Positions 1 through 64,000 of a stretch of DNA of 64,000 bases are shown here, in pieces (positions within the stretch are counted from its first letter, which is position 1; every line of letters begins with the position of its first letter). A model generated the notes under the pieces. It was not told the DNA's origin and made no database searches. It saw only the letters and a program-made list of their open reading frames with translations. The translations under genes were made by a program, and so were the position numbers. This DNA is from Escherichia coli (GTDB lineage: Bacteria; Pseudomonadota; Gammaproteobacteria; Enterobacterales; Enterobacteriaceae): the NCBI RefSeq assembly GCF_045037415.1, contig NZ_CP173438.1. One strand, given 5' to 3'.

Positions 1-9970: not shown

Positions 9971-10642
9971 TTAGCCTCTGATGATTTTAAGCGCCCATGC
10001 GCCACTCATAATGACCAGCAGCACCAGACACATACCAAAAGCCAGCATACAAGCCTGAGCCATATTCATAAAATGCCATGGTGGTAGCAGATACCAGCCT
10101 TCAGATTGCTGATACATTTCCACAAACCACTGTTGCGTGCTGCTCAGTGTGACGCCATCAGGAACGATTGGTGCGTCATAGCCACAATCCCCGGTAGGCT
10201 TGAACCAATTTGGTGCCCACTGTGCCAGCGGCAGGTTAAAGGGAAAAGTGGGATCGGTAGAGCAACCCTGTACGCCAAACAGTGAATCGGGATCCGGATT
10301 ATGTACTGCATGGTGGATATCGTTCAGTTTGAGCGAAAACTTCAGTCCCAAAATGCTGCCGTAAAATGCCATCACGCAGCCAATTAGCTTGAGGATGATG
10401 TTCTTTGGATTGATCGCTGCAACCAATCCTCCAATCACCATCACAAACATGGCGTAGCGAATGTATACACATTGCTCACAGGGTGCCATGTAGAGATAGA
10501 TCTGGAAGAAAGAGTGCGCCAGGATAATTAACGTGCCCATCGCAACGGCCATTAACAACCACAACAAGCGTTGCTCCTGCCATCTGACCAGTGTGTCAAC
10601 TGGTGATGTGCGAAGATCTTTCCACATTCCCTTAATACCCAT
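9971..10642 (-). CDS. dsbI: DsbB-like membrane disulfide oxidoreductase DsbI, 223 aa
   Basis: Polytopic membrane protein with a CEQC pair in the first periplasmic loop and a large C-terminal domain; partner of dsbL and assT. Confidence 0.8.
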
Positions 10643-10656
10643 AGCCTGTTTCCCTG

Positions 10657-11325
10657 TTATTTGCTTGCTAACTCACGGATAAGGTCTGCCATCGCGTCGA
10701 TGGATTTGATGCTCTTGGTGTAGATCAAGTACTTACCATTAACGACATAGGCTGGAACCCCCTGGATTTTGGCGACATCATAAGAGGCTTTCCATTTTTC
10801 CAGTGTTTCTTGAACTGCTGGTTCTTTCAGTGCCGCTTCAAAATCCGCCTGACTCATACCTGCGGCATCCAGACCAGTTTTGATAAAGGCAGCGGGATCT
10901 TTACCGTCAGACCAGCGTTCTTTTTTGTCGTGATAAGCCGCGTAGTAGGCAAACTTGGCTTTCTTAAACTGAGAGTTAGCATCAAATAAGGAAATGCCTG
11001 CTGCTTTATCTTTATTGATCAAGACCGCAAAGACTTCGCTTGCTTGTTTGCCGTATTCACCTTTGGTTTCCAGATGGAACGGCGTGAAAGCAACGATATC
11101 TTTCACTTTTTCCGATACCGGACCGGTAACCGCTTTGTCGTACTTGTAACAGAACGGGCAGGCGTAGCTAAATACCTTAATCAGCGTTTTGTCGGCATTC
11201 GGAATAGGTTTTTCCAGAACCATGTAATCCGTGCCTTCGGTAAATGCAGAAGCGGTAAATGAAACAGCCAAAGCTGCGGTAAGCAGTATGGTTTTAAATA
11301 GTGATGAGATCCCTAATTTCGACAT
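10657..11325 (-). CDS. dsbL: Periplasmic thiol:disulfide oxidoreductase DsbL (DsbA paralogue), 222 aa
   Basis: Signal peptide plus thioredoxin-fold active site CPFC (..[14 protein letters not shown]..). Confidence 0.85.
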
Positions 11326-11342
11326 TTTTATTCCCTTCTTAA

Positions 11343-13139
11343 TTATTTGAACATCTGTTGTGGACGGACTAACAGTGCACGATAGTGAGTCTGATTGGGT
11401 TTATCTGACAGCACGTCGATTTCCACTTTCACTTCTTTGGTTTTGTAATCGATTTCGTTCAACTTACCGATGGTTGGCTGCCCGACATCGAACAAATGAA
11501 TAGAACCACCGAAGCCAAACATGGTGTTACGGTCGGCTTGATATTCAATGATGGAGGTAATCGGGCTATAGAAATCGTAGCCACGTTCTTTACCGTATTC
11601 CCACACTTGCTGAACGGTGCCTTTCTTCTCATCAATCTTATATTCCACAAAGCGGGAGTATTTCATGGTTGGTAAGGCAGGTTGTTCCAGATGACGCCCA
11701 TCGCCATTATCAAAAATGGTGAGCGTTCCTTTGCTGGAAATCCAGGCGGTATGCTGGGTGTAGGTAAAGTCGAAGTCTGAGTTTTCGCACAGGCCATTTT
11801 CGTTACAGGTAATTGGCTTACCGTTAGCATCAACCGGTTTCAGCAGCTTGCTGGCCAGCGGTTTTTCCCAACCTTTAGAGGGCGCAAGGATCCATTTCAC
11901 TTGCTTATCACGACCAATCTTCACAACACCCTGGTGGCGAGAGGAGAGGATGATAGAGTCATCTTTTGCGTCATAGGCGATAGAGTTCACGTGCGCCCAG
12001 TTGCGGCCTGGCCCTACACCCAGCGCGTCGCCGAACGGTGTATCTGGTTCCAGTTTTGCCTGTTGTCCTGCATGGGCAAGGTCAACGTTAACGCAAACTG
12101 CACCTGCATCCAGCGCGCCGAGCAGTGCATCGCGTTTCGGATCGAGGATCTTGGTCAGATCCCATACATCGACAACGCGACCAGATTTATCGACTTCGAG
12201 GATATGGTCACGAATGGTGGTGACGTGTACGCCGTCATCGCGACGATAGTTACTCTTACCTACGCGCAACAGTACCGTGCCATTTGGCGTCTCAATGGAC
12301 TCATGAGTGGCGTCAGCAAATCCGCGCGGTAGTTTGTGATCTTCGAGCACCTGCCCCATCATGTCGAACTCGTACCAGTGCTGACCTTGTACAGCGGTAA
12401 AGGTGCCGCGTGGCGTTTCACGGATACCCATCAGATAACCACGTTTGTTAATGTTGCGGTCACGACCATCGTAGAAGGTGTTTTGATCCAACCACCAGCG
12501 GTATTCGCCTTCCGTATCGACGATAAAGGTGAATGGCGCGATATCAAAAGGGAGTGCGCCAGTTGCCGGACCCGCATCAAGGATACCGGCATTTTTATCT
12601 TTCTCACCATGCCAGTGGAGATCGGAACCTTGGGCGGTAAAGGTGTGGGTATTAACCAGATAGAGGCGATCTTCAAAACCTGGCGCGACTTTAACGACTT
12701 TGGTTTGCTGTAGGTCGGAGATGGAGCGGTTATCCATGTAATTGTTGACGATGGCGGAAGTCTGCACCACGTAATCATCTTTCATGGCCTTACCGTTTTC
12801 TTTCCACTCAACGGTCACTTTGTTCGCAAACTTCTGGTAAAGACCAAAAATCGGTACACCATCGTAAGTTTTCAGTGACTCGTTGCCCACTTTATAGCTG
12901 ATGTCAACGCCTTTTTCGCCCTTCCCGTGGACGGTAACTTTGACGTCAGAAATAACATGGCTGTCTAAATCAACCAGCGCGGTTAAGGGCGCATTACCGT
13001 AGGGATCGACGATAATCGCCCCAAGCTGCCCGGCAGGCGGTGCTGGTTTAAAACCCGCAGCCATCACCCCCGATGCTGACAAACCCAGGGTTATCGCCAC
13101 AGTTCCGGCTACGAGTGTTTTTCTATATTTATCAAACAT
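11343..13139 (-). CDS. assT: Periplasmic arylsulfate sulfotransferase AssT, 598 aa
   Basis: 598-aa secreted protein (signal peptide MFDKYRKTLVAGTVAITLGLSASGVMA) with beta-propeller-like composition; operon partner of dsbL/dsbI as described for uropathogenic E. coli. Confidence 0.8.
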   Translation of the reverse strand: MFDKYRKTLVAGTVAITLGLSASGVMAAGFKPAPPAGQLGAIIVDPYGNAPLTALVDLDSHVISDVKVTVHGKGEKGVDISYKVGNESLKTYDGVPIFGLYQKFANKVTVEWKENGKAMKDDYVVQTSAIVNNYMDNRSISDLQQTKVVKVAPGFEDRLYLVNTHTFTAQGSDLHWHGEKDKNAGILDAGPATGALPFDIAPFTFIVDTEGEYRWWLDQNTFYDGRDRNINKRGYLMGIRETPRGTFTAVQGQHWYEFDMMGQVLEDHKLPRGFADATHESIETPNGTVLLRVGKSNYRRDDGVHVTTIRDHILEVDKSGRVVDVWDLTKILDPKRDALLGALDAGAVCVNVDLAHAGQQAKLEPDTPFGDALGVGPGRNWAHVNSIAYDAKDDSIILSSRHQGVVKIGRDKQVKWILAPSKGWEKPLASKLLKPVDANGKPITCNENGLCENSDFDFTYTQHTAWISSKGTLTIFDNGDGRHLEQPALPTMKYSRFVEYKIDEKKGTVQQVWEYGKERGYDFYSPITSIIEYQADRNTMFGFGGSIHLFDVGQPTIGKLNEIDYKTKEVKVEIDVLSDKPNQTHYRALLVRPQQMFK

Positions 13140-13589
13140 GGATATATCTCCTTATATAACGCAAATATATAATAATGATGAATATCGACTGTTGAGAGGG
13201 TGCTAATAAATTCGTTACGTGAATATAAATATTAATTCAATAAAGAGTGAGAATGTTTTTGTGTTTCTTTTAAATATGTTGTTATTCGGTGAAACAAATA
13301 TTTATGTTTAATGGATAGTAGGGGGGCAATATATCAATCACAATGTTCAATACTGTGTAGTGTGATCCCTGCAACATTGTTTTTTAATTATTAAATTTAA
13401 ATCTGGTGAGATAAAAGTAAAGTATTTAAATAATATCAAATAGTTATGTTGTGATGTATTCACTTACTTTAATTACAATATCGCTTGCATATGACGATTT
13501 AACATTAAATTGAGTATTAATGTTAAATAAAGGTTGGATATGTATGTGTTTATATATTGATGGGAATTATGAATGGTGGATTATAAGAG

Positions 13590-13612
13590 ATTGCCCCGCT
13601 TATCGGGGCAAT
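13590..13612 (-). terminator. Terminator-like hairpin downstream of ygiC (ATTGCCCCG-CTTAT-CGGGGCAAT)
   Basis: 9-bp GC-rich inverted repeat immediately 3' of the ygiC stop on the minus strand. Confidence 0.45.
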
Positions 13613-13623
13613 ATTAAGCTGTA

Positions 13624-14784
13624 TTACTCAACAAAAATATGTGGATAAAACCGAGACATATCCTGGGTGATCAATGCACGGTCTTCACGAATGCCAATTC
13701 CGGCAGGTTGATCGTTCACCAGCCAGCTACCAATCAGCATATAGCTGTCGCCGAATTTCGGTAACGGGTGGAATTGCTGAACAATCATCCCTTCTTCGCC
13801 ATACGGACCTTCCGCTGCTTCAATGGTTTTGCCGTTCTCAATGATCGACACGTTTGCGCCTTCACGGGAGAAGATCGGTTTAACCACATATTTTTCCATT
13901 TGCGGATGATCATCTTCCGCAAAATAAGCGGGCAGCAGGTTCGGGTGATTCGGGAACATCTCCCACAGTAGCGGTAGAAGCGCTTTGTTGGAGATAATGC
14001 TCTTCCACGCCGGTTCCAGCCAGCGTACGCCTGCATCCTCCAGCTTGGTGGAGAACATCTCACGCAACATAAATTCCCACGGATACAGCTTGAACAGGTT
14101 GGAAATCACCTGATCCTGTAAATCCGTGAACTGACCTTTTTCACCTAACCCGATATCGTCAATGTAGAGGAACTCGGTGGCGATTTCAGCTTCCGTTGCG
14201 CAGTCCTGCAAATACTGAATGGTTCCGCGATCTTCCACCGTGTCGCGACAGCAGGTGAGATGCAGCAACTGGAAGCCATACTGTTCACGCAGCTCAACGA
14301 AGCGATCGATCAGCTTTTCTTGCAGACTGTTAAACTGGTCGCTGCCCTCCGGCAAGTTACCGGCGTTAAGCTGATCTTCCAGCCAGATCCACTGAAAGAA
14401 CGCCGCCTCGTATAGTGACGTTGGCGTATCGGCGTTATTTTCCAGAAGTTTAGGTTCGCCAGTGCCATCCCACGCCAGATCAAGACGCGAATAAAGCGAT
14501 GGCTGGTGCGTCAGCCATGACTGGCGCACAAAACTCCAGGTGTGTTTTGGTATGCGGAATTTGGTCATCAGCTCATCGCTGGCGATCACTTTTTCCACCA
14601 CTTTCAGGCACATCTGGTGCAGTTCGGCGGTGACTTCTTCCAGCTTTTCAACCTGAGAGAGGGTCAACTTGTAGTAAGCATCTTCACACCAGTACGGCTC
14701 GCCGTACATGGTGTGAAAATTGAAACCGTATTCGTGGGCTTTTTCGCGCCAGTCCGGGCGCTCGGTAATACTGACTCTTTCCAT
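13624..14784 (-). CDS. ygiC: Glutathionylspermidine-synthase-like ATP-grasp protein YgiC, 386 aa
   Basis: 386-aa product [38 protein letters not shown]... recognised as YgiC; adjacent to ygiB and tolC. Confidence 0.9.
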
Positions 14785-14789
14785 CGGTA

Positions 14790-15461
14790 TCAGCCACCCA
14801 TTGAACGAGAAGAGGTGCCGGTTGCGCTACGCTGCATAGTGCTTTGTTTGGCAACAGATTCACCAAAACCGCCACGGGTAACAGTAGTAGTGGTCGCCGG
14901 TTTTGGTGCCATTGCCGTCTTCGGTACGGTCATGGTGCGGCCTGGCTGGGCTGCGCCATAGTTTTTACCGGTCGCGTCGGTATATTTACCGTAAGCCGGG
15001 CTGGCCGGGTTTTTCGAGGAGAACAGCGGCTGCTGTGCAAATCCCGCGCCGCCGCCCATCAGACGTCCCATCATGTAACCGGCCATCAGCGGCATCCAGA
15101 AACTCCCGCTGGATTGCTGGGCCTGCGCCTGGTTTTCTGGTGCCATGCCAGCCTGGGCTGGTGCCTGCTGGCACTGACCTTCACCAAATTCAGCAACACA
15201 GTCTTCACGGGTGGCGTATTTCGGCGCAGTACGTTCGGCTTCTTTCAGCGCATTGTTGTACGCGGTGGTACATTCGGCGCTTTTGCCTGGGTTTGCAGCT
15301 GAACAGTCGTCAGCATTTTGATAGAGAGACACTGTTTCATCACTCTTTTCACAGCCCGCCAGCATAAAAACAGTGGCAACCGCGAGAGCGACTGGTGTCA
15401 GATGGCGTGCGCTCCAGTTTTTGCGGAACGATGCGTGGCGTATGGATTTTGTCCGTTTCAT
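14790..15461 (-). CDS. ygiB: DUF1190 lipoprotein YgiB, 223 aa
   Basis: ORF 14790..15494; start at [16 protein letters not shown]... with lipobox-like LAGC; Gly/Met/Ala/Gln-rich C-terminus typical of YgiB. Confidence 0.85.
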
Positions 15462-15608
15462 TTTTGTCTTCCGGGACCAGTGGTAAATACCCATCAGAAT
15501 AGAGGATGGCTGGTCGAAATTGAAGCGAGAAGGGGGAAGAATGCGGCAGATAACCCGTATCTTTACGTTGCCTTACGTTCAGACGGGGCCGAAGCCCCGT
15601 CGTCGTCG

Positions 15609-17090
15609 TCAGTTACGGAAAGGGTTATGACCGTTACTGGTGGTAGTGCGTGCGGATGTTTGCTGAACGACTGGTGCCGGGCTATCAGGCGCATAACCAT
15701 CAGCAATAGCATTCTGTTCCGGCGTTTGCGGGGCAACGTTTTCCGGATTAGTGGAAACCGGTTTGCTCAGCGCATTGTTCAGTGCCAGCAGATCCTGCTC
15801 GTTCAACGTACCCAGAGCTGACTTAATATTCAACTGGTTAATCAGGTAGTTATAACGCGCATTTGCCAGCTCTTGCTTAGCGTTGTACAGCGTGGTGGTC
15901 GCATCCAACACATCAACAATGGTACGCGTACCGACCGAGTAACCCGCCTCCATCGCGTCTAATGAGCTTTGAGCGGAAACTACGGCTTGTTTGTAGGCGT
16001 TAATGCTACTGATAGAAGCATTAATGTTGTTGAAGGAGGAACGTACGGTTTGTACGACGCTACGATGCGCGCTTTCCAGTTGCTCGCTGGCACCAACAAA
16101 GTTGTACTGGGCCTGTTTCACCTGCGAGTTAACCATTCCGCCCTGATAAATCGGCAGCGAGAAGCTCAGGCCAACTTTGTTCTGGCCCATATTGCTATCG
16201 TCATACTGGGTACCAGCGGCACCACGGGTTTTCGAACCGCTATAAGAGGTGTCAGAAATCCCGGTAGAAGCCGTTAAATCCAGAGTCGGTAAGTGACCAT
16301 CCTGCGCCTGGCGAATTTGCTCGCGCGCCAGGTCCTGGCTCAAACGCGCCTGTAACAGGGACAGGTTGCGTTTTTCGGCTTCTTTCAGCAGCGTGTTAAC
16401 CGGCTGTGGTTTGTCGGTTTTAAAGTTTTCGACATTCAGCGCCGCCAGTTCCGGATAGTAGTTACCGGTGATCTGGCGCAGCTGCTCTACCGCGTTATCA
16501 AGGTTATTACGTGCGGTCACTTCGTTCGCCAGCACGGTATCGTACTGTGCGCGGGCGTTCTGCACGTCGGTGATCGCTACCAGGCCCACGTTAAAACGTT
16601 GGGTGGTTTGATCTAATTGACGGTAGATCGCTTCTTTTTGCGCCTGTGTATAGGAAAGAACGTCAATCGCATTCAACACGTTGAAATAAGCGGTCGCGGT
16701 GTTGAGGATCAAGGTTTGTTGATCGGTCTGATACGTGACGTCCTGAATCCCAGCTGCTTTTTCCTGCAGCGTTAACGCACGCCATTTCGACATATCAAAA
16801 ATGGATTGAGTTAACTGCAGGGACGCACTGGTCGCGTTAGAGTTGATGCCGTTCGCGTCGCGGTAGCCGTTGCTATAGGTGTAATCTGCACCTAAACCTA
16901 GCTGTGGCAGTAATGGACTGCGCGCTTCATTAATTTTTTCAAAGGCAGCATCACGATCGGCGGCAGACTTACGCAATTCCGGGTTACTAAGGCGTGCTTG
17001 CTGATAAACTTGCATCAGGTTCTCGGCCTGGCTCAACGAACTGAACCCAGAGAGGCTCAGGCCGATAAGAATGGGGAGCAATTTCTTCAT
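15609..17090 (-). CDS. tolC: Outer membrane channel TolC, 493 aa
   Basis: ORF 15609..17129; start at MKKLLPILIGLSLSGFSSLSQAENLMQVYQQARLSNPELRKS..., a canonical TolC sequence. Confidence 0.95.
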   Translation of the reverse strand: MKKLLPILIGLSLSGFSSLSQAENLMQVYQQARLSNPELRKSAADRDAAFEKINEARSPLLPQLGLGADYTYSNGYRDANGINSNATSASLQLTQSIFDMSKWRALTLQEKAAGIQDVTYQTDQQTLILNTATAYFNVLNAIDVLSYTQAQKEAIYRQLDQTTQRFNVGLVAITDVQNARAQYDTVLANEVTARNNLDNAVEQLRQITGNYYPELAALNVENFKTDKPQPVNTLLKEAEKRNLSLLQARLSQDLAREQIRQAQDGHLPTLDLTASTGISDTSYSGSKTRGAAGTQYDDSNMGQNKVGLSFSLPIYQGGMVNSQVKQAQYNFVGASEQLESAHRSVVQTVRSSFNNINASISSINAYKQAVVSAQSSLDAMEAGYSVGTRTIVDVLDATTTLYNAKQELANARYNYLINQLNIKSALGTLNEQDLLALNNALSKPVSTNPENVAPQTPEQNAIADGYAPDSPAPVVQQTSARTTTSNGHNPFRN

Positions 17091-17294
17091 TTGCATTCCT
17101 TGTGGTGAAGCAGTATTTAGCGCGATCAAACTGTAAAATTATTGCGGATTCTAGCAGAAGCCGCTACCGCAAAAGGTTGGCGTTACGTGCCATAGGGCGT
17201 TAATGTGCCTCAATTTAACACATGACTGCTCAAACGGCAGTCAAACGTCGCTGAAATTCACATTTAATTCACTATTAGTGCCAGGACATTAACA

Positions 17295-17924
17295 ATGCTT
17301 AAGCCAGACAACCTGCCCGTTACATTTGGCAAAAACGATGTAGAAATTATTGCACGAGAAACACTTTATCGCGGCTTTTTTTCATTAGATCTTTATAGAT
17401 TTCGTCATCGTCTATTCAACGGGCAAATGAGTCATGAGGTACGGCGGGAAATTTTTGAGCGCGGTCACGCCGCAGTCTTGCTACCCTTTGACCCAGTGCG
17501 TGATGAAGTTGTGCTGATTGAGCAGATTCGGATTGCCGCGTACGACACCAGCGAAACCCCTTGGCTACTGGAGATGGTTGCCGGGATGATTGAAGAGGGT
17601 GAAAGTGTGGAAGATGTTGCCCGTCGCGAAGCGATTGAAGAGGCGGGACTGATAGTCAAACGGACCAAACCGGTGTTAAGTTTCCTGGCAAGCCCGGGGG
17701 GCACCAGTGAGCGTTCGTCAATTATGGTGGGCGAAGTGGACGCCACGACCGCAAGCGGTATTCACGGTCTGGCTGATGAAAACGAAGATATTCGCGTTCA
17801 TGTGGTAAGCCGGGAACAGGCATACCAGTGGGTAGAAGAGGGGAAAATCGACAACGCAGCGTCGGTCATCGCTTTGCAATGGCTGCAGCTGCATCATCAA
17901 GCGTTAAAAAATGAGTGGGCATAA
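17295..17924 (+). CDS. nudF: ADP-ribose pyrophosphatase NudF, 209 aa
   Basis: Nudix box region (..[22 protein letters not shown]..) and tolC-adjacent context. Confidence 0.9.
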
Positions 17925-18347
17925 ATGAAGCGTTACACACCTGACTTTCCTGAAATGATGCGCCTGTGCGAGATGAACTTTTCACAATTGCGCCGTTTGT
18001 TACCGCGCAATGACGCACCCGGCGAAACTGTAAGCTATCAGGTGGCAAACGCACAATATCGGCTGACGATTGTGGAATCGACCCGATACACTACCCTGGT
18101 GACAATAGAACAGACTGCGCCCGCGATCAGTTACTGGAGCCTTCCGTCAATGACGGTGCGTCTGTATCATGACGCGATGGTGGCTGAAGTGTGTTCAAGC
18201 CAGCAGATTTTTCGCTTCAAAGCGCGGTATGATTATCCTAATAAAAAGTTGCATCAACGCGACGAAAAGCATCAAATTAATCAGTTTTTAGCGGACTGGT
18301 TGCGATACTGTTTAGCACATGGAGCGATGGCGATTCCGGTTTATTAG
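17925..18347 (+). CDS. yqiB: DUF1249 protein YqiB, 140 aa
   Basis: 140-aa ORF whose start overlaps the nudF stop (ATGA); conserved nudF-yqiB-cpdA-yqiA arrangement. Confidence 0.8.
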
Positions 18348-18371
18348 CGTCGTGAAACCTAAGGACACCAT

Positions 18372-19199
18372 TTGGAAAGCCTGTTAACCCTTCCTCTGGC
18401 TGGTGAGGCCAGAGTCAGGATTTTACAAATTACCGACACTCACCTGTTTGCACAAAAGCACGAAGCCCTGTTAGGGGTAAACACCTGGGAAAGCTACCAG
18501 GCGGTGCTGGAGGCGATTCGGCCACACCAGCACGAATTCGACCTGATTGTCGCGACAGGTGATTTAGCGCAGGATCAATCCTCTGCGGCCTATCAGCATT
18601 TCGCTGAAGGCATCGCAAGTTTTCGTGCGCCCTGCGTCTGGCTGCCGGGCAACCACGATTTCCAGCCCGCGATGTACAGTGCGTTACAGGATGCGGGTAT
18701 CTCCCCGGCGAAGCGGGTGTTTATTGGTGAGCAATGGCAAATCCTGTTGCTGGATAGCCAGGTGTTTGGCGTGCCGCACGGTGAGCTGAGCGAGTTTCAG
18801 CTTGAGTGGCTGGAACGTAAACTGGCCGATGCGCCAGAACGCCATACGTTGCTGCTGCTGCATCATCATCCGCTACCTGCGGGTTGTAGTTGGCTTGATC
18901 AACACAGCCTGCGTAACGCGGGCGAACTGGATACCGTGCTGGCGAAGTTTCCGCACGTCAAATACTTGCTGTGCGGTCATATTCATCAGGAGCTGGATCT
19001 CGACTGGAACGGTCGCCGCCTGCTGGCAACGCCGTCGACCTGTGTGCAGTTTAAGCCGCACTGTTCCAACTTTACGCTGGATACCATCGCGCCCGGCTGG
19101 CGTACTCTTGAGTTACATGCTGATGGCACGCTGACCACCGAGGTGCATCGCCTGGCGGACGCACGCTTCCAACCTGATACCGCTTCAGAAGGCTACTGA
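18372..19199 (+). CDS. cpdA: 3',5'-cyclic AMP phosphodiesterase CpdA, 275 aa (TTG start as called by the ORF track)
   Basis: Metallophosphoesterase motifs (ITDTH, GDL, GNHD, HHHP, GHIH) in the product. Confidence 0.9.
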
Positions 19200-19780
19200 T
19201 GTCTACGCTTCTTTATTTACACGGTTTCAACAGCTCGCCGCGCTCTGCAAAAGCGAGCTTGTTAAAAAACTGGCTGGCGGAACATCACCCTGACGTTGAG
19301 ATGATCATTCCGCAGCTGCCGCCGTATCCTTCCGACGCGGCAGAACTGCTGGAATCCATTGTCCTGGAACATGGCGGCGATTCGCTGGGTATTGTCGGTT
19401 CGTCACTGGGGGGATATTACGCCACCTGGTTGTCGCAATGTTTTATGCTGCCCGCAGTGGTGGTCAACCCGGCGGTGCGCCCGTTTGAACTGCTGACGGA
19501 CTATCTCGGTCAGAACGAGAACCCCTACACCGGGCAGCAATATGTGCTAGAGTCACGCCATATTTACGATCTCAAAGTCATGCAGATTGACCCGCTGGAA
19601 GCGCCGGATTTGATCTGGCTGCTGCAACAGACGGGAGATGAAGTGCTGGATTACCGCCAGGCGGTGGCGTACTACGCTTCCTGCCGCCAGACTGTCATAG
19701 AAGGCGGCAACCACGCATTCACGGGCTTCGAAGATTATTTCAACCCGATCGTCGATTTTCTTGGTCTGCACCATCTCTGA
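19199..19780 (+). CDS. yqiA: Esterase YqiA (alpha/beta hydrolase), 193 aa
   Basis: Start overlaps the cpdA stop; product [19 protein letters not shown]...GSSLGGYY has the serine-hydrolase nucleophile elbow. Confidence 0.85.
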
Positions 19781-19805
19781 CGATCAACTCGAATTGCTAA
19801 CTTAA

Positions 19806-21701
<1,896 letters not shown>

Positions 21702-21729
21702 TAATCCTCCCGCCAGAAGAATAAAACAT

Positions 21730-21762
21730 AGCCCGGTATACAAGTGTATACCGGGCTTTTTT
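21730..21762. terminator. Bidirectional rho-independent terminator between parE (+) and the TonB-dependent receptor gene (-)
   Basis: AGCCCGGTATAC-AAGT-GTATACCGGGCT hairpin followed by TTTTTT. Confidence 0.6.
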
Positions 21763-21764
21763 GA

Positions 21765-23906
21765 TCAAAATTCCATTTTCACCGTGAATTGCACTTCACG
21801 CGGATCGCCAATCTGATTCCCCAGATTATTTGTGGCGATGGAAGAGGTGTAATACGTTTTATCAAACAGGTTTTTGACGTTTAATTGCAGTGTGACCGGA
21901 TACTGCAATTTCATTTTGTATGCGGCGAAGGCATCGGCAACAAAATAGCCTGGCAGATAATAGTCAGCCCCATTGGTTGCCGAACGACGGCTTACACCAT
22001 GTCCACCACCGCCAAATGTCAGCGTATTATTGCCTGGCATGTTATGAATATCATAGGTCAGGAATAGCGAACCGGTATGACGAGGAACATTCGGCAATGG
22101 TTTCCCTGCATAATCAGGATCCTCCAGAACCTTAGCATCGGTATAGCCGTAGCTGGCAATGATATTAATGTTTTCAGTTAATGCTCCCGCAAGGTCGACT
22201 TCTACCCCTCTTGAACGAACACGGCCTGCCGTTTTGGCGATGGTTTCATCACCAATACTTTCGGTATACAACACATTACGTTTATGGATATCAAACAGCG
22301 CAATATCTGCGGTGATACCATCGAATAGCTCGAATTTTGCCCCGACTTCGTAAGCATTAGATGATTCCGGTGGAAGATCGCCAATGTAGCTGGCAATTGA
22401 CGACTGCGGCATAAATGTTTGCGAATAATTGGCAAATAAGGATACCGATGGCGTCAGTTTGTAGACCAACCCCAGTTTGGGAGTCCATTGTTCATCGCGG
22501 CTGTCAGTATTGACATTAAAAGGACGGCCTTTACCCGCATACTGCGTGTAATACTGATAGCGGATCCCGGCGACGGCAATCCAGTTATCGGTCAGATAGA
22601 GTGCGTCCTGTGCATACGCTGAGTAGCTCTCCTGTTTGATCGTCTGATCACTGTCCGACGCCGAAACCGTTGTACATTTGCTGGTATTACCATAAACAGG
22701 GTTGTAAATATTGAAATCTTTAGCTTTTTTACAGCGAATCATATCTGTACGCAGAAGATCATAATATTCATATGACACCCCACCCAGAATCTCATTATAG
22801 AATCCGGCAATATCAACATTCCCTTGCAGATCCGCACGAGTAGCATGCATACGCTGGGTAGAGCCCTGAGTTGCATCAACACGCCGTGTCAGTGTTCCTG
22901 TCGTTGCATCATATGCGGTAACACGCGCCTGATTATCGCTGTATTTATCCTGGCTGTAGCTGTAATCAAAGCGTGCTGTCCACTGGCTATTGAGATGATA
23001 TTCTGCGTTGAGTTGCGCCAGATCGGACTGACCATCTGTAATATTAAACGGTTCGTCAAAACGTATTTTTCGATCAACGTTTACGGGCTGTTTCGTCGTA
23101 AGGTCGAAAATCGTTCCACGATCGAACGGAGTTTTATAGTCCCGATGGGAATAGAGCATGGTTACTGTTGCATTATCACCAAACCATGTGAGTGACGGGG
23201 CAATAAATGTACTGCGCTCTTTACCGAAGTTTCGCCAGTAATCTTCATCCTGCACTTCCCCGGTAAGGCGATACGCCAGCTGAGTGCCTTCAATGGGACC
23301 TGTGATATCAAGTTGCCCAGTGCCGCCACCAAAACTGGAGGAGGTGGCTGAAACCGAACCATGGAATGTTTTTTCCGGGCGCTTGGTCACGACGTTAATC
23401 AGTCCGCCAGGATCGAGAATGCCATACAGCGTGGAGGCCGGGCCTTTTAGCACTTCCACACGTTCTGTGGCGGCGTTGAAACTGCGAGGAAGTACGGTTC
23501 GCAGACCGTTGGTCATGATGGAGCCATCCCGGTTTGCGCCAAACCCACGGCGTACAAAGGCGTCCTGAGTTCCGCCTAATGTATTGGTCTGTACCACGTT
23601 ACTGACGTTATAAAGCGCCTCATCCAGCGTTGTCGCATTCTGGTTTTCCAGAACCTGATCGCTAACCGTATTGACCACCTGCGGGATATCCAGCATCGGC
23701 ATATCGGTTAATGTCGCCGTAGAGGTGCTCAGAGGTTGATAACCATCGGTTGCCTCAGTTGCGGTATTTGCATCTGCTGTAACAGTGATTGTTTCGCCAT
23801 CTTTGGTCGTTACAGAGTCTGTTGCATGAATCATCGGTGCCGCAAAAAGCAGTGAAAAGAGCGCCCGACCTTTGAGTCCTGAGAATGAAGGTGTGAACAT
23901 AGCCAT
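21765..23906 (-). CDS. TonB-dependent outer-membrane siderophore receptor (fit-locus FitA-like), 713 aa
   Basis: Signal peptide, plug-domain and C-terminal beta-barrel ending ...QFTVKMEF (terminal aromatic residue); divergent from an iron-type ABC importer with a Fur-box-like site between them. Confidence 0.8.
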   Translation of the reverse strand: MAMFTPSFSGLKGRALFSLLFAAPMIHATDSVTTKDGETITVTADANTATEATDGYQPLSTSTATLTDMPMLDIPQVVNTVSDQVLENQNATTLDEALYNVSNVVQTNTLGGTQDAFVRRGFGANRDGSIMTNGLRTVLPRSFNAATERVEVLKGPASTLYGILDPGGLINVVTKRPEKTFHGSVSATSSSFGGGTGQLDITGPIEGTQLAYRLTGEVQDEDYWRNFGKERSTFIAPSLTWFGDNATVTMLYSHRDYKTPFDRGTIFDLTTKQPVNVDRKIRFDEPFNITDGQSDLAQLNAEYHLNSQWTARFDYSYSQDKYSDNQARVTAYDATTGTLTRRVDATQGSTQRMHATRADLQGNVDIAGFYNEILGGVSYEYYDLLRTDMIRCKKAKDFNIYNPVYGNTSKCTTVSASDSDQTIKQESYSAYAQDALYLTDNWIAVAGIRYQYYTQYAGKGRPFNVNTDSRDEQWTPKLGLVYKLTPSVSLFANYSQTFMPQSSIASYIGDLPPESSNAYEVGAKFELFDGITADIALFDIHKRNVLYTESIGDETIAKTAGRVRSRGVEVDLAGALTENINIIASYGYTDAKVLEDPDYAGKPLPNVPRHTGSLFLTYDIHNMPGNNTLTFGGGGHGVSRRSATNGADYYLPGYFVADAFAAYKMKLQYPVTLQLNVKNLFDKTYYTSSIATNNLGNQIGDPREVQFTVKMEF

Positions 23907-24005
23907 TTAGTCTGTTATCCCAAAAACTCGCGGATTGTCGCGAGTGAAAATTGTTTCTTATTGCTCACTAAGCACTATCCGTTTGTTATTTCGCCATCGG
24001 ATATG

Positions 24006-24024
24006 TAATTGAGAATCATTCAAT
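24006..24024. promoter_or_regulatory. Candidate Fur box in the divergent promoter region between the receptor and the ABC importer operon
   Basis: TAATTGAGAATCATTCAAT resembles the Fur consensus GATAATGATAATCATTATC (about 11/19, core GAGAATCATTC); AT-rich intergenic region. Confidence 0.45.
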
Positions 24025-24279
24025 CACGCAGTAATGTAGTAGTAAATGAGAAATAACAAAAAATTGCTACATGTGTTTTTATGAAAGGTTTATACAATTT
24101 GATTGCTTTTAATTTATTGATATTTAATGTTTTTATTTTTATGTATAAAAATATTTTACCTGTTATTTACCTTGTTTTTGTGTGGCTTTTAACTGCTTGA
24201 CTACTACATTTTGTGGCGTCAAACTCTCAAAGGAGAATGAGTTTTATTTTTGTTTGTCTTTGATTAAGTTGGCGTACAC

Positions 24280-25089
24280 GTGGCACATAACGCAAAAGGG
24301 CAGGGGCTGATCCTCGACAATGTTTCTGCCGGGTATCACAAGAAAATCATTGTTGATGGTGTTTCTTTCTCCGTTCCCACAGAAAAAATGACCGTTCTGG
24401 TTGGGGCAAACGGCTGTGGAAAGTCGACGTTGCTCAGCACCATTGCACGTATCTTGCAACCTATGGGCGGTTCGATATTGCTTGATGGCAAAGCGATTCA
24501 CGAGCAACCAACGAAAGCGTTATCCCGTAGACTTGGGATCTTGCCGCAGTCGCCATTATTGCCGGAGGGCTTAACCGTTTATGAACTGGTGTCGCGTGGG
24601 CGTTTTCCCTGGCAAAATTTCATACGTCAATGGAGCGACGCCGATGAGCAGGCGGTGGAAGAGGCCCTGAAATTAACCGGTACGCAGGAGTTTGCACATT
24701 TACCTGTTGAAAAACTCTCTGGTGGGCAGCGCCAGCGTTGCTGGATTGCGATGGTGTTGGCGCAAAAGACGCCTTATATCCTGCTGGATGAACCCACAAC
24801 CTGGCTTGATTTACGTTATCAGGTTGAAATTCTTGAGTTATTACATGATTTAACGCGTCATCACGGGCGTACAGTCGTCGTGGTGTTGCATGATCTGAAT
24901 TTTGCCGTCAATTATGGCGATACGTTGATATTTTTACGCCAGGGGAAAGTGGTGCGTGTGTTGAATGAGGGGGAGCATTGCACGCCTGAACTGGTAAAAG
25001 CTGTCTTTGACGTTGATGTTCACGCATCAATAAATCCTCTGACGGGAAAGCCGTTCTTCATGCCGTTTCGTGGTGTAGAAAAAGTATGA
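24280..25089 (+). CDS. ABC transporter ATP-binding protein (iron-siderophore/FecE-like), 269 aa, GTG start
   Basis: Walker A GANGCGKST, ABC signature LSGGQRQR, Walker B ILLDEPT. Confidence 0.85.
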   Translation: MAHNAKGQGLILDNVSAGYHKKIIVDGVSFSVPTEKMTVLVGANGCGKSTLLSTIARILQPMGGSILLDGKAIHEQPTKALSRRLGILPQSPLLPEGLTVYELVSRGRFPWQNFIRQWSDADEQAVEEALKLTGTQEFAHLPVEKLSGGQRQRCWIAMVLAQKTPYILLDEPTTWLDLRYQVEILELLHDLTRHHGRTVVVVLHDLNFAVNYGDTLIFLRQGKVVRVLNEGEHCTPELVKAVFDVDVHASINPLTGKPFFMPFRGVEKV

Positions 25090-26069
25090 TGCGCACAGGG
25101 CTGGTTACTGTAATTTTCCTCGCCTTACTGCTGGTGGGATGCGTGGTATATCCAGGGATTGGTGCCCGATTTATTGCACCACAAACGGTGTTGCAGGCAT
25201 TTCTTCATTTTGATCCGCAAAACTTCGATCACAACGTAATTGTAAGACTCCGTTTGCCGCGTTTAGCGGCAGCATTGCTTACCGGTGCTTCTCTTGGTGT
25301 TGCTGGTGCTTTGTTGCAGGCTGTCATTCGTAACCCATTGGGGGAACCACATATTTTAGGCTTAAATGCCGGAGCCGCTCTTGCTGTCGTTGCCGCCAGT
25401 GCGCTTGGACTGGCCTTTCCGGTTGGACGCCCACTGCTGGCATCTACGGGGGGCGCGTTATTGTTCCTGTTGATATTGCTGCTTTCCTCCGCAGGGCGTT
25501 CAGGGTTAACGCCAATGAAAGTTACTTTATGCGGCGTGGCGCTATCGGCGTTCGTGTCCTCAATAACGGCTGCAATCCTGATTCTTGACGAACAAACACT
25601 GCTGGCGATGCGGACATGGCTAGCAGGTGATTTAGCGGGGCAGGATTGGGCGACGCTGGGTACGTCCGCCTGGTTTTCTCTGGGGGGATTTGTGTTAGCC
25701 CTTTACCTTGCACCCTCCCTTAACATGTTGGCACTGGGCGATCGCATGGCGCAGGGGCTGGGCGTCTCTGTACTCCGCACGCGAACATTCACCCTGCTTG
25801 CGATCGCGTTGCTCTGTGGCGCAGCCGTATCGATTGCTGGCCCCATTGGTTTTGTCGGCCTGCTAGTACCGCAGATTGTCCGGCGTCTGGTATCAGCGGA
25901 TCTGCGCGTTCTGCTCCCTCTTTCAGCTTGTGTCGGCGCGCTTTTGTTATTACTGGCAGATATTATTGCCCGGACGCTTTTCACGCCCCATGAGTTAGCG
26001 ACCGGTGTCATGACGGCGTTAGTTGGTGCGCCTGTTTTTGTCATTATGGCGACGAGGATGTTCAAATGA
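25086..26069 (+). CDS. ABC transporter permease (FecCD family), 327 aa
   Basis: Polytopic hydrophobic protein; start overlaps the ATPase stop (translational coupling). Confidence 0.85.
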   Translation: MMRTGLVTVIFLALLLVGCVVYPGIGARFIAPQTVLQAFLHFDPQNFDHNVIVRLRLPRLAAALLTGASLGVAGALLQAVIRNPLGEPHILGLNAGAALAVVAASALGLAFPVGRPLLASTGGALLFLLILLLSSAGRSGLTPMKVTLCGVALSAFVSSITAAILILDEQTLLAMRTWLAGDLAGQDWATLGTSAWFSLGGFVLALYLAPSLNMLALGDRMAQGLGVSVLRTRTFTLLAIALLCGAAVSIAGPIGFVGLLVPQIVRRLVSADLRVLLPLSACVGALLLLLADIIARTLFTPHELATGVMTALVGAPVFVIMATRMFK

Positions 26070-27115
26070 GTCGGATAATGAACGTCGGGCTACGCCCACT
26101 ACGTGTTGGTAAGTTTTCGACACTGGTGCGCCCTAAAAATCTGCTGTTGCTTGGTGGGCTGTTCCTGCTTGCGGTTGGAATACTGATATTCGGTCTGATG
26201 CAGGGTTCTTTCTCTGTTCCGGCATCGGAAGTAGGACGAGCGTTGTTTGCTCCAGAAAACGTAAGCACAGACGCACGTTATATTGTGCAGGATATTCGCT
26301 TGCCGAGAGTCATCATGGCATTGCTATGCGGGGCCATGTTAGGTATGGCAGGGGCCGCAATGCAATCCATTGCACGTAACGGCCTTGCCGATCCTGGTTT
26401 AATCGGCGTCAAAGAAGGATGTAGCGTGGCTGTGCTGTGGCTGATTTTCCAGTTTCCAATGCTGGGAATGTTCTGGCGTCCAGTGGCTGGTCTTGCTGGT
26501 GGCCTGTTGGTGGCTTTAATCGTGATTTTTTGTGCGCGCGATATTTCCCGCCCGCGATTTGTTCTGATTGGTATTGGTGTTTCCTGGTTTTTCGCCGCCG
26601 GTATCGGTGTATTTATGACCACTGCAGATGTTCGAGATGTACAAACTGCATTGATGTGGTTATCGGGAAGCCTGCATGCAGCTAACTGGATGTTAGTCGG
26701 TATTTCAGCCTGTTGGATGTTGCCAGCCGCTCTTTTATTGCTGTTCACCGCCAGGACTGCGGATATCGCTCTGCTTGGTCATCAGGTTGCAACCGGGTTA
26801 GGGGTGAATAGTTCTCGTCTGGCGTTGTTACGTGTCGCCGCACCCATAATCCTGACAGCCGTCTGCGTTTCGTGTGTTGGTAACATCGGTTTTGTCGGAT
26901 TGATAGCACCCCATATATCACGTTTTATTCTACGTGGCGGGCAGACGACATTACTGCTGGGGAGCGCGGTATCGGGGGCGTTGTTAGTTATTCTGGCGGA
27001 TAGCATTGGTCGTTTGGCTTTTTTGCCTTTGCAACTGCCTGCCGGAATCATTATCTCACTGATTGGTGGACCATTTTTTTTACTACTGCTCTGGCAGCGC
27101 AGGAACAGTTTTTAA
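26066..27115 (+). CDS. ABC transporter permease (FecCD family), 349 aa
   Basis: Second FecCD-type permease; start overlaps the preceding stop. Confidence 0.85.
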   Translation: MSRIMNVGLRPLRVGKFSTLVRPKNLLLLGGLFLLAVGILIFGLMQGSFSVPASEVGRALFAPENVSTDARYIVQDIRLPRVIMALLCGAMLGMAGAAMQSIARNGLADPGLIGVKEGCSVAVLWLIFQFPMLGMFWRPVAGLAGGLLVALIVIFCARDISRPRFVLIGIGVSWFFAAGIGVFMTTADVRDVQTALMWLSGSLHAANWMLVGISACWMLPAALLLLFTARTADIALLGHQVATGLGVNSSRLALLRVAAPIILTAVCVSCVGNIGFVGLIAPHISRFILRGGQTTLLLGSAVSGALLVILADSIGRLAFLPLQLPAGIIISLIGGPFFLLLLWQRRNSF

Positions 27116-27125
27116 CGGGAGTTAT

Positions 27126-28073
27126 ATGCGTTTATTTTTTTCTCTGCTGATACTGTTGTCATTTTTTTCCCGTGCAACAGAACCTGTTCAGGTATTTACT
27201 GATGATTTAGGGCGCAAAGTCACTGTTCCTGCTCATCCAAAGAGAATTGTCTCTTTACACGATCTTGATATCACTATTCCTCTGATTGAGCTCGGTGTAC
27301 CTCCTGTCGCCAGCCACGGGCGAACTCGGCCTGACGGTAGCCATTTCATTCGATCTGGCGCGTTATTGACAGGTGTCGACTTTGATAATTCATCGATCGC
27401 CTTTATTGGTACCGCTGATATTGATATTGAAGCGATTGTGGCGGCAAAGCCTGACTTGATCATCACAGAACCGACCCGTAATACGCCCATTGAACAACTT
27501 GAAAAAATTGCGCCCACGGTGAGCATTGATCATCTCAAAGGGGGCGCGCCAGAAATCTATCGCAAGCTGGCAGAACTTACAGGAACGCAGTCGCAGCTGG
27601 CGATACTTGAACGCCGCTATCAGGCACAAATCAATGCGCTGAAGGCGACGCTGGACAGCCAAAAAATAACGGTATCGGTGATTCAGGCAAACCAGGGAAA
27701 AATTAATGTGATGCATAGCTATCATTCGCTGGGACGGGTATTACGCGATGCTGGTTTTCGTTTTCCGCCGCTGATTGAGAGCATTCCTGAAGGTGGGCGA
27801 ATGGATGTGAGCGCGGAGCGTTTACCTGAACTGGATGCCGATTTTGTTTTTGCAACCTGGCGCGGTGACACCGGTGGTAAACCTCAGGATGAGCTGGCAG
27901 CAATGGAAAAAGTCATGCCGGGATGGTGTCAGTTTCTGACTGCCTGTCGTTCCGGGCGTTATGTGCTGATTTCTCGTGAAGAGGCAATTTCTAACTCCTT
28001 TGCATCTCTGGGGCTGATGGCTGCGCAGATACAATCACAAATTGCAGGGCGACCTCTACCGGAGGCTAAATGA
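27126..28073 (+). CDS. Periplasmic iron-siderophore binding protein (FhuD/FecB-like), about 315 aa
   Basis: ORF 27063..28073; start chosen at the ATG preceded by GGGAG; signal peptide MRLFFSLLILLSFFSRA; class III SBP-like composition. Confidence 0.8.
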   Translation: MRLFFSLLILLSFFSRATEPVQVFTDDLGRKVTVPAHPKRIVSLHDLDITIPLIELGVPPVASHGRTRPDGSHFIRSGALLTGVDFDNSSIAFIGTADIDIEAIVAAKPDLIITEPTRNTPIEQLEKIAPTVSIDHLKGGAPEIYRKLAELTGTQSQLAILERRYQAQINALKATLDSQKITVSVIQANQGKINVMHSYHSLGRVLRDAGFRFPPLIESIPEGGRMDVSAERLPELDADFVFATWRGDTGGKPQDELAAMEKVMPGWCQFLTACRSGRYVLISREEAISNSFASLGLMAAQIQSQIAGRPLPEAK

Positions 28074-28957
28074 TCCAGAAAGATAAAGTGCGGGTTGATA
28101 TTTTTGGTGAGCGTTTTCGCACTCGCGCGAGTCAGTTAACGCCTGGGTTAAGAGTTGTCGCCAGCTACATTAATGAGCATCGTGAAGTGGTACTCGAGCA
28201 AACGGCGATGGAAATTGCGGCCACGTTGAACACTTCCGATGCCACAGTTATCAGGGCTATACAGGCCCTGGGGTTTGCCGGGCTGCGTGATCTGAAACGC
28301 ACTCTGGAACAGTGGCTTGGTCCAGCCCTTAGTTCCAGCGAAAAGATGTCTACGACGGTGAGTAACTTGACGAGCGATGTTAACACCGCAATCGACTTTG
28401 TTCTTGAAGGGCATTTGTATACCTGTAATGTCCTGTCAGAGCCTGAAAACCGCCACGCGCTTGCGCAAGCTGTAGCGTTGTTGGTGCAGGCACGGCAAGT
28501 CGCAATTTTTGGCATTGGCGCTTCGGGTATTCTGGCGGACTATACCGCACGACTATTCAACCGCATAGGTTTGCCTGCCACGGCACTAAACCGTACGGGT
28601 ATTGGCCTTGCCGAGCAACTGATCGCGCTTCAACGTGGCGATGTTCTGATCATGATGGCGCAAAAATCTGCGCACCGGGAAGGGCTGACAACGCTTCGTG
28701 AGGCGAGGCGGCTGGGGATCCCTGTTATTTTGCTGACAAACGCGCTGGATTCACGTTTTAGCAAAGACGCCAGTATCGTGATTCATGTTCCGCGCGGGGA
28801 TGAAAAAGGGAAAACGCCGCTACATGGTACGGTATTGTTGTGTCTGGAAATGATTGTCTGGTCGGTAGCTTCCGCAGTGCCGCAGCGTGCGGTTAAAACC
28901 ATTAAGCGAATTAACGATTTCCATCGAGGACTGAAAACGGGAAGAAAGAATGGCTAA
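28070..28957 (+). CDS. RpiR/MurR-family transcriptional regulator (HTH plus SIS domain; fit-locus FitR-like), 295 aa
   Basis: N-terminal HTH (..EIAATLNTSDATVIRAIQALGF..) and C-terminal SIS-type sugar-phosphate binding region; start overlaps the binding-protein stop. Confidence 0.8.
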   Translation: MIQKDKVRVDIFGERFRTRASQLTPGLRVVASYINEHREVVLEQTAMEIAATLNTSDATVIRAIQALGFAGLRDLKRTLEQWLGPALSSSEKMSTTVSNLTSDVNTAIDFVLEGHLYTCNVLSEPENRHALAQAVALLVQARQVAIFGIGASGILADYTARLFNRIGLPATALNRTGIGLAEQLIALQRGDVLIMMAQKSAHREGLTTLREARRLGIPVILLTNALDSRFSKDASIVIHVPRGDEKGKTPLHGTVLLCLEMIVWSVASAVPQRAVKTIKRINDFHRGLKTGRKNG

Positions 28958-29001
28958 TCTGGGCTGAGACCGGTAGCAGCACCGGCCTCTTTTTAGAAAT
29001 G

Positions 29002-29316
29002 TCAAAGCCCCGGCTGCAGGATACGAATATTCATCTCCAGCACGTCACCTTTTACGGCTTCGCTATATGCTTTCATGTGCGGGGTTTGCAGATGCGCTTC
29101 AAGATGCGCGATGCTTTCCCACTGCTCAATCATCACGATAGAATCCGGTGCCATAGACTGGAAACTCACGCCAGCAGCGCAATCCACCATTGGCGCATAG
29201 CCGTGGCAACCTTCTTCTTTCAGTACGGTTGGAACGATTTTAGCAAACTGATCCAACACTGCCTGACGGTGATGTTGACCAGGACGAGTACGAATTTCTG
29301 CGATTACTGTAATCAT
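29002..29316 (-). CDS. ygiN: Quinol monooxygenase YgiN (ABM domain), 104 aa
   Basis: Product MITVIAEIRTRPGQHHRQAVLDQFAKIVPTVLKEEGCHGYAP... recognised as YgiN; operon with mdaB. Confidence 0.9.
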   Translation of the reverse strand: MITVIAEIRTRPGQHHRQAVLDQFAKIVPTVLKEEGCHGYAPMVDCAAGVSFQSMAPDSIVMIEQWESIAHLEAHLQTPHMKAYSEAVKGDVLEMNIRILQPGL

Positions 29317-29346
29317 GGTTAACTCCTTCTAAAGCCAGAGCTCTAG

Positions 29347-29928
29347 TTAACCAAAAATTTCCACAAGATGCTTGCGATATTCTTCAGTATAGCGGGGAAC
29401 ATCAGGCATTTTTATCACGTCATTAGCGATAAATGTCGGCAGCGGTTCCATGCCAAGGAATTGGTTTGCTTTATGGAACGGCAGGTACACACCGTCAACA
29501 CCAACGCCGTGGAAGAACTGATCTTTTTCGGTGAAGGCTTCCATTGGTGCGTTCCAGGTCAGAGAAAGCATATATTTTTTGCCCTGTACCAGGCCGCCGG
29601 AACCGTATTTTTTTGATGGATCTTTGCGGGTACGACCATCGCTGGCATACAGAGTCCCGTGACCTTCGGTGAATACATCATCAATATATTTTTTCACTGT
29701 CCACGGCGCGCCCATCCACCAGCCAGGCATCTGCCAGATCACCACATCAGCCCAGAGAAAGTTTTGTACTTCCGCTTTGACATCGTAGTCGCTGTCGGCG
29801 CGAACAATGCGGACATCATGCCCGAGGTCGCGCAGTGTGCCATCCGCGACTTCGGTCAGGGTGTCGTTCAGTTGACCATTGGAGTGGGCGAATTTTTTCG
29901 CGCCGTTGATAATCAGGATGTTGCTCAT
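29347..29928 (-). CDS. mdaB: NADPH:quinone oxidoreductase MdaB, 193 aa
   Basis: ORF 29347..30084; start at MSNILIINGAKKFAHSNGQLNDTL... (flavodoxin-like fold). Confidence 0.9.
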   Translation of the reverse strand: MSNILIINGAKKFAHSNGQLNDTLTEVADGTLRDLGHDVRIVRADSDYDVKAEVQNFLWADVVIWQMPGWWMGAPWTVKKYIDDVFTEGHGTLYASDGRTRKDPSKKYGSGGLVQGKKYMLSLTWNAPMEAFTEKDQFFHGVGVDGVYLPFHKANQFLGMEPLPTFIANDVIKMPDVPRYTEEYRKHLVEIFG

Positions 29929-30178
29929 TTTTTTAACCTCAAGGTGAGACGTTTGCCGACTATAGTACGTCACAGAGCGGTACGGTGAAATTAGCAAAAT
30001 GTGCAAAGTCTTTTGCGAATTTAGCAAAAGTCTGATCTTTCTCTGATTCACCGATGCGGGATAAATATTTTCTGAAAATGACAATACTTAAATCAACTTC
30101 CCATAAGCTCCCACAGGAGAGATGTATTATGCAAATGATACAGGAGTTTTTCGGAAAAAATGATTATGGAGAATATAT

Positions 30179-30658
30179 ATGTCAAATATGATATACTTAT
30201 CAATTAAAGGGAAAATACAAGGTTTGATCTCTGAGGGTTGTGGTTCGTATGCATCTATTGGTAATAAATATCAAATAAATCATGTGGATGAAATTTTTGT
30301 TTTACAGTTCGACCATTCTTTAAGTCGAGAGTATAATGTAGTGCATCACCCCATAAAATTTTACAAGCCAATAGATAAATCCTCCCCTTTATTAAATGCC
30401 GCTCTTTCTGAAAATGAAGAGTTATCAGCTGTATTTAATTTTTATAGAATTAATTCTGGCGGTTGTATTGAAAGGTTTTACACAATTGAATTGCAAGGAG
30501 CACATTTATCGAATATTCTGACATGTTATCCACACTCAATTACACATGCGGGTAATCAGCCGGAAGAGGTCATTGTTCTTAATTATAAAAATATAACATG
30601 GAAGCACCATATCGCGAGTACGGAATCATATAGTTGTTGGGAAGAAAGGATTTTTTAA
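30179..30658 (+). CDS. hcp: Orphan Hcp-family protein (type VI secretion tube/cargo-carrier family), 159 aa
   Basis: Product MSNMIYLSIKGKIQG...HHPIKFYKPIDKSSPLLNAAL...FNFYRINSGG...VIVLNYKNITWKHH... follows the conserved Hcp pattern; AT-rich; no other T6SS core genes in the window. Confidence 0.75.
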   Translation: MSNMIYLSIKGKIQGLISEGCGSYASIGNKYQINHVDEIFVLQFDHSLSREYNVVHHPIKFYKPIDKSSPLLNAALSENEELSAVFNFYRINSGGCIERFYTIELQGAHLSNILTCYPHSITHAGNQPEEVIVLNYKNITWKHHIASTESYSCWEERIF

Positions 30659-30660
30659 AT

Positions 30661-31371
30661 ATGAAAAGCGATCTCACTATAAAAAATAGATATTGTACAA
30701 TTCCACAAGCGAAGTTCCGTAAATGGGATGAAATGGACGTTTTACTCTGGAAGTTAGGAAAAAATGATTCGCGTCGCCGTTCAGGAGTATATTATTTAAA
30801 TGCTTATAAAGATGCATATGTACAATATAATAGAGACAAAATAATTAAATATGCATACGCCGCTGGAATTCGTCCAGAGTTACTGGGCGGCGTGGCCTGG
30901 ATTGAGTCAGGAGGTATGCCTGAAAATTATAAGTTTCAGATATATGAAACAAAAAGAATGATCGGATTGTTAGATATGCCTGAAAATAAAACATCATTTG
31001 GCTCAATGGGTATACAAATACGAACCGCAGCGATTACTCTAGGTCTAGACCCTTCAGAATTAACTACCAGAAATCAGTTAGAGTTAGCGACATGCCTAAT
31101 GGAGGATGATTTTACCTTTCAAATTGCTGCTACTTATTTAAGAGATCTTGTTCTTTTTGATTATCCCTCTTCGGCAACACTGTATATGACGAATGAGCAG
31201 TATATTATGGCTGGTATTAGATATAATCGTGGTGTTGAACGAGATTTGGGTTTTTTTATTTGTTTAATTAATAATTTGCCTGCACGTGATACAGATGATT
31301 ATAAATTCATCTCTTATGGTATGAGGTTGTTAGAGATTAGAGAACATATCAAAAAATTGATTAATGAGTAA
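30661..31371 (+). CDS. Putative Hcp-associated effector with lytic-transglycosylase (SLT / lysozyme-like) motifs, 236 aa, no signal peptide
   Basis: ATG preceded by AAGGA, 2 nt after the hcp stop. Ordered motifs: E82-S83 (WIESGG), G117-I-Q-I120 with TAA (SMGIQIRTAA), A157-T-Y-L160 (QIAATYLRDL), Y188-N-R-G191 (GIRYNRG). AT-rich. Confidence 0.6.
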   Translation: MKSDLTIKNRYCTIPQAKFRKWDEMDVLLWKLGKNDSRRRSGVYYLNAYKDAYVQYNRDKIIKYAYAAGIRPELLGGVAWIESGGMPENYKFQIYETKRMIGLLDMPENKTSFGSMGIQIRTAAITLGLDPSELTTRNQLELATCLMEDDFTFQIAATYLRDLVLFDYPSSATLYMTNEQYIMAGIRYNRGVERDLGFFICLINNLPARDTDDYKFISYGMRLLEIREHIKKLINE

Positions 31372-31377
31372 TCAGAT

Positions 31378-31710
31378 ATGTTAAAAAAACAACTACTATC
31401 AATATTTGAAGCACTATTATATATAATGCTTACTTATTGGTTAATAGATTCTTTTTTTGCTTTCAATAAGTATGACTGGATGCTTGAGTCGGGAGACAAT
31501 ATTTGCAGTATACCTTCTGTTTCAGGCGAAGATCGTATATTACAAGCAATGATTGCAGCATTTTTTCTTCTGACACCACTTATTATTCTTATCTTAAGAA
31601 AACTCTTTATGCGGGAAATGTTCGAGTTTTGGCTATATGTATTCTCGCTCGTTATTTGTCTGGGTTGTGGTTGGTGGCTTTTTTGGGGACGGTTTATATT
31701 TTGCTATTAG
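31378..31710 (+). CDS. ygiZ: Small polytopic inner-membrane protein YgiZ, 110 aa; candidate cognate immunity protein
   Basis: Starts 6 nt after the effector stop on the same strand; three predicted TM helices; matches YgiZ in size and in position next to qseC. Confidence 0.7.
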   Translation: MLKKQLLSIFEALLYIMLTYWLIDSFFAFNKYDWMLESGDNICSIPSVSGEDRILQAMIAAFFLLTPLIILILRKLFMREMFEFWLYVFSLVICLGCGWWLFWGRFIFCY

Positions 31711-31755
31711 TAAAGTCTATGAGAGTCGTTTTAACGGCTCTCATAGACAGAGAAG

Positions 31756-33105
31756 TTACCAGCTTACCTTCGCTTCAAATCCACCTTGTTTCGCATTCCC
31801 AAAATCAACATTCATGCCATGCAATTTGGCGATTCGCTGGACAATCGATAGCCCAAGTCCACTGCCGGTAGCGGTTTGTCCGGGTGGGCGATAGAAGCGT
31901 TCGCCAATTCGCGCCAGTGCCTCTGGTGTCACACCAGGGCCGTTATCCCTCACGATGAAATTATCGGCATTCAGCGTGACGTCTACCACGCTACCTTGTG
32001 GACTGTAACGCACGGCGTTATCCAGCAAATTTCGCACCAACAAACTTAGCAATAGCGGTTGTCCGGTGCGTTTGATGCCGTTGGCATTGAGTGTCAGTCG
32101 CACGTCAATGTTCGCCTGCTGCGCCGTGTGGTAAATATCCATCACCGACGATTGCAGGAGATCTTCAAGCGGGATCTCCGCGACGTCCTGAAGGTTATCC
32201 AGTGAGTCCAGCCGCGATAGCGTGAGCAGTTGATCAACCAGACGAGTAGCGCGATCGATCCCGGAATGTAATTGGAGCAGCGCTTTTTTCCGCGCCTGCG
32301 GATCATCGTCAGAGAGCTGAGCAACTTCGGTTTGCACTTTCAGCGCCGTTAACGGGCTACGAAGTTCGTGAGCTGCGTCGGAGGTAAAGCGTCGTTCACG
32401 AACCATCATCGCATGTGTGCGGGCGAACAGTTGATTTAGCGACTCAACCAGTGGGCGCACTTCGCTGGGTACGCCCGTCGCGTTTAGTGGTTTTTCCGAG
32501 TCTGGGTCACGCATACGTAGTGCCAGCGCCAGTTTGTTCAGCGGCGCGAGTTCACGACCCAGTAGCACCATCATGATGATTAACATAATCGGCAGTGCGA
32601 CCAGCCACGGGATCAATTGTCCGGCAACAATCGCCAGCGCCATGTCTTCACGGTATTCCCATTCCTGACCCACAACGATGCGATATTTGCCATCAGGTGA
32701 GGTCATCCAGACAAAACGCCAGGGATCGTCTTCACCGACCAGTTGCCCGTCAGCAAAACCTTCCCGCTGATAGCTATAGGGAATATCTTCTCCGTTATCG
32801 CCATCGTTAAGGACCATTCTGCCGTCGTGGGTAAAGATGGCAAAAGTCAGCGCATCGTCATCAACATGACCGTGTTTTAATTTATTTGGCGTCTGTGCCA
32901 TGCGATCCGCCGCGTTGATTTCGTTGAGATCGAGCGTACTTAACCGTTTGGCAAACAGCATCAGTTGGGTGTCGAACAACTCATCGACGTTATCCGTTGT
33001 TTGTTTCCAGGCGACAAAGCTGGAAAGCAGCCAGGTCACCGAGGCCAGAATTAAAAAGATTAGCGTCAGCCTGACTCGCAGACTAAGACGTTGGGTAAAT
33101 TTCAT
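31756..33105 (-). CDS. qseC: Sensor histidine kinase QseC, 449 aa
   Basis: Two TM segments, HAMP, H-box (..[12 protein letters not shown]..) and HATPase region; overlaps the qseB stop. Confidence 0.9.
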
Positions 33106-33761
33106 TTCTCACCTAATGTGTAGCCAATACCATGCACGGTACGAATAAAATCACTACCGAGTTTGCGTCGCAGATGATGCACATGCACTTCAACGGCATT
33201 ACTGGTGACCTCTTCGTCCCAGGTATACAGTTTCTCTTCAATCAGTTTGCGCGGCAGTACCCGACCAGCGTTACGCATCAGTAATTCCAGCAGGGCAAAT
33301 TCTTTTGGTTTCAGCGTTAAGGGTTCGCCAGCCAGCGTGGCGATACGTTTGCCGGGGTCGAGCATGACGTTGCCGTGGCGCAGCTCGTTGCTGGCCTGGC
33401 CGTTGGTTCGGCGCATCAGAGCTTCCAGCCTGGCGGCGACTTCTATCAACGCAAAAGGTTTACACAGATAATCGTCAGCTCCCAGACGCAGCCCTTCTAC
33501 ACGTTCCGCCAGCGCATCGCGCGCAGTCAGGATCAATACAGGCTCACGCTGACCTTTTTCTCGCCATTCGCGCAAAATATCGCGACCATCCATGCCTGGT
33601 AAGGTTAAATCCAGGATCACCGCATCATAAGGTGCGCTATATAGCGCCTCTTTTCCCTGACGACCTTGTGTAAACCAGTCGACGCTAAAACCCATTTTAC
33701 TAAGGCCCGTTTTGATGCCGTCGCCAATCAGCATGTCATCTTCTATCAGTAAAATTCGCAT
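33102..33761 (-). CDS. qseB: Response regulator QseB (OmpR family), 219 aa
   Basis: [15 protein letters not shown]... receiver domain plus winged-helix C-terminus; upstream of qseC with 4-bp overlap. Confidence 0.9.
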
Positions 33762-33912
33762 TTTTTCATCCCTGCGATAACCGTATTTGCTGCCAGTAAA
33801 CCGTGTTGTAACGCGCTCTGTACAGCATTAAATTTTATTTTTTTCCCTTAAGAAGTTGTTAAGGACTATCTTGTTAAATGCTCGGAAACAGACATTAAAG
33901 GGAGTAATAAAC

Positions 33913-34305
33913 ATGAAAAAATTCGCAGCAGTAATCGCAGTAATGGCCCTGTGCAGTGCACCGGTTATGGCAGCAGAGCAGGGAGGTTTTTCTGGCCCAT
34001 CGGCAACGCAAAGTCAGGCCGGAGGATTCCAGGGGCCGAACGGCAGCGTAACGACTGTAGAAAGCGCAAAATCCCTGCGTGACGACACCTGGGTAACCCT
34101 ACGCGGCAATATCGTTGAACGCATCTCTGACGATCTCTACGTGTTCAAAGATGCCAGCGGTACTATCAATGTTGATATCGACCATAAACGCTGGAACGGC
34201 GTGACGGTGACGCCGAAAGATACGGTTGAGATTCAGGGTGAAGTCGATAAAGACTGGAACTCTGTTGAAATTGACGTCAAACAGATCCGCAAAGTAAATC
34301 CGTAA
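33913..34305 (+). CDS. ygiW: Periplasmic BOF/OB-fold stress protein YgiW (VisP), 130 aa
   Basis: ORF 33856..34305; start at MKKFAAVIAVMALCSAPVMA (signal peptide); divergent from qseB. Confidence 0.85.
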   Translation: MKKFAAVIAVMALCSAPVMAAEQGGFSGPSATQSQAGGFQGPNGSVTTVESAKSLRDDTWVTLRGNIVERISDDLYVFKDASGTINVDIDHKRWNGVTVTPKDTVEIQGEVDKDWNSVEIDVKQIRKVNP

Positions 34306-34357
34306 TTGTTACCGCTCCCGGGACGCGTTCCCGGGAATAATTTCGCAGGGAGGCAAA

Positions 34358-34840
34358 ATGACAAACCTGACACTGGATGTAAATATTATCGATTTCCCAT
34401 CAATCCCTGTGGCGATGTTGCCGCACCGCTGTAGCCCTGAGTTGCTCAACTACAGCGTGGCGAAATTTATCATGTGGCGTAAAGAGACGGGGCTTTCTCC
34501 TGTTAACCAAAGCCAGACTTTTGGCGTCGCCTGGGACGACCCTGCCACCACCGCACCAGATGCGTTTCGCTTTGATATCTGCGGCAGCGTTAGCGAACCG
34601 ATCCCCGATAATCGTTATGGCGTAAGTAATGGTGAACTTACCGGTGGACGTTATGCTGTGGCCCGCCATGTTGGCGAGCTGGACGATATTTCACACACGA
34701 TATGGGGCATCATTCGCCACTGGCTGCCTGCAAGCGGCGAGAAAATGCGTAAAGCACCGATTCTGTTTCACTACACCAATCTTGCCGAAGGGATGACAGA
34801 GCAGCGACTGGAAATGGATGTTTATGTACCGTTAGCGTGA
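34358..34840 (+). CDS. ygiV: GyrI-like domain protein YgiV, 160 aa
   Basis: 160-aa cytoplasmic protein downstream of ygiW; family and context consistent with YgiV. Confidence 0.8.
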   Translation: MTNLTLDVNIIDFPSIPVAMLPHRCSPELLNYSVAKFIMWRKETGLSPVNQSQTFGVAWDDPATTAPDAFRFDICGSVSEPIPDNRYGVSNGELTGGRYAVARHVGELDDISHTIWGIIRHWLPASGEKMRKAPILFHYTNLAEGMTEQRLEMDVYVPLA

Positions 34841-34948
34841 TGGGGAATCTTTACCGGAGTGTGAGCCAAATCACTCGCGATAAGTTTGAGCAAACAATGC
34901 CACAGGCGTATTGTTGTCGGGCTTATAATTTCTCCGGTAAGGAATACC

Positions 34949-36556
34949 ATGTATACGCGAAATTTATTATGGCTGGTCAGCCTGGTAAGTGCGGCTCCTC
35001 TCTACGCTGCTGACGTTCCCGCCAACACACCGCTCGCCCCGCAACAAGTCTTTCGTTACAACAATCATAGCGACCCAGGCACGCTCGACCCGCAAAAGGT
35101 AGAGGAGAATACCGCCGCGCAGATTGTGCTGGATCTGTTTGAAGGTCTGGTATGGATGGACGGTGAAGGCCAGGTGCAGCCCGCTCAGGCTGAACGCTGG
35201 GAGATACTTGACGGCGGCAAGCGCTATATTTTCCATCTGCGTAGCGGTTTGCAGTGGTCAGACGGTCAGCCTCTGACGGCAGAGGATTTTGTCCTCGGCT
35301 GGCAGCGCGCGGTTGACCCGAAAACGGCAAGCCCTTTTGCTGGCTATCTGGCACAGGCGCACATTAACAATGCCGCGGCTATTGTTGCGGGTAAAGCAGA
35401 TGTTACATCGCTGGGTGTCAAAGCGATGGATGATCGTACTCTTGAAGTTACGCTTGAGCAGCCGGTTCCTTGGTTCACGACGATGCTCGCCTGGCCGACG
35501 CTGTTCCCGGTTCCTCATCATGTCATCGCTAAACATGGCGATAGCTGGAGTAAGCCAGAGAACATGGTTTACAACGGTGCCTTTGTGCTTGATAAATGGG
35601 TAGTTAACGAAAAGATTACTGCACGCAAAAATCCAAAGTACCGCGATGCGCAACATACAGTATTGCAACAGGTTGAGTATCTGGCGCTGGATAATTCGGT
35701 CACCGGCTATAACCGCTATCGCGCGGGAGAGGTCGATCTCACCTGGGTTCCGGCGCAGCAAATTCCCGCCATTGAAAAATCACTGCCTGGCGAGCTACGA
35801 ATTATCCCGCGTCTGAACAGCGAATATTACAACTTTAACCTTGAGAAACCGCCATTTAACGATGTGCGGGTGCGTCGGGCGCTATATCTTACGGTTGATC
35901 GACAGCTTATTGCGCAAAAGGTACTGGGGTTGAGAACGCCCGCAACCACGCTGACGCCGCCAGAGGTAAAAGGCTTTAGCGCGACGACGTTCGATGAACT
36001 GCAAAAGCCAATGAGTGAGCGCGTCGCGATGGCAAAAGTCTTGCTGAAACAGGCGGGATACGACGCCTCTCATCCGCTACGCTTTGAGCTGTTCTACAAC
36101 AAGTACGATCTGCATGAAAAGACCGCGATAGCGTTGTCTTCCGAATGGAAAAAATGGCTGGGTGCACAGGTGACGCTGCGCACAATGGAGTGGAAAACCT
36201 ATCTTGATGCCCGACGAGCCGGTGATTTTATGCTGTCTCGGCAGTCGTGGGATGCGACGTACAATGATGCCTCCAGCTTCCTGAACACGCTCAAAAGCGA
36301 TAGTGAAGAAAACGTCGGCCACTGGAAAAACGCGCAGTATGACGCCTTACTAAACCAGGCGGCACAAACGGCTGATGCAACAAAGCGTAATGCGCTGTAT
36401 CAGCAGGCAGAAGTGATCATCAACCAGCAGGCACCGCTGATTCCCATCTACTATCAGCCGTTAATCAAACTGCTTAAACCCTACGTTGGCGGTTTTCCGC
36501 TGCATAATCCCCAGGATTATGTCTACAGCAAAGAGTTGTATATCAAGGCACATTGA
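34949..36556 (+). CDS. ygiS: Periplasmic solute-binding protein YgiS (OppA/DppA family), 535 aa
   Basis: ORF 34886..36556; start at MYTRNLLWLVSLVSAAPLYA (signal peptide); family 5 SBP composition. Confidence 0.85.
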   Translation: MYTRNLLWLVSLVSAAPLYAADVPANTPLAPQQVFRYNNHSDPGTLDPQKVEENTAAQIVLDLFEGLVWMDGEGQVQPAQAERWEILDGGKRYIFHLRSGLQWSDGQPLTAEDFVLGWQRAVDPKTASPFAGYLAQAHINNAAAIVAGKADVTSLGVKAMDDRTLEVTLEQPVPWFTTMLAWPTLFPVPHHVIAKHGDSWSKPENMVYNGAFVLDKWVVNEKITARKNPKYRDAQHTVLQQVEYLALDNSVTGYNRYRAGEVDLTWVPAQQIPAIEKSLPGELRIIPRLNSEYYNFNLEKPPFNDVRVRRALYLTVDRQLIAQKVLGLRTPATTLTPPEVKGFSATTFDELQKPMSERVAMAKVLLKQAGYDASHPLRFELFYNKYDLHEKTAIALSSEWKKWLGAQVTLRTMEWKTYLDARRAGDFMLSRQSWDATYNDASSFLNTLKSDSEENVGHWKNAQYDALLNQAAQTADATKRNALYQQAEVIINQQAPLIPIYYQPLIKLLKPYVGGFPLHNPQDYVYSKELYIKAH

Positions 36557-36565
36557 TGCCTTTAT

Positions 36566-36590
36566 CGCCGCCGGAGCACGTCCGGCGGCG
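36566..36590. repeat. GC-rich hairpin (CGCCGCCGGA-GCACG-TCCGGCGGCG) downstream of ygiS; terminator- or REP-like
   Basis: 10-bp perfect inverted repeat 10 nt after the ygiS stop; no T run follows. Confidence 0.3.
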
Positions 36591-36693
36591 CTATTCACGC
36601 TGATCTCCTGTGACTCGACGCGGCAGATAATGTAGTATCTCCGGCAATATTGCCCCTTTGAAGGCTGGCGAATAAGTTGAGGAATCAGAATTA

Positions 36694-38952
36694 ATGAGCG
36701 ATATGGCAGAGCGCCTTGCGCTACATGAATTTACGGAAAACGCCTACTTAAACTACTCCATGTACGTGATCATGGACCGTGCGTTGCCGTTTATTGGTGA
36801 TGGTCTGAAACCTGTTCAGCGCCGCATTGTGTATGCGATGTCTGAGCTGGGCCTGAATGCCAGCGCCAAATTTAAAAAATCGGCCCGTACCGTCGGTGAC
36901 GTACTGGGTAAATACCATCCGCACGGCGATATTGCCTGTTATGTAGCGATGGTCCTGATGGCGCAGCCGTTCTCTTACCGTTATCCGCTGGTTGATGGTC
37001 AGGGGAACTGGGGGGCGCCGGACGATCCGAAATCGTTCGCGGCAATGCGTTACACCGAATCCCGGTTGTCGAAATATTCCGAGCTGCTATTGAGCGAGCT
37101 GGGGCAGGGGACGGCTGACTGGGTGCCAAACTTCGACGGCACTTTGCAGGAGCCGAAAATGCTGCCTGCCCGTCTGCCAAACATTTTGCTTAACGGCACC
37201 ACCGGTATTGCCGTCGGCATGGCGACCGATATTCCACCGCATAACCTGCGTGAAGTGGCTCAGGCGGTAATTGCCTTAATCGACCAGCCGAAAACCACGC
37301 TCGATCAGCTGCTGGATATCGTGCAGGGGCCGGATTATCCGACTGAAGCGGAAATTATCACTTCGCGCGCCGAGATTCGTAAAATCTACGAGAACGGACG
37401 TGGTTCAGTGCGTATGCGCGCGGTTTGGAAGAAGGAAGATGGCGCGGTGGTTATCAGCGCATTGCCGCATCAGGTTTCAGGTGCGCGCGTACTGGAGCAA
37501 ATTGCTGCGCAAATGCGCAACAAAAAGCTGCCGATGGTTGACGATCTGCGCGATGAATCTGACCACGAGAACCCGACCCGTCTGGTGATTGTGCCGCGTT
37601 CCAACCGCGTGGATATGGATCAGGTGATGAACCACCTCTTTGCTACCACCGATCTGGAAAAGAGCTATCGCATTAACCTCAATATGATCGGTCTGGATGG
37701 TCGTCCGGCGGTGAAAAACCTGCTGGAAATCCTCTCCGAATGGCTGGTGTTCCGCCGCGATACCGTGCGCCGCCGACTGAACTATCGTCTGGAGAAAGTT
37801 CTCAAGCGCCTGCATATCCTCGAAGGTTTGCTGGTGGCGTTTCTCAATATCGACGAAGTGATTGAGATCATTCGTAATGAAGATGAACCGAAACCGGCGC
37901 TGATGTCGCGGTTTGGCCTTACGGAAACCCAGGCGGAAGCGATCCTCGAACTGAAACTGCGTCATCTTGCCAAACTGGAAGAGATGAAGATTCGCGGTGA
38001 GCAGAGTGAGCTGGAAAAAGAGCGCGACCAGTTGCAGGGCATTTTGGCTTCCGAGCGTAAAATGAATAACCTGCTGAAGAAAGAACTGCAGGCAGACGCG
38101 CAAGGCTACGGTGACGAACGTCGTTCGCCGTTGCATGAACGCGAAGAAGCGAAAGCGATGAGCGAGCACGACATGCTGCCGTCTGAACCTGTCACCATTG
38201 TGCTGTCGCAGATGGGCTGGGTACGCAGCGCTAAAGGCCATGATATCGACGCGCCGGGCCTGAATTATAAAGCGGGTGATAGCTTCAAAGCGGCGGTGAA
38301 AGGTAAGAGCAACCAACCGGTAGTGTTTGTTGATTCCACCGGTCGTAGCTATGCCATCGACCCGATTACGCTGCCGTCGGCGCGTGGTCAGGGCGAGCCG
38401 CTCACCGGCAAATTAACGTTGCCGCCTGGAGCGACCGTTGACCATATGCTGATGGAAAGCGACGATCAGAAACTGCTGATGGCTTCCGATGCGGGTTACG
38501 GTTTCGTCTGCACCTTTAACGATCTGGTGGCGCGTAACCGTGCAGGTAAGGCTTTGATCACCTTACCGGAAAATGCCCATGTTATGCCGCCGGTGGTGAT
38601 TGAAGATGCTTCCGATATGCTGCTGGCAATCACTCAGGCAGGCCGTATGTTGATGTTCCCGGTAAGCGATCTGCCGCAGCTGTCGAAGGGCAAAGGCAAC
38701 AAGATTATCAACATTCCATCGGCAGAAGCCGCGCGTGGCGAGGATGGCCTGGCGCAACTGTACGTTCTGCCGCCGCAAAGCACGCTGACCATTCATGTTG
38801 GGAAACGCAAAATTAAACTGCGTCCGGAAGAGCTACAGAAAGTCACTGGCGAACGTGGACGCCGCGGTACGTTGATGCGCGGTTTGCAGCGTATCGATCG
38901 TGTTGAGATCGACTCTCCTCGCCGTGCCAGCAGCGGTGATAGCGAAGAGTAA
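36694..38952 (+). CDS. parC: DNA topoisomerase IV subunit A ParC, 752 aa
   Basis: Product [49 protein letters not shown]... with the active-site region AAMRYTE. Confidence 0.95.
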
Positions 38953-38992
38953 TATGCCGGGGAGGGCGCTGTTTCCTCCCGCTTGCAAGGAA

Positions 38993-39023
38993 CGCCGGAT
39001 GAAACGTTAAGTCGTCATCCGGC
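38993..39023. repeat. REP-like palindromic element (GCCGGATGA ... TCATCCGGC) in the parC-plsC intergenic region
   Basis: 9-bp inverted repeat with GCCGGATG-type arms characteristic of enterobacterial REP units. Confidence 0.4.
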
Positions 39024-39186
39024 AGCGTATTCAATCCCCGGAAACGATAAAAATTCCCTTGAAACCGTTGTTTATTCATGCGTTGCGATTAACAATACGC
39101 TTTTCCAGAGAGCGGCTTTTAACAATGCCCTAACCTGATTTTCAGGTGACGTACAATGCCAGTCTCTCAGACCTTCAGAGGGTGTT

Positions 39187-39924
39187 ATGCTATATATCTT
39201 TCGTCTTATTATTACCGTGATTTACAGCATCTTAGTCTGTGTATTCGGCTCCATTTACTGCCTTTTCAGCCCGCGTAATCCGAAACATGTGGCCACCTTT
39301 GGGCATATGTTTGGTCGTCTTGCGCCGCTTTTCGGCCTGAAAGTGGAGTGCCGCAAACCTGCAGACGCTGAAAACTACGGCAATGCTATCTATATTGCTA
39401 ACCACCAGAACAATTATGACATGGTGACGGCATCGAACATTGTGCAGCCGCCGACAGTGACGGTAGGTAAAAAGAGTTTGCTGTGGATCCCCTTCTTCGG
39501 GCAGTTGTATTGGTTAACCGGCAACTTATTGATCGACAGAAACAATCGCACTAAAGCTCACGGCACTATTGCGGAAGTAGTGAATCACTTCAAAAAACGC
39601 CGTATTTCCATCTGGATGTTCCCGGAAGGAACCCGCAGCCGTGGTCGCGGCCTGCTGCCGTTCAAGACCGGGGCATTTCACGCGGCAATTGCGGCGGGCG
39701 TCCCGATTATACCCGTGTGCGTCTCTACAACTTCGAATAAGATTAATCTTAATCGGCTACACAACGGTCTGGTGATTGTCGAAATGCTGCCGCCAATTGA
39801 CGTCAGTCAGTATGGCAAAGATCAGGTTCGCGAGTTGGCTGCCCATTGTCGTTCGATAATGGAACAAAAAATCGCCGAGCTCGATAAAGAAGTCGCAGAA
39901 CGCGAAGCCGCCGGAAAAGTTTAA
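39187..39924 (+). CDS. plsC: 1-acyl-sn-glycerol-3-phosphate acyltransferase PlsC, 245 aa
   Basis: Acyltransferase motifs NHQNNYD and FPEGTRS in the product. Confidence 0.9.
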   Translation: MLYIFRLIITVIYSILVCVFGSIYCLFSPRNPKHVATFGHMFGRLAPLFGLKVECRKPADAENYGNAIYIANHQNNYDMVTASNIVQPPTVTVGKKSLLWIPFFGQLYWLTGNLLIDRNNRTKAHGTIAEVVNHFKKRRISIWMFPEGTRSRGRGLLPFKTGAFHAAIAAGVPIIPVCVSTTSNKINLNRLHNGLVIVEMLPPIDVSQYGKDQVRELAAHCRSIMEQKIAELDKEVAEREAAGKV

Positions 39925-39998
39925 GTCGGCAATCTGTATTTTTGCGGGGAACACTTTCCTGCACGGTATTACTTTAGCCAGTTTTACATGGAGCAAAT

Positions 39999-41411
39999 AT
40001 GTCACTCAGTCGGCGTCAGTTCATTCAGGCATCGGGGATTGCACTTTGTGCAGGCGCTGTTCCCCTGAAGGCCAGCGCAGCCGGGCAACAGCAACCGCTA
40101 CCCGTTCCGCCGCTGCTTGAATCTCGCCGTGGGCAACCGCTGTTTATGACTGTACAACGTGCGCACTGGTCATTTACGCCAGGGACACGCGCGTCGGTTT
40201 GGGGAATCAATGGTCGTTACCTGGGGCCGACTATCCGCGTCTGGAAGGGCGACGATGTTAAGCTTATTTACAGCAACCGCCTGACAGAAAATGTCTCAAT
40301 GACGGTGGCCGGGCTACAGGTACCTGGCCCGCTGATGGGCGGTCCGGCACGGATGATGTCGCCAAACGCTGACTGGGCACCCGTACTGCCCATTCGCCAG
40401 AACGCAGCTACTCTGTGGTATCACGCCAATACTCCCAACCGCACGGCTCAGCAGGTCTATAACGGCCTTGCCGGAATGTGGCTGGTGGAAGATGAAGTCA
40501 GTAAATCGCTGCCTATCCCCAACCATTATGGTGTGGATGATTTTCCTGTCATTATTCAGGATAAACGGCTGGATAACTTTGGTACGCCAGAATATAACGA
40601 ACCTGGAAGCGGCGGCTTTGTTGGCGATACGCTACTGGTTAACGGTGTACAAAGCCCGTACGTTGAAGTCTCGCGTGGCTGGGTGCGCTTGCGTCTGTTG
40701 AACGCGTCGAACTCTCGTCGCTATCAACTACAGATGAGCGATGGTCGCCCGTTACATGTGATTTCTGGCGATCAGGGATTCCTGCCCGCTCCTGTATCGG
40801 TGAAGCAACTTTCGCTGGCACCGGGCGAGCGTCGTGAGATTCTGGTGGATATGAGCAACGGTGATGAAGTGTCGATTACCTGTGGCGAAGCGGCGAGCAT
40901 TGTTGATCGTATTCGTGGCTTCTTTGAGCCATCCAGCATTCTGGTTTCTACGCTGGTGCTAACGCTGCGCCCAACCGGCCTTCTGCCGCTGGTCACAGAC
41001 AGTCTTCCGATGCGCTTGCTGCCAACTGAAATCATGGCCGGTTCGCCGATTCGAAGTCGTGATATCAGTCTGGGTGATGACCCGGGGATTAATGGGCAGT
41101 TGTGGGACGTCAACCGTATTGATGTTACTGCGCAGCAAGGAACGTGGGAACGCTGGACGGTGCGCGCGGACGAGCCGCAAGCGTTCCATATTGAAGGCGT
41201 GATGTTCCAGATCCGTAACGTGAATGGCGCGATGCCGTTCCCGGAAGACAGAGGCTGGAAAGATACCGTTTGGGTTGACGGACAAGTGGAGCTGCTTGTT
41301 TATTTCGGTCAGCCTTCCTGGGCGCACTTCCCGTTCTACTTCAACAGTCAGACGCTGGAAATGGCGGACCGTGGCTCGATTGGGCAACTGTTGGTCAATC
41401 CGGTACCGTAA
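39999..41411 (+). CDS. ftsP: Cell division protein FtsP (SufI), multicopper-oxidase fold, Tat-secreted, 470 aa
   Basis: Twin-arginine signal MSLSRRQFIQASGIALCAGAVPLKASA; cupredoxin-like domains. Confidence 0.9.
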   Translation: MSLSRRQFIQASGIALCAGAVPLKASAAGQQQPLPVPPLLESRRGQPLFMTVQRAHWSFTPGTRASVWGINGRYLGPTIRVWKGDDVKLIYSNRLTENVSMTVAGLQVPGPLMGGPARMMSPNADWAPVLPIRQNAATLWYHANTPNRTAQQVYNGLAGMWLVEDEVSKSLPIPNHYGVDDFPVIIQDKRLDNFGTPEYNEPGSGGFVGDTLLVNGVQSPYVEVSRGWVRLRLLNASNSRRYQLQMSDGRPLHVISGDQGFLPAPVSVKQLSLAPGERREILVDMSNGDEVSITCGEAASIVDRIRGFFEPSSILVSTLVLTLRPTGLLPLVTDSLPMRLLPTEIMAGSPIRSRDISLGDDPGINGQLWDVNRIDVTAQQGTWERWTVRADEPQAFHIEGVMFQIRNVNGAMPFPEDRGWKDTVWVDGQVELLVYFGQPSWAHFPFYFNSQTLEMADRGSIGQLLVNPVP

Positions 41412-41422
41412 TGGACCAATTC

Positions 41423-41448
41423 AATGCCCCACAGAGTGGTGGGGCATT
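41423..41448. terminator. Hairpin (AATGCCCCAC-AGAGTG-GTGGGGCATT) between ftsP (+) and the TRAP transporter operon (-)
   Basis: 10-bp perfect inverted repeat between convergent genes. Confidence 0.45.
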
Positions 41449-41481
41449 GAAAATTACTCAGTATGCAGTCTTCATTGTGTA

Positions 41482-42786
41482 TCAGGTCGAAAATAATCCT
41501 GGCAGCATCAGACTAAGCTGCGGGAAATAACAAATAATTGCCATTACTACAAACAATGCCAGAAACATCGGCAGTAATGGTTTTATTGCCCTGTCGATAC
41601 TGACCTTACCAATGCTGCATCCCACAAACAGAATGGTGCCGACAGGTGGTGTGCAAAGGCCAATGGTTAAGTTGAAAACCATAATGATGCCGAAGTGAAT
41701 CGGATCAATCCCCAGATGCTGGGCGATCGGCAGGAAAATAGGTGTAAATATCAGGATCGCCGGCGTGATATCCATAAAGGTACCAACGATCAACAGAATG
41801 ATATTGATAATAAACAGAATGACCCATTTGTTATCCGAAACGCGGGTAATCAGTTCGTTGATCAACTCAGGAACATCAGCATTCGTCATGGCCCATGACA
41901 TCCCCATCGAGCAGCCTACCAGTAACAGAACAATTGAACTGGTTACTACCGAATCTAACAGAATATCATTGAGCTTCTTAAGAGTGATTTCCCGGTAAAT
42001 CATCGCCAGGGCTAAACTATAAATTACCGCAATTGCCGATGCTTCTGTAGGCGTAAATACCCCCGCGATAATACCGCCAATAATGATAAAAATAAGCATC
42101 AGGCTAGGAATTGATTCGCGGAATACCTGTAAAAACTGACGGTAATTAATGCGCTCGGCCACCGGATAATGGTGACGTCGGGCATAAAGTGCAGCTACAA
42201 ACATTAAGGCAACAGCGGTGAGGATGCCCGGCAGATATCCAGCTAAGAACAACGCAGCGACAGAAGTCCCGCCACTGGCAAGGGAATAAACAATCAACAC
42301 ATTGCTCGGTGGGATCATCAGGCCAATGGGGGCAGAGGCAATATTAACCGCTGCTGAAAACGCCGGATCATATCCCTCTTTTTCTTGCAGTGGTGACATA
42401 ATCCCACCTACCGCGGCGGCTGACGCAACGGCTGAACCTGAAATCGCACCAAACAGTGTATTCGCGAGGATATTACAATGAGCCAGTGAGCCAGGAAGAC
42501 GCCCAACTAATGCTTGCGCCAGGTTAACCAGTCGTCTGGCTATACCACCGGTATTCATAATGTTTCCGGCTAACACGAAGAAGGGAATGGCTAATAGCGT
42601 AAAGCCATCCAGCCCCACAGTCATCTTTTGCGAAATCACAGAAATGGCGGCATCGGGTGGTAAGGCAGTAATAATAGATAACAGCGAAGAAAGACCAATC
42701 GCAAAAGTAATTGGCACACCTATTGCCAGCATGACGGCAAAACTGCCAAATAAAATTAAGACGGGGTAGATATATTCAAAGTCCAT
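41482..42786 (-). CDS. TRAP transporter large permease subunit (DctM family), about 434 aa
   Basis: ORF 41482..42828; start chosen at the ATG preceded by GAGGGA; highly hydrophobic polytopic product. Confidence 0.8.
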   Translation of the reverse strand: MDFEYIYPVLILFGSFAVMLAIGVPITFAIGLSSLLSIITALPPDAAISVISQKMTVGLDGFTLLAIPFFVLAGNIMNTGGIARRLVNLAQALVGRLPGSLAHCNILANTLFGAISGSAVASAAAVGGIMSPLQEKEGYDPAFSAAVNIASAPIGLMIPPSNVLIVYSLASGGTSVAALFLAGYLPGILTAVALMFVAALYARRHHYPVAERINYRQFLQVFRESIPSLMLIFIIIGGIIAGVFTPTEASAIAVIYSLALAMIYREITLKKLNDILLDSVVTSSIVLLLVGCSMGMSWAMTNADVPELINELITRVSDNKWVILFIINIILLIVGTFMDITPAILIFTPIFLPIAQHLGIDPIHFGIIMVFNLTIGLCTPPVGTILFVGCSIGKVSIDRAIKPLLPMFLALFVVMAIICYFPQLSLMLPGLFST

Positions 42787-42796
42787 ATTTCCCTCG

Positions 42797-43279
42797 TTAA
42801 TGAAAATTCCGTTTACGATAGTTGTCAATAATATTCATTACTGAATACCAGACCAGAATAAGCCCACTGACAGGCATAACCCAATATACTTTATCCATTG
42901 GCCATTTTAATACTGGAGAGATTTGTCCAACATGTTGTGCTTTTTCAACAACAATATTCCCGCCATAGATCATGAAAATAACCGCAAAGACCGTAATAAT
43001 AATTTGGATAAAACTGTCAAGCGTCAGAACAGATGCAGCCGGAAGTTTTTGAGCCAACAAATCAATGGCCAGATGTTTTTTTAACCCCGCAGTATATACA
43101 CCGCCAAGTAAAATCATCCACATAAATAAAATCTGGGTGAACTCATCAAGCACAGTGCTGGGAGCGTTAAAAATAAAACGTGCAATAACTTGCCAGGTTA
43201 CGCAGAACACCATAATGGCGAGAATAATGCAGCAACATCCGGCAAGGATCTTATTAAGAATATGAGTGAGTGTTCGCAT
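42797..43279 (-). CDS. TRAP transporter small permease subunit (DctQ family), 160 aa
   Basis: 160-aa four-TM protein between DctP-like and DctM-like genes. Confidence 0.75.
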   Translation of the reverse strand: MRTLTHILNKILAGCCCIILAIMVFCVTWQVIARFIFNAPSTVLDEFTQILFMWMILLGGVYTAGLKKHLAIDLLAQKLPAASVLTLDSFIQIIITVFAVIFMIYGGNIVVEKAQHVGQISPVLKWPMDKVYWVMPVSGLILVWYSVMNIIDNYRKRNFH

Positions 43280-43320
43280 AAGTCTTCCATGAAAAGGCAG
43301 GAATTACCTGCCCATTAGGG

Positions 43321-44304
43321 TTACATACTTTCTACTAGCTCAAGGTTTTTGGCTGATTGTGCATCTTTCGCCTTGAATTCATCGTATAACGGTTTGACGC
43401 GTTCTTTGAAAGCGGATTTATCAACATCAACAACTGTTGCGTTCATCCCTTTCATTTTGTCGTAGGCTTCTTTTTCAGCCGCAGGCCAGATGACGTCCTT
43501 CATCTGCATCATTGACTCATCGGCTGCTTTTAATAATGCCGTGCGCTCTTTATCACCAAGTTTATTTAACACGTCGGTGCTGATAATTAACACATCAGGT
43601 ACCATGGTGTGTTCATCACGTGAATAGACTTTTGCGACTTCGGCGTGACGCATATCGGCATAGACAACGGTATTGTTCTCTCCGCCATCAACCACTCCTT
43701 GCTGAAGTGCGGTGTAGAGTTCGCCTTGCGCCATCGGGGTAGCGACACCACCGAGTGCTTTCATCATTGCAATGGCGCTGGGGCTTTGTTGAACCCTGAT
43801 TTTCATTCCCGCTAAATCTTCAGGTTTTGTAATCGGTTTATTGGAATAAAAACTTCTCGCACCGCCGTCATAGTACGTAATACCAACAAAACCTTTGCTT
43901 TCTGATGAATTAAGTATTTTTTTACCTAAATCACTTTGCAGAACACGATAATAGTGATCACGGTCGCGGAATAAGAACGGCAGACTGAAAAGGCTGTAAT
44001 CCGGAGCAAATGATTCTAGTGATGCAGCATTAACCTTAACCATCTGTAATGCACCGGAGTTCATTAATTCCAGTGATTCACGCTCATTACCTAATGTCGC
44101 ATTTGGGTAAATGCGAATAACTAATTCACCATTAGAATACTCTTTGGTTTTATCCGCTAAATAGCTTAATGCTTTATGGACAGCATGGCTTTTATCCTGA
44201 TTATGACTCAGTTTTAATGTTGTTTTTGCCAGTGTGGTATTAGATATTAATAAACAACTGGTTAACAGCATAAGCGATGCCGTCAGAGGACGAAGTGCTT
44301 TCAT
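43321..44304 (-). CDS. TRAP transporter periplasmic solute-binding protein (DctP family), 327 aa
   Basis: Signal peptide plus DctP-family composition; upstream of the dctQ/dctM-like genes. Confidence 0.85.
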   Translation of the reverse strand: MKALRPLTASLMLLTSCLLISNTTLAKTTLKLSHNQDKSHAVHKALSYLADKTKEYSNGELVIRIYPNATLGNERESLELMNSGALQMVKVNAASLESFAPDYSLFSLPFLFRDRDHYYRVLQSDLGKKILNSSESKGFVGITYYDGGARSFYSNKPITKPEDLAGMKIRVQQSPSAIAMMKALGGVATPMAQGELYTALQQGVVDGGENNTVVYADMRHAEVAKVYSRDEHTMVPDVLIISTDVLNKLGDKERTALLKAADESMMQMKDVIWPAAEKEAYDKMKGMNATVVDVDKSAFKERVKPLYDEFKAKDAQSAKNLELVESM

Positions 44305-44376
44305 ATCCTGCTCCTGGTTAATATAACAGAAACGATAAATACAGCGCTTTTCTATCGTTATAATAAAAAATAGTGA

Positions 44377-45387
44377 TTAATTCTCTGCCAGATAATGGAA
44401 TATTCCTGCCGGAACCGGAATACCTTCCTGTTGGCATTTTTCTTTGTAGTGCATTTGCGGATCGTTCGGCGCTAACACTTTTTCGACACCAGGAGCCGGT
44501 TTAACGGCATGCAGCTCCGTGACCATTTTCGCCATAGTTTTTGCAAAAACAGGATTGCCGAGCTTTTTCGGATCGATGGCAATAACCAAACTTGCCAGCT
44601 TACGCATCTTGTCATAATCACCATACATGCGAACAATATGGTTGCCAAAATTCGCATTCATCAGCACGCCAGTCAGTGCATCAATAGCCAGTGCAATGCC
44701 TGAACCTTTGTGTTGGCCGAAAGGTAGCAGGTTTTCAATCTTATACGGATCAGTGGTGCCATAACCGTTTTTATCTATCGCCAGTCCTTCACCAATATGT
44801 TTTCCGGTTTCCTTTGCATGAAGTATTTTGCCGAAAGCCGTGGCACTGGTCGCCATATCAACAATCATCGGATGGCTGTTTTCCACCGGGAAACCAAAGG
44901 CGATGGGGTTAGTTCCCAAAAAGCGCTCGGCGCCGCCATGGGGAGCCACACAGGTATCGGTTTGCGTCATTACGATAGCAACCAACCCTTTGTTGGTGAT
45001 CATCTCTGCAAAATAAGATAACGCACCACAGTGAGACGTGTTTTTAACGCTAACAAAACCGAGACCCTCTTGCTGGGCCAGTTTAATAGCGTGCTCAGTG
45101 GCGCTAATTAATGCGGAATGCCCCATTCCGTCGTCAGAGTCGAGAATGGCCACTGACGGTGAAATTTGCTCAATGCTAAACTGCGGGGCTTTATTTAACC
45201 CTCCGGCAGCAAGGCGGGTGCAATAATGTTCGACACGCATAACACCATGTGAATGCACACCGGTAATATCGGCATGTACTAAAACATCTGTCACCTGTTG
45301 TGTGGTGTCGGTATCCAGCCCGGCGGTATGTAATTTGTGGTGCACCAGTGATTTTAAATTTTCTTCACTGACATAAACAGTTGTCAT
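44377..45387 (-). CDS. Ldh_2-family NAD(P)H oxidoreductase (malate/L-lactate dehydrogenase-2 family; 2,3-diketo-L-gulonate reductase / YiaK-like), 336 aa
   Basis: Family recognised from overall sequence pattern (..GVHSHGV.., ..GTNPIAFG..); in operon with the TRAP genes. Confidence 0.7.
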   Translation of the reverse strand: MTTVYVSEENLKSLVHHKLHTAGLDTDTTQQVTDVLVHADITGVHSHGVMRVEHYCTRLAAGGLNKAPQFSIEQISPSVAILDSDDGMGHSALISATEHAIKLAQQEGLGFVSVKNTSHCGALSYFAEMITNKGLVAIVMTQTDTCVAPHGGAERFLGTNPIAFGFPVENSHPMIVDMATSATAFGKILHAKETGKHIGEGLAIDKNGYGTTDPYKIENLLPFGQHKGSGIALAIDALTGVLMNANFGNHIVRMYGDYDKMRKLASLVIAIDPKKLGNPVFAKTMAKMVTELHAVKPAPGVEKVLAPNDPQMHYKEKCQQEGIPVPAGIFHYLAEN

Positions 45388-45397
45388 ATTTGTTCCC

Positions 45398-46414
45398 TTA
45401 AAAAGTGATCACACCCTTGACCATATTTTTATTTTCTACAACGTTACGCTGGTAATCTTCGCCAACACTAAAGAAATTGAACGCCTGGTTTTTCATTAAA
45501 TTTTCGTGAATTTTATTGCTGCGCATCAGTTCAATCACCAACGCAAAATCTTCCCGTGTGGCATTGCGGCTGCTGAGTAACGTTGTCTCTTTTTTATGGA
45601 AGGTCGGATCGTCAATAACAAGTTCACCAATGTACAAACCGATGAAAACAATTTTGCCGCCATGACGAATAAGATTGACATCATGACTCATTGAAGCTTT
45701 ATTTCCCGTCGCATCCAGTACTACGCAAGCCAGTTCGCCTCCAAAGGCCTCACGAAGCGCGGCAATAAAATCTTCCTGTGTGGGATTGAAGGCATTAATC
45801 GCCAGATGATCCACAACGTGCTGGCGACGTTGACAGTCAATATCAGCAACAACAACATGTGCCCCTTTAGCCCGGGCGATGGCTGCGGTAGCCAGACCGA
45901 TTGGCCCAGCGCCAATCACCAGTACGTTTTGTTCAGCCTTGATCTCTGCCCGACGAACGGCATGTGCACCAATGGCGAAACATTCAACCAATGCTCCGGC
46001 ACTGTCGCTGACCTCGTCAGGGAGAGGCACAAGGTTGTCTTCACGTACCGCAAGGTACTCACTAAAACCCCCATCCTGATGCACGCCATACAGCGAAACA
46101 CGTTCGCAGCAGTTCGTTTTCTCTTCCCGACAGGCTGCGCACTCGCCACACGGAATGCATGGGATGACGGAATAGCGCTGGCCTGATTGTGCTGTTTGGC
46201 ACTGGCTGCCTCGCGAAACCGCTTCGGCGCATATTTCATGACCTAATACACGTGGGTAGCTAAAAAAAGGCTGTCTGCCGGCAAAAGCGTGAATATCAGT
46301 ACCACAAATACCCACAGCTTTTATTTTTAACAGCACTTCATTATCTGCTGGTGTGGGAATATCCTTTTCCACATATTCCATAACGCCAGGCTGCTGACAA
46401 ATTAATGTTTTCAT
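45398..46414 (-). CDS. Zinc-dependent medium-chain alcohol/polyol dehydrogenase (IdnD / LgoD / sorbitol DH-like), 338 aa
   Basis: Catalytic Zn motif GHE (..VLGHEICAEAV..), structural Zn cysteines (CIPCGECAACREEKTNCC), Rossmann GAGPIG. Confidence 0.8.
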   Translation of the reverse strand: MKTLICQQPGVMEYVEKDIPTPADNEVLLKIKAVGICGTDIHAFAGRQPFFSYPRVLGHEICAEAVSRGSQCQTAQSGQRYSVIPCIPCGECAACREEKTNCCERVSLYGVHQDGGFSEYLAVREDNLVPLPDEVSDSAGALVECFAIGAHAVRRAEIKAEQNVLVIGAGPIGLATAAIARAKGAHVVVADIDCQRRQHVVDHLAINAFNPTQEDFIAALREAFGGELACVVLDATGNKASMSHDVNLIRHGGKIVFIGLYIGELVIDDPTFHKKETTLLSSRNATREDFALVIELMRSNKIHENLMKNQAFNFFSVGEDYQRNVVENKNMVKGVITF

Positions 46415-47883
46415 TTCTGCTCATCCGATAATAATTGGCTGATGGTGGCCTTGATGCCTTTGTTTTTTATATTTGCAAAGGCGATTTTTATTTCATTTAT
46501 AAATGGCTGATGGTTGCTTAAATCACCAAATATGGCGCTAAGGTGCAGTAATGCGAGCGCCTGTTGCCATGCGTCTTGTTGTTCCTTTATTAGCGCCTGA
46601 AATTGTTCATTCATTGGATCCGCGACAGACTGGCTTTTCTCAACAGCTTCAATGACATAATGCAACCAACCAGCAACGAGCAGTGACAGAACAGCATTGT
46701 TTTGTTTTTGCTGATGCAATTTCAGCCAGGGCGTCAGCGCACGCTGGGGAAGCTTTTGTGAACCGTCCATAGCGATTTGCCCGGTACGGTGTGCAACATT
46801 ACGGTTGCTAAAGCGTTCAATTAACAGGTCGGCGTATTCCTGGGCGTCGATATTTAAGTCTGGATTAAGTGTTCGGGCTTGTTCATTAATCATCAGTTGG
46901 CGGGTAATGGAACGAAAATCAGCGTCTTCCATGCATTGCCAGATAAATTCATAGCCAGCCAGTGAGCCGTTATAGGCCAGAAATGAATGGCCACCGTTTA
47001 ACATGCGTAACTTCATCTCTTCATAAGGCTGAACATTGCTGACAAACATCGCGCCTGCTTTATCCCATTGTGGTCGCCCATGCACAAAATTATCTTCAAT
47101 CACCCACTGACGAAATGATTCGCAGACGATCCCGCAGGGATCGGCATAACCGGTTTTAGTTTCCAGTAAGGCGAATTGCGATTCGGTCATTGCCGGAACA
47201 ATGCGATCGACCATCGTGCCTGGAAATGAGACATTTTCTTCGATCCACTGAGCCAGGGGCTGGTCCAGTTGTCGGGCAAAACCGAGAACGGCATTTCGCG
47301 TCAGATGCCCATTGTCTGGCAAGTTGTCGCAGGAGAGCACGCTAAAAGCGGCGAGCCCTGCCGCTTTACGTTGTTGCAAAGCACAGACGATCAAGCCAAT
47401 AGCCGACTGAGGCGCATCCGGGTTTTGTAGATCGTGTTTGATTAATCCATTGGTGAGATCAAGCGATCGCGTTTGCGAATCGAGACAATAGCCTTTCTCG
47501 GTGATGGTTAATGAAACGATTTTTACCTGAGGTTCAGTCAATTTCTGGATTGCTGCGGCAATGCCATCCACGGGGGTATGAATACCGCCAGTTACCGAAC
47601 GCACAAGGCGTGAGGTAGATTGCGATGCAGATGTTTCCACAACCGAAAACAGCCCATTTTGCGCATTTAAGTTTTCGATCAGTTGAGCATCACCAAACAG
47701 GTTGATCTCAAAGATCCCCCAGTGGGTGTCAGAAAGCTGATTAGTGAGATCCGTGTAGACAGCCTGGTGTCCGCGATGAAAAGCGCCAAAACCAATATGG
47801 ACAATATCTGCCTGTAACCCGCCCCGAGGCCAGGTGGTTACCTGATCATAGTGGGCGGCATCGATACTTTCGTTCCCTGACAT
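46411..47883 (-). CDS. Mannitol-dehydrogenase-family oxidoreductase (fructuronate / tagaturonate reductase, UxuB / UxaB-like), about 490 aa
   Basis: ORF 46411..47919; start chosen at the ATG preceded by AGGAG; N-terminal Rossmann (VHIGFGAFHRGHQ) typical of long-chain mannitol DH family; 4-bp overlap with the next gene. Confidence 0.8.
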   Translation of the reverse strand: MSGNESIDAAHYDQVTTWPRGGLQADIVHIGFGAFHRGHQAVYTDLTNQLSDTHWGIFEINLFGDAQLIENLNAQNGLFSVVETSASQSTSRLVRSVTGGIHTPVDGIAAAIQKLTEPQVKIVSLTITEKGYCLDSQTRSLDLTNGLIKHDLQNPDAPQSAIGLIVCALQQRKAAGLAAFSVLSCDNLPDNGHLTRNAVLGFARQLDQPLAQWIEENVSFPGTMVDRIVPAMTESQFALLETKTGYADPCGIVCESFRQWVIEDNFVHGRPQWDKAGAMFVSNVQPYEEMKLRMLNGGHSFLAYNGSLAGYEFIWQCMEDADFRSITRQLMINEQARTLNPDLNIDAQEYADLLIERFSNRNVAHRTGQIAMDGSQKLPQRALTPWLKLHQQKQNNAVLSLLVAGWLHYVIEAVEKSQSVADPMNEQFQALIKEQQDAWQQALALLHLSAIFGDLSNHQPFINEIKIAFANIKNKGIKATISQLLSDEQK

Positions 47884-48205
47884 TATGCTCTTACTCCTGG
47901 TGGCTTGTGTGTATACCAATTTACATAATTCATTAGACCAAAAACAGAGAGATGCATCACGCTTGCAGAGAAAGGTAAAAGTACGAAACAGAACAACAAG
48001 GCGTTATTTATATCTGTATCAATGAGTTATATGAATAAAATGAAAGGAAAGTTTTTTAGAGGTCAGTTTTTAGGATAATTGCCGCTAATCTAAGATATCT
48101 GATGATAGTCGATTTATTAGACCAATTAAAAAGAGAGCGTGTACCAGTGGAGGGCGGAAGGCAGAGCCGGCGTTATTTTTTCCGCCAGCTCTGGACTAAT
48201 GAAGG

Positions 48206-48955
48206 TTAACGAGCGAAGAAAAAGTCATCAAAATCGCTGATGGAAGCGTCTTGTTTGAAGATTTTGATCAGTTCATTTTTGCTGTTTTCCAGATGTCTCC
48301 AGGACGCTTCCCTGGCGAGCTCTGAATCTTTCTGTTGCAGAGCCAGGAAAATAGCCCGGTGATCTTCCAGCCATTGCAGACGCAAATGCTTTTCATGCAG
48401 GTACTTGTAGTTAAGTTTCTTCCAGCGGGGGTTTTCTGTACGAACTGCCCGCCATAATTCAGCAGCTTGTTTGATGAGTACCCGATTTTGCGTCGCTTCG
48501 GCAATAATGCTATGAAATCGGTGATCCAGGTCTTCAAATTTATCACTTTCCGCAGCGATGGCTTTTTCCTGTAATCCAATGATTTTCTTCAACTCTTGTA
48601 ACTCGTTAAAGCTGATCTGGCTGGCAGCAAAACCGGTAATATTGCTCTCAATTACCTGACGTGCCTGTAACAGTTCAAACGGGCCAATTTCTGAATAGGG
48701 CATTAATGATTTCTGGTTGAGCTTATCGGTGGAGTCGACAAAGAAAATCCCTGACCCTTGCTTCACATTCAATACGCCTTTCAGTTCCAGCATAATGATG
48801 GCTTCACGAATGGTAGTTCGGCTGGTATTAAACCGCTCGCTCAGTTCACGTTCTGAAGGTAAGCGTTCTCCGGCCTTAAATACGCCTGAATACAGCAGCT
48901 CTTCAATCTGTAGACCAATATCGTAATAGCGGCGCTTTGTAATAACCTGTTCCAT
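48206..48955 (-). CDS. GntR/FadR-family transcriptional regulator, 249 aa
   Basis: N-terminal GntR HTH (..GERLPSERELSERFNTSRTTIREAIIMLELKGVL..) plus FCD-type C-terminal domain; upstream of the TRAP/oxidoreductase operon. Confidence 0.8.
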   Translation of the reverse strand: MEQVITKRRYYDIGLQIEELLYSGVFKAGERLPSERELSERFNTSRTTIREAIIMLELKGVLNVKQGSGIFFVDSTDKLNQKSLMPYSEIGPFELLQARQVIESNITGFAASQISFNELQELKKIIGLQEKAIAAESDKFEDLDHRFHSIIAEATQNRVLIKQAAELWRAVRTENPRWKKLNYKYLHEKHLRLQWLEDHRAIFLALQQKDSELAREASWRHLENSKNELIKIFKQDASISDFDDFFFAR

Positions 48956-49206
48956 ACCTTGCCTTACTGTGGGTGTCCTCGGATAGCCGATCGACGTGCA
49001 ATATGATTTGAACGTTGCTGAGCGGCATAAATAGTAGCGGCAGTTGCCACGATACCGCCAGCCTTAAATGTGCTTGCCCAAGTCGGGCAGTGAAAAACCT
49101 CACCAGGGTATTTCGCCACCGTTCATCAACATCACTTCATTTCCGCGCGTGATACAGCGTATAATCCCCGGCCTTTGATTATTTTTTTACCATTTCTGGA
49201 AGCAAA

Positions 49207-51426
49207 ATGAGCTCTATCTCCCTGATCCAACCGGATCGCGACCTGTTCTCCTGGCCGCAGTACTGGGCCGCCTGTTTTGGACCGGCACCGTTTTTGCCGA
49301 TGTCACGTGAAGAGATGGATCAACTAGGCTGGGATAGCTGCGACATCATTTTGGTTACTGGCGACGCGTATGTCGATCACCCAAGCTTCGGGATGGCGAT
49401 TTGCGGTCGTATGCTGGAAGCGCAGGGCTTTCGCGTCGGGATCATCGCCCAGCCAGACTGGAGCAGTAAAGACGACTTTATGCGTCTGGGTAAACCGAAT
49501 CTGTTTTTCGGTGTTACTGCTGGCAACATGGACTCGATGATCAACCGCTATACCGCCGATCGCCGTTTACGTCATGACGATGCCTACACGCCAGATAATG
49601 TCGCGGGTAAGCGTCCGGATCGCGCCACACTGGTTTATACCCAACGTTGTAAAGAGGCGTGGAAAGATGTGCCGGTGATCCTCGGCGGTATTGAGGCCAG
49701 CCTGCGCCGTACCGCGCACTATGATTACTGGTCGGATACCGTGCGCCGTTCCGTGCTGGTGGATTCGAAAGCCGACATGCTGATGTTTGGTAACGGTGAG
49801 CGTCCGCTGGTGGAAGTGGCGCACCGTCTGGCGATGGGCGAGCCGATTAGTGAAATCCGCGATGTGCGTAATACCGCGATTATCGTAAAAGAGGCGTTGC
49901 CAGGCTGGAGCGGTGTGGATTCCACCCGTCTTGATACCCCTGGGAAAATCGACCCAATCCCGCATCCGTATGGCGAAGATTTGCCGTGCGCGGATAACAA
50001 ACCGGTAGCTCCGAAAAAGCAGGAAGCCAAATCTGTAACCGTGCAGCCACCACGCCCGAAACCGTGGGAAAAAACCTACGTGTTGCTGCCTTCTTTCGAG
50101 AAAGTGAAGGGCGATAAAGTGCTGTACGCCCATGCTTCGCGCATTCTGCACCACGAAACTAACCCAGGCTGCGCCCGCGCATTGATGCAAAAACATGGCG
50201 ACCGCTATGTATGGATCAACCCGCCTGCTATTCCGCTTTCTACCGAAGAGATGGATAGCGTCTTTGCGCTGCCGTACAAGCGCGTGCCGCATCCGGCTTA
50301 CGGTAATGCCCGAATTCCGGCTTACGAAATGATTCGTTTCTCGGTCAACATTATGCGTGGCTGCTTTGGCGGCTGCTCTTTCTGTTCTATTACCGAGCAC
50401 GAAGGGCGCATTATTCAGAGCCGTTCCGAAGATTCGATTATTAATGAGATCGAAGCGATCCGCGACACTGTTCCAGGTTTTACGGGCGTGATTTCCGATC
50501 TCGGTGGGCCTACTGCCAACATGTATATGTTGCGCTGCAAATCGCCACGCGCTGAGCAAACCTGCCGTCGTTTGTCGTGCGTTTATCCGGATATTTGTTC
50601 GCACATGGACACTAATCATGAACCGACCATCAATCTCTATCGCCGTGCGCGTGATCTGAAAGGCATTAAAAAGATCCTGATTGCCTCTGGTGTGCGTTAT
50701 GACATCGCTGTAGAAGATCCGCGCTATATCAAAGAGCTGGCGACCCATCACGTTGGCGGTTATCTGAAGATTGCCCCGGAACATACCGAAGAAGGGCCGT
50801 TATCGAAGATGATGAAGCCGGGCATGGGCAGCTATGACCGCTTTAAAGAGCTGTTCGATACTTACTCGAAACAGGCAGGTAAAGAACAGTATCTGATCCC
50901 GTATTTCATCTCCGCGCACCCGGGTACGCGTGATGAAGATATGGTGAATCTGGCGCTATGGCTGAAAAAGCATCGCTTCCGCCTCGACCAGGTGCAGAAC
51001 TTCTATCCGTCGCCGCTGGCTAACTCGACCACCATGTATTACACCGGCAAAAACCCGCTGGCGAAGATTGGTTATAAGAGTGAAGACGTCTTCGTGCCGA
51101 AGGGCGACAAACAGCGTCGTTTGCATAAAGCGTTGTTGCGTTACCACGATCCGGCAAACTGGCCGTTAATCCGCCAGGCGCTGGAAGCGATGGGCAAAAA
51201 GCATCTGATTGGCAGCCGTCGCGATTGCTTAGTGCCTGCGCCAACTATTGAAGAGATGCGTGAGGCTCGTCGCCAGAACCGCAATACCCGTCCGGCGTTG
51301 ACTAAACATACGCCGATGGCGACCCAGCGTCAGACGCCTGCTACGGCAAAAAAAGCGTCGTCTACGCAATCTCGCCTGCAGAATGCTGGTGCGAAGAAAC
51401 GCCCTAAAGCGGCGGTTGGACGTTAA
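49207..51426 (+). CDS. ygiQ: Radical SAM protein YgiQ (UPF0313), 739 aa
   Basis: Radical-SAM cysteine motif (CFGGCSFC) and Lys/Arg-rich C-terminal tail. Confidence 0.9.
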
Positions 51427-51431
51427 AAAAT

Positions 51432-51467
51432 ATCCCCGGTAACAGAATGCTGCCGGGGATTTTTTTA
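51432..51467 (+). terminator. Rho-independent terminator of ygiQ (ATCCCCGG...CCGGGGAT followed by TTTTTTT)
   Basis: 8-bp GC stem with 13-nt loop followed by a 7-T run immediately after the ygiQ stop. Confidence 0.6.
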
Positions 51468-51725
51468 TCATTCTGCGTACATACGCAAGCAGCGCAGGCA
51501 GTCGAAATAGTCCTGTGCATCAAGACGCGTATTGGCTCTGTTAGCTTCGGATTTGGCAGCATAGATTTGTGGGCGTAATGCTTTCATATCCTGCTCAAGC
51601 CGGGCGATTTTGGCATTTAATGTTTGCACATTGCTCGCCAGCTGATTGATCTTTTGCTCATTGACGCAGCCACTGAGCAAGCAGGTTGCCAGAACAACAG
51701 CTCCCACGGTGAAAATCGTTTTCAT
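51468..51725 (-). CDS. yqhH: Lpp-like outer-membrane lipoprotein YqhH, 85 aa
   Basis: Lipobox LLSGC then a coiled-coil heptad region resembling Braun lipoprotein. Confidence 0.85.
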
Positions 51726-51775
51726 ATAGTGTTCCCTTTTATTTATTGTTCCGGCTAATTGTTATTTAATTCAGC

Positions 51776-52702
51776 TCATTGTTTTAATCTGGCGGCGGTT
51801 TTTGCCTCAATCTGCTTAAGTAGGCTGCCGCTGTTCGGGCGGATAAAATCAGCGATTTCCCACTTACCTTCGCGCCGCTGTAAAATCAGTTCTTGCTCTT
51901 CGTTGTTGCCATTGGTCAGCGTAAAGCGAACATGAATGCGGGCGGAATCGGTGGTTTTCTCCAGGACTCGAATTTCATCAACGCGTGAAAATAACGACTC
52001 TTCGCCAAAACAGATCGGATTGTCGTAAATAAATTGCCGTTCTATTGGCATATCTTCATCGGGATTGTTGGCCGTCTTGAAGGTGGTTTTATAGAAGGCA
52101 TTGACCGCCTGGCGGTAAGAGTCGGAAACCACCCACGTCCACGGCCAGCTATAATCAGCAATATGTTCAAAGAGTTCGGCAACAAAGGCTTCCGGCTGTT
52201 CTTTTTGCAACGAAGCTATAGCGGCCAGTGTTTTTTCATTCTCGCTATTAACCGCTTGTAAGACGCTGCCATGATTGCTGACAATATCGTCAATGACCCA
52301 ACGACCATTTTCCGCCACCATTTTCAGTGTCTGCGAGGTCTTTTCTTTATCGTCTTGAAAGATACGAAAGCGCACAATGGCATCGGCATGATCGGCGTCA
52401 GTTTGGGTTATCGCTACGCTTTCTAACACCAGATCGCCAAAATCCTGACAATCACAAACCGGATCATAATCCAGCCAGCCAATATTGCCCGGCAGCGTAA
52501 GATTGTCGTTCAGGGTAAGCGCCTGTTGAATACGCGCAGAAGTTATCGCTCGCTCTCCGGTTTCACCAAAATAAGGGGCAGTGGCATCTGATTTATAGTT
52601 CTGATAAATATGCCGGACTGTTTGTTCTACGGTCTGTGAGGGGGGCTGTGCGTGTACGGTAAAACTTGCCAGGGCTGCTAAAAACAGAAGTATTATTTTC
52701 AT
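51776..52702 (-). CDS. yqhG: DUF3828 periplasmic protein YqhG, 308 aa
   Basis: Signal peptide MKIILLFLAALASFTVHA; position between yqhH and dkgA. Confidence 0.8.
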   Translation of the reverse strand: MKIILLFLAALASFTVHAQPPSQTVEQTVRHIYQNYKSDATAPYFGETGERAITSARIQQALTLNDNLTLPGNIGWLDYDPVCDCQDFGDLVLESVAITQTDADHADAIVRFRIFQDDKEKTSQTLKMVAENGRWVIDDIVSNHGSVLQAVNSENEKTLAAIASLQKEQPEAFVAELFEHIADYSWPWTWVVSDSYRQAVNAFYKTTFKTANNPDEDMPIERQFIYDNPICFGEESLFSRVDEIRVLEKTTDSARIHVRFTLTNGNNEEQELILQRREGKWEIADFIRPNSGSLLKQIEAKTAARLKQ

Positions 52703-52901
52703 CTGTTTTTCACCTCTCCGTTGCGTTTATCCCGGATATAGATGAGTTGTTCTTTTAAGAGCTTCCGGCTCTGCATGATGATGTCCTTATATTTGGCATT
52801 CCTGAACAAGGAAGAGTAGCAACGGGCGGGACGCGAGGGGAATAAATGATTTCTGAAAAGTCCGGTAGCGGAACATTACCGCCACCGGGAGAATTTGCAC
52901 G

Positions 52902-53729
52902 TTAGCCGCCGAACTGGTCAGGATCGGGACCGAGACGCTTGCCCTGATCGAGTTTTGCAATTTCGCCAAGTTCGTCTTTGTCGAGACGGAAATCCCAGAC
53001 ATCAAAGTTTTCGACAATGCGTGAAGGTGTGACCGATTTTGGGATCACCACCAGGCCGCTATCCAGATGCCAGCGGATAACAATCTGCGCAGGGGTTTTG
53101 CCGTATTTATCTGCCAGATCGCGAATGACTTTCTGATCGAAAACGCCTTTCCCTCCTTGCGCTAATGGGCTCCAGGATTCGGTCTGGATTTTGTGTGTCG
53201 CGTTCCAGGCATGTAGCTGGCGTTGTTGCATCAGCGGGTGAAGTTCGATCTGGTTTATCACAGGCGTCACGCCAGTTTCATCAATCAGGCGTTGCAGGTG
53301 ATGGATCTGGAAGTTGCACACGCCGATGCTTTTGATTAATCCCTCTTTTTGCAATTCGATCATGCCTTTCCATGCTTTGACATAATGGTCGATAGCGGGA
53401 ACGGGCCAGTGCATTAAATAGAGGTCGATATAATCAAGCTGGAGTTTTTTCAGGCTGTCGAGCAGGGCTTCGCGGGGGCGCTTGTGGTCGTCGTTCCACA
53501 GCTTAGTGGTGATGAACAGTTCTTCTCTGTTGACTGAGGCATTTTTCAGGGCTTTGCCGACACCTTCTTCGTTCTTGTAGGCCGCGGCGGTATCAATCGA
53601 GCGATAACCCACTTCTAACGCTTTTTGAATGGCGGTGATTACTTCCTCATTACTTGCTTGCCAGACGCCCAGTCCCAGCTGGGGCATGACATTGCCATCC
53701 TGTAGCTTAATAACGGTTGGATTAGCCAT
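52902..53729 (-). CDS. dkgA: 2,5-diketo-D-gluconate reductase A / methylglyoxal reductase DkgA (aldo-keto reductase), 275 aa
   Basis: AKR family pattern (MANPTVIKLQDGNVMPQLGLGVWQ...IDTAAAY...); downstream of yqhD. Confidence 0.9.
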   Translation of the reverse strand: MANPTVIKLQDGNVMPQLGLGVWQASNEEVITAIQKALEVGYRSIDTAAAYKNEEGVGKALKNASVNREELFITTKLWNDDHKRPREALLDSLKKLQLDYIDLYLMHWPVPAIDHYVKAWKGMIELQKEGLIKSIGVCNFQIHHLQRLIDETGVTPVINQIELHPLMQQRQLHAWNATHKIQTESWSPLAQGGKGVFDQKVIRDLADKYGKTPAQIVIRWHLDSGLVVIPKSVTPSRIVENFDVWDFRLDKDELGEIAKLDQGKRLGPDPDQFGG

Positions 53730-53833
53730 ACGTTCCTCCTTTATATGAACTCACCGGAGCAGGCTCCGGTGAGGTGTTGTGAACTTAAGTCTGGACGAAA
53801 TGCCCGAAAACGAAAGTTTGAGGCGTAAAAAGC

Positions 53834-54997
53834 TTAGCGGGCGGCTTCGTATATACGGCGGCTGACATCCAGCGTAATGTCATGATTTTCGCCCAGTTGG
53901 GTCATGCCGTGCTCTTCCAGTTTTTTCAGCAAAGCCGGGATGGAGCTGCCGTCCAGACCGTAGTCGGAGAGGTGGGTCAGCACGCCTAATTGCTCAAAGA
54001 AATTGCGGGTTGCGGCAATCGCGGCGTCAATACGCTCATCGTCTGAACCTTCAGTGATGTTCCAGACGCGTTCAGCATATTGCAGCAGCTTAGCGCGCTT
54101 GGTATCGCGTTTTTCATTCCACAGTGCAGGCAGGACGATAGCCAGTGTTTGCGCGTGATCCAGACCGTGCATCGCAGTCAGTTCGTGGCCCAGCATATGC
54201 GTTGCCCAGTCCTGCGGTACGCCAGCGCCGATCAAACCGTTCAGCGCCTGAGTCGCCGCCCACATGACGTTGGCGCGCACATCGTAGTTTTCTGGCTCTT
54301 TCAGGGCTTTCGGACCATCTTCGATCAGCGTCAGCAAAATGCCTTCTGCGAAACGGTCCTGAATTTTGGCATCAACCGGTTTGGTAACATACTGTTCCAC
54401 GGTGTGTACAAAGGCGTCCACTACGCCGTTAGCCACCTGACGCGGCGGCAGGGTGTAGGTATAAACCGGATCGAGCACGGCAAATACGGGCTGAACATGG
54501 GCAGAATGGAACGCCTGCTTGTCGCCTGTGGTTTTACGGGAGATCACCGCGCCTGCGTTGGATTCTGAACCGGTTGCTGGCAGCGTCAGCACACAGCCCA
54601 TCGGGATGGCGCTTTTAATCTCTTTACCGCCCGTTTGCAGAATGTGCCACGGATCGATATTTTCCGGATAGTTAGCCGCTGCGGCGATAAATTTGGTGCC
54701 GTCCAGTACAGAACCGCCGCCAACCGCCAGCAGGAACGTCACTTTCTGTTCGCGAACCAGTTTCACGGCGTTCATCAGCGTTTCATAAGCCGGGTTTGGT
54801 TCAATACCGCCAAATTCCAGTACGTCCATGCCTTTCAGGGCATCCAGAACTTGATCGAGAACGCCGGTTTTTTTCACGCTGCCGCCGCCGTAGGTAATCA
54901 ATACGCGAGCATCGTGAGGAATTTGTTCGCGTAAACCAGCGATTGCGCCTTTACCAAACAGAATGCGGGTTGGGGTGTGCAGATTAAAGTTGTTCAT
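53834..54997 (-). CDS. yqhD: NADPH-dependent aldehyde reductase YqhD (iron-type alcohol dehydrogenase), 387 aa
   Basis: ORF 53834..55021; start at [22 protein letters not shown]...; group III Fe-ADH motifs (GGGSVLD). Confidence 0.9.
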
Positions 54998-55133
54998 TAC
55001 TTGCTCCCTTTGCTGGGTCAATATGAGGGCAGAGATCGGTCTGCCTGATGTTTTTCATTGTGGTCGCCAGCGCCGTACCTCTCAATGCTCATTTCTGCCA
55101 ATGTCTTGCCTATTTCTCCAGAGTGCTGGAGAA

Positions 55134-56090
55134 ATGCTACAAAATTGCGCACAATCAAATTGCCGCATTATTCCTAAGAAATTACGCGATATGAAACGTG
55201 AAGAGATTTGCCGCTTGCTGGCGGATAAAGTTAATAAACTGAAAAATAAAGAAAATAGTTTGTCAGAGCTGTTGCCCGATGTGCGTTTGTTGTATGGCGA
55301 GACGCCTTTCGCACGCACACCGGTGATGTACGAGCCTGGCATCATAATTCTCTTTTCCGGGCATAAAATCGGTTATATCAATGAACGCGTGTTTCGTTAT
55401 GATGCCAATGAATACCTGCTGCTGACGGTGCCGTTGCCGTTTGAGTGCGAAACCTATGCCACGTCAGAGGTGCCGCTGGCAGGGTTGCGTCTCAATGTCG
55501 ATATTTTGCAGTTACAGGAACTGTTGATGGACATTGGCGAAGATGAGCATTTCCAGCCGTCGATGGCAGCCAGCGGGATTAACTCTGCCACGTTATCAGA
55601 AGAGATTTTATGCGTGGCGGAGCGGTTACTCGACGTGATGGAGCGACCGCTGGATGCGCGTATTCTCGGCAAACAGATCATCCGCGAAATTCTGTACTAC
55701 GTGCTGACCGGACCTTGCGGCGGCGCGTTACTGGCACTGGTCAGCCGCCAGACTCACTTCAGCCTGATTAGTCGCGTGCTGAAACGGATTGAGAATAAAT
55801 ACACCGAAAACCTGAGCGTCGAGCAACTGGCGGCAGAAGCCAACATGAGCGTATCGGCGTTCCACCATAATTTTAAGTCTGTCACCAGCACCTCGCCGTT
55901 GCAGTATTTGAAGAATTACCGTCTGCATAAGGCGCGGATGATGATCATCCACGACGGCATGAAGGCCAGCGCGGCGGCGATGCGCGTCGGCTATGAAAGC
56001 GCATCGCAATTTAGCCGTGAGTTTAAACGTTACTTCGGTGTGACGCCGGGGGAAGATGCGGCAAGAATGCGGGCGATGCAGGGGAATTAA
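55134..56090 (+). CDS. yqhC: AraC-family transcriptional activator YqhC, 318 aa
   Basis: ORF 54963..56090; start chosen at the in-frame ATG giving 318 aa; C-terminal AraC-type HTH; divergent from yqhD. Confidence 0.8.
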
Positions 56091-56129
56091 ATACGTTCCC
56101 GGTACAGCAACCGGGAACGGGGAAAATCG

Positions 56130-56789
56130 TCAGGCGTTACAGTATTTTTTTTTAATCACCACAAACAGCGTGCCCAACAAGCCAGCGGTTAACAAGGCAA
56201 TTGGCAGGATCATCAGGAACGTCATTACCTGATCTTCATGTCGTTTAACGAACGGAATCATACTTAAGGCATAGCCGAAACTGGTTACCACGCTGACCCA
56301 CAGCAATCCGCTTAACCAGTTGAAAAACTGGAAGCGGCGGTTTGGCAGACCGGAAATTCCCGCCATGGTTGGCAGCAGCGTACGGACAAATGCAAGAAAA
56401 CGTCCAGCCAGCAGCGCCAGCAGACCGTGGCGGTCAAACATGCAGGTGGCGCGCTGGTGATATTTAGCAGGAAGCTGTGCCAGCCAGCCTTTCACCGTTT
56501 TGGTATTCCCTAACCAGCGCCCCTGAATATAACTTAGCCAGCAGCCCAGACTTGCTGCGGCGGTCAGAATCGCAATCGTAGGCAGAAAATCCATAACCCC
56601 CTGGGCAATCAATGCGCCTGCCAGTATCAACAAGCTGTCGCCTGGCAAAAATGAGGCGGGCAGCAAGCCGTTTTCTAAAAACAGCGTGGCAAACATAACA
56701 AAGTAAACAACGCTAACAATATGAGGGTCCGCCAGCGCGGCAAAGTCGTGTTGCCAGAGCGCAGCGATGATATCTTGAATAACAGCCAT
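56130..56789 (-). CDS. yghB: DedA-family inner membrane protein YghB, 219 aa
   Basis: DedA/SNARE-associated family pattern, polytopic; adjacent to metC. Confidence 0.85.
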
Positions 56790-56928
56790 GGACTTTCCTG
56801 TGGAACAGCGTTTAAGCCTTTATCTGCCTATTGTACTCCTGAATCGTCCGGGACGCCTTGATCCCGGACGCAACAATTTAAGACTTTTCACAATAAAATG
56901 TCTGCAAAATTGTCCAAAAGTGGCAATG

Positions 56929-58116
56929 TTATACAATTCGCGCAAAACCGGCGTCCAGATCGGCAATCAGATCGTCGACATCTTCCAGACCAATATGCAG
57001 GCGAATCAAGGTCCCGCTAAAATCGATCTTGCCTTGTGGGCGAATGGCGGCGATATGTTCTGGTTGATTTGCCAGGATCAACGATTCATACCCGCCCCAC
57101 GAGTAGGCCATGCTGAATAAACTGAAGTTATCCAGATAGTTCGCCAGCTCTTCATCATTGAGTTTTTTCTTAAGCACAAAGGAAAATAGCCCGCTGCTGC
57201 CTGTAAAGTCTCGTTTCCAGAATTCGTGGCCTTTACTGCCAGGCAGAGCAGGGTGGTTAACTCGCGCTACTTGGGGATGTTCTGCCAGCCATTCAGCCAC
57301 TTTCAGACTGCTTTCATGATGTTGGCGCAAACGCACACCTAATGTGCGCAGGCCACGGCTGGTTATATAGGCGGTATCGGCATCGACCATCTGGCCCATC
57401 AGATAGGCATTCTCTCGCAGCTGCTCCCAGCAACGGGCATTGCACACCGCAGTGCCAATCATCGCATCTGAATGCCCAACCAGATATTTGGTGGCGGCCT
57501 GAATAGAAACATCGATGCCAAAATCCAGCGCCTTAAACAGCACACCGGCTGCCCAGGTGTTGTCGATCATAATGATGGCATCCGGGACCACACTGCGTAC
57601 GGCGGCAACAATCGCCGGAACATCGTGGACTTCCATGGTGATGGAACCTGGCGATTCCAGAAACACGATTTTAGTGTTTGGCTGCAGATGCTTAACGATA
57701 TCGGCACCAATCAGCGGATCAAACCACGATGTCGTTACGCCCAGTTTGCTGAGGATTTTGCTACAGAAATCCTGACTCGGTTCATAGGCGGTGTTGGTCA
57801 TCAACACATGATCGCCCTGTTCGACAAAAGCAAGAATGGAATTAGCAACCGCTGCCGCCCCGCAGGGAAATAGCACACAGCCTGCGCCACCTTCCAGTTC
57901 ACACATCGCTTGTTGTAAGGAGAAATGGGTTAACGTTCCACGCCGTCCATAGAACAACTCGCCATTGGCGCGATTACGTGTCGCGTGTTTTTTGGCTTCT
58001 ACACTGTCAAAGACCAGCGAAGACGCGCGCTGAATCACGCTATTTACCGCACCGAGCGTGTATTTTTTGCTGCGTCCTGCATTCACCAGTTGAGTATCAA
58101 GCTTTTTGTCCGCCAT
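56929..58116 (-). CDS. metC: Cystathionine beta-lyase MetC (PLP-dependent), 395 aa
   Basis: ORF 56929..58251; start at [38 protein letters not shown]... Confidence 0.9.
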
Positions 58117-58281
58117 GTCGGGATTCCTGTTTTTATACGTCTGGATGTCTAAACTAGCATGAATATTCGCGGGCGCATCCTGAAGAATTGGCATAAAGCA
58201 GAAAATTTTCGCAAATGGCGTGCTGGTTACTTTTTTACTGCGTAAACGCAAGGAAAAGAAAGCAAAGGTACGGCAGTATGC

Positions 58282-58304
58282 AAATAGTAATGAGAACGAC
58301 TATC
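58282..58304. promoter_or_regulatory. Candidate Fur box in the exbB promoter region
   Basis: AAATAGTAATGAGAACGACTATC, a partial match to the Fur consensus, about 65 bp upstream of exbB. Confidence 0.35.
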
Positions 58305-58367
58305 AATTCGACGTCGTTTTGATATTATTATGCACAGATTTTGTGACTTGCGTCCTGGAGATACACA

Positions 58368-59102
58368 GTGGGTAATAATTTAATGCAGACGGACCTCTCC
58401 GTCTGGGGTATGTATCAGCACGCCGATATTGTCGTTAAGTGCGTGATGATTGGGCTTATTTTGGCCTCCGTAGTCACCTGGGCAATCTTCTTCAGTAAGA
58501 GCGTGGAGTTCTTCAATCAGAAGCGTCGTCTTAAGCGCGAGCAGCAACTGCTGGCTGAAGCGCGTTCCTTAAACCAGGCCAACGATATCGCCGCTGATTT
58601 TGGTAGCAAAAGCTTGAGCCTGCATTTGCTCAATGAAGCGCAGAATGAGCTGGAACTGTCAGAAGGCAGCGACGATAACGAAGGTATTAAAGAACGTACC
58701 AGCTTCCGTCTGGAGCGTCGGGTCGCCGCAGTAGGTCGTCAAATGGGCCGTGGTAACGGCTATCTGGCAACCATCGGCGCGATTTCGCCGTTCGTTGGTC
58801 TGTTTGGTACGGTCTGGGGCATCATGAACAGCTTTATTGGTATCGCGCAAACGCAGACCACTAACCTGGCAGTCGTTGCGCCGGGTATTGCAGAAGCTCT
58901 GTTAGCAACGGCAATCGGCCTCGTGGCAGCGATTCCTGCGGTCGTTATCTATAACGTATTTGCACGCCAGATTGGCGGCTTTAAAGCGATGCTGGGTGAT
59001 GTTGCAGCGCAGGTATTGTTGCTGCAAAGCCGTGACCTGGATCTGGAAGCCAGCGCCGCTGCGCATCCGGTTCGTGTCGCACAAAAATTACGTGCAGGAT
59101 AA
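58368..59102 (+). CDS. exbB: TonB-system energiser ExbB, 244 aa
   Basis: MotA/TolQ/ExbB family membrane protein; product MGNNLMQTDLSVWGMYQHADIVVKCVMIGLILASVVTW... Confidence 0.95.
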   Translation: MGNNLMQTDLSVWGMYQHADIVVKCVMIGLILASVVTWAIFFSKSVEFFNQKRRLKREQQLLAEARSLNQANDIAADFGSKSLSLHLLNEAQNELELSEGSDDNEGIKERTSFRLERRVAAVGRQMGRGNGYLATIGAISPFVGLFGTVWGIMNSFIGIAQTQTTNLAVVAPGIAEALLATAIGLVAAIPAVVIYNVFARQIGGFKAMLGDVAAQVLLLQSRDLDLEASAAAHPVRVAQKLRAG

Positions 59103-59108
59103 TGTCCG

Positions 59109-59534
59109 ATGGCGATGCATCTTAACGAAAACCTCGACGATAACGGCGAAATGCATGATATCAACGTGACGCCGTTTATCGACGTGATGTTGGTTTTGCT
59201 GATTATCTTTATGGTGGCGGCACCGTTAGCGACGGTAGATGTGAAGGTGAATTTGCCTGCTTCTACCAGCACGCCGCAGCCGCGCCCGGAAAAACCGGTT
59301 TATCTGTCGGTGAAAGCAGACAACTCGATGTTTATTGGTAACGATCCGGTCACCGATGAAACAATGATTACGGCGTTGAATGCGTTAACCGAAGGCAAGA
59401 AAGACACCACCATCTTCTTCCGTGCGGATAAAACTGTCGATTACGAGACGTTGATGAAGGTAATGGATACGCTGCATCAGGCGGGTTACCTGAAAATAGG
59501 TCTGGTCGGCGAAGAAACTGCGAAAGCGAAATAA
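59109..59534 (+). CDS. exbD: TonB-system protein ExbD, 141 aa
   Basis: ExbD/TolR family (MAMHLNENLDDNGEMHDINVTPFIDVMLVLLIIFMV...). Confidence 0.95.
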   Translation: MAMHLNENLDDNGEMHDINVTPFIDVMLVLLIIFMVAAPLATVDVKVNLPASTSTPQPRPEKPVYLSVKADNSMFIGNDPVTDETMITALNALTEGKKDTTIFFRADKTVDYETLMKVMDTLHQAGYLKIGLVGEETAKAK

Positions 59535-59539
59535 AAATG

Positions 59540-59575
59540 ATGCCCGGTTGCTTTTCACAACCGGGCATTTTTTTA
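59540..59575 (+). terminator. Rho-independent terminator of exbBD (ATGCCCGGTTG...CAACCGGGCAT followed by TTTTTTT)
   Basis: 11-bp perfect stem followed by a 7-T run directly after the exbD stop. Confidence 0.6.
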
Positions 59576-60457
59576 ACCTAAATGCTCGCCGCCGCAGACA
59601 CCGTGCACTTCTGCGGTGACGTAGCTCGACTCCTGACTTGCCAGGTAAACATATACAGGGGCCAGCTCCGCCGGTTGCCCCGCACGCTTCATCGGCGTTT
59701 TCTGACCAAACTGCGGGATCTTATCCTGCGTTTGTCCGCCAGAAATTTGCAGTGCTGTCCAGATCGGGCCTGGCGCGACAATATTCACCCGAATACCTTT
59801 CTCCGCGACCTGTTTTGCCAGGCCACGGCTGTAGTTCAGAATTGCCGCCTTCGTAGCCGCATAGTCCAGTAAATGCGGGCTTGGCTGGTATGCCTGGATT
59901 GAGGAAGTGGTGATGATACTTGCACCTTTCGGTAGCAGGGGGATCGCTTCCTGGGTTAGCCAGAACAACGCGAAAACGTTAATGGCAAAGGTCTTTTGAA
60001 ACTGTTCGCTGGTGAGGTCTGCAATATCAGGAATGGCAACCTGTTTCCCGGCTACCAGCGCCATAATATCCAGCCCGCCTAACGCCTTGTGTGCTTCGTG
60101 AACCAGCGAACGGGCGAATTTCTCATCGCTTAAATCGCCTGGCAGCAGAACGGCTTTGCGTCCGCATTCTTCAATGATCTTTTTCACATCCTGAGCGTCT
60201 TCTTCTTCCACGGGAAGATAACTGATCGCCACGTCAGCCCCTTCACGCGCGTAAGCAATGGCGGCAGCGCGACCGATTCCGGAATCGCCCCCTGTCACCA
60301 GTGCTTTACGATCTTTCAGGCGACCGCTACCAACATAGGTTTTCTCGCCGCAATCCGGTACCGGTGTCATCTTCGCCTGGATGCCTGGCGTCGGTTGTTT
60401 CTGTTTGGGATATTCACCAGTGTAATACTGCGTGGTCGGGTCTTTTAAATGAGACAT
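59573..60457 (-). CDS. yghA: Short-chain dehydrogenase/reductase YghA, 294 aa
   Basis: SDR cofactor motif [12 protein letters not shown] and catalytic YxxxK region. Confidence 0.85.
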
Positions 60458-60578
60458 CGTTTTTCTCCCTTCAGGTTCAACGTCCTTTAAGGGTAGACGC
60501 TCTCGATGCGTTGATAAGGGAACCAGGAAGATCCCTAACCCTCAGAATTATGCGACAAAGGTTTAACGTATATGTTGA

Positions 60579-61142
<564 letters not shown>

Positions 61143-61150
61143 TCTGATTC

Positions 61151-61170
61151 GGGCGCGGTTCTCGCGCCCG
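61151..61170. terminator. Hairpin (GGGCGCG-GTTCT-CGCGCCC) between yqhA (+) and yghZ (-)
   Basis: 7-bp GC stem between convergent stops. Confidence 0.45.
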
Positions 61171-61181
61171 TTATTAACAGG

Positions 61182-62222
61182 TCATTTATCGGAAGACGCC
61201 TGCCACAAATTCAGCTCTCCATCGGCGATATGCTGATCAATCTGCGCCAGCTCCTCGGTGCTAAATGTCAGATTATTCAGCGCCTGCACGTTCTCCTCAA
61301 GTTGCTCCGCGCGGCTGGCACCAATCAATACCGACGTCACGCGATCATCTTTCAGCAACCAGCTTAACGCCATTTGCGCCATTGATTGTCCACGCTGCTG
61401 TGCCATTTCATTCAATAACCGCAGGCTGTTGAGGTTGGCTTCGGTGAGCATTTTCGGCGTCAGACCACGAACTTTATTCCCTTCACGATGCATCCGTGAA
61501 TCTTGCGGAATACCGTTGAGATATTTTCCGGTCAGCAATCCCTGTGCCAGTGGAGTAAAGGCAATGCAGCCCACGCCGTTATTTTGCAGGGTATCCAGCA
61601 GGCCGCTTTTATCCACCCAGCGGTTCAGTAAATTGTACGAAGGTTGATGAATTAACAGCGGAATTTTCCACTCGCGCAGCAACTCGACCATTTTTTGCGT
61701 CCGCTCTGGCGAGTAAGAGGAGATCCCGACATACAGCGCCTTACCGCTTTGTACAGCATGAGCCAGCGCAGAGGCGGTTTCTTCCATCGGCGTATTTTCA
61801 TCGACGCGATGAGAGTAAAAGATATCGACATACTCAAGCCCCATACGCTTCAGGCTTTGGTCGAGGCTGGCGAGCAGGTATTTACGTGAGCCGCCAGAGC
61901 CGTATGGGCCGGGCCACATATCGTATCCGGCTTTGGTAGAGATAATCAGTTCATCGCGATAAGCGGCAAAATCCTCGCGCAGCAGGCGACCAAAGTTCTC
62001 TTCTGCGCTTCCTGGAGGCGGCCCGTAGTTGTTGGCTAAATCAAAGTGCGTAATGCCTAAATCAAACGCTTTACGCAGGATCGCACGCTGTGATTCCAGC
62101 GCGTTAACGTGACCGAAATTGTGCCATAAACCGAGCGATAACGCGGGCAGGCGTAAACCACTTTTTCCGCAATAGCGGTACTGCATCTGCCCGTAACGTT
62201 CGGGATTCGCTAACCAGACCAT
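61182..62222 (-). CDS. yghZ: Aldo-keto reductase YghZ (Kv-beta-like, L-glyceraldehyde 3-phosphate reductase), 346 aa
   Basis: AKR family pattern (..GITHFDLANNYGPPPGSAEENFG..). Confidence 0.85.
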   Translation of the reverse strand: MVWLANPERYGQMQYRYCGKSGLRLPALSLGLWHNFGHVNALESQRAILRKAFDLGITHFDLANNYGPPPGSAEENFGRLLREDFAAYRDELIISTKAGYDMWPGPYGSGGSRKYLLASLDQSLKRMGLEYVDIFYSHRVDENTPMEETASALAHAVQSGKALYVGISSYSPERTQKMVELLREWKIPLLIHQPSYNLLNRWVDKSGLLDTLQNNGVGCIAFTPLAQGLLTGKYLNGIPQDSRMHREGNKVRGLTPKMLTEANLNSLRLLNEMAQQRGQSMAQMALSWLLKDDRVTSVLIGASRAEQLEENVQALNNLTFSTEELAQIDQHIADGELNLWQASSDK

Positions 62223-62378
62223 GACCTCTCCTTTCCATCGTTCAATTTCGAAACAATGTTTCTAGTTTAGCGATTCGCCAGCGCGTATCCCGTAGTCTGG
62301 CTCACAGAGTGACGAAAAACTGGGCAAAAACACGCGCTTATGCTTTGCTTAAAAAAACACCAGTTGAGGAGTGCAACG

Positions 62379-63266
62379 ATGCCGCGTTTAACCGCCAAAG
62401 ATTTCCCACAAGAGTTGCTGGATTACTACGACTATTACGCTCACGGGAAAATCTCGAAACGTGAGTTCCTCAACCTTGCGGCGAAGTATGCGGTGGGCGG
62501 GATGACGGCATTAGCGCTGTTTGATTTGCTCAAGTCAAATTATGCGTTGGCGACTCAGGTAGAGTTTACCGACCCGGAAATTGTTGCTGAGTACATCACG
62601 TATCCCTCGCCAAATGGTCACGGCGAGGTACGGGGTTATCTGGTGAAGCCCGCAAAAATGAGCGGCAAAACGCCAGCCGTGGTAGTGGTGCATGAGAATC
62701 GAGGGCTGAATCCGTATATCGAAGATGTGACGCGGCGAGTGGCGAAGGCTGGGTACATCGCCCTGGCGCCAGACGGTTTAAGCTCAGTAGGTGGCTATCC
62801 TGGTAACGATGATAAAGGCCGCGAACTGCAACAGCAGGTTGATCCAACCAAACTGATGAATGATTTCTTTGCCGCAATTGAGTTTATGCAACGCTATCCG
62901 CAAGCGACAGGCAAAGTGGGTATTAGCGGATTTTGCTATGGCGGGGGCGTATCGAACGCGGCAGCAGTCGCGTATCCGGAACTGGCCTGCGCGGTGCCGT
63001 TTTATGGGCGTCAGGCACCCACTGCCGATGTGGCGAAGATTGAAGCGCCTTTACTGCTCCACTACGCTGAACTGGATAGCCGAATCAACGAGGGCTGGCC
63101 CGCTTACGAGGCGGCGTTGAAAGCCAATAATAAGGTCTATGAGGCGTATATATATCCGGGGGTTAATCACGGATTCCATAATGATTCCACGCCCCGTTAT
63201 GACAAATCTGCCGCCGATCTTGCCTGGCAAAGGACGCTGAAATGGTTCGATAAATATCTCTCCTGA
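62379..63266 (+). CDS. yghX: Dienelactone-hydrolase-family protein YghX, apparently intact, about 295 aa
   Basis: ORF 62340..63266; start at MPRLTAKDFPQELLDYYDYYAHG...; alpha/beta hydrolase with nucleophile elbow GFCYGG. Confidence 0.75.
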   Translation: MPRLTAKDFPQELLDYYDYYAHGKISKREFLNLAAKYAVGGMTALALFDLLKSNYALATQVEFTDPEIVAEYITYPSPNGHGEVRGYLVKPAKMSGKTPAVVVVHENRGLNPYIEDVTRRVAKAGYIALAPDGLSSVGGYPGNDDKGRELQQQVDPTKLMNDFFAAIEFMQRYPQATGKVGISGFCYGGGVSNAAAVAYPELACAVPFYGRQAPTADVAKIEAPLLLHYAELDSRINEGWPAYEAALKANNKVYEAYIYPGVNHGFHNDSTPRYDKSAADLAWQRTLKWFDKYLS

Positions 63267-63384
63267 TGGGTTTATCTCTTACAGGATTACGTCTTAAACA
63301 AGCATGAAAAAATAGCGTGCGCAAATGTCGTTCTTTGCCTAAAATATCGCTATATATGACAATATATAGCGAATGAGGTGAACG

Positions 63385-63672
63385 ATGAATAACCATTTTG
63401 GTAAAGGCTTAATGGCGGGATTAAAAGCAACGCATGCCGACAGTGCGGTTAATGTGACAAAATTCTGTGCCGATTATAAACGCGGTTTTGTATTAGGCTA
63501 CTCACACCGGATGTACGAAAAGACCGGAGATCGCCAGCTTAGCGCCTGGGAAGCGGGTATTCTGACGCGCCGTTATGGACTGGATAAAGAGATGGTAATG
63601 GATTTCTTTCGTGAGAATAATTCCTGTTCTACGTTGCGCTTTTTTATGGCCGGTTATCGCCTAGAAAATTGA
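63385..63672 (+). CDS. yghW: DUF2623 protein YghW, 95 aa
   Basis: 95-aa ORF between yghX and the hyb operon. Confidence 0.7.
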
Positions 63673-63860
63673 TCAAACATACGTATTATCTTGCTTTAAT
63701 TAATTACACTAATGCTTCTTCCCTTCGTTTTAGTGCCCCGCCGCAGTATCATGATATCGATAACCATAATAAATGTGTGGTAAATGGCGCATCGATCGCA
63801 TTATTGATTTTGCGATTGAGGCAAAATATATGCCAGGTCTTCGCAACGGAATAACTATAA

Positions 63861-64000: not shown

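Follow-up and report, generated by a model that had tools for sequence, protein, structure and literature searches.

An unoccupied allele of the mqsRA toxin-antitoxin site between ygiV and ygiS in Escherichia coli

The 64,000-nucleotide stretch of Escherichia coli DNA analyzed here (NCBI RefSeq assembly GCF_045037415.1, contig NZ_CP173438.1; hereafter the window) carries the unoccupied allele of the chromosomal site that holds the mqsR-mqsA toxin-antitoxin (TA) genes in K-12. In the window ygiV is followed directly by ygiS, and it is very probable that this spacer is ancestral and was never interrupted, the K-12/BL21-type lineage having gained the cassette horizontally. MqsR is a toxin of about 98 aa, a RelE-like mRNA interferase, and MqsA is its antitoxin, which combines a zinc finger with a helix-turn-helix domain (TIGR03830) and is encoded immediately downstream of the toxin gene. 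Few TA systems have received as much study, and links have been drawn from the pair to biofilm formation, persistence, control of GhoT/GhoS and bile tolerance, the last through cleavage of the ygiS mRNA. The presence or absence of the cassette, its exact boundaries, its population frequencies and the state of the site in outgroups are direct observations of the present work; the features on which the argument draws are collected in Table 1.

Table 1 Features of the ygiV-ygiS region, in window coordinates unless another record is named
Feature	Position	Strand	Basis or remark
Orphan Hcp/TssD gene	30179-30658		Pfam T6SS_HCP, E 3.5e-20
245-aa ORF overlapping hcp	30634-31371		no Pfam match
ygiZ (DUF2645)	31378-31710
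qseC	31756-33105	-	ORF listing
qseB	33102-33761	-	ORF listing
ygiW	ends 34305	+	ORF listing
ygiV, left flank, GyrI-like small-molecule-binding domain, 160 aa	34358..34840	+	Pfam PF06445, E 6e-35
Uninterrupted ygiV-ygiS spacer, 108 bp, unoccupied form of the K-12 mqsRA site	34841..34948	+	sequence
GGGAA(T), bases replaced by the cassette (exact insertion point)	34843..34848	+	alignment of window, BL21 and O26
5' arm (CTTTACCGGAG) of inverted repeat, predicted	34849..34859	+	repeat found in K-12-type locus
CRP-like palindrome TGTGA-N6-TCAC before ygiS, tentative	34860..34874	+	pattern match
Perfect TATAAT, candidate ygiS -10 box, 20 bp upstream of start	34924..34929	+	read from sequence
3' arm (CTCCGGTAAGGAA) of inverted repeat, predicted, contains ygiS Shine-Dalgarno AAGGA	34933..34945	+	repeat and fold prediction
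ygiS, right flank, periplasmic family-5 solute-binding protein (SBP_bac_5), 535 aa	34949..36556	+	Pfam PF00496, E 9e-83
parC	36694-38952	+	ORF listing
258-bp sequence replacing ygiS, single-copy, unannotated	L002:5668-5925 (E. coli O26 RM10386)		corresponds approximately to window ygiS 34971-36530

The TGA stop codon of ygiV occupies positions 34838-34840 and the ATG of ygiS lies at 34949, which bears out the initial sequence-only reading that ygiV ends at 34840 and that ygiS begins about 109 bp further on with no gene in between; the spacer measures 108 bp. RefSeq genomes identical to the window annotate the left-flanking reading frame as ygiV. YgiS of the window is 98.9% identical to that of BL21, and the flanking gene products as a group share 97.5-98.9% protein identity with their K-12-type counterparts. 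As judged from its sequence, the spacer holds no credible gene. Only two mechanically called ORFs cross it, one on the plus strand (34837-35013, 58 aa) and one on the minus strand (34822-34950, 42 aa); neither matched any NCBIfam family in a search in which K-12 MqsA, used as the positive control, reached 2.9e-43 on TIGR03830, and alignment shows 1-nt indels in sister species that disrupt each of the two frames. Six-frame tblastn searches of the window with the BL21/K-12 proteins remained at chance level, with a best E value of 2.3 for MqsR and 1.6 for MqsA. At the DNA level, blastn of the 928-bp cassette described below against the 64-kb window returned chance matches only, of at most 17 identities; the MqsA operator palindrome AACCTTTTAGGT does not occur in the window even with one mismatch allowed, nor is the mqsA terminator present there. 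Alignment and blastn agree that the ygiV and ygiS flanks are contiguous and that no remnant of the cassette lies between them.

The annotation of MG1655 gives the order ygiS(b3020)-mqsA(b3021)-mqsR(b3022)-ygiV(b3023), and the same gene order is found at the locus in BL21(DE3). The placement of mqsR and mqsA (ygiU and ygiT) between ygiV and ygiS in K-12, on which the sequence-only reading relied, is thus right, and MG1655 carries mqsRA where a direct ygiV-ygiS junction would have been at odds with it. The mqsRA locus of K-12 (b3022-b3021) has the same chromosomal position and flanking genes as the empty site of the window, but it possesses the MqsR and MqsA reading frames, the operator palindromes and the mqsA terminator that the window lacks. 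Its layout has been tabulated as ygiV-204 bp-mqsR-mqsA-132 bp-ygiS, with a terminator downstream of mqsA (PMC5120126).

A three-way alignment of the window, BL21 and an O26 strain, whose sequences are collinear on both flanks of the site, places the breakpoint precisely. BL21 carries a 928-bp insert (L001:2044-2971) in place of the GGGAA(T) of the window, so that the site lies 2 bp past the ygiV stop codon, where the cassette starts, and about 100 bp from ygiS; some 5 bp that stood there before (GGGAA) have been replaced, not duplicated. The insert comprises, in order, a promoter region of about 200 bp, mqsR, mqsA and a terminator made of a stem and a T-run, and mqsR and mqsA are the only genes annotated within it in BL21 and MG1655. 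The sequence TAAnTAACCTTTTAGGT occurs twice in the promoter region, in keeping with the two copies of the MqsA operator palindrome in K-12. The GC content of the cassette is 40.9%, as against 52-53% in ygiV and ygiS. We looked for a target-site duplication or flanking direct repeat at the cassette ends and found none; the termini show no inverted repeat (14 of 40 positions match), and the cassette is adjoined by no integrase or recombinase gene, att-like repeat or tRNA. A transposon- or integrase-type insertion, which should have left a target-site duplication, terminal repeats or a recombinase, is therefore unsupported. The absence of a target-site duplication and of terminal repeats leads us to infer illegitimate recombination as the putative mechanism.

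The direction of the change can be read from other Escherichia lineages. A scan of contigs representing one genome per species, with YgiV of the window as the query, returned five outgroups, namely E. albertii, E. whittamii, Escherichia sp. E1V33, Escherichia sp. MOD1-EC7003 and the divergent 'E. coli' SCPM-O-B-8794; no locus from E. fergusonii, Shigella, Salmonella or other outgroups beyond Escherichia was among those returned. None of the five has MqsR or MqsA near ygiV. In three of them an intact ygiS follows directly, 107-108 bp after ygiV, and in the other two ygiS remnants do so; YgiS of the sister species is 92-94% identical to that of the window by tblastn. The empty-site motif TGA-n-GGGGA-n-TCTTTACCGGAGTG is kept in all five lineages, the motif TGAnGGGGAnTCTTTACCGG at the insertion point is conserved among the outgroups, and every one of the five shows the direct junction with motif TGAnGGGGAnTCTTTnCCGGAG. 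Among the bases of the outgroup motif are those of GGGAA, which the K-12 allele does not have.

These junctions weigh against secondary loss, in which an ancestor carried the module at this site and the window lineage later deleted it. Such deletions do happen at this locus, through IS1 in strain H9Ecoli and IS30 in strain MB20, and ygiS itself is gone from 1,358 genomes (see below). However, the spacer of the window matches that of five mqsRA-free lineages, GGGAA included, and deletion of a cassette could not recreate those bases, which makes the window allele ancestral and the K-12-type allele derived. Moreover, the window spacer retains no trace of the cassette, unlike the real loss that we examined, in H9Ecoli, where its last 64 bp persist, and the cassette itself is of foreign GC content and almost devoid of diversity. 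We consider secondary loss very unlikely. A variant of this scheme, in which the gain was early and the ancestral allele was then restored in phylogroup B2 by homologous recombination, would look the same at this locus as a site that was never occupied. The two alternatives entertained by the sequence-only reading, that this strain lacks the module at the site or that K-12 gained it, thus both turn out to be true and to describe one event, to which the outgroup junctions give a direction.

The distribution of the two states was determined in 5,426 complete E. coli genomes, by a search for the insert that is sensitive to about 65-70% identity or more. The 928-bp insert is present in 2,299 of these genomes (42%), always on the chromosome and never on a plasmid, with a median of one place per carrier genome and at most one intact copy. 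It is at least 99% identical in 2,296 of the 2,299 carriers, and none of the 5,426 genomes has an insert homologue under 95% DNA identity. A 101-bp probe spanning the empty junction, counted as a match when at least 80% of its length aligned, detects the uninterrupted state in 3,112/5,426 genomes (57%) and matches only partially in 2,297. The insert-carrying set (2,299) and the partial-junction set (2,297) are almost exactly complementary, which implies that essentially no genome with an empty site has a DNA-level copy elsewhere. Roughly, the alleles divide into 32% empty with ygiS, 42% mqsRA with ygiS and 25% empty without ygiS. A 1,101-bp stretch of the window across the junction is 100% identical in strain 4/1-1 and in the ST131 strain 4433, and at least 99% identical in 428 genomes; judging by sequence at this locus, the window strain matches ST131-type genomes of phylogroup B2. 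O157:H7 genomes have the empty junction too. The filled genomes sampled all show 97.7-97.9% identity to the window, and so small a spread fits a single haplotype.

Based on the above data, we propose that ygiV originally ran directly into ygiS across a spacer that had never been occupied. A self-contained mqsR-mqsA cassette, equipped with its own promoter, two operator palindromes and a terminator, would then have entered the K-12/BL21-type lineage horizontally and inserted 2 bp beyond the end of ygiV with the loss of about 5 bp (GGGAA), while the lineage of the window strain would never have received it. Single gain and horizontal origin, like the route by illegitimate recombination, are what we infer from the pattern. 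The narrow identity band of the filled genomes, the near-zero diversity of the cassette and the plasmid-borne relatives of MqsR fit a single horizontal acquisition. MqsR-family toxins with 57-68% identity are found on plasmids of Rahnella, Rouxiella, Pectobacterium, Yersinia, Burkholderia and others, and the atypical GC content, the identity of at least 99% in nearly all carriers and these relatives in other genera all agree with a foreign origin. A search for a donor with DNA-level similarity found none, the closest plasmid MqsR being 68% identical, and a search of phage genomes gave no match to MqsR and hence no support for a prophage origin.

Among E. coli plasmids, the 354-kb NZ_MG591698.1 bears an mqsR with 99% identity to its chromosomal counterpart. 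We saw no other true plasmid-borne copy so close; the second 'plasmid' match of at least 99% comes from a 4.9-Mb record that is presumably a chromosome labelled wrongly.

One could also imagine that mqsRA, or a functional homologue, resides elsewhere in the genome of this strain and that only its position differs. The DNA of the strain examined directly is the 64-kb window, and both the MqsR-family modules on plasmids of other genera and the near-identical gene on the 354-kb E. coli plasmid show that such genes can be housed elsewhere. Nevertheless, no protein or DNA match occurs within the window, the cassette is chromosomal throughout the 5,426 genomes with carriers and interrupted junctions nearly equal in number, diverged DNA homologues (below 95% identity) are absent from every genome searched, and a published search of the B2 strain NRG857c found no MqsRA homologue (PMC7232551). 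We therefore regard relocation as very unlikely. The chance that an assembly or sequencing error collapsed the region is negligible, given the identical 1,101-bp stretch in independent complete genomes (4/1-1 and ST131 4433), its close match in 428 genomes and an empty junction in 3,112.

The right flank of the site is itself variable. A third allele, found in O26, O111 and other strains (1,358/5,426 genomes), combines the empty junction with an almost complete replacement of ygiS by a 258-bp sequence. This sequence of B1-type genomes has no convincing Rfam match, and its predicted fold is not unusual (z = +1.4). Only fragments of ygiS are left in Escherichia sp. MOD1-EC7003 (L004:4553-4922) and Escherichia sp. 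E1V33 (L006:3713-4140), which indicates repeated, independent losses of ygiS within the genus. The IS1 deletion in E. coli H9Ecoli (L009) took ygiZ through mqsA, sparing the final 64 bp of the cassette, and the IS30 deletion in E. coli MB20 (L003) runs from within ygiV, whose 3' part is lost, into ygiS, which lacks its 5' part.

Upstream of the site, a low-GC (33-38%) islet occupies positions 30179-31710 between mdaB and qseC. It contains an hcp gene, an overlapping 245-aa ORF and ygiZ, and from these sequences it looks like an orphan type VI secretion Hcp-effector-immunity module in which ygiZ is a possible immunity gene. The hcp gene and the 245-aa ORF belong to the islet in 1,260/5,426 genomes, and K-12, BL21 and O26 keep ygiZ alone.

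With E. albertii, E. whittamii and SCPM-O-B-8794 the window shares 93-94% identity over the spacer, compared with 87-90% over the coding sequences of ygiV and ygiS; this greater conservation than in the flanking genes suggests a constrained regulatory region. It contains an inverted repeat of 12-13 nt whose 3' arm covers the Shine-Dalgarno sequence of ygiS. The RNA of positions 34836-34960 is predicted to fold with -45.9 kcal/mol (z = -4.86), a value reached by none of 200 shuffles. The nine sequences available for a covariation check of this hairpin are 96% identical and show no double changes, and an Rfam search of the spacer and its flanks at a permissive threshold gave no matches. The candidate -10 box TATAAT is invariant across the Escherichia compared, and a putative promoter upstream of ygiS is attributed to RegulonDB in PMC5120126. 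The CRP-like palindrome is the only match to its pattern in the 64-kb window and its core is conserved in the outgroups; with 0.45 matches expected by chance and at least one in 31 of 100 shuffles, its occurrence is not significant. In the model of the fold, the K-12 cassette would fall inside the predicted loop, directly 5' to the stem, which would leave the ygiS promoter and leader intact. It is conceivable, if doubtful, that the spacer is a conserved regulatory leader whose long hairpin, through its 12-bp stem, hides the ribosome-binding site of ygiS when transcription reads through from ygiV, supplemented by a CRP-like site and an internal promoter, and that the K-12 cassette thereby broke the coupling of ygiS to ygiV and left ygiS downstream of a TA module. 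In that case the reported link between MqsR, ygiS and deoxycholate would reflect rewiring in one lineage, and 58% of E. coli would not have it.

The presence or absence of mqsRA is an already known polymorphism and represents ordinary accessory-gene variation. That the occurrence of chromosomal type II TA modules depends on phylogroup in E. coli is credited to Fiedoruk 2015, Ramisetty & Santhosh 2016 and Fraikin 2020 in the accounts given by PMC7167474 and PMC5120126. These modules are part of the accessory genome, with none common to MG1655, W, EDL933 and UTI89 (PMC7167474), and TAs have been horizontally transferred into core intergenic regions (PMC5120126). A pan-genome study likewise lists mqsR, mqsA and ygiS among the variable genes (PMC11390585). 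Like other accessory chromosomal type II modules, mqsRA is a small cassette of atypical GC content in a core intergenic region whose presence depends on lineage. It departs from the minimal transferred TA unit, described without a terminator by Ramisetty & Santhosh as related in PMC5120126, in that the mqsRA cassette has its own terminator. The diagnosis is also the one applied to small genomic islets in their empty and occupied forms, as it relies on continuity of the flanks and on the identity of the empty site with that of outgroups; unlike typical islets, the mqsRA site has no att-like repeats, tRNA, integrase or target-site duplication, and about 5 bp were replaced. To this picture the present analysis adds the exact breakpoint, frequencies on a genome scale and the polarity provided by outgroups.

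About 58% of complete E. coli genomes, including ST131-type, O157:H7 and O26/O111 strains, are without mqsRA, and about 25% are without ygiS as well. Because the module is missing from so large a share of genomes, the phenotypes ascribed to mqsRA in K-12 cannot be species-wide traits. In particular, the bile link between MqsR and ygiS, which was proposed in PMC4963858 and questioned in PMC6918082, cannot apply to most E. coli, and caution is needed in generalizing from K-12. The current view of TA systems as accessory genes is left unchanged; what the locus records is most probably that the K-12-type lineage gained the module and not that pathogens lost it.

Follow-up and report, generated by a model that had tools for sequence, protein, structure and literature searches.

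The DNA segment between ftsP and ygiQ carries an operon that couples a putative high-affinity importer of the glucuronate type to three predicted dehydrogenases, and it looks like a feeder into ordinary sugar-acid catabolism. The window, i.e., the whole stretch of 64,000 nucleotides that was analysed, is from Escherichia coli (contig NZ_CP173438.1). In the preferred reading, to which we give about an even chance, the segment would encode a feeder operon, controlled by CRP and a repressor, for sugar acids with the L-gulonate skeleton, with its output passing to UxuA, KdgK, and Eda.

An accessory segment between ftsP and ygiQ

ORF calls and the RefSeq annotation place seven intact, co-directional genes between ftsP and ygiQ (Table 1). 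These are the six genes and the GntR/FadR-type regulator described in the earlier note. The six genes are tightly packed, with intergenic gaps of -4, 10, 72, 41, and 10 nt, where the 4-nt overlap joins the mannitol-dehydrogenase-family (MDH) gene and the start of the Zn-dependent dehydrogenase (Zn-ADH) gene. The mechanical ORFs of dctM and the MDH-family gene extend to 42828 and 47919, respectively. The family matches of the operon proteins to profile models were far above chance (E-values of 1e-57 to 1e-154).

Table 1. Features of the ftsP-ygiQ segment (positions in the window)
Feature	Position	Strand	Remarks
Whole accessory segment	41412-49159	-	7,748 bp; from the ftsP stop codon to the ygiQ promoter region; junctions from comparison with empty-site locus L002
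Perfect 10-bp hairpin, 6-nt loop	41423-41448	between convergent ftsP and dctM	AATGCCCCAC / GTGGGGCATT; read from sequence
dctM, TRAP large permease	41482-42786	-	434 aa (RefSeq start); TIGR00786, 514 bits (cut-off 268)
dctQ, TRAP small permease	42797-43279	-	160 aa; PF04290 in orthologs; weak YiaM match
dctP, periplasmic solute-binding protein	43321-44304	-	327 aa, signal peptide; TRAP_S1 and dctP models
Ldh_2-family (malate/L-lactate dehydrogenase type 2) oxidoreductase	44377-45387	-	336 aa; ortholog of Salmonella STM3081
Zn-dependent medium-chain dehydrogenase (Zn-ADH)	45398-46414	-	338 aa; 56% identity to K-12 LgoD
MDH-family reductase	46411-47883	-	490 aa (RefSeq start); UxuB/YdfI-like
Promoter-operator block (putative)	47908-47961	-	CRP-like site and two TTGGT boxes
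Two TTGGT boxes (putative operators)	47930-47941 and 47908-47919	-	22 bp start to start
CRP-like site (putative), CGTGA-N6-TCTCT	47946-47961	-	motif conservation
Distal TTGGT box	48112-48136	-	AATTGGTCTAATAAAT; 184 bp upstream of the proximal box
GntR/FadR-family (FCD) regulator	48206-48955	-	249 aa; UxuR/ExuR-like

In comparison with the empty site, the left edge of the segment directly abuts the ftsP stop codon, and the segment takes the place of approximately 62 bp of the 110-bp spacer between ftsP and ygiQ. The GC content of the segment is 0.453, versus 0.534 and 0.510 for the flanks. Among 5426 complete E. coli genomes, 1201 (about a fifth) carry the segment. The expectation that K-12 lacks it was borne out: ftsP and ygiQ are adjacent, separated by the 110-bp spacer, in 22 of 22 sampled segment-free rows, including laboratory K-12/B-type strains. 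It is doubtful that the segment is an "island" if that word implies that a mobile element inserted recently: no flanking direct or inverted repeats, integrase, or tRNA were found at the segment, E. albertii, E. whittamii, Klebsiella spallanzanii, and Pseudocitrobacter have the same cluster at this position, and comparison with the clusters of the latter two shows saturation at synonymous sites. The hairpin at the left edge stands where the empty site has the ftsP terminator hairpin and is likely a bidirectional terminator, a function that we infer; it was not flagged by the consensus terminator scan.

In 2014, Wichelecki et al. reportedly described a "cryptic" L-gulonate pathway in CFT073, and the present segment could likewise be cryptic or in the course of decay and serve no function today, which we consider very improbable. 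The segment is missing from approximately 78% of the complete E. coli genomes, the linkage of transporter and dehydrogenases is lost in Salmonella, and we found no published E. coli phenotype, the sole treatment found being in silico (PMC12928451). However, all seven ORFs are intact with dN/dS values of 0.016-0.144, and the promoter-operator block has been retained in different genera. In addition, expression of stm3169, the Salmonella ortholog of dctP, rises strongly in macrophages, and bacteria in which this gene is disrupted survive less well inside cells (PMC3022708, as related in PMC7660916).

The TRAP transporter and its probable ligand

DctP is 83.5% identical to Salmonella STM3169, which lies at the same ygiQ/ftsP site; DctQ is 70% identical to its Salmonella counterpart and DctM is 88-89% identical to the protein at the STM3171 site. 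Two methods gave a KD of 0.17-0.25 uM for the binding of D-glucuronate by STM3169, and all seven reported contact residues (N35, Q36, E74, R150, R170, N210, and D237) are kept in DctP. No signal was seen for STM3169 with D-galacturonate or D-gluconate, and D-galactonate gave a thermal shift only; the panel of six compounds did not include L-gulonate, L-iduronate, keto-acids, or unsaturated uronates (PMC7660916). Among the closest solved relatives of DctP are the glucuronate binders 4N91, 4MHF, and 4N15. The scores against hexuronate-binding structures were 201-232 bits, with 232 bits for the best solved relative, compared to 142 bits for 4O8M and 103 bits for the L-gulonate binder 4PBQ. By these scores, DctP is grouped with the hexuronate binders and not with the L-gulonate- or L-galactonate-binding types, contrary to the ligand proposed in the earlier note. 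The statement that the substrate is not determinable from sequence holds only in part, since DctP has an ortholog of known ligand at the same locus. The next-nearest DctPs (54-57% identity) are encoded in Vibrio and Serratia loci together with uxaC, uxuB, uxuA, kdgK, and a glucuronidase-like GH2 gene.

Import of an L-aldonate (L-gulonate, L-galactonate, or L-idonate), with Zn-ADH and the MDH-family reductase epimerising C5 to yield D-mannonate, D-altronate, or D-gluconate, is an unlikely alternative in view of these scores and of the retained D-glucuronate contacts. It is in essence the reading of the earlier note. It would leave the Ldh_2 protein without a role, and in 846 genomes a different TRAP system adjoins lgoR-lgoD, with a binding protein that matches 4OVT and 4O8M; this linkage may speak indirectly against L-galactonate as the role of the segment. 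Conversely, L-aldonates are missing from the STM3169 panel, the two enzymes resemble LgoD and UxuB and have RspB and YdfI of CFT073 as their closest solved relatives, and H. influenzae provides a precedent of TRAP, GulD, and UxuB, in which the conversion of L-gulonate via D-fructuronate to D-mannonate is experimental (PMC5788505).

The three dehydrogenases

The operon encodes no dehydratase, kinase, or aldolase and must therefore feed core pathways, in agreement with its description as an accessory sugar-acid feeder. For Zn-ADH, the closest solved structure is 4ILK (RspB of CFT073), all NCBIfam equivalog models remained under cut-off, and the predicted reaction is oxidation of a six-carbon sugar acid at its L-configured C5 hydroxyl. 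The MDH-family reductase is 49% identical to UxuB, reaches 510 bits with the fructuronate reductase subfamily model (cut-off 603), and has YdfI (4IM7, 472 bits) as its closest solved structure; it is predicted to be a 5-keto (fructuronate-type) reductase. The inversion of C5 from L to D proposed earlier for this pair is a fair inference from these identities. For the Ldh_2 protein, the top model matches are AllD, and the closest solved structure is also AllD (4H8A, 263 bits). It is 78% identical to its Salmonella ortholog, which is known only by annotation (PMC9016547, PMC8526972), and 65-79% identical to homologs of Vibrio, Agarivorans, and Marinomonas. The equivalog models for UxuB, RspB, IdnD, AllD, YiaK, and UxuR were all under the curated cut-offs for the operon proteins, so that the relatives after which the models are named may act on other substrates.

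Read literally, the database names describe a C4-dicarboxylate DctPQM, a malate/lactate/ureidoglycolate dehydrogenase, and generic polyol dehydrogenases, a combination that we find hardly credible as the function. The source names are "C4-dicarboxylate ABC transporter substrate-binding protein" and "ureidoglycolate dehydrogenase", and the in silico study (PMC12928451) handled the system as dicarboxylate uptake. However, the ligand bound by the Salmonella DctP is glucuronate (PMC7660916), the two AllD models scored below their cut-offs (318.8 vs 496.2 bits and 340.8 vs 356 bits), and no allantoin or dicarboxylate genes were found in any of the cassette or transporter contexts examined. In addition, deletion of STM3081 had no effect on the selection of the malate-growth (Mte+) duplication, and duplication of STM3081 did not confer malate growth (PMC9016547).

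Regulator and putative operators

The regulator is 38% identical to UxuR, with 193 bits for the UxuR model and 185 bits for the ExuR model, both under their cut-offs, and shares 78% identity with its Salmonella counterpart beside STM3083. It is presumed to repress its own operon. The operator block is kept upstream of the MDH-family gene in E. coli, K. spallanzanii, Pseudocitrobacter, and Salmonella (STM3083), and is also found upstream of Salmonella dctP (STM3169) (alignment A1). The distal TTGGT box was found twice independently, as a direct repeat (D2; 25 nt, 80% identity) and in a motif scan, and distal boxes are likewise present in K. spallanzanii, in Pseudocitrobacter, and upstream of Salmonella dctP.

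In Salmonella, the dehydrogenase cassette lies at STM3081-3084, unlinked from the stm3169 transporter site. Since the CRP-like site and the paired TTGGT boxes precede both, the transporter and the cassette appear to form one regulon even when unlinked.

Cassette contexts in other bacteria

The three dehydrogenases form a conserved cassette in many gammaproteobacteria. The accessory feeder of the earlier note is partly supported, and its oxidoreductases are not an ad hoc set. The cassette adjoins a 3,6-anhydro-L-galactonate cycloisomerase (684 bits vs PDB 5XD7) in 8 of 11 sampled contexts: K. quasipneumoniae, E. coli RM9088, Enterobacillus, V. agarivorans, V. nigripulchritudo, Agarivorans (within an agarase locus), Polycladidibacter, and a Rhodobacteraceae genome. 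Genes for 2-keto-3-deoxygluconate (KDG) kinase and aldolase, KduI, or DUF386 are often nearby. The regulators of these clusters are 79-80% identical to that of the segment and their operator architecture is identical, and this linkage points to a 2-keto-3-deoxy substrate over hexonates.

The cassette could accordingly turn 2-keto-3-deoxy-L-galactonate (L-KDGal), or the 4-deoxy-5-keto-uronates DKI/DKII, into KDG by C5 inversion, with the TRAP system of E. coli supplying a compound of this kind, such as unsaturated glucuronate or DKI from glycosaminoglycans or pectin, instead of plain glucuronate; taken jointly, these proposals are rather unlikely. Besides the cycloisomerase linkage with its orthologous regulators and operators, they draw on stereochemical reasoning that L-KDGal is the C5 epimer of KDG (pathway in PMC5943477) and on a 2024 review according to which it is not yet settled what becomes of L-KDGal in bacteria (PMC11219438). 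On the other hand, the cycloisomerase occurs in only 1 of 5426 E. coli genomes and is absent from the segment, and the TRAP systems of the cycloisomerase-type clusters belong to another subfamily (approximately 30-32% identity, three of the seven contact residues changed). Furthermore, two enzymes suffice for a C5 inversion, whereas the cassette has three.

Proposed mechanism and comparison with known systems

In the preferred reading, the operon would scavenge a periplasmic hexuronate-type acid with sub-micromolar affinity and direct it by NAD(P)-dependent redox steps into the D-mannonate/KDG pathway. D-glucuronate, the ligand shown for the Salmonella ortholog, would be bound by DctP and taken up by DctQM, driven by an ion gradient. 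By analogy with LgoD, Zn-ADH may then oxidise an L-gulonate-type acid at its L-configured C5 hydroxyl, yielding D-fructuronate as the 5-keto acid, and the UxuB-like reductase would reduce this ketone to the D configuration, giving D-mannonate. GulD and UxuB of H. influenzae provide an experimental example of these two steps (PMC5788505). On family chemistry, Ldh_2 might reduce the C2 keto group of an acid with this skeleton, with 2-keto-L-gulonate to L-gulonate as the candidate reaction. Core UxaC, UxuA, KdgK, and Eda would complete the pathway, with the regulator repressing the operon via the paired TTGGT boxes and CRP activating it.

The 6-oxo, 5-oxo, and 2-oxo forms of L-gulonate are D-glucuronate, D-fructuronate, and 2-keto-L-gulonate, respectively; the operon would thus funnel all three to D-mannonate. 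Against the preferred reading, E. coli already has ExuT, UxaC, UxuB, and UxuA, so that glucuronate requires none of the three extra enzymes, no enzyme of the operon turns D-glucuronate into L-gulonate, and most of the sampled cassette contexts are cycloisomerase-linked.

Among the systems of K-12, there are likenesses to L-galactonate 5-dehydrogenase, LgoD, with which the Zn-ADH shares 56% identity, and to the uxuA promoter, where TTGGTnnACCA boxes resemble the TTGGT boxes of the segment operon.

Organization of the segment between ftsP and ygiQ

Between the ftsP stop codon at 41411 and the ygiQ start at 49207, we found seven intact genes on the minus strand, which encode a TRAP transporter (dctPQM), three dehydrogenases and a GntR/FCD regulator, confirming the locus that the earlier note had outlined. 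Alignment of the junctions with a locus in which ftsP and ygiQ are adjacent (L002) placed the extra DNA at 41412-49159 (7,748 bp). The spacer between the two genes is 110 bp at the empty site, and ~62 bp of it, with the terminator hairpin of ftsP, are replaced by the segment. The segment has a perfect hairpin of its own (see the table). Its proteins were assigned unambiguously at the superfamily level (E-values 1e-57 to 1e-154). The GC content of the segment is 0.453, versus 0.51-0.53 for the flanks and 0.488 for the whole window. An Rfam search of the 320-bp leader gave no structured-RNA match at E <= 0.1, and a scan for consensus promoters and terminators was uninformative, as the sites were no commoner than in shuffled sequence.

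Features of the ftsP-ygiQ segment (window coordinates)
Feature	Position	Strand	Remark
dctM	41482-42786	-	
dctQ	42797-43279	-	
dctP	43321-44304	-	protein WP_000645961.1
Ldh_2-family oxidoreductase	44377-45387	-	
Zn-dependent dehydrogenase (Zn-ADH)	45398-46414	-	
Mannitol-dehydrogenase-family protein (MDH)	46411-47883	-	
GntR/FCD regulator	48206-48955	-	
Hairpin of the segment	41423-41448		perfect, 10 bp
CRP-like site	47946-47961		~30-80 bp upstream of the MDH gene, with boxes
Two proximal TTGGT boxes	47930-47941, 47908-47919		22 bp apart, start to start
Distal TTGGT box	48114-48125		184 bp upstream of proximal box

Several other blocks were seen in the window. The block from ygiN to parE (~21765-28957) encodes a MurR/RpiR regulator, a FecCD-type iron-siderophore ABC transporter and a TonB-dependent receptor, and corresponds to the accessory block GR 22 in PMC12928451. 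From ygiZ to mdaB (~30179-31371), an orphan Hcp-family type VI secretion gene and a hypothetical gene are present. Two more blocks lie at ~9971-13139 and 2438-7410; one of them, from ygiC to ygiD, encodes an aryl-sulfate sulfotransferase with DsbL and DsbI, and the other is a four-gene chaperone-usher fimbrial operon.

Distribution and age of the segment

The full segment was found in 1201 of 5426 complete E. coli genomes. The arrangement given for K-12 in the earlier note, with ftsP and ygiQ adjacent, was seen in every segment-negative E. coli genome sampled. The segment is listed as 'GR 21 ygiQ..ftsP' in PMC12928451, being complete in seven B2 extraintestinal/adherent-invasive strains compared with BEN2908; the annotation there is in silico only, and the transporter is treated as a dicarboxylate system. 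Outside E. coli, all seven genes are also carried at this location by E. albertii, E. whittamii, Klebsiella spallanzanii and Pseudocitrobacter cyperus, and K. huaxiensis has a DctP 84-86% identical to that of the segment (a protein match alone).

The cluster has a low GC content in every enteric host examined, and for the segment this is the sole sign of foreign origin. No integrase, transposase, tRNA/att site or flanking repeats were found at the segment, which thus lacks the features of a mobile genomic island, and no plasmid copies of it were found. The dN/dS values against E. whittamii were 0.016-0.144 across all seven genes, indicating purifying selection. In addition, the synonymous sites are saturated in comparison with Klebsiella and Pseudocitrobacter. 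Because of this saturation and the missing hallmarks of mobility, the recent-island reading was dropped, and we read the segment as an old acquisition that has been patchily retained.

The transporter and its predicted ligand

DctP, DctQ and DctM are encoded together, as expected for a DctP-type TRAP transporter, and the scores exceed the cut-offs for TIGR00786 (514 bits, cut-off 268) and TIGR00787 (220 bits, cut-off 175); PF04290 is present in the DctQ orthologs. At the ygiQ-ftsP site of Salmonella, dctPQM correspond to STM3169-3171 and no further accessory genes are present. E. coli DctP is 83.5% identical to the 327-aa Salmonella protein encoded at the STM3169 site, which exceeds the ~60% identity level of isofunctional clusters of TRAP binding proteins (PMC5788505).

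For refolded STM3169, the KD of D-glucuronate binding was 0.17 uM when measured by fluorescence and 0.25 uM when measured by thermophoresis (Herman et al., 2020; PMC7660916). Within a panel of just six compounds, no signal was obtained with D-galacturonate or D-gluconate, and D-galactonate gave a thermal shift only (PMC7660916). The contact residues of STM3169 are N35, Q36, E74, R150, R170, N210 and D237, with R170 and R150 as the arginine positions for the ligand carboxylate (PMC7660916). All seven are identical in E. coli DctP, in which R170 and R150 are positioned as in STM3169. These comparisons suggest that E. coli DctP would bind D-glucuronate with high affinity, as shown for its Salmonella ortholog.

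The solved structures closest to DctP include the glucuronate binders 4N91, 4MHF and 4N15 (201-202 bits; top match 232 bits). The next-nearest DctP proteins (54-57% identity) are from Vibrio and Serratia loci that carry uxaC, uxuB, uxuA and kdgK together with a UxuR-like regulator and a glucuronidase-like GH2 enzyme; the DctP of the Vibrio uxu locus keeps six of the seven contact residues, with E74 replaced by Q.

Two other ligand assignments were rejected. The database annotation as a C4-dicarboxylate transporter conflicts with D-glucuronate binding by the ortholog STM3169 (PMC7660916). A binder of L-gulonate of the GulP type, represented by 4PBQ, is disfavored by a score of 103 bits (rank 57 among the 60 matches listed), against 232 bits for the best structure of the hexuronate group. 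The earlier note's view of the segment as a feeder module for sugar acids is partly supported and can be sharpened: DctP is the ortholog of the D-glucuronate binder STM3169 and is not of the L-gulonate-binder type.

The gene stm3169 is a reported Salmonella virulence factor, the genomic context of which was said to give no functional clue (PMC7660916). Related transporters were also seen elsewhere. A second locus of E. coli SCPM-O-B-8794 (L009) encodes another TRAP system, with a DctP 56% identical to that of the segment, which adjoins genes for an SDR, an enoyl-CoA hydratase, a FadX-like CoA transferase and a fumarate-reductase-like flavoprotein. Outside the enteric bacteria, the nearest DctP (65% identity) is that of Gammaproteobacteria bacterium AwWohl (L007), which is placed after a second TRAP system at a locus that also encodes a D-2-hydroxyacid dehydrogenase, a Zn-ADH and a KduD-like SDR, and represents a further combination of a transporter with three dehydrogenases, from different enzyme families.

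The three dehydrogenases

The equivalog models for AllD, YiaK, sulfolactate dehydrogenase, UxuB, RspB and IdnD all scored under their cut-offs. For the Ldh_2-family protein, the nearest solved relative is AllD (263 bits). Both AllD models fell short (TIGR03175, 318.8 bits, cut-off 496.2; NF011599, 340.8 bits, cut-off 356) and none of 11 cassette contexts contained allantoin genes, which led us to reject the annotation as AllD. The annotation as malate dehydrogenase was rejected as well; duplication of STM3081, the Salmonella ortholog, did not confer growth on malate (PMC9016547). The YiaK model also scored below its cut-off (NF009750, 126 bits, cut-off 316), and PDB 1NXU gave 81 bits. To our knowledge, all characterised Ldh_2-family members act on the carbon next to the carboxylate.

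For the Zn-ADH, 56% identity was found to LgoD, the L-galactonate 5-dehydrogenase of K-12, and the RspB model gave 199 bits (cut-off 376). The MDH is 49% identical to UxuB, with a score for NCBIfam NF011611 of 510 bits, below the cut-off of 603; a UxuB-like reaction type is plausible despite this score. The nearest solved relatives of the Zn-ADH and the MDH are RspB and YdfI of CFT073, respectively, for which a cryptic L-gulonate pathway was reportedly described by Wichelecki in 2014. In B. subtilis, a yjmC-yjmD pair lies within the hexuronate operon.

The dehydrogenase cassette in other bacteria

A protein search with the Ldh_2 protein revealed that the gene order MDH, Zn-ADH, Ldh_2 is conserved as a cassette. 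In Salmonella, it is located between speA and speB as STM3081-3084, with a regulator 78% identical to that of the segment and a DUF386 gene; the MDH, Zn-ADH and Ldh_2 enzymes are 64%, 73% and 78% identical, respectively, to those of the segment. STM3081 is known solely as a 'putative L-lactate/malate dehydrogenase' (PMC9016547, PMC8526972). A Rhodobacteraceae genome has the Zn-ADH and Ldh_2 genes only, and this pair is thus taken as the conserved core.

An enolase-superfamily gene was found within 10 kb of the cassette in eight of the 11 distinct contexts sampled. The protein of K. quasipneumoniae matches the 3,6-anhydro-L-galactonate cycloisomerase 5XD7 with 684 bits; identities of 64-79% to it were found for three others. 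Common companions of the cassette are KDG (2-keto-3-deoxygluconate) kinase and aldolase, aldehyde dehydrogenase, KduI and DUF386, and the transporter beside such cassettes is of the MFS or a different TRAP type. In Agarivorans, the cassette lies inside an agarase locus, and the V. agarivorans cassette proteins are 60-76% identical to those of the segment.

Among the 5426 E. coli genomes, the cycloisomerase is present in one (RM9088), in a second island type at gyrB-yidB; since only this one genome carries it, the cassette of the E. coli segment is not fed by a cycloisomerase. The clusters of RM9088 (L093) and K. quasipneumoniae (L090) each comprise a GntR regulator, the cycloisomerase, the three-dehydrogenase cassette and an MFS transporter. 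An enzyme of an agar-sugar pathway in enteric bacteria was unexpected.

In the cassette loci of Salmonella (L086, 10047-10541) and Enterobacillus (L099, 10051-10545) and in two others (L092 and L098), the gene after Ldh_2 is one for a DUF386 protein (YhcH/YiaL family). This arrangement suggests that its product may be a helper, perhaps in ring opening or anomerisation, for Ldh_2 enzymes acting on keto-sugar acids that cyclise. The E. coli segment has no DUF386 gene.

L-KDGal (2-keto-3-deoxy-L-galactonate) shares its C4 and C5 configuration with 2-keto-L-gulonate, and it differs from KDG as the epimer at C5. According to a 2024 review, its fate in bacteria is unresolved (PMC11219438); for Pseudoalteromonas atlantica, a different three-gene route has been reported (PMC5943477).

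Proposed regulation of the transporter and the cassette

The proximal and distal TTGGT boxes were recovered independently by a repeat finder as a 25-nt repeat. In an alignment of promoter blocks (A1), the same block recurs in five places: four of these precede the cassette (in K. spallanzanii, Pseudocitrobacter, E. coli and, at STM3083, Salmonella), and the fifth precedes Salmonella dctP (STM3169). The enteric clusters of the cycloisomerase type share this promoter architecture and encode regulators with 79-80% identity to that of the segment. The cassette promoters of Vibrio and Marinomonas contain perfect TTGGTnnACCAA palindromes; the operators of the enteric clusters have the TTGGT half-site in common with TTGGTnnACCAA, and their second half is degenerate. 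TTGGTnnACCA boxes are also present at the K-12 uxuA promoter. The regulator scored 193 and 185 bits against the UxuR and ExuR models, respectively (cut-offs 442 and 396), with 38% identity to UxuR. From these features, we infer that one UxuR/ExuR-like repressor, together with CRP, would govern the transporter and the cassette, even where the two are unlinked.

Proposed pathway

From family chemistry and the paralogs, the Zn-ADH would oxidise an L-configured C5 hydroxyl and the UxuB-like enzyme would reduce the 5-ketone so formed, giving the D configuration; the Ldh_2 enzyme, from family chemistry, would act on the carbon adjoining the carboxylate. L-gulonate has D-glucuronate as its 6-oxo form, D-fructuronate as its 5-oxo form and 2-keto-L-gulonate as its 2-oxo form; on this basis, we view the operon as a putative funnel that would lead L-gulonate-family acids to D-mannonate and on to the core enzymes UxuA, KdgK and Eda. 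The logic of C5 oxidation and reduction is that of the H. influenzae L-gulonate pathway (PMC5788505).

This funnel model has weak points. Glucuronate itself requires none of the three dehydrogenases, no enzyme of the operon makes L-gulonate from glucuronate, and the association with the cycloisomerase points to the 3-deoxy analogue L-KDGal as a candidate substrate. A wider reading, which we consider possible but rather unlikely, is that the trio is a widespread redox cassette for L-gulo/L-galacto 2-keto acids, acting by C2 reduction and then C5 inversion. The cassette would provide the missing link from L-KDGal to KDG in agar degraders and some enterics, and in pathogenic E. coli and Salmonella it would have been re-coupled, via one shared regulator, to the virulence-associated STM3169-type transporter, for a host-derived uronate-family compound other than plain glucuronate.

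The core-genome gene dkgA (2,5-didehydrogluconate reductase; 52902-53729, minus strand) lies 3.7 kb from the segment, and its product, 2-keto-L-gulonate, is a candidate substrate of the Ldh_2 enzyme. This proximity may well be a coincidence, because an aldo-keto reductase gene is found close to ygiQ in Salmonella as well.

Significance

The operon had been annotated and listed once in the literature, and an ortholog of its transporter has been characterised. The present analysis adds the tie between an STM3169-type transporter and an STM3081-3084-type cassette, which is indicated by gene joining in E. coli and by a putative common operator in Salmonella. Also new are the finding that the cassette forms a widespread unit, of uncharacterised function, and the correction of misleading annotations: the database names C4-dicarboxylate transporter and ureidoglycolate/malate dehydrogenase have already spread into the literature.

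The E. coli arrangement and the common operator give stm3169 its context, namely a regulator and three dehydrogenases (STM3081-3084) that probably act together with it. As the segment occurs in B2 extraintestinal pathogenic and adherent-invasive strains (PMC12928451), it may bear on nutrient use in urine, tissue and macrophages. In addition, the cassette is common to agar-utilisation loci, in which the step after L-KDGal is unresolved (PMC11219438), and both questions could be addressed by the same assays of these enzymes.

Comparison with known systems

The GulPQM-GulD-UxuB-UxuA-KdgK-KdgA system of H. influenzae resembles the segment in combining a TRAP transporter, a Zn-ADH, a mannonate oxidoreductase and a UxuR-type regulator, and in inverting C5 via D-fructuronate (Calhoun et al., 2018; PMC5788505), as proposed here. 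However, GulP belongs to another subfamily (4PBQ, 103 bits), and the H. influenzae cluster lacks an Ldh_2 gene and has its own dehydratase, kinase and aldolase.

The K-12 units lgoR-lgoT-lgoD and uxuAB-uxuR resemble the segment in putative operators of the TTGGT type and in related proteins (Zn-ADH 56% identical to LgoD, MDH 49% to UxuB, regulator 38% to UxuR); the MDH and the regulator are probably paralogs and not orthologs of UxuB and UxuR, and the Zn-ADH may likewise be a paralog of LgoD. In contrast to the TRAP transporter of the segment, LgoT is an MFS transporter, and neither K-12 unit has an Ldh_2 gene. K-12 lgoT is missing in at least 846 of the 5426 E. coli genomes, in which lgoR-lgoD are kept at their own locus as a divergent allele (~85% DNA identity). 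In BH100, the one lgoT-less genome inspected (L096; NZ_CP024650.2, 4975330-4982686), a different TRAP system and a Na+/H+ antiporter are in the place of lgoT, and the binding protein matches PDB 4OVT (492 bits) and 4O8M (275 bits). The mutual exclusion of lgoT and a TRAP system reported for the E. coli pangenome (PMC10769857) does not concern the segment, because that TRAP system lies beside lgoR-lgoD and its binding protein is 27% identical to DctP of the segment; it is probably the L-galactonate importer of lgoT-less strains.

[quoted passage not shown] For two of the three steps, the enzyme families differ: they are a D-2-hydroxyacid dehydrogenase and an SDR in K-12, whereas the segment has an Ldh_2 and a mannitol-dehydrogenase-family enzyme, and the end product is D-gluconate in K-12, whereas D-mannonate is predicted for the segment.

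E. coli yiaK-S likewise combines an Ldh_2 enzyme (YiaK) and a TRAP transporter (YiaMNO) for a keto-acid with the L-gulonate skeleton, 2,3-diketo-L-gulonate, and its DUF386 gene yiaL follows yiaK, much as DUF386 accompanies the cassette in Salmonella, Enterobacillus and the alphaproteobacterial Polycladidibacter and Rhodobacteraceae genomes. Nevertheless, the YiaK, YiaM and YiaN models gave 126, 32 and 288 bits against cut-offs of 316, 260 and 800, and the segment lacks kinase, decarboxylase and epimerase genes.

The agarolytic 3,6-anhydro-L-galactose clusters of the Vibrio sp. EJY3 type have the same cassette beside a cycloisomerase, KDG kinase and aldolase, whereas the segment has neither a cycloisomerase nor an aldehyde dehydrogenase gene and encodes a glucuronate-type transporter.

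A close counterpart in transport is STM3169-STM3171 of Salmonella Typhimurium, which shares the ygiQ-ftsP site, the contact residues, an upstream block with a CRP-like site and TTGGT boxes, and DctP, DctQ and DctM proteins 83.5%, 70% and 88% identical to those of E. coli. In Salmonella, dctPQM stand alone at this site, and the regulator and dehydrogenase genes are located at speA-speB with an added DUF386 gene, whereas all seven genes form one unit in E. coli.
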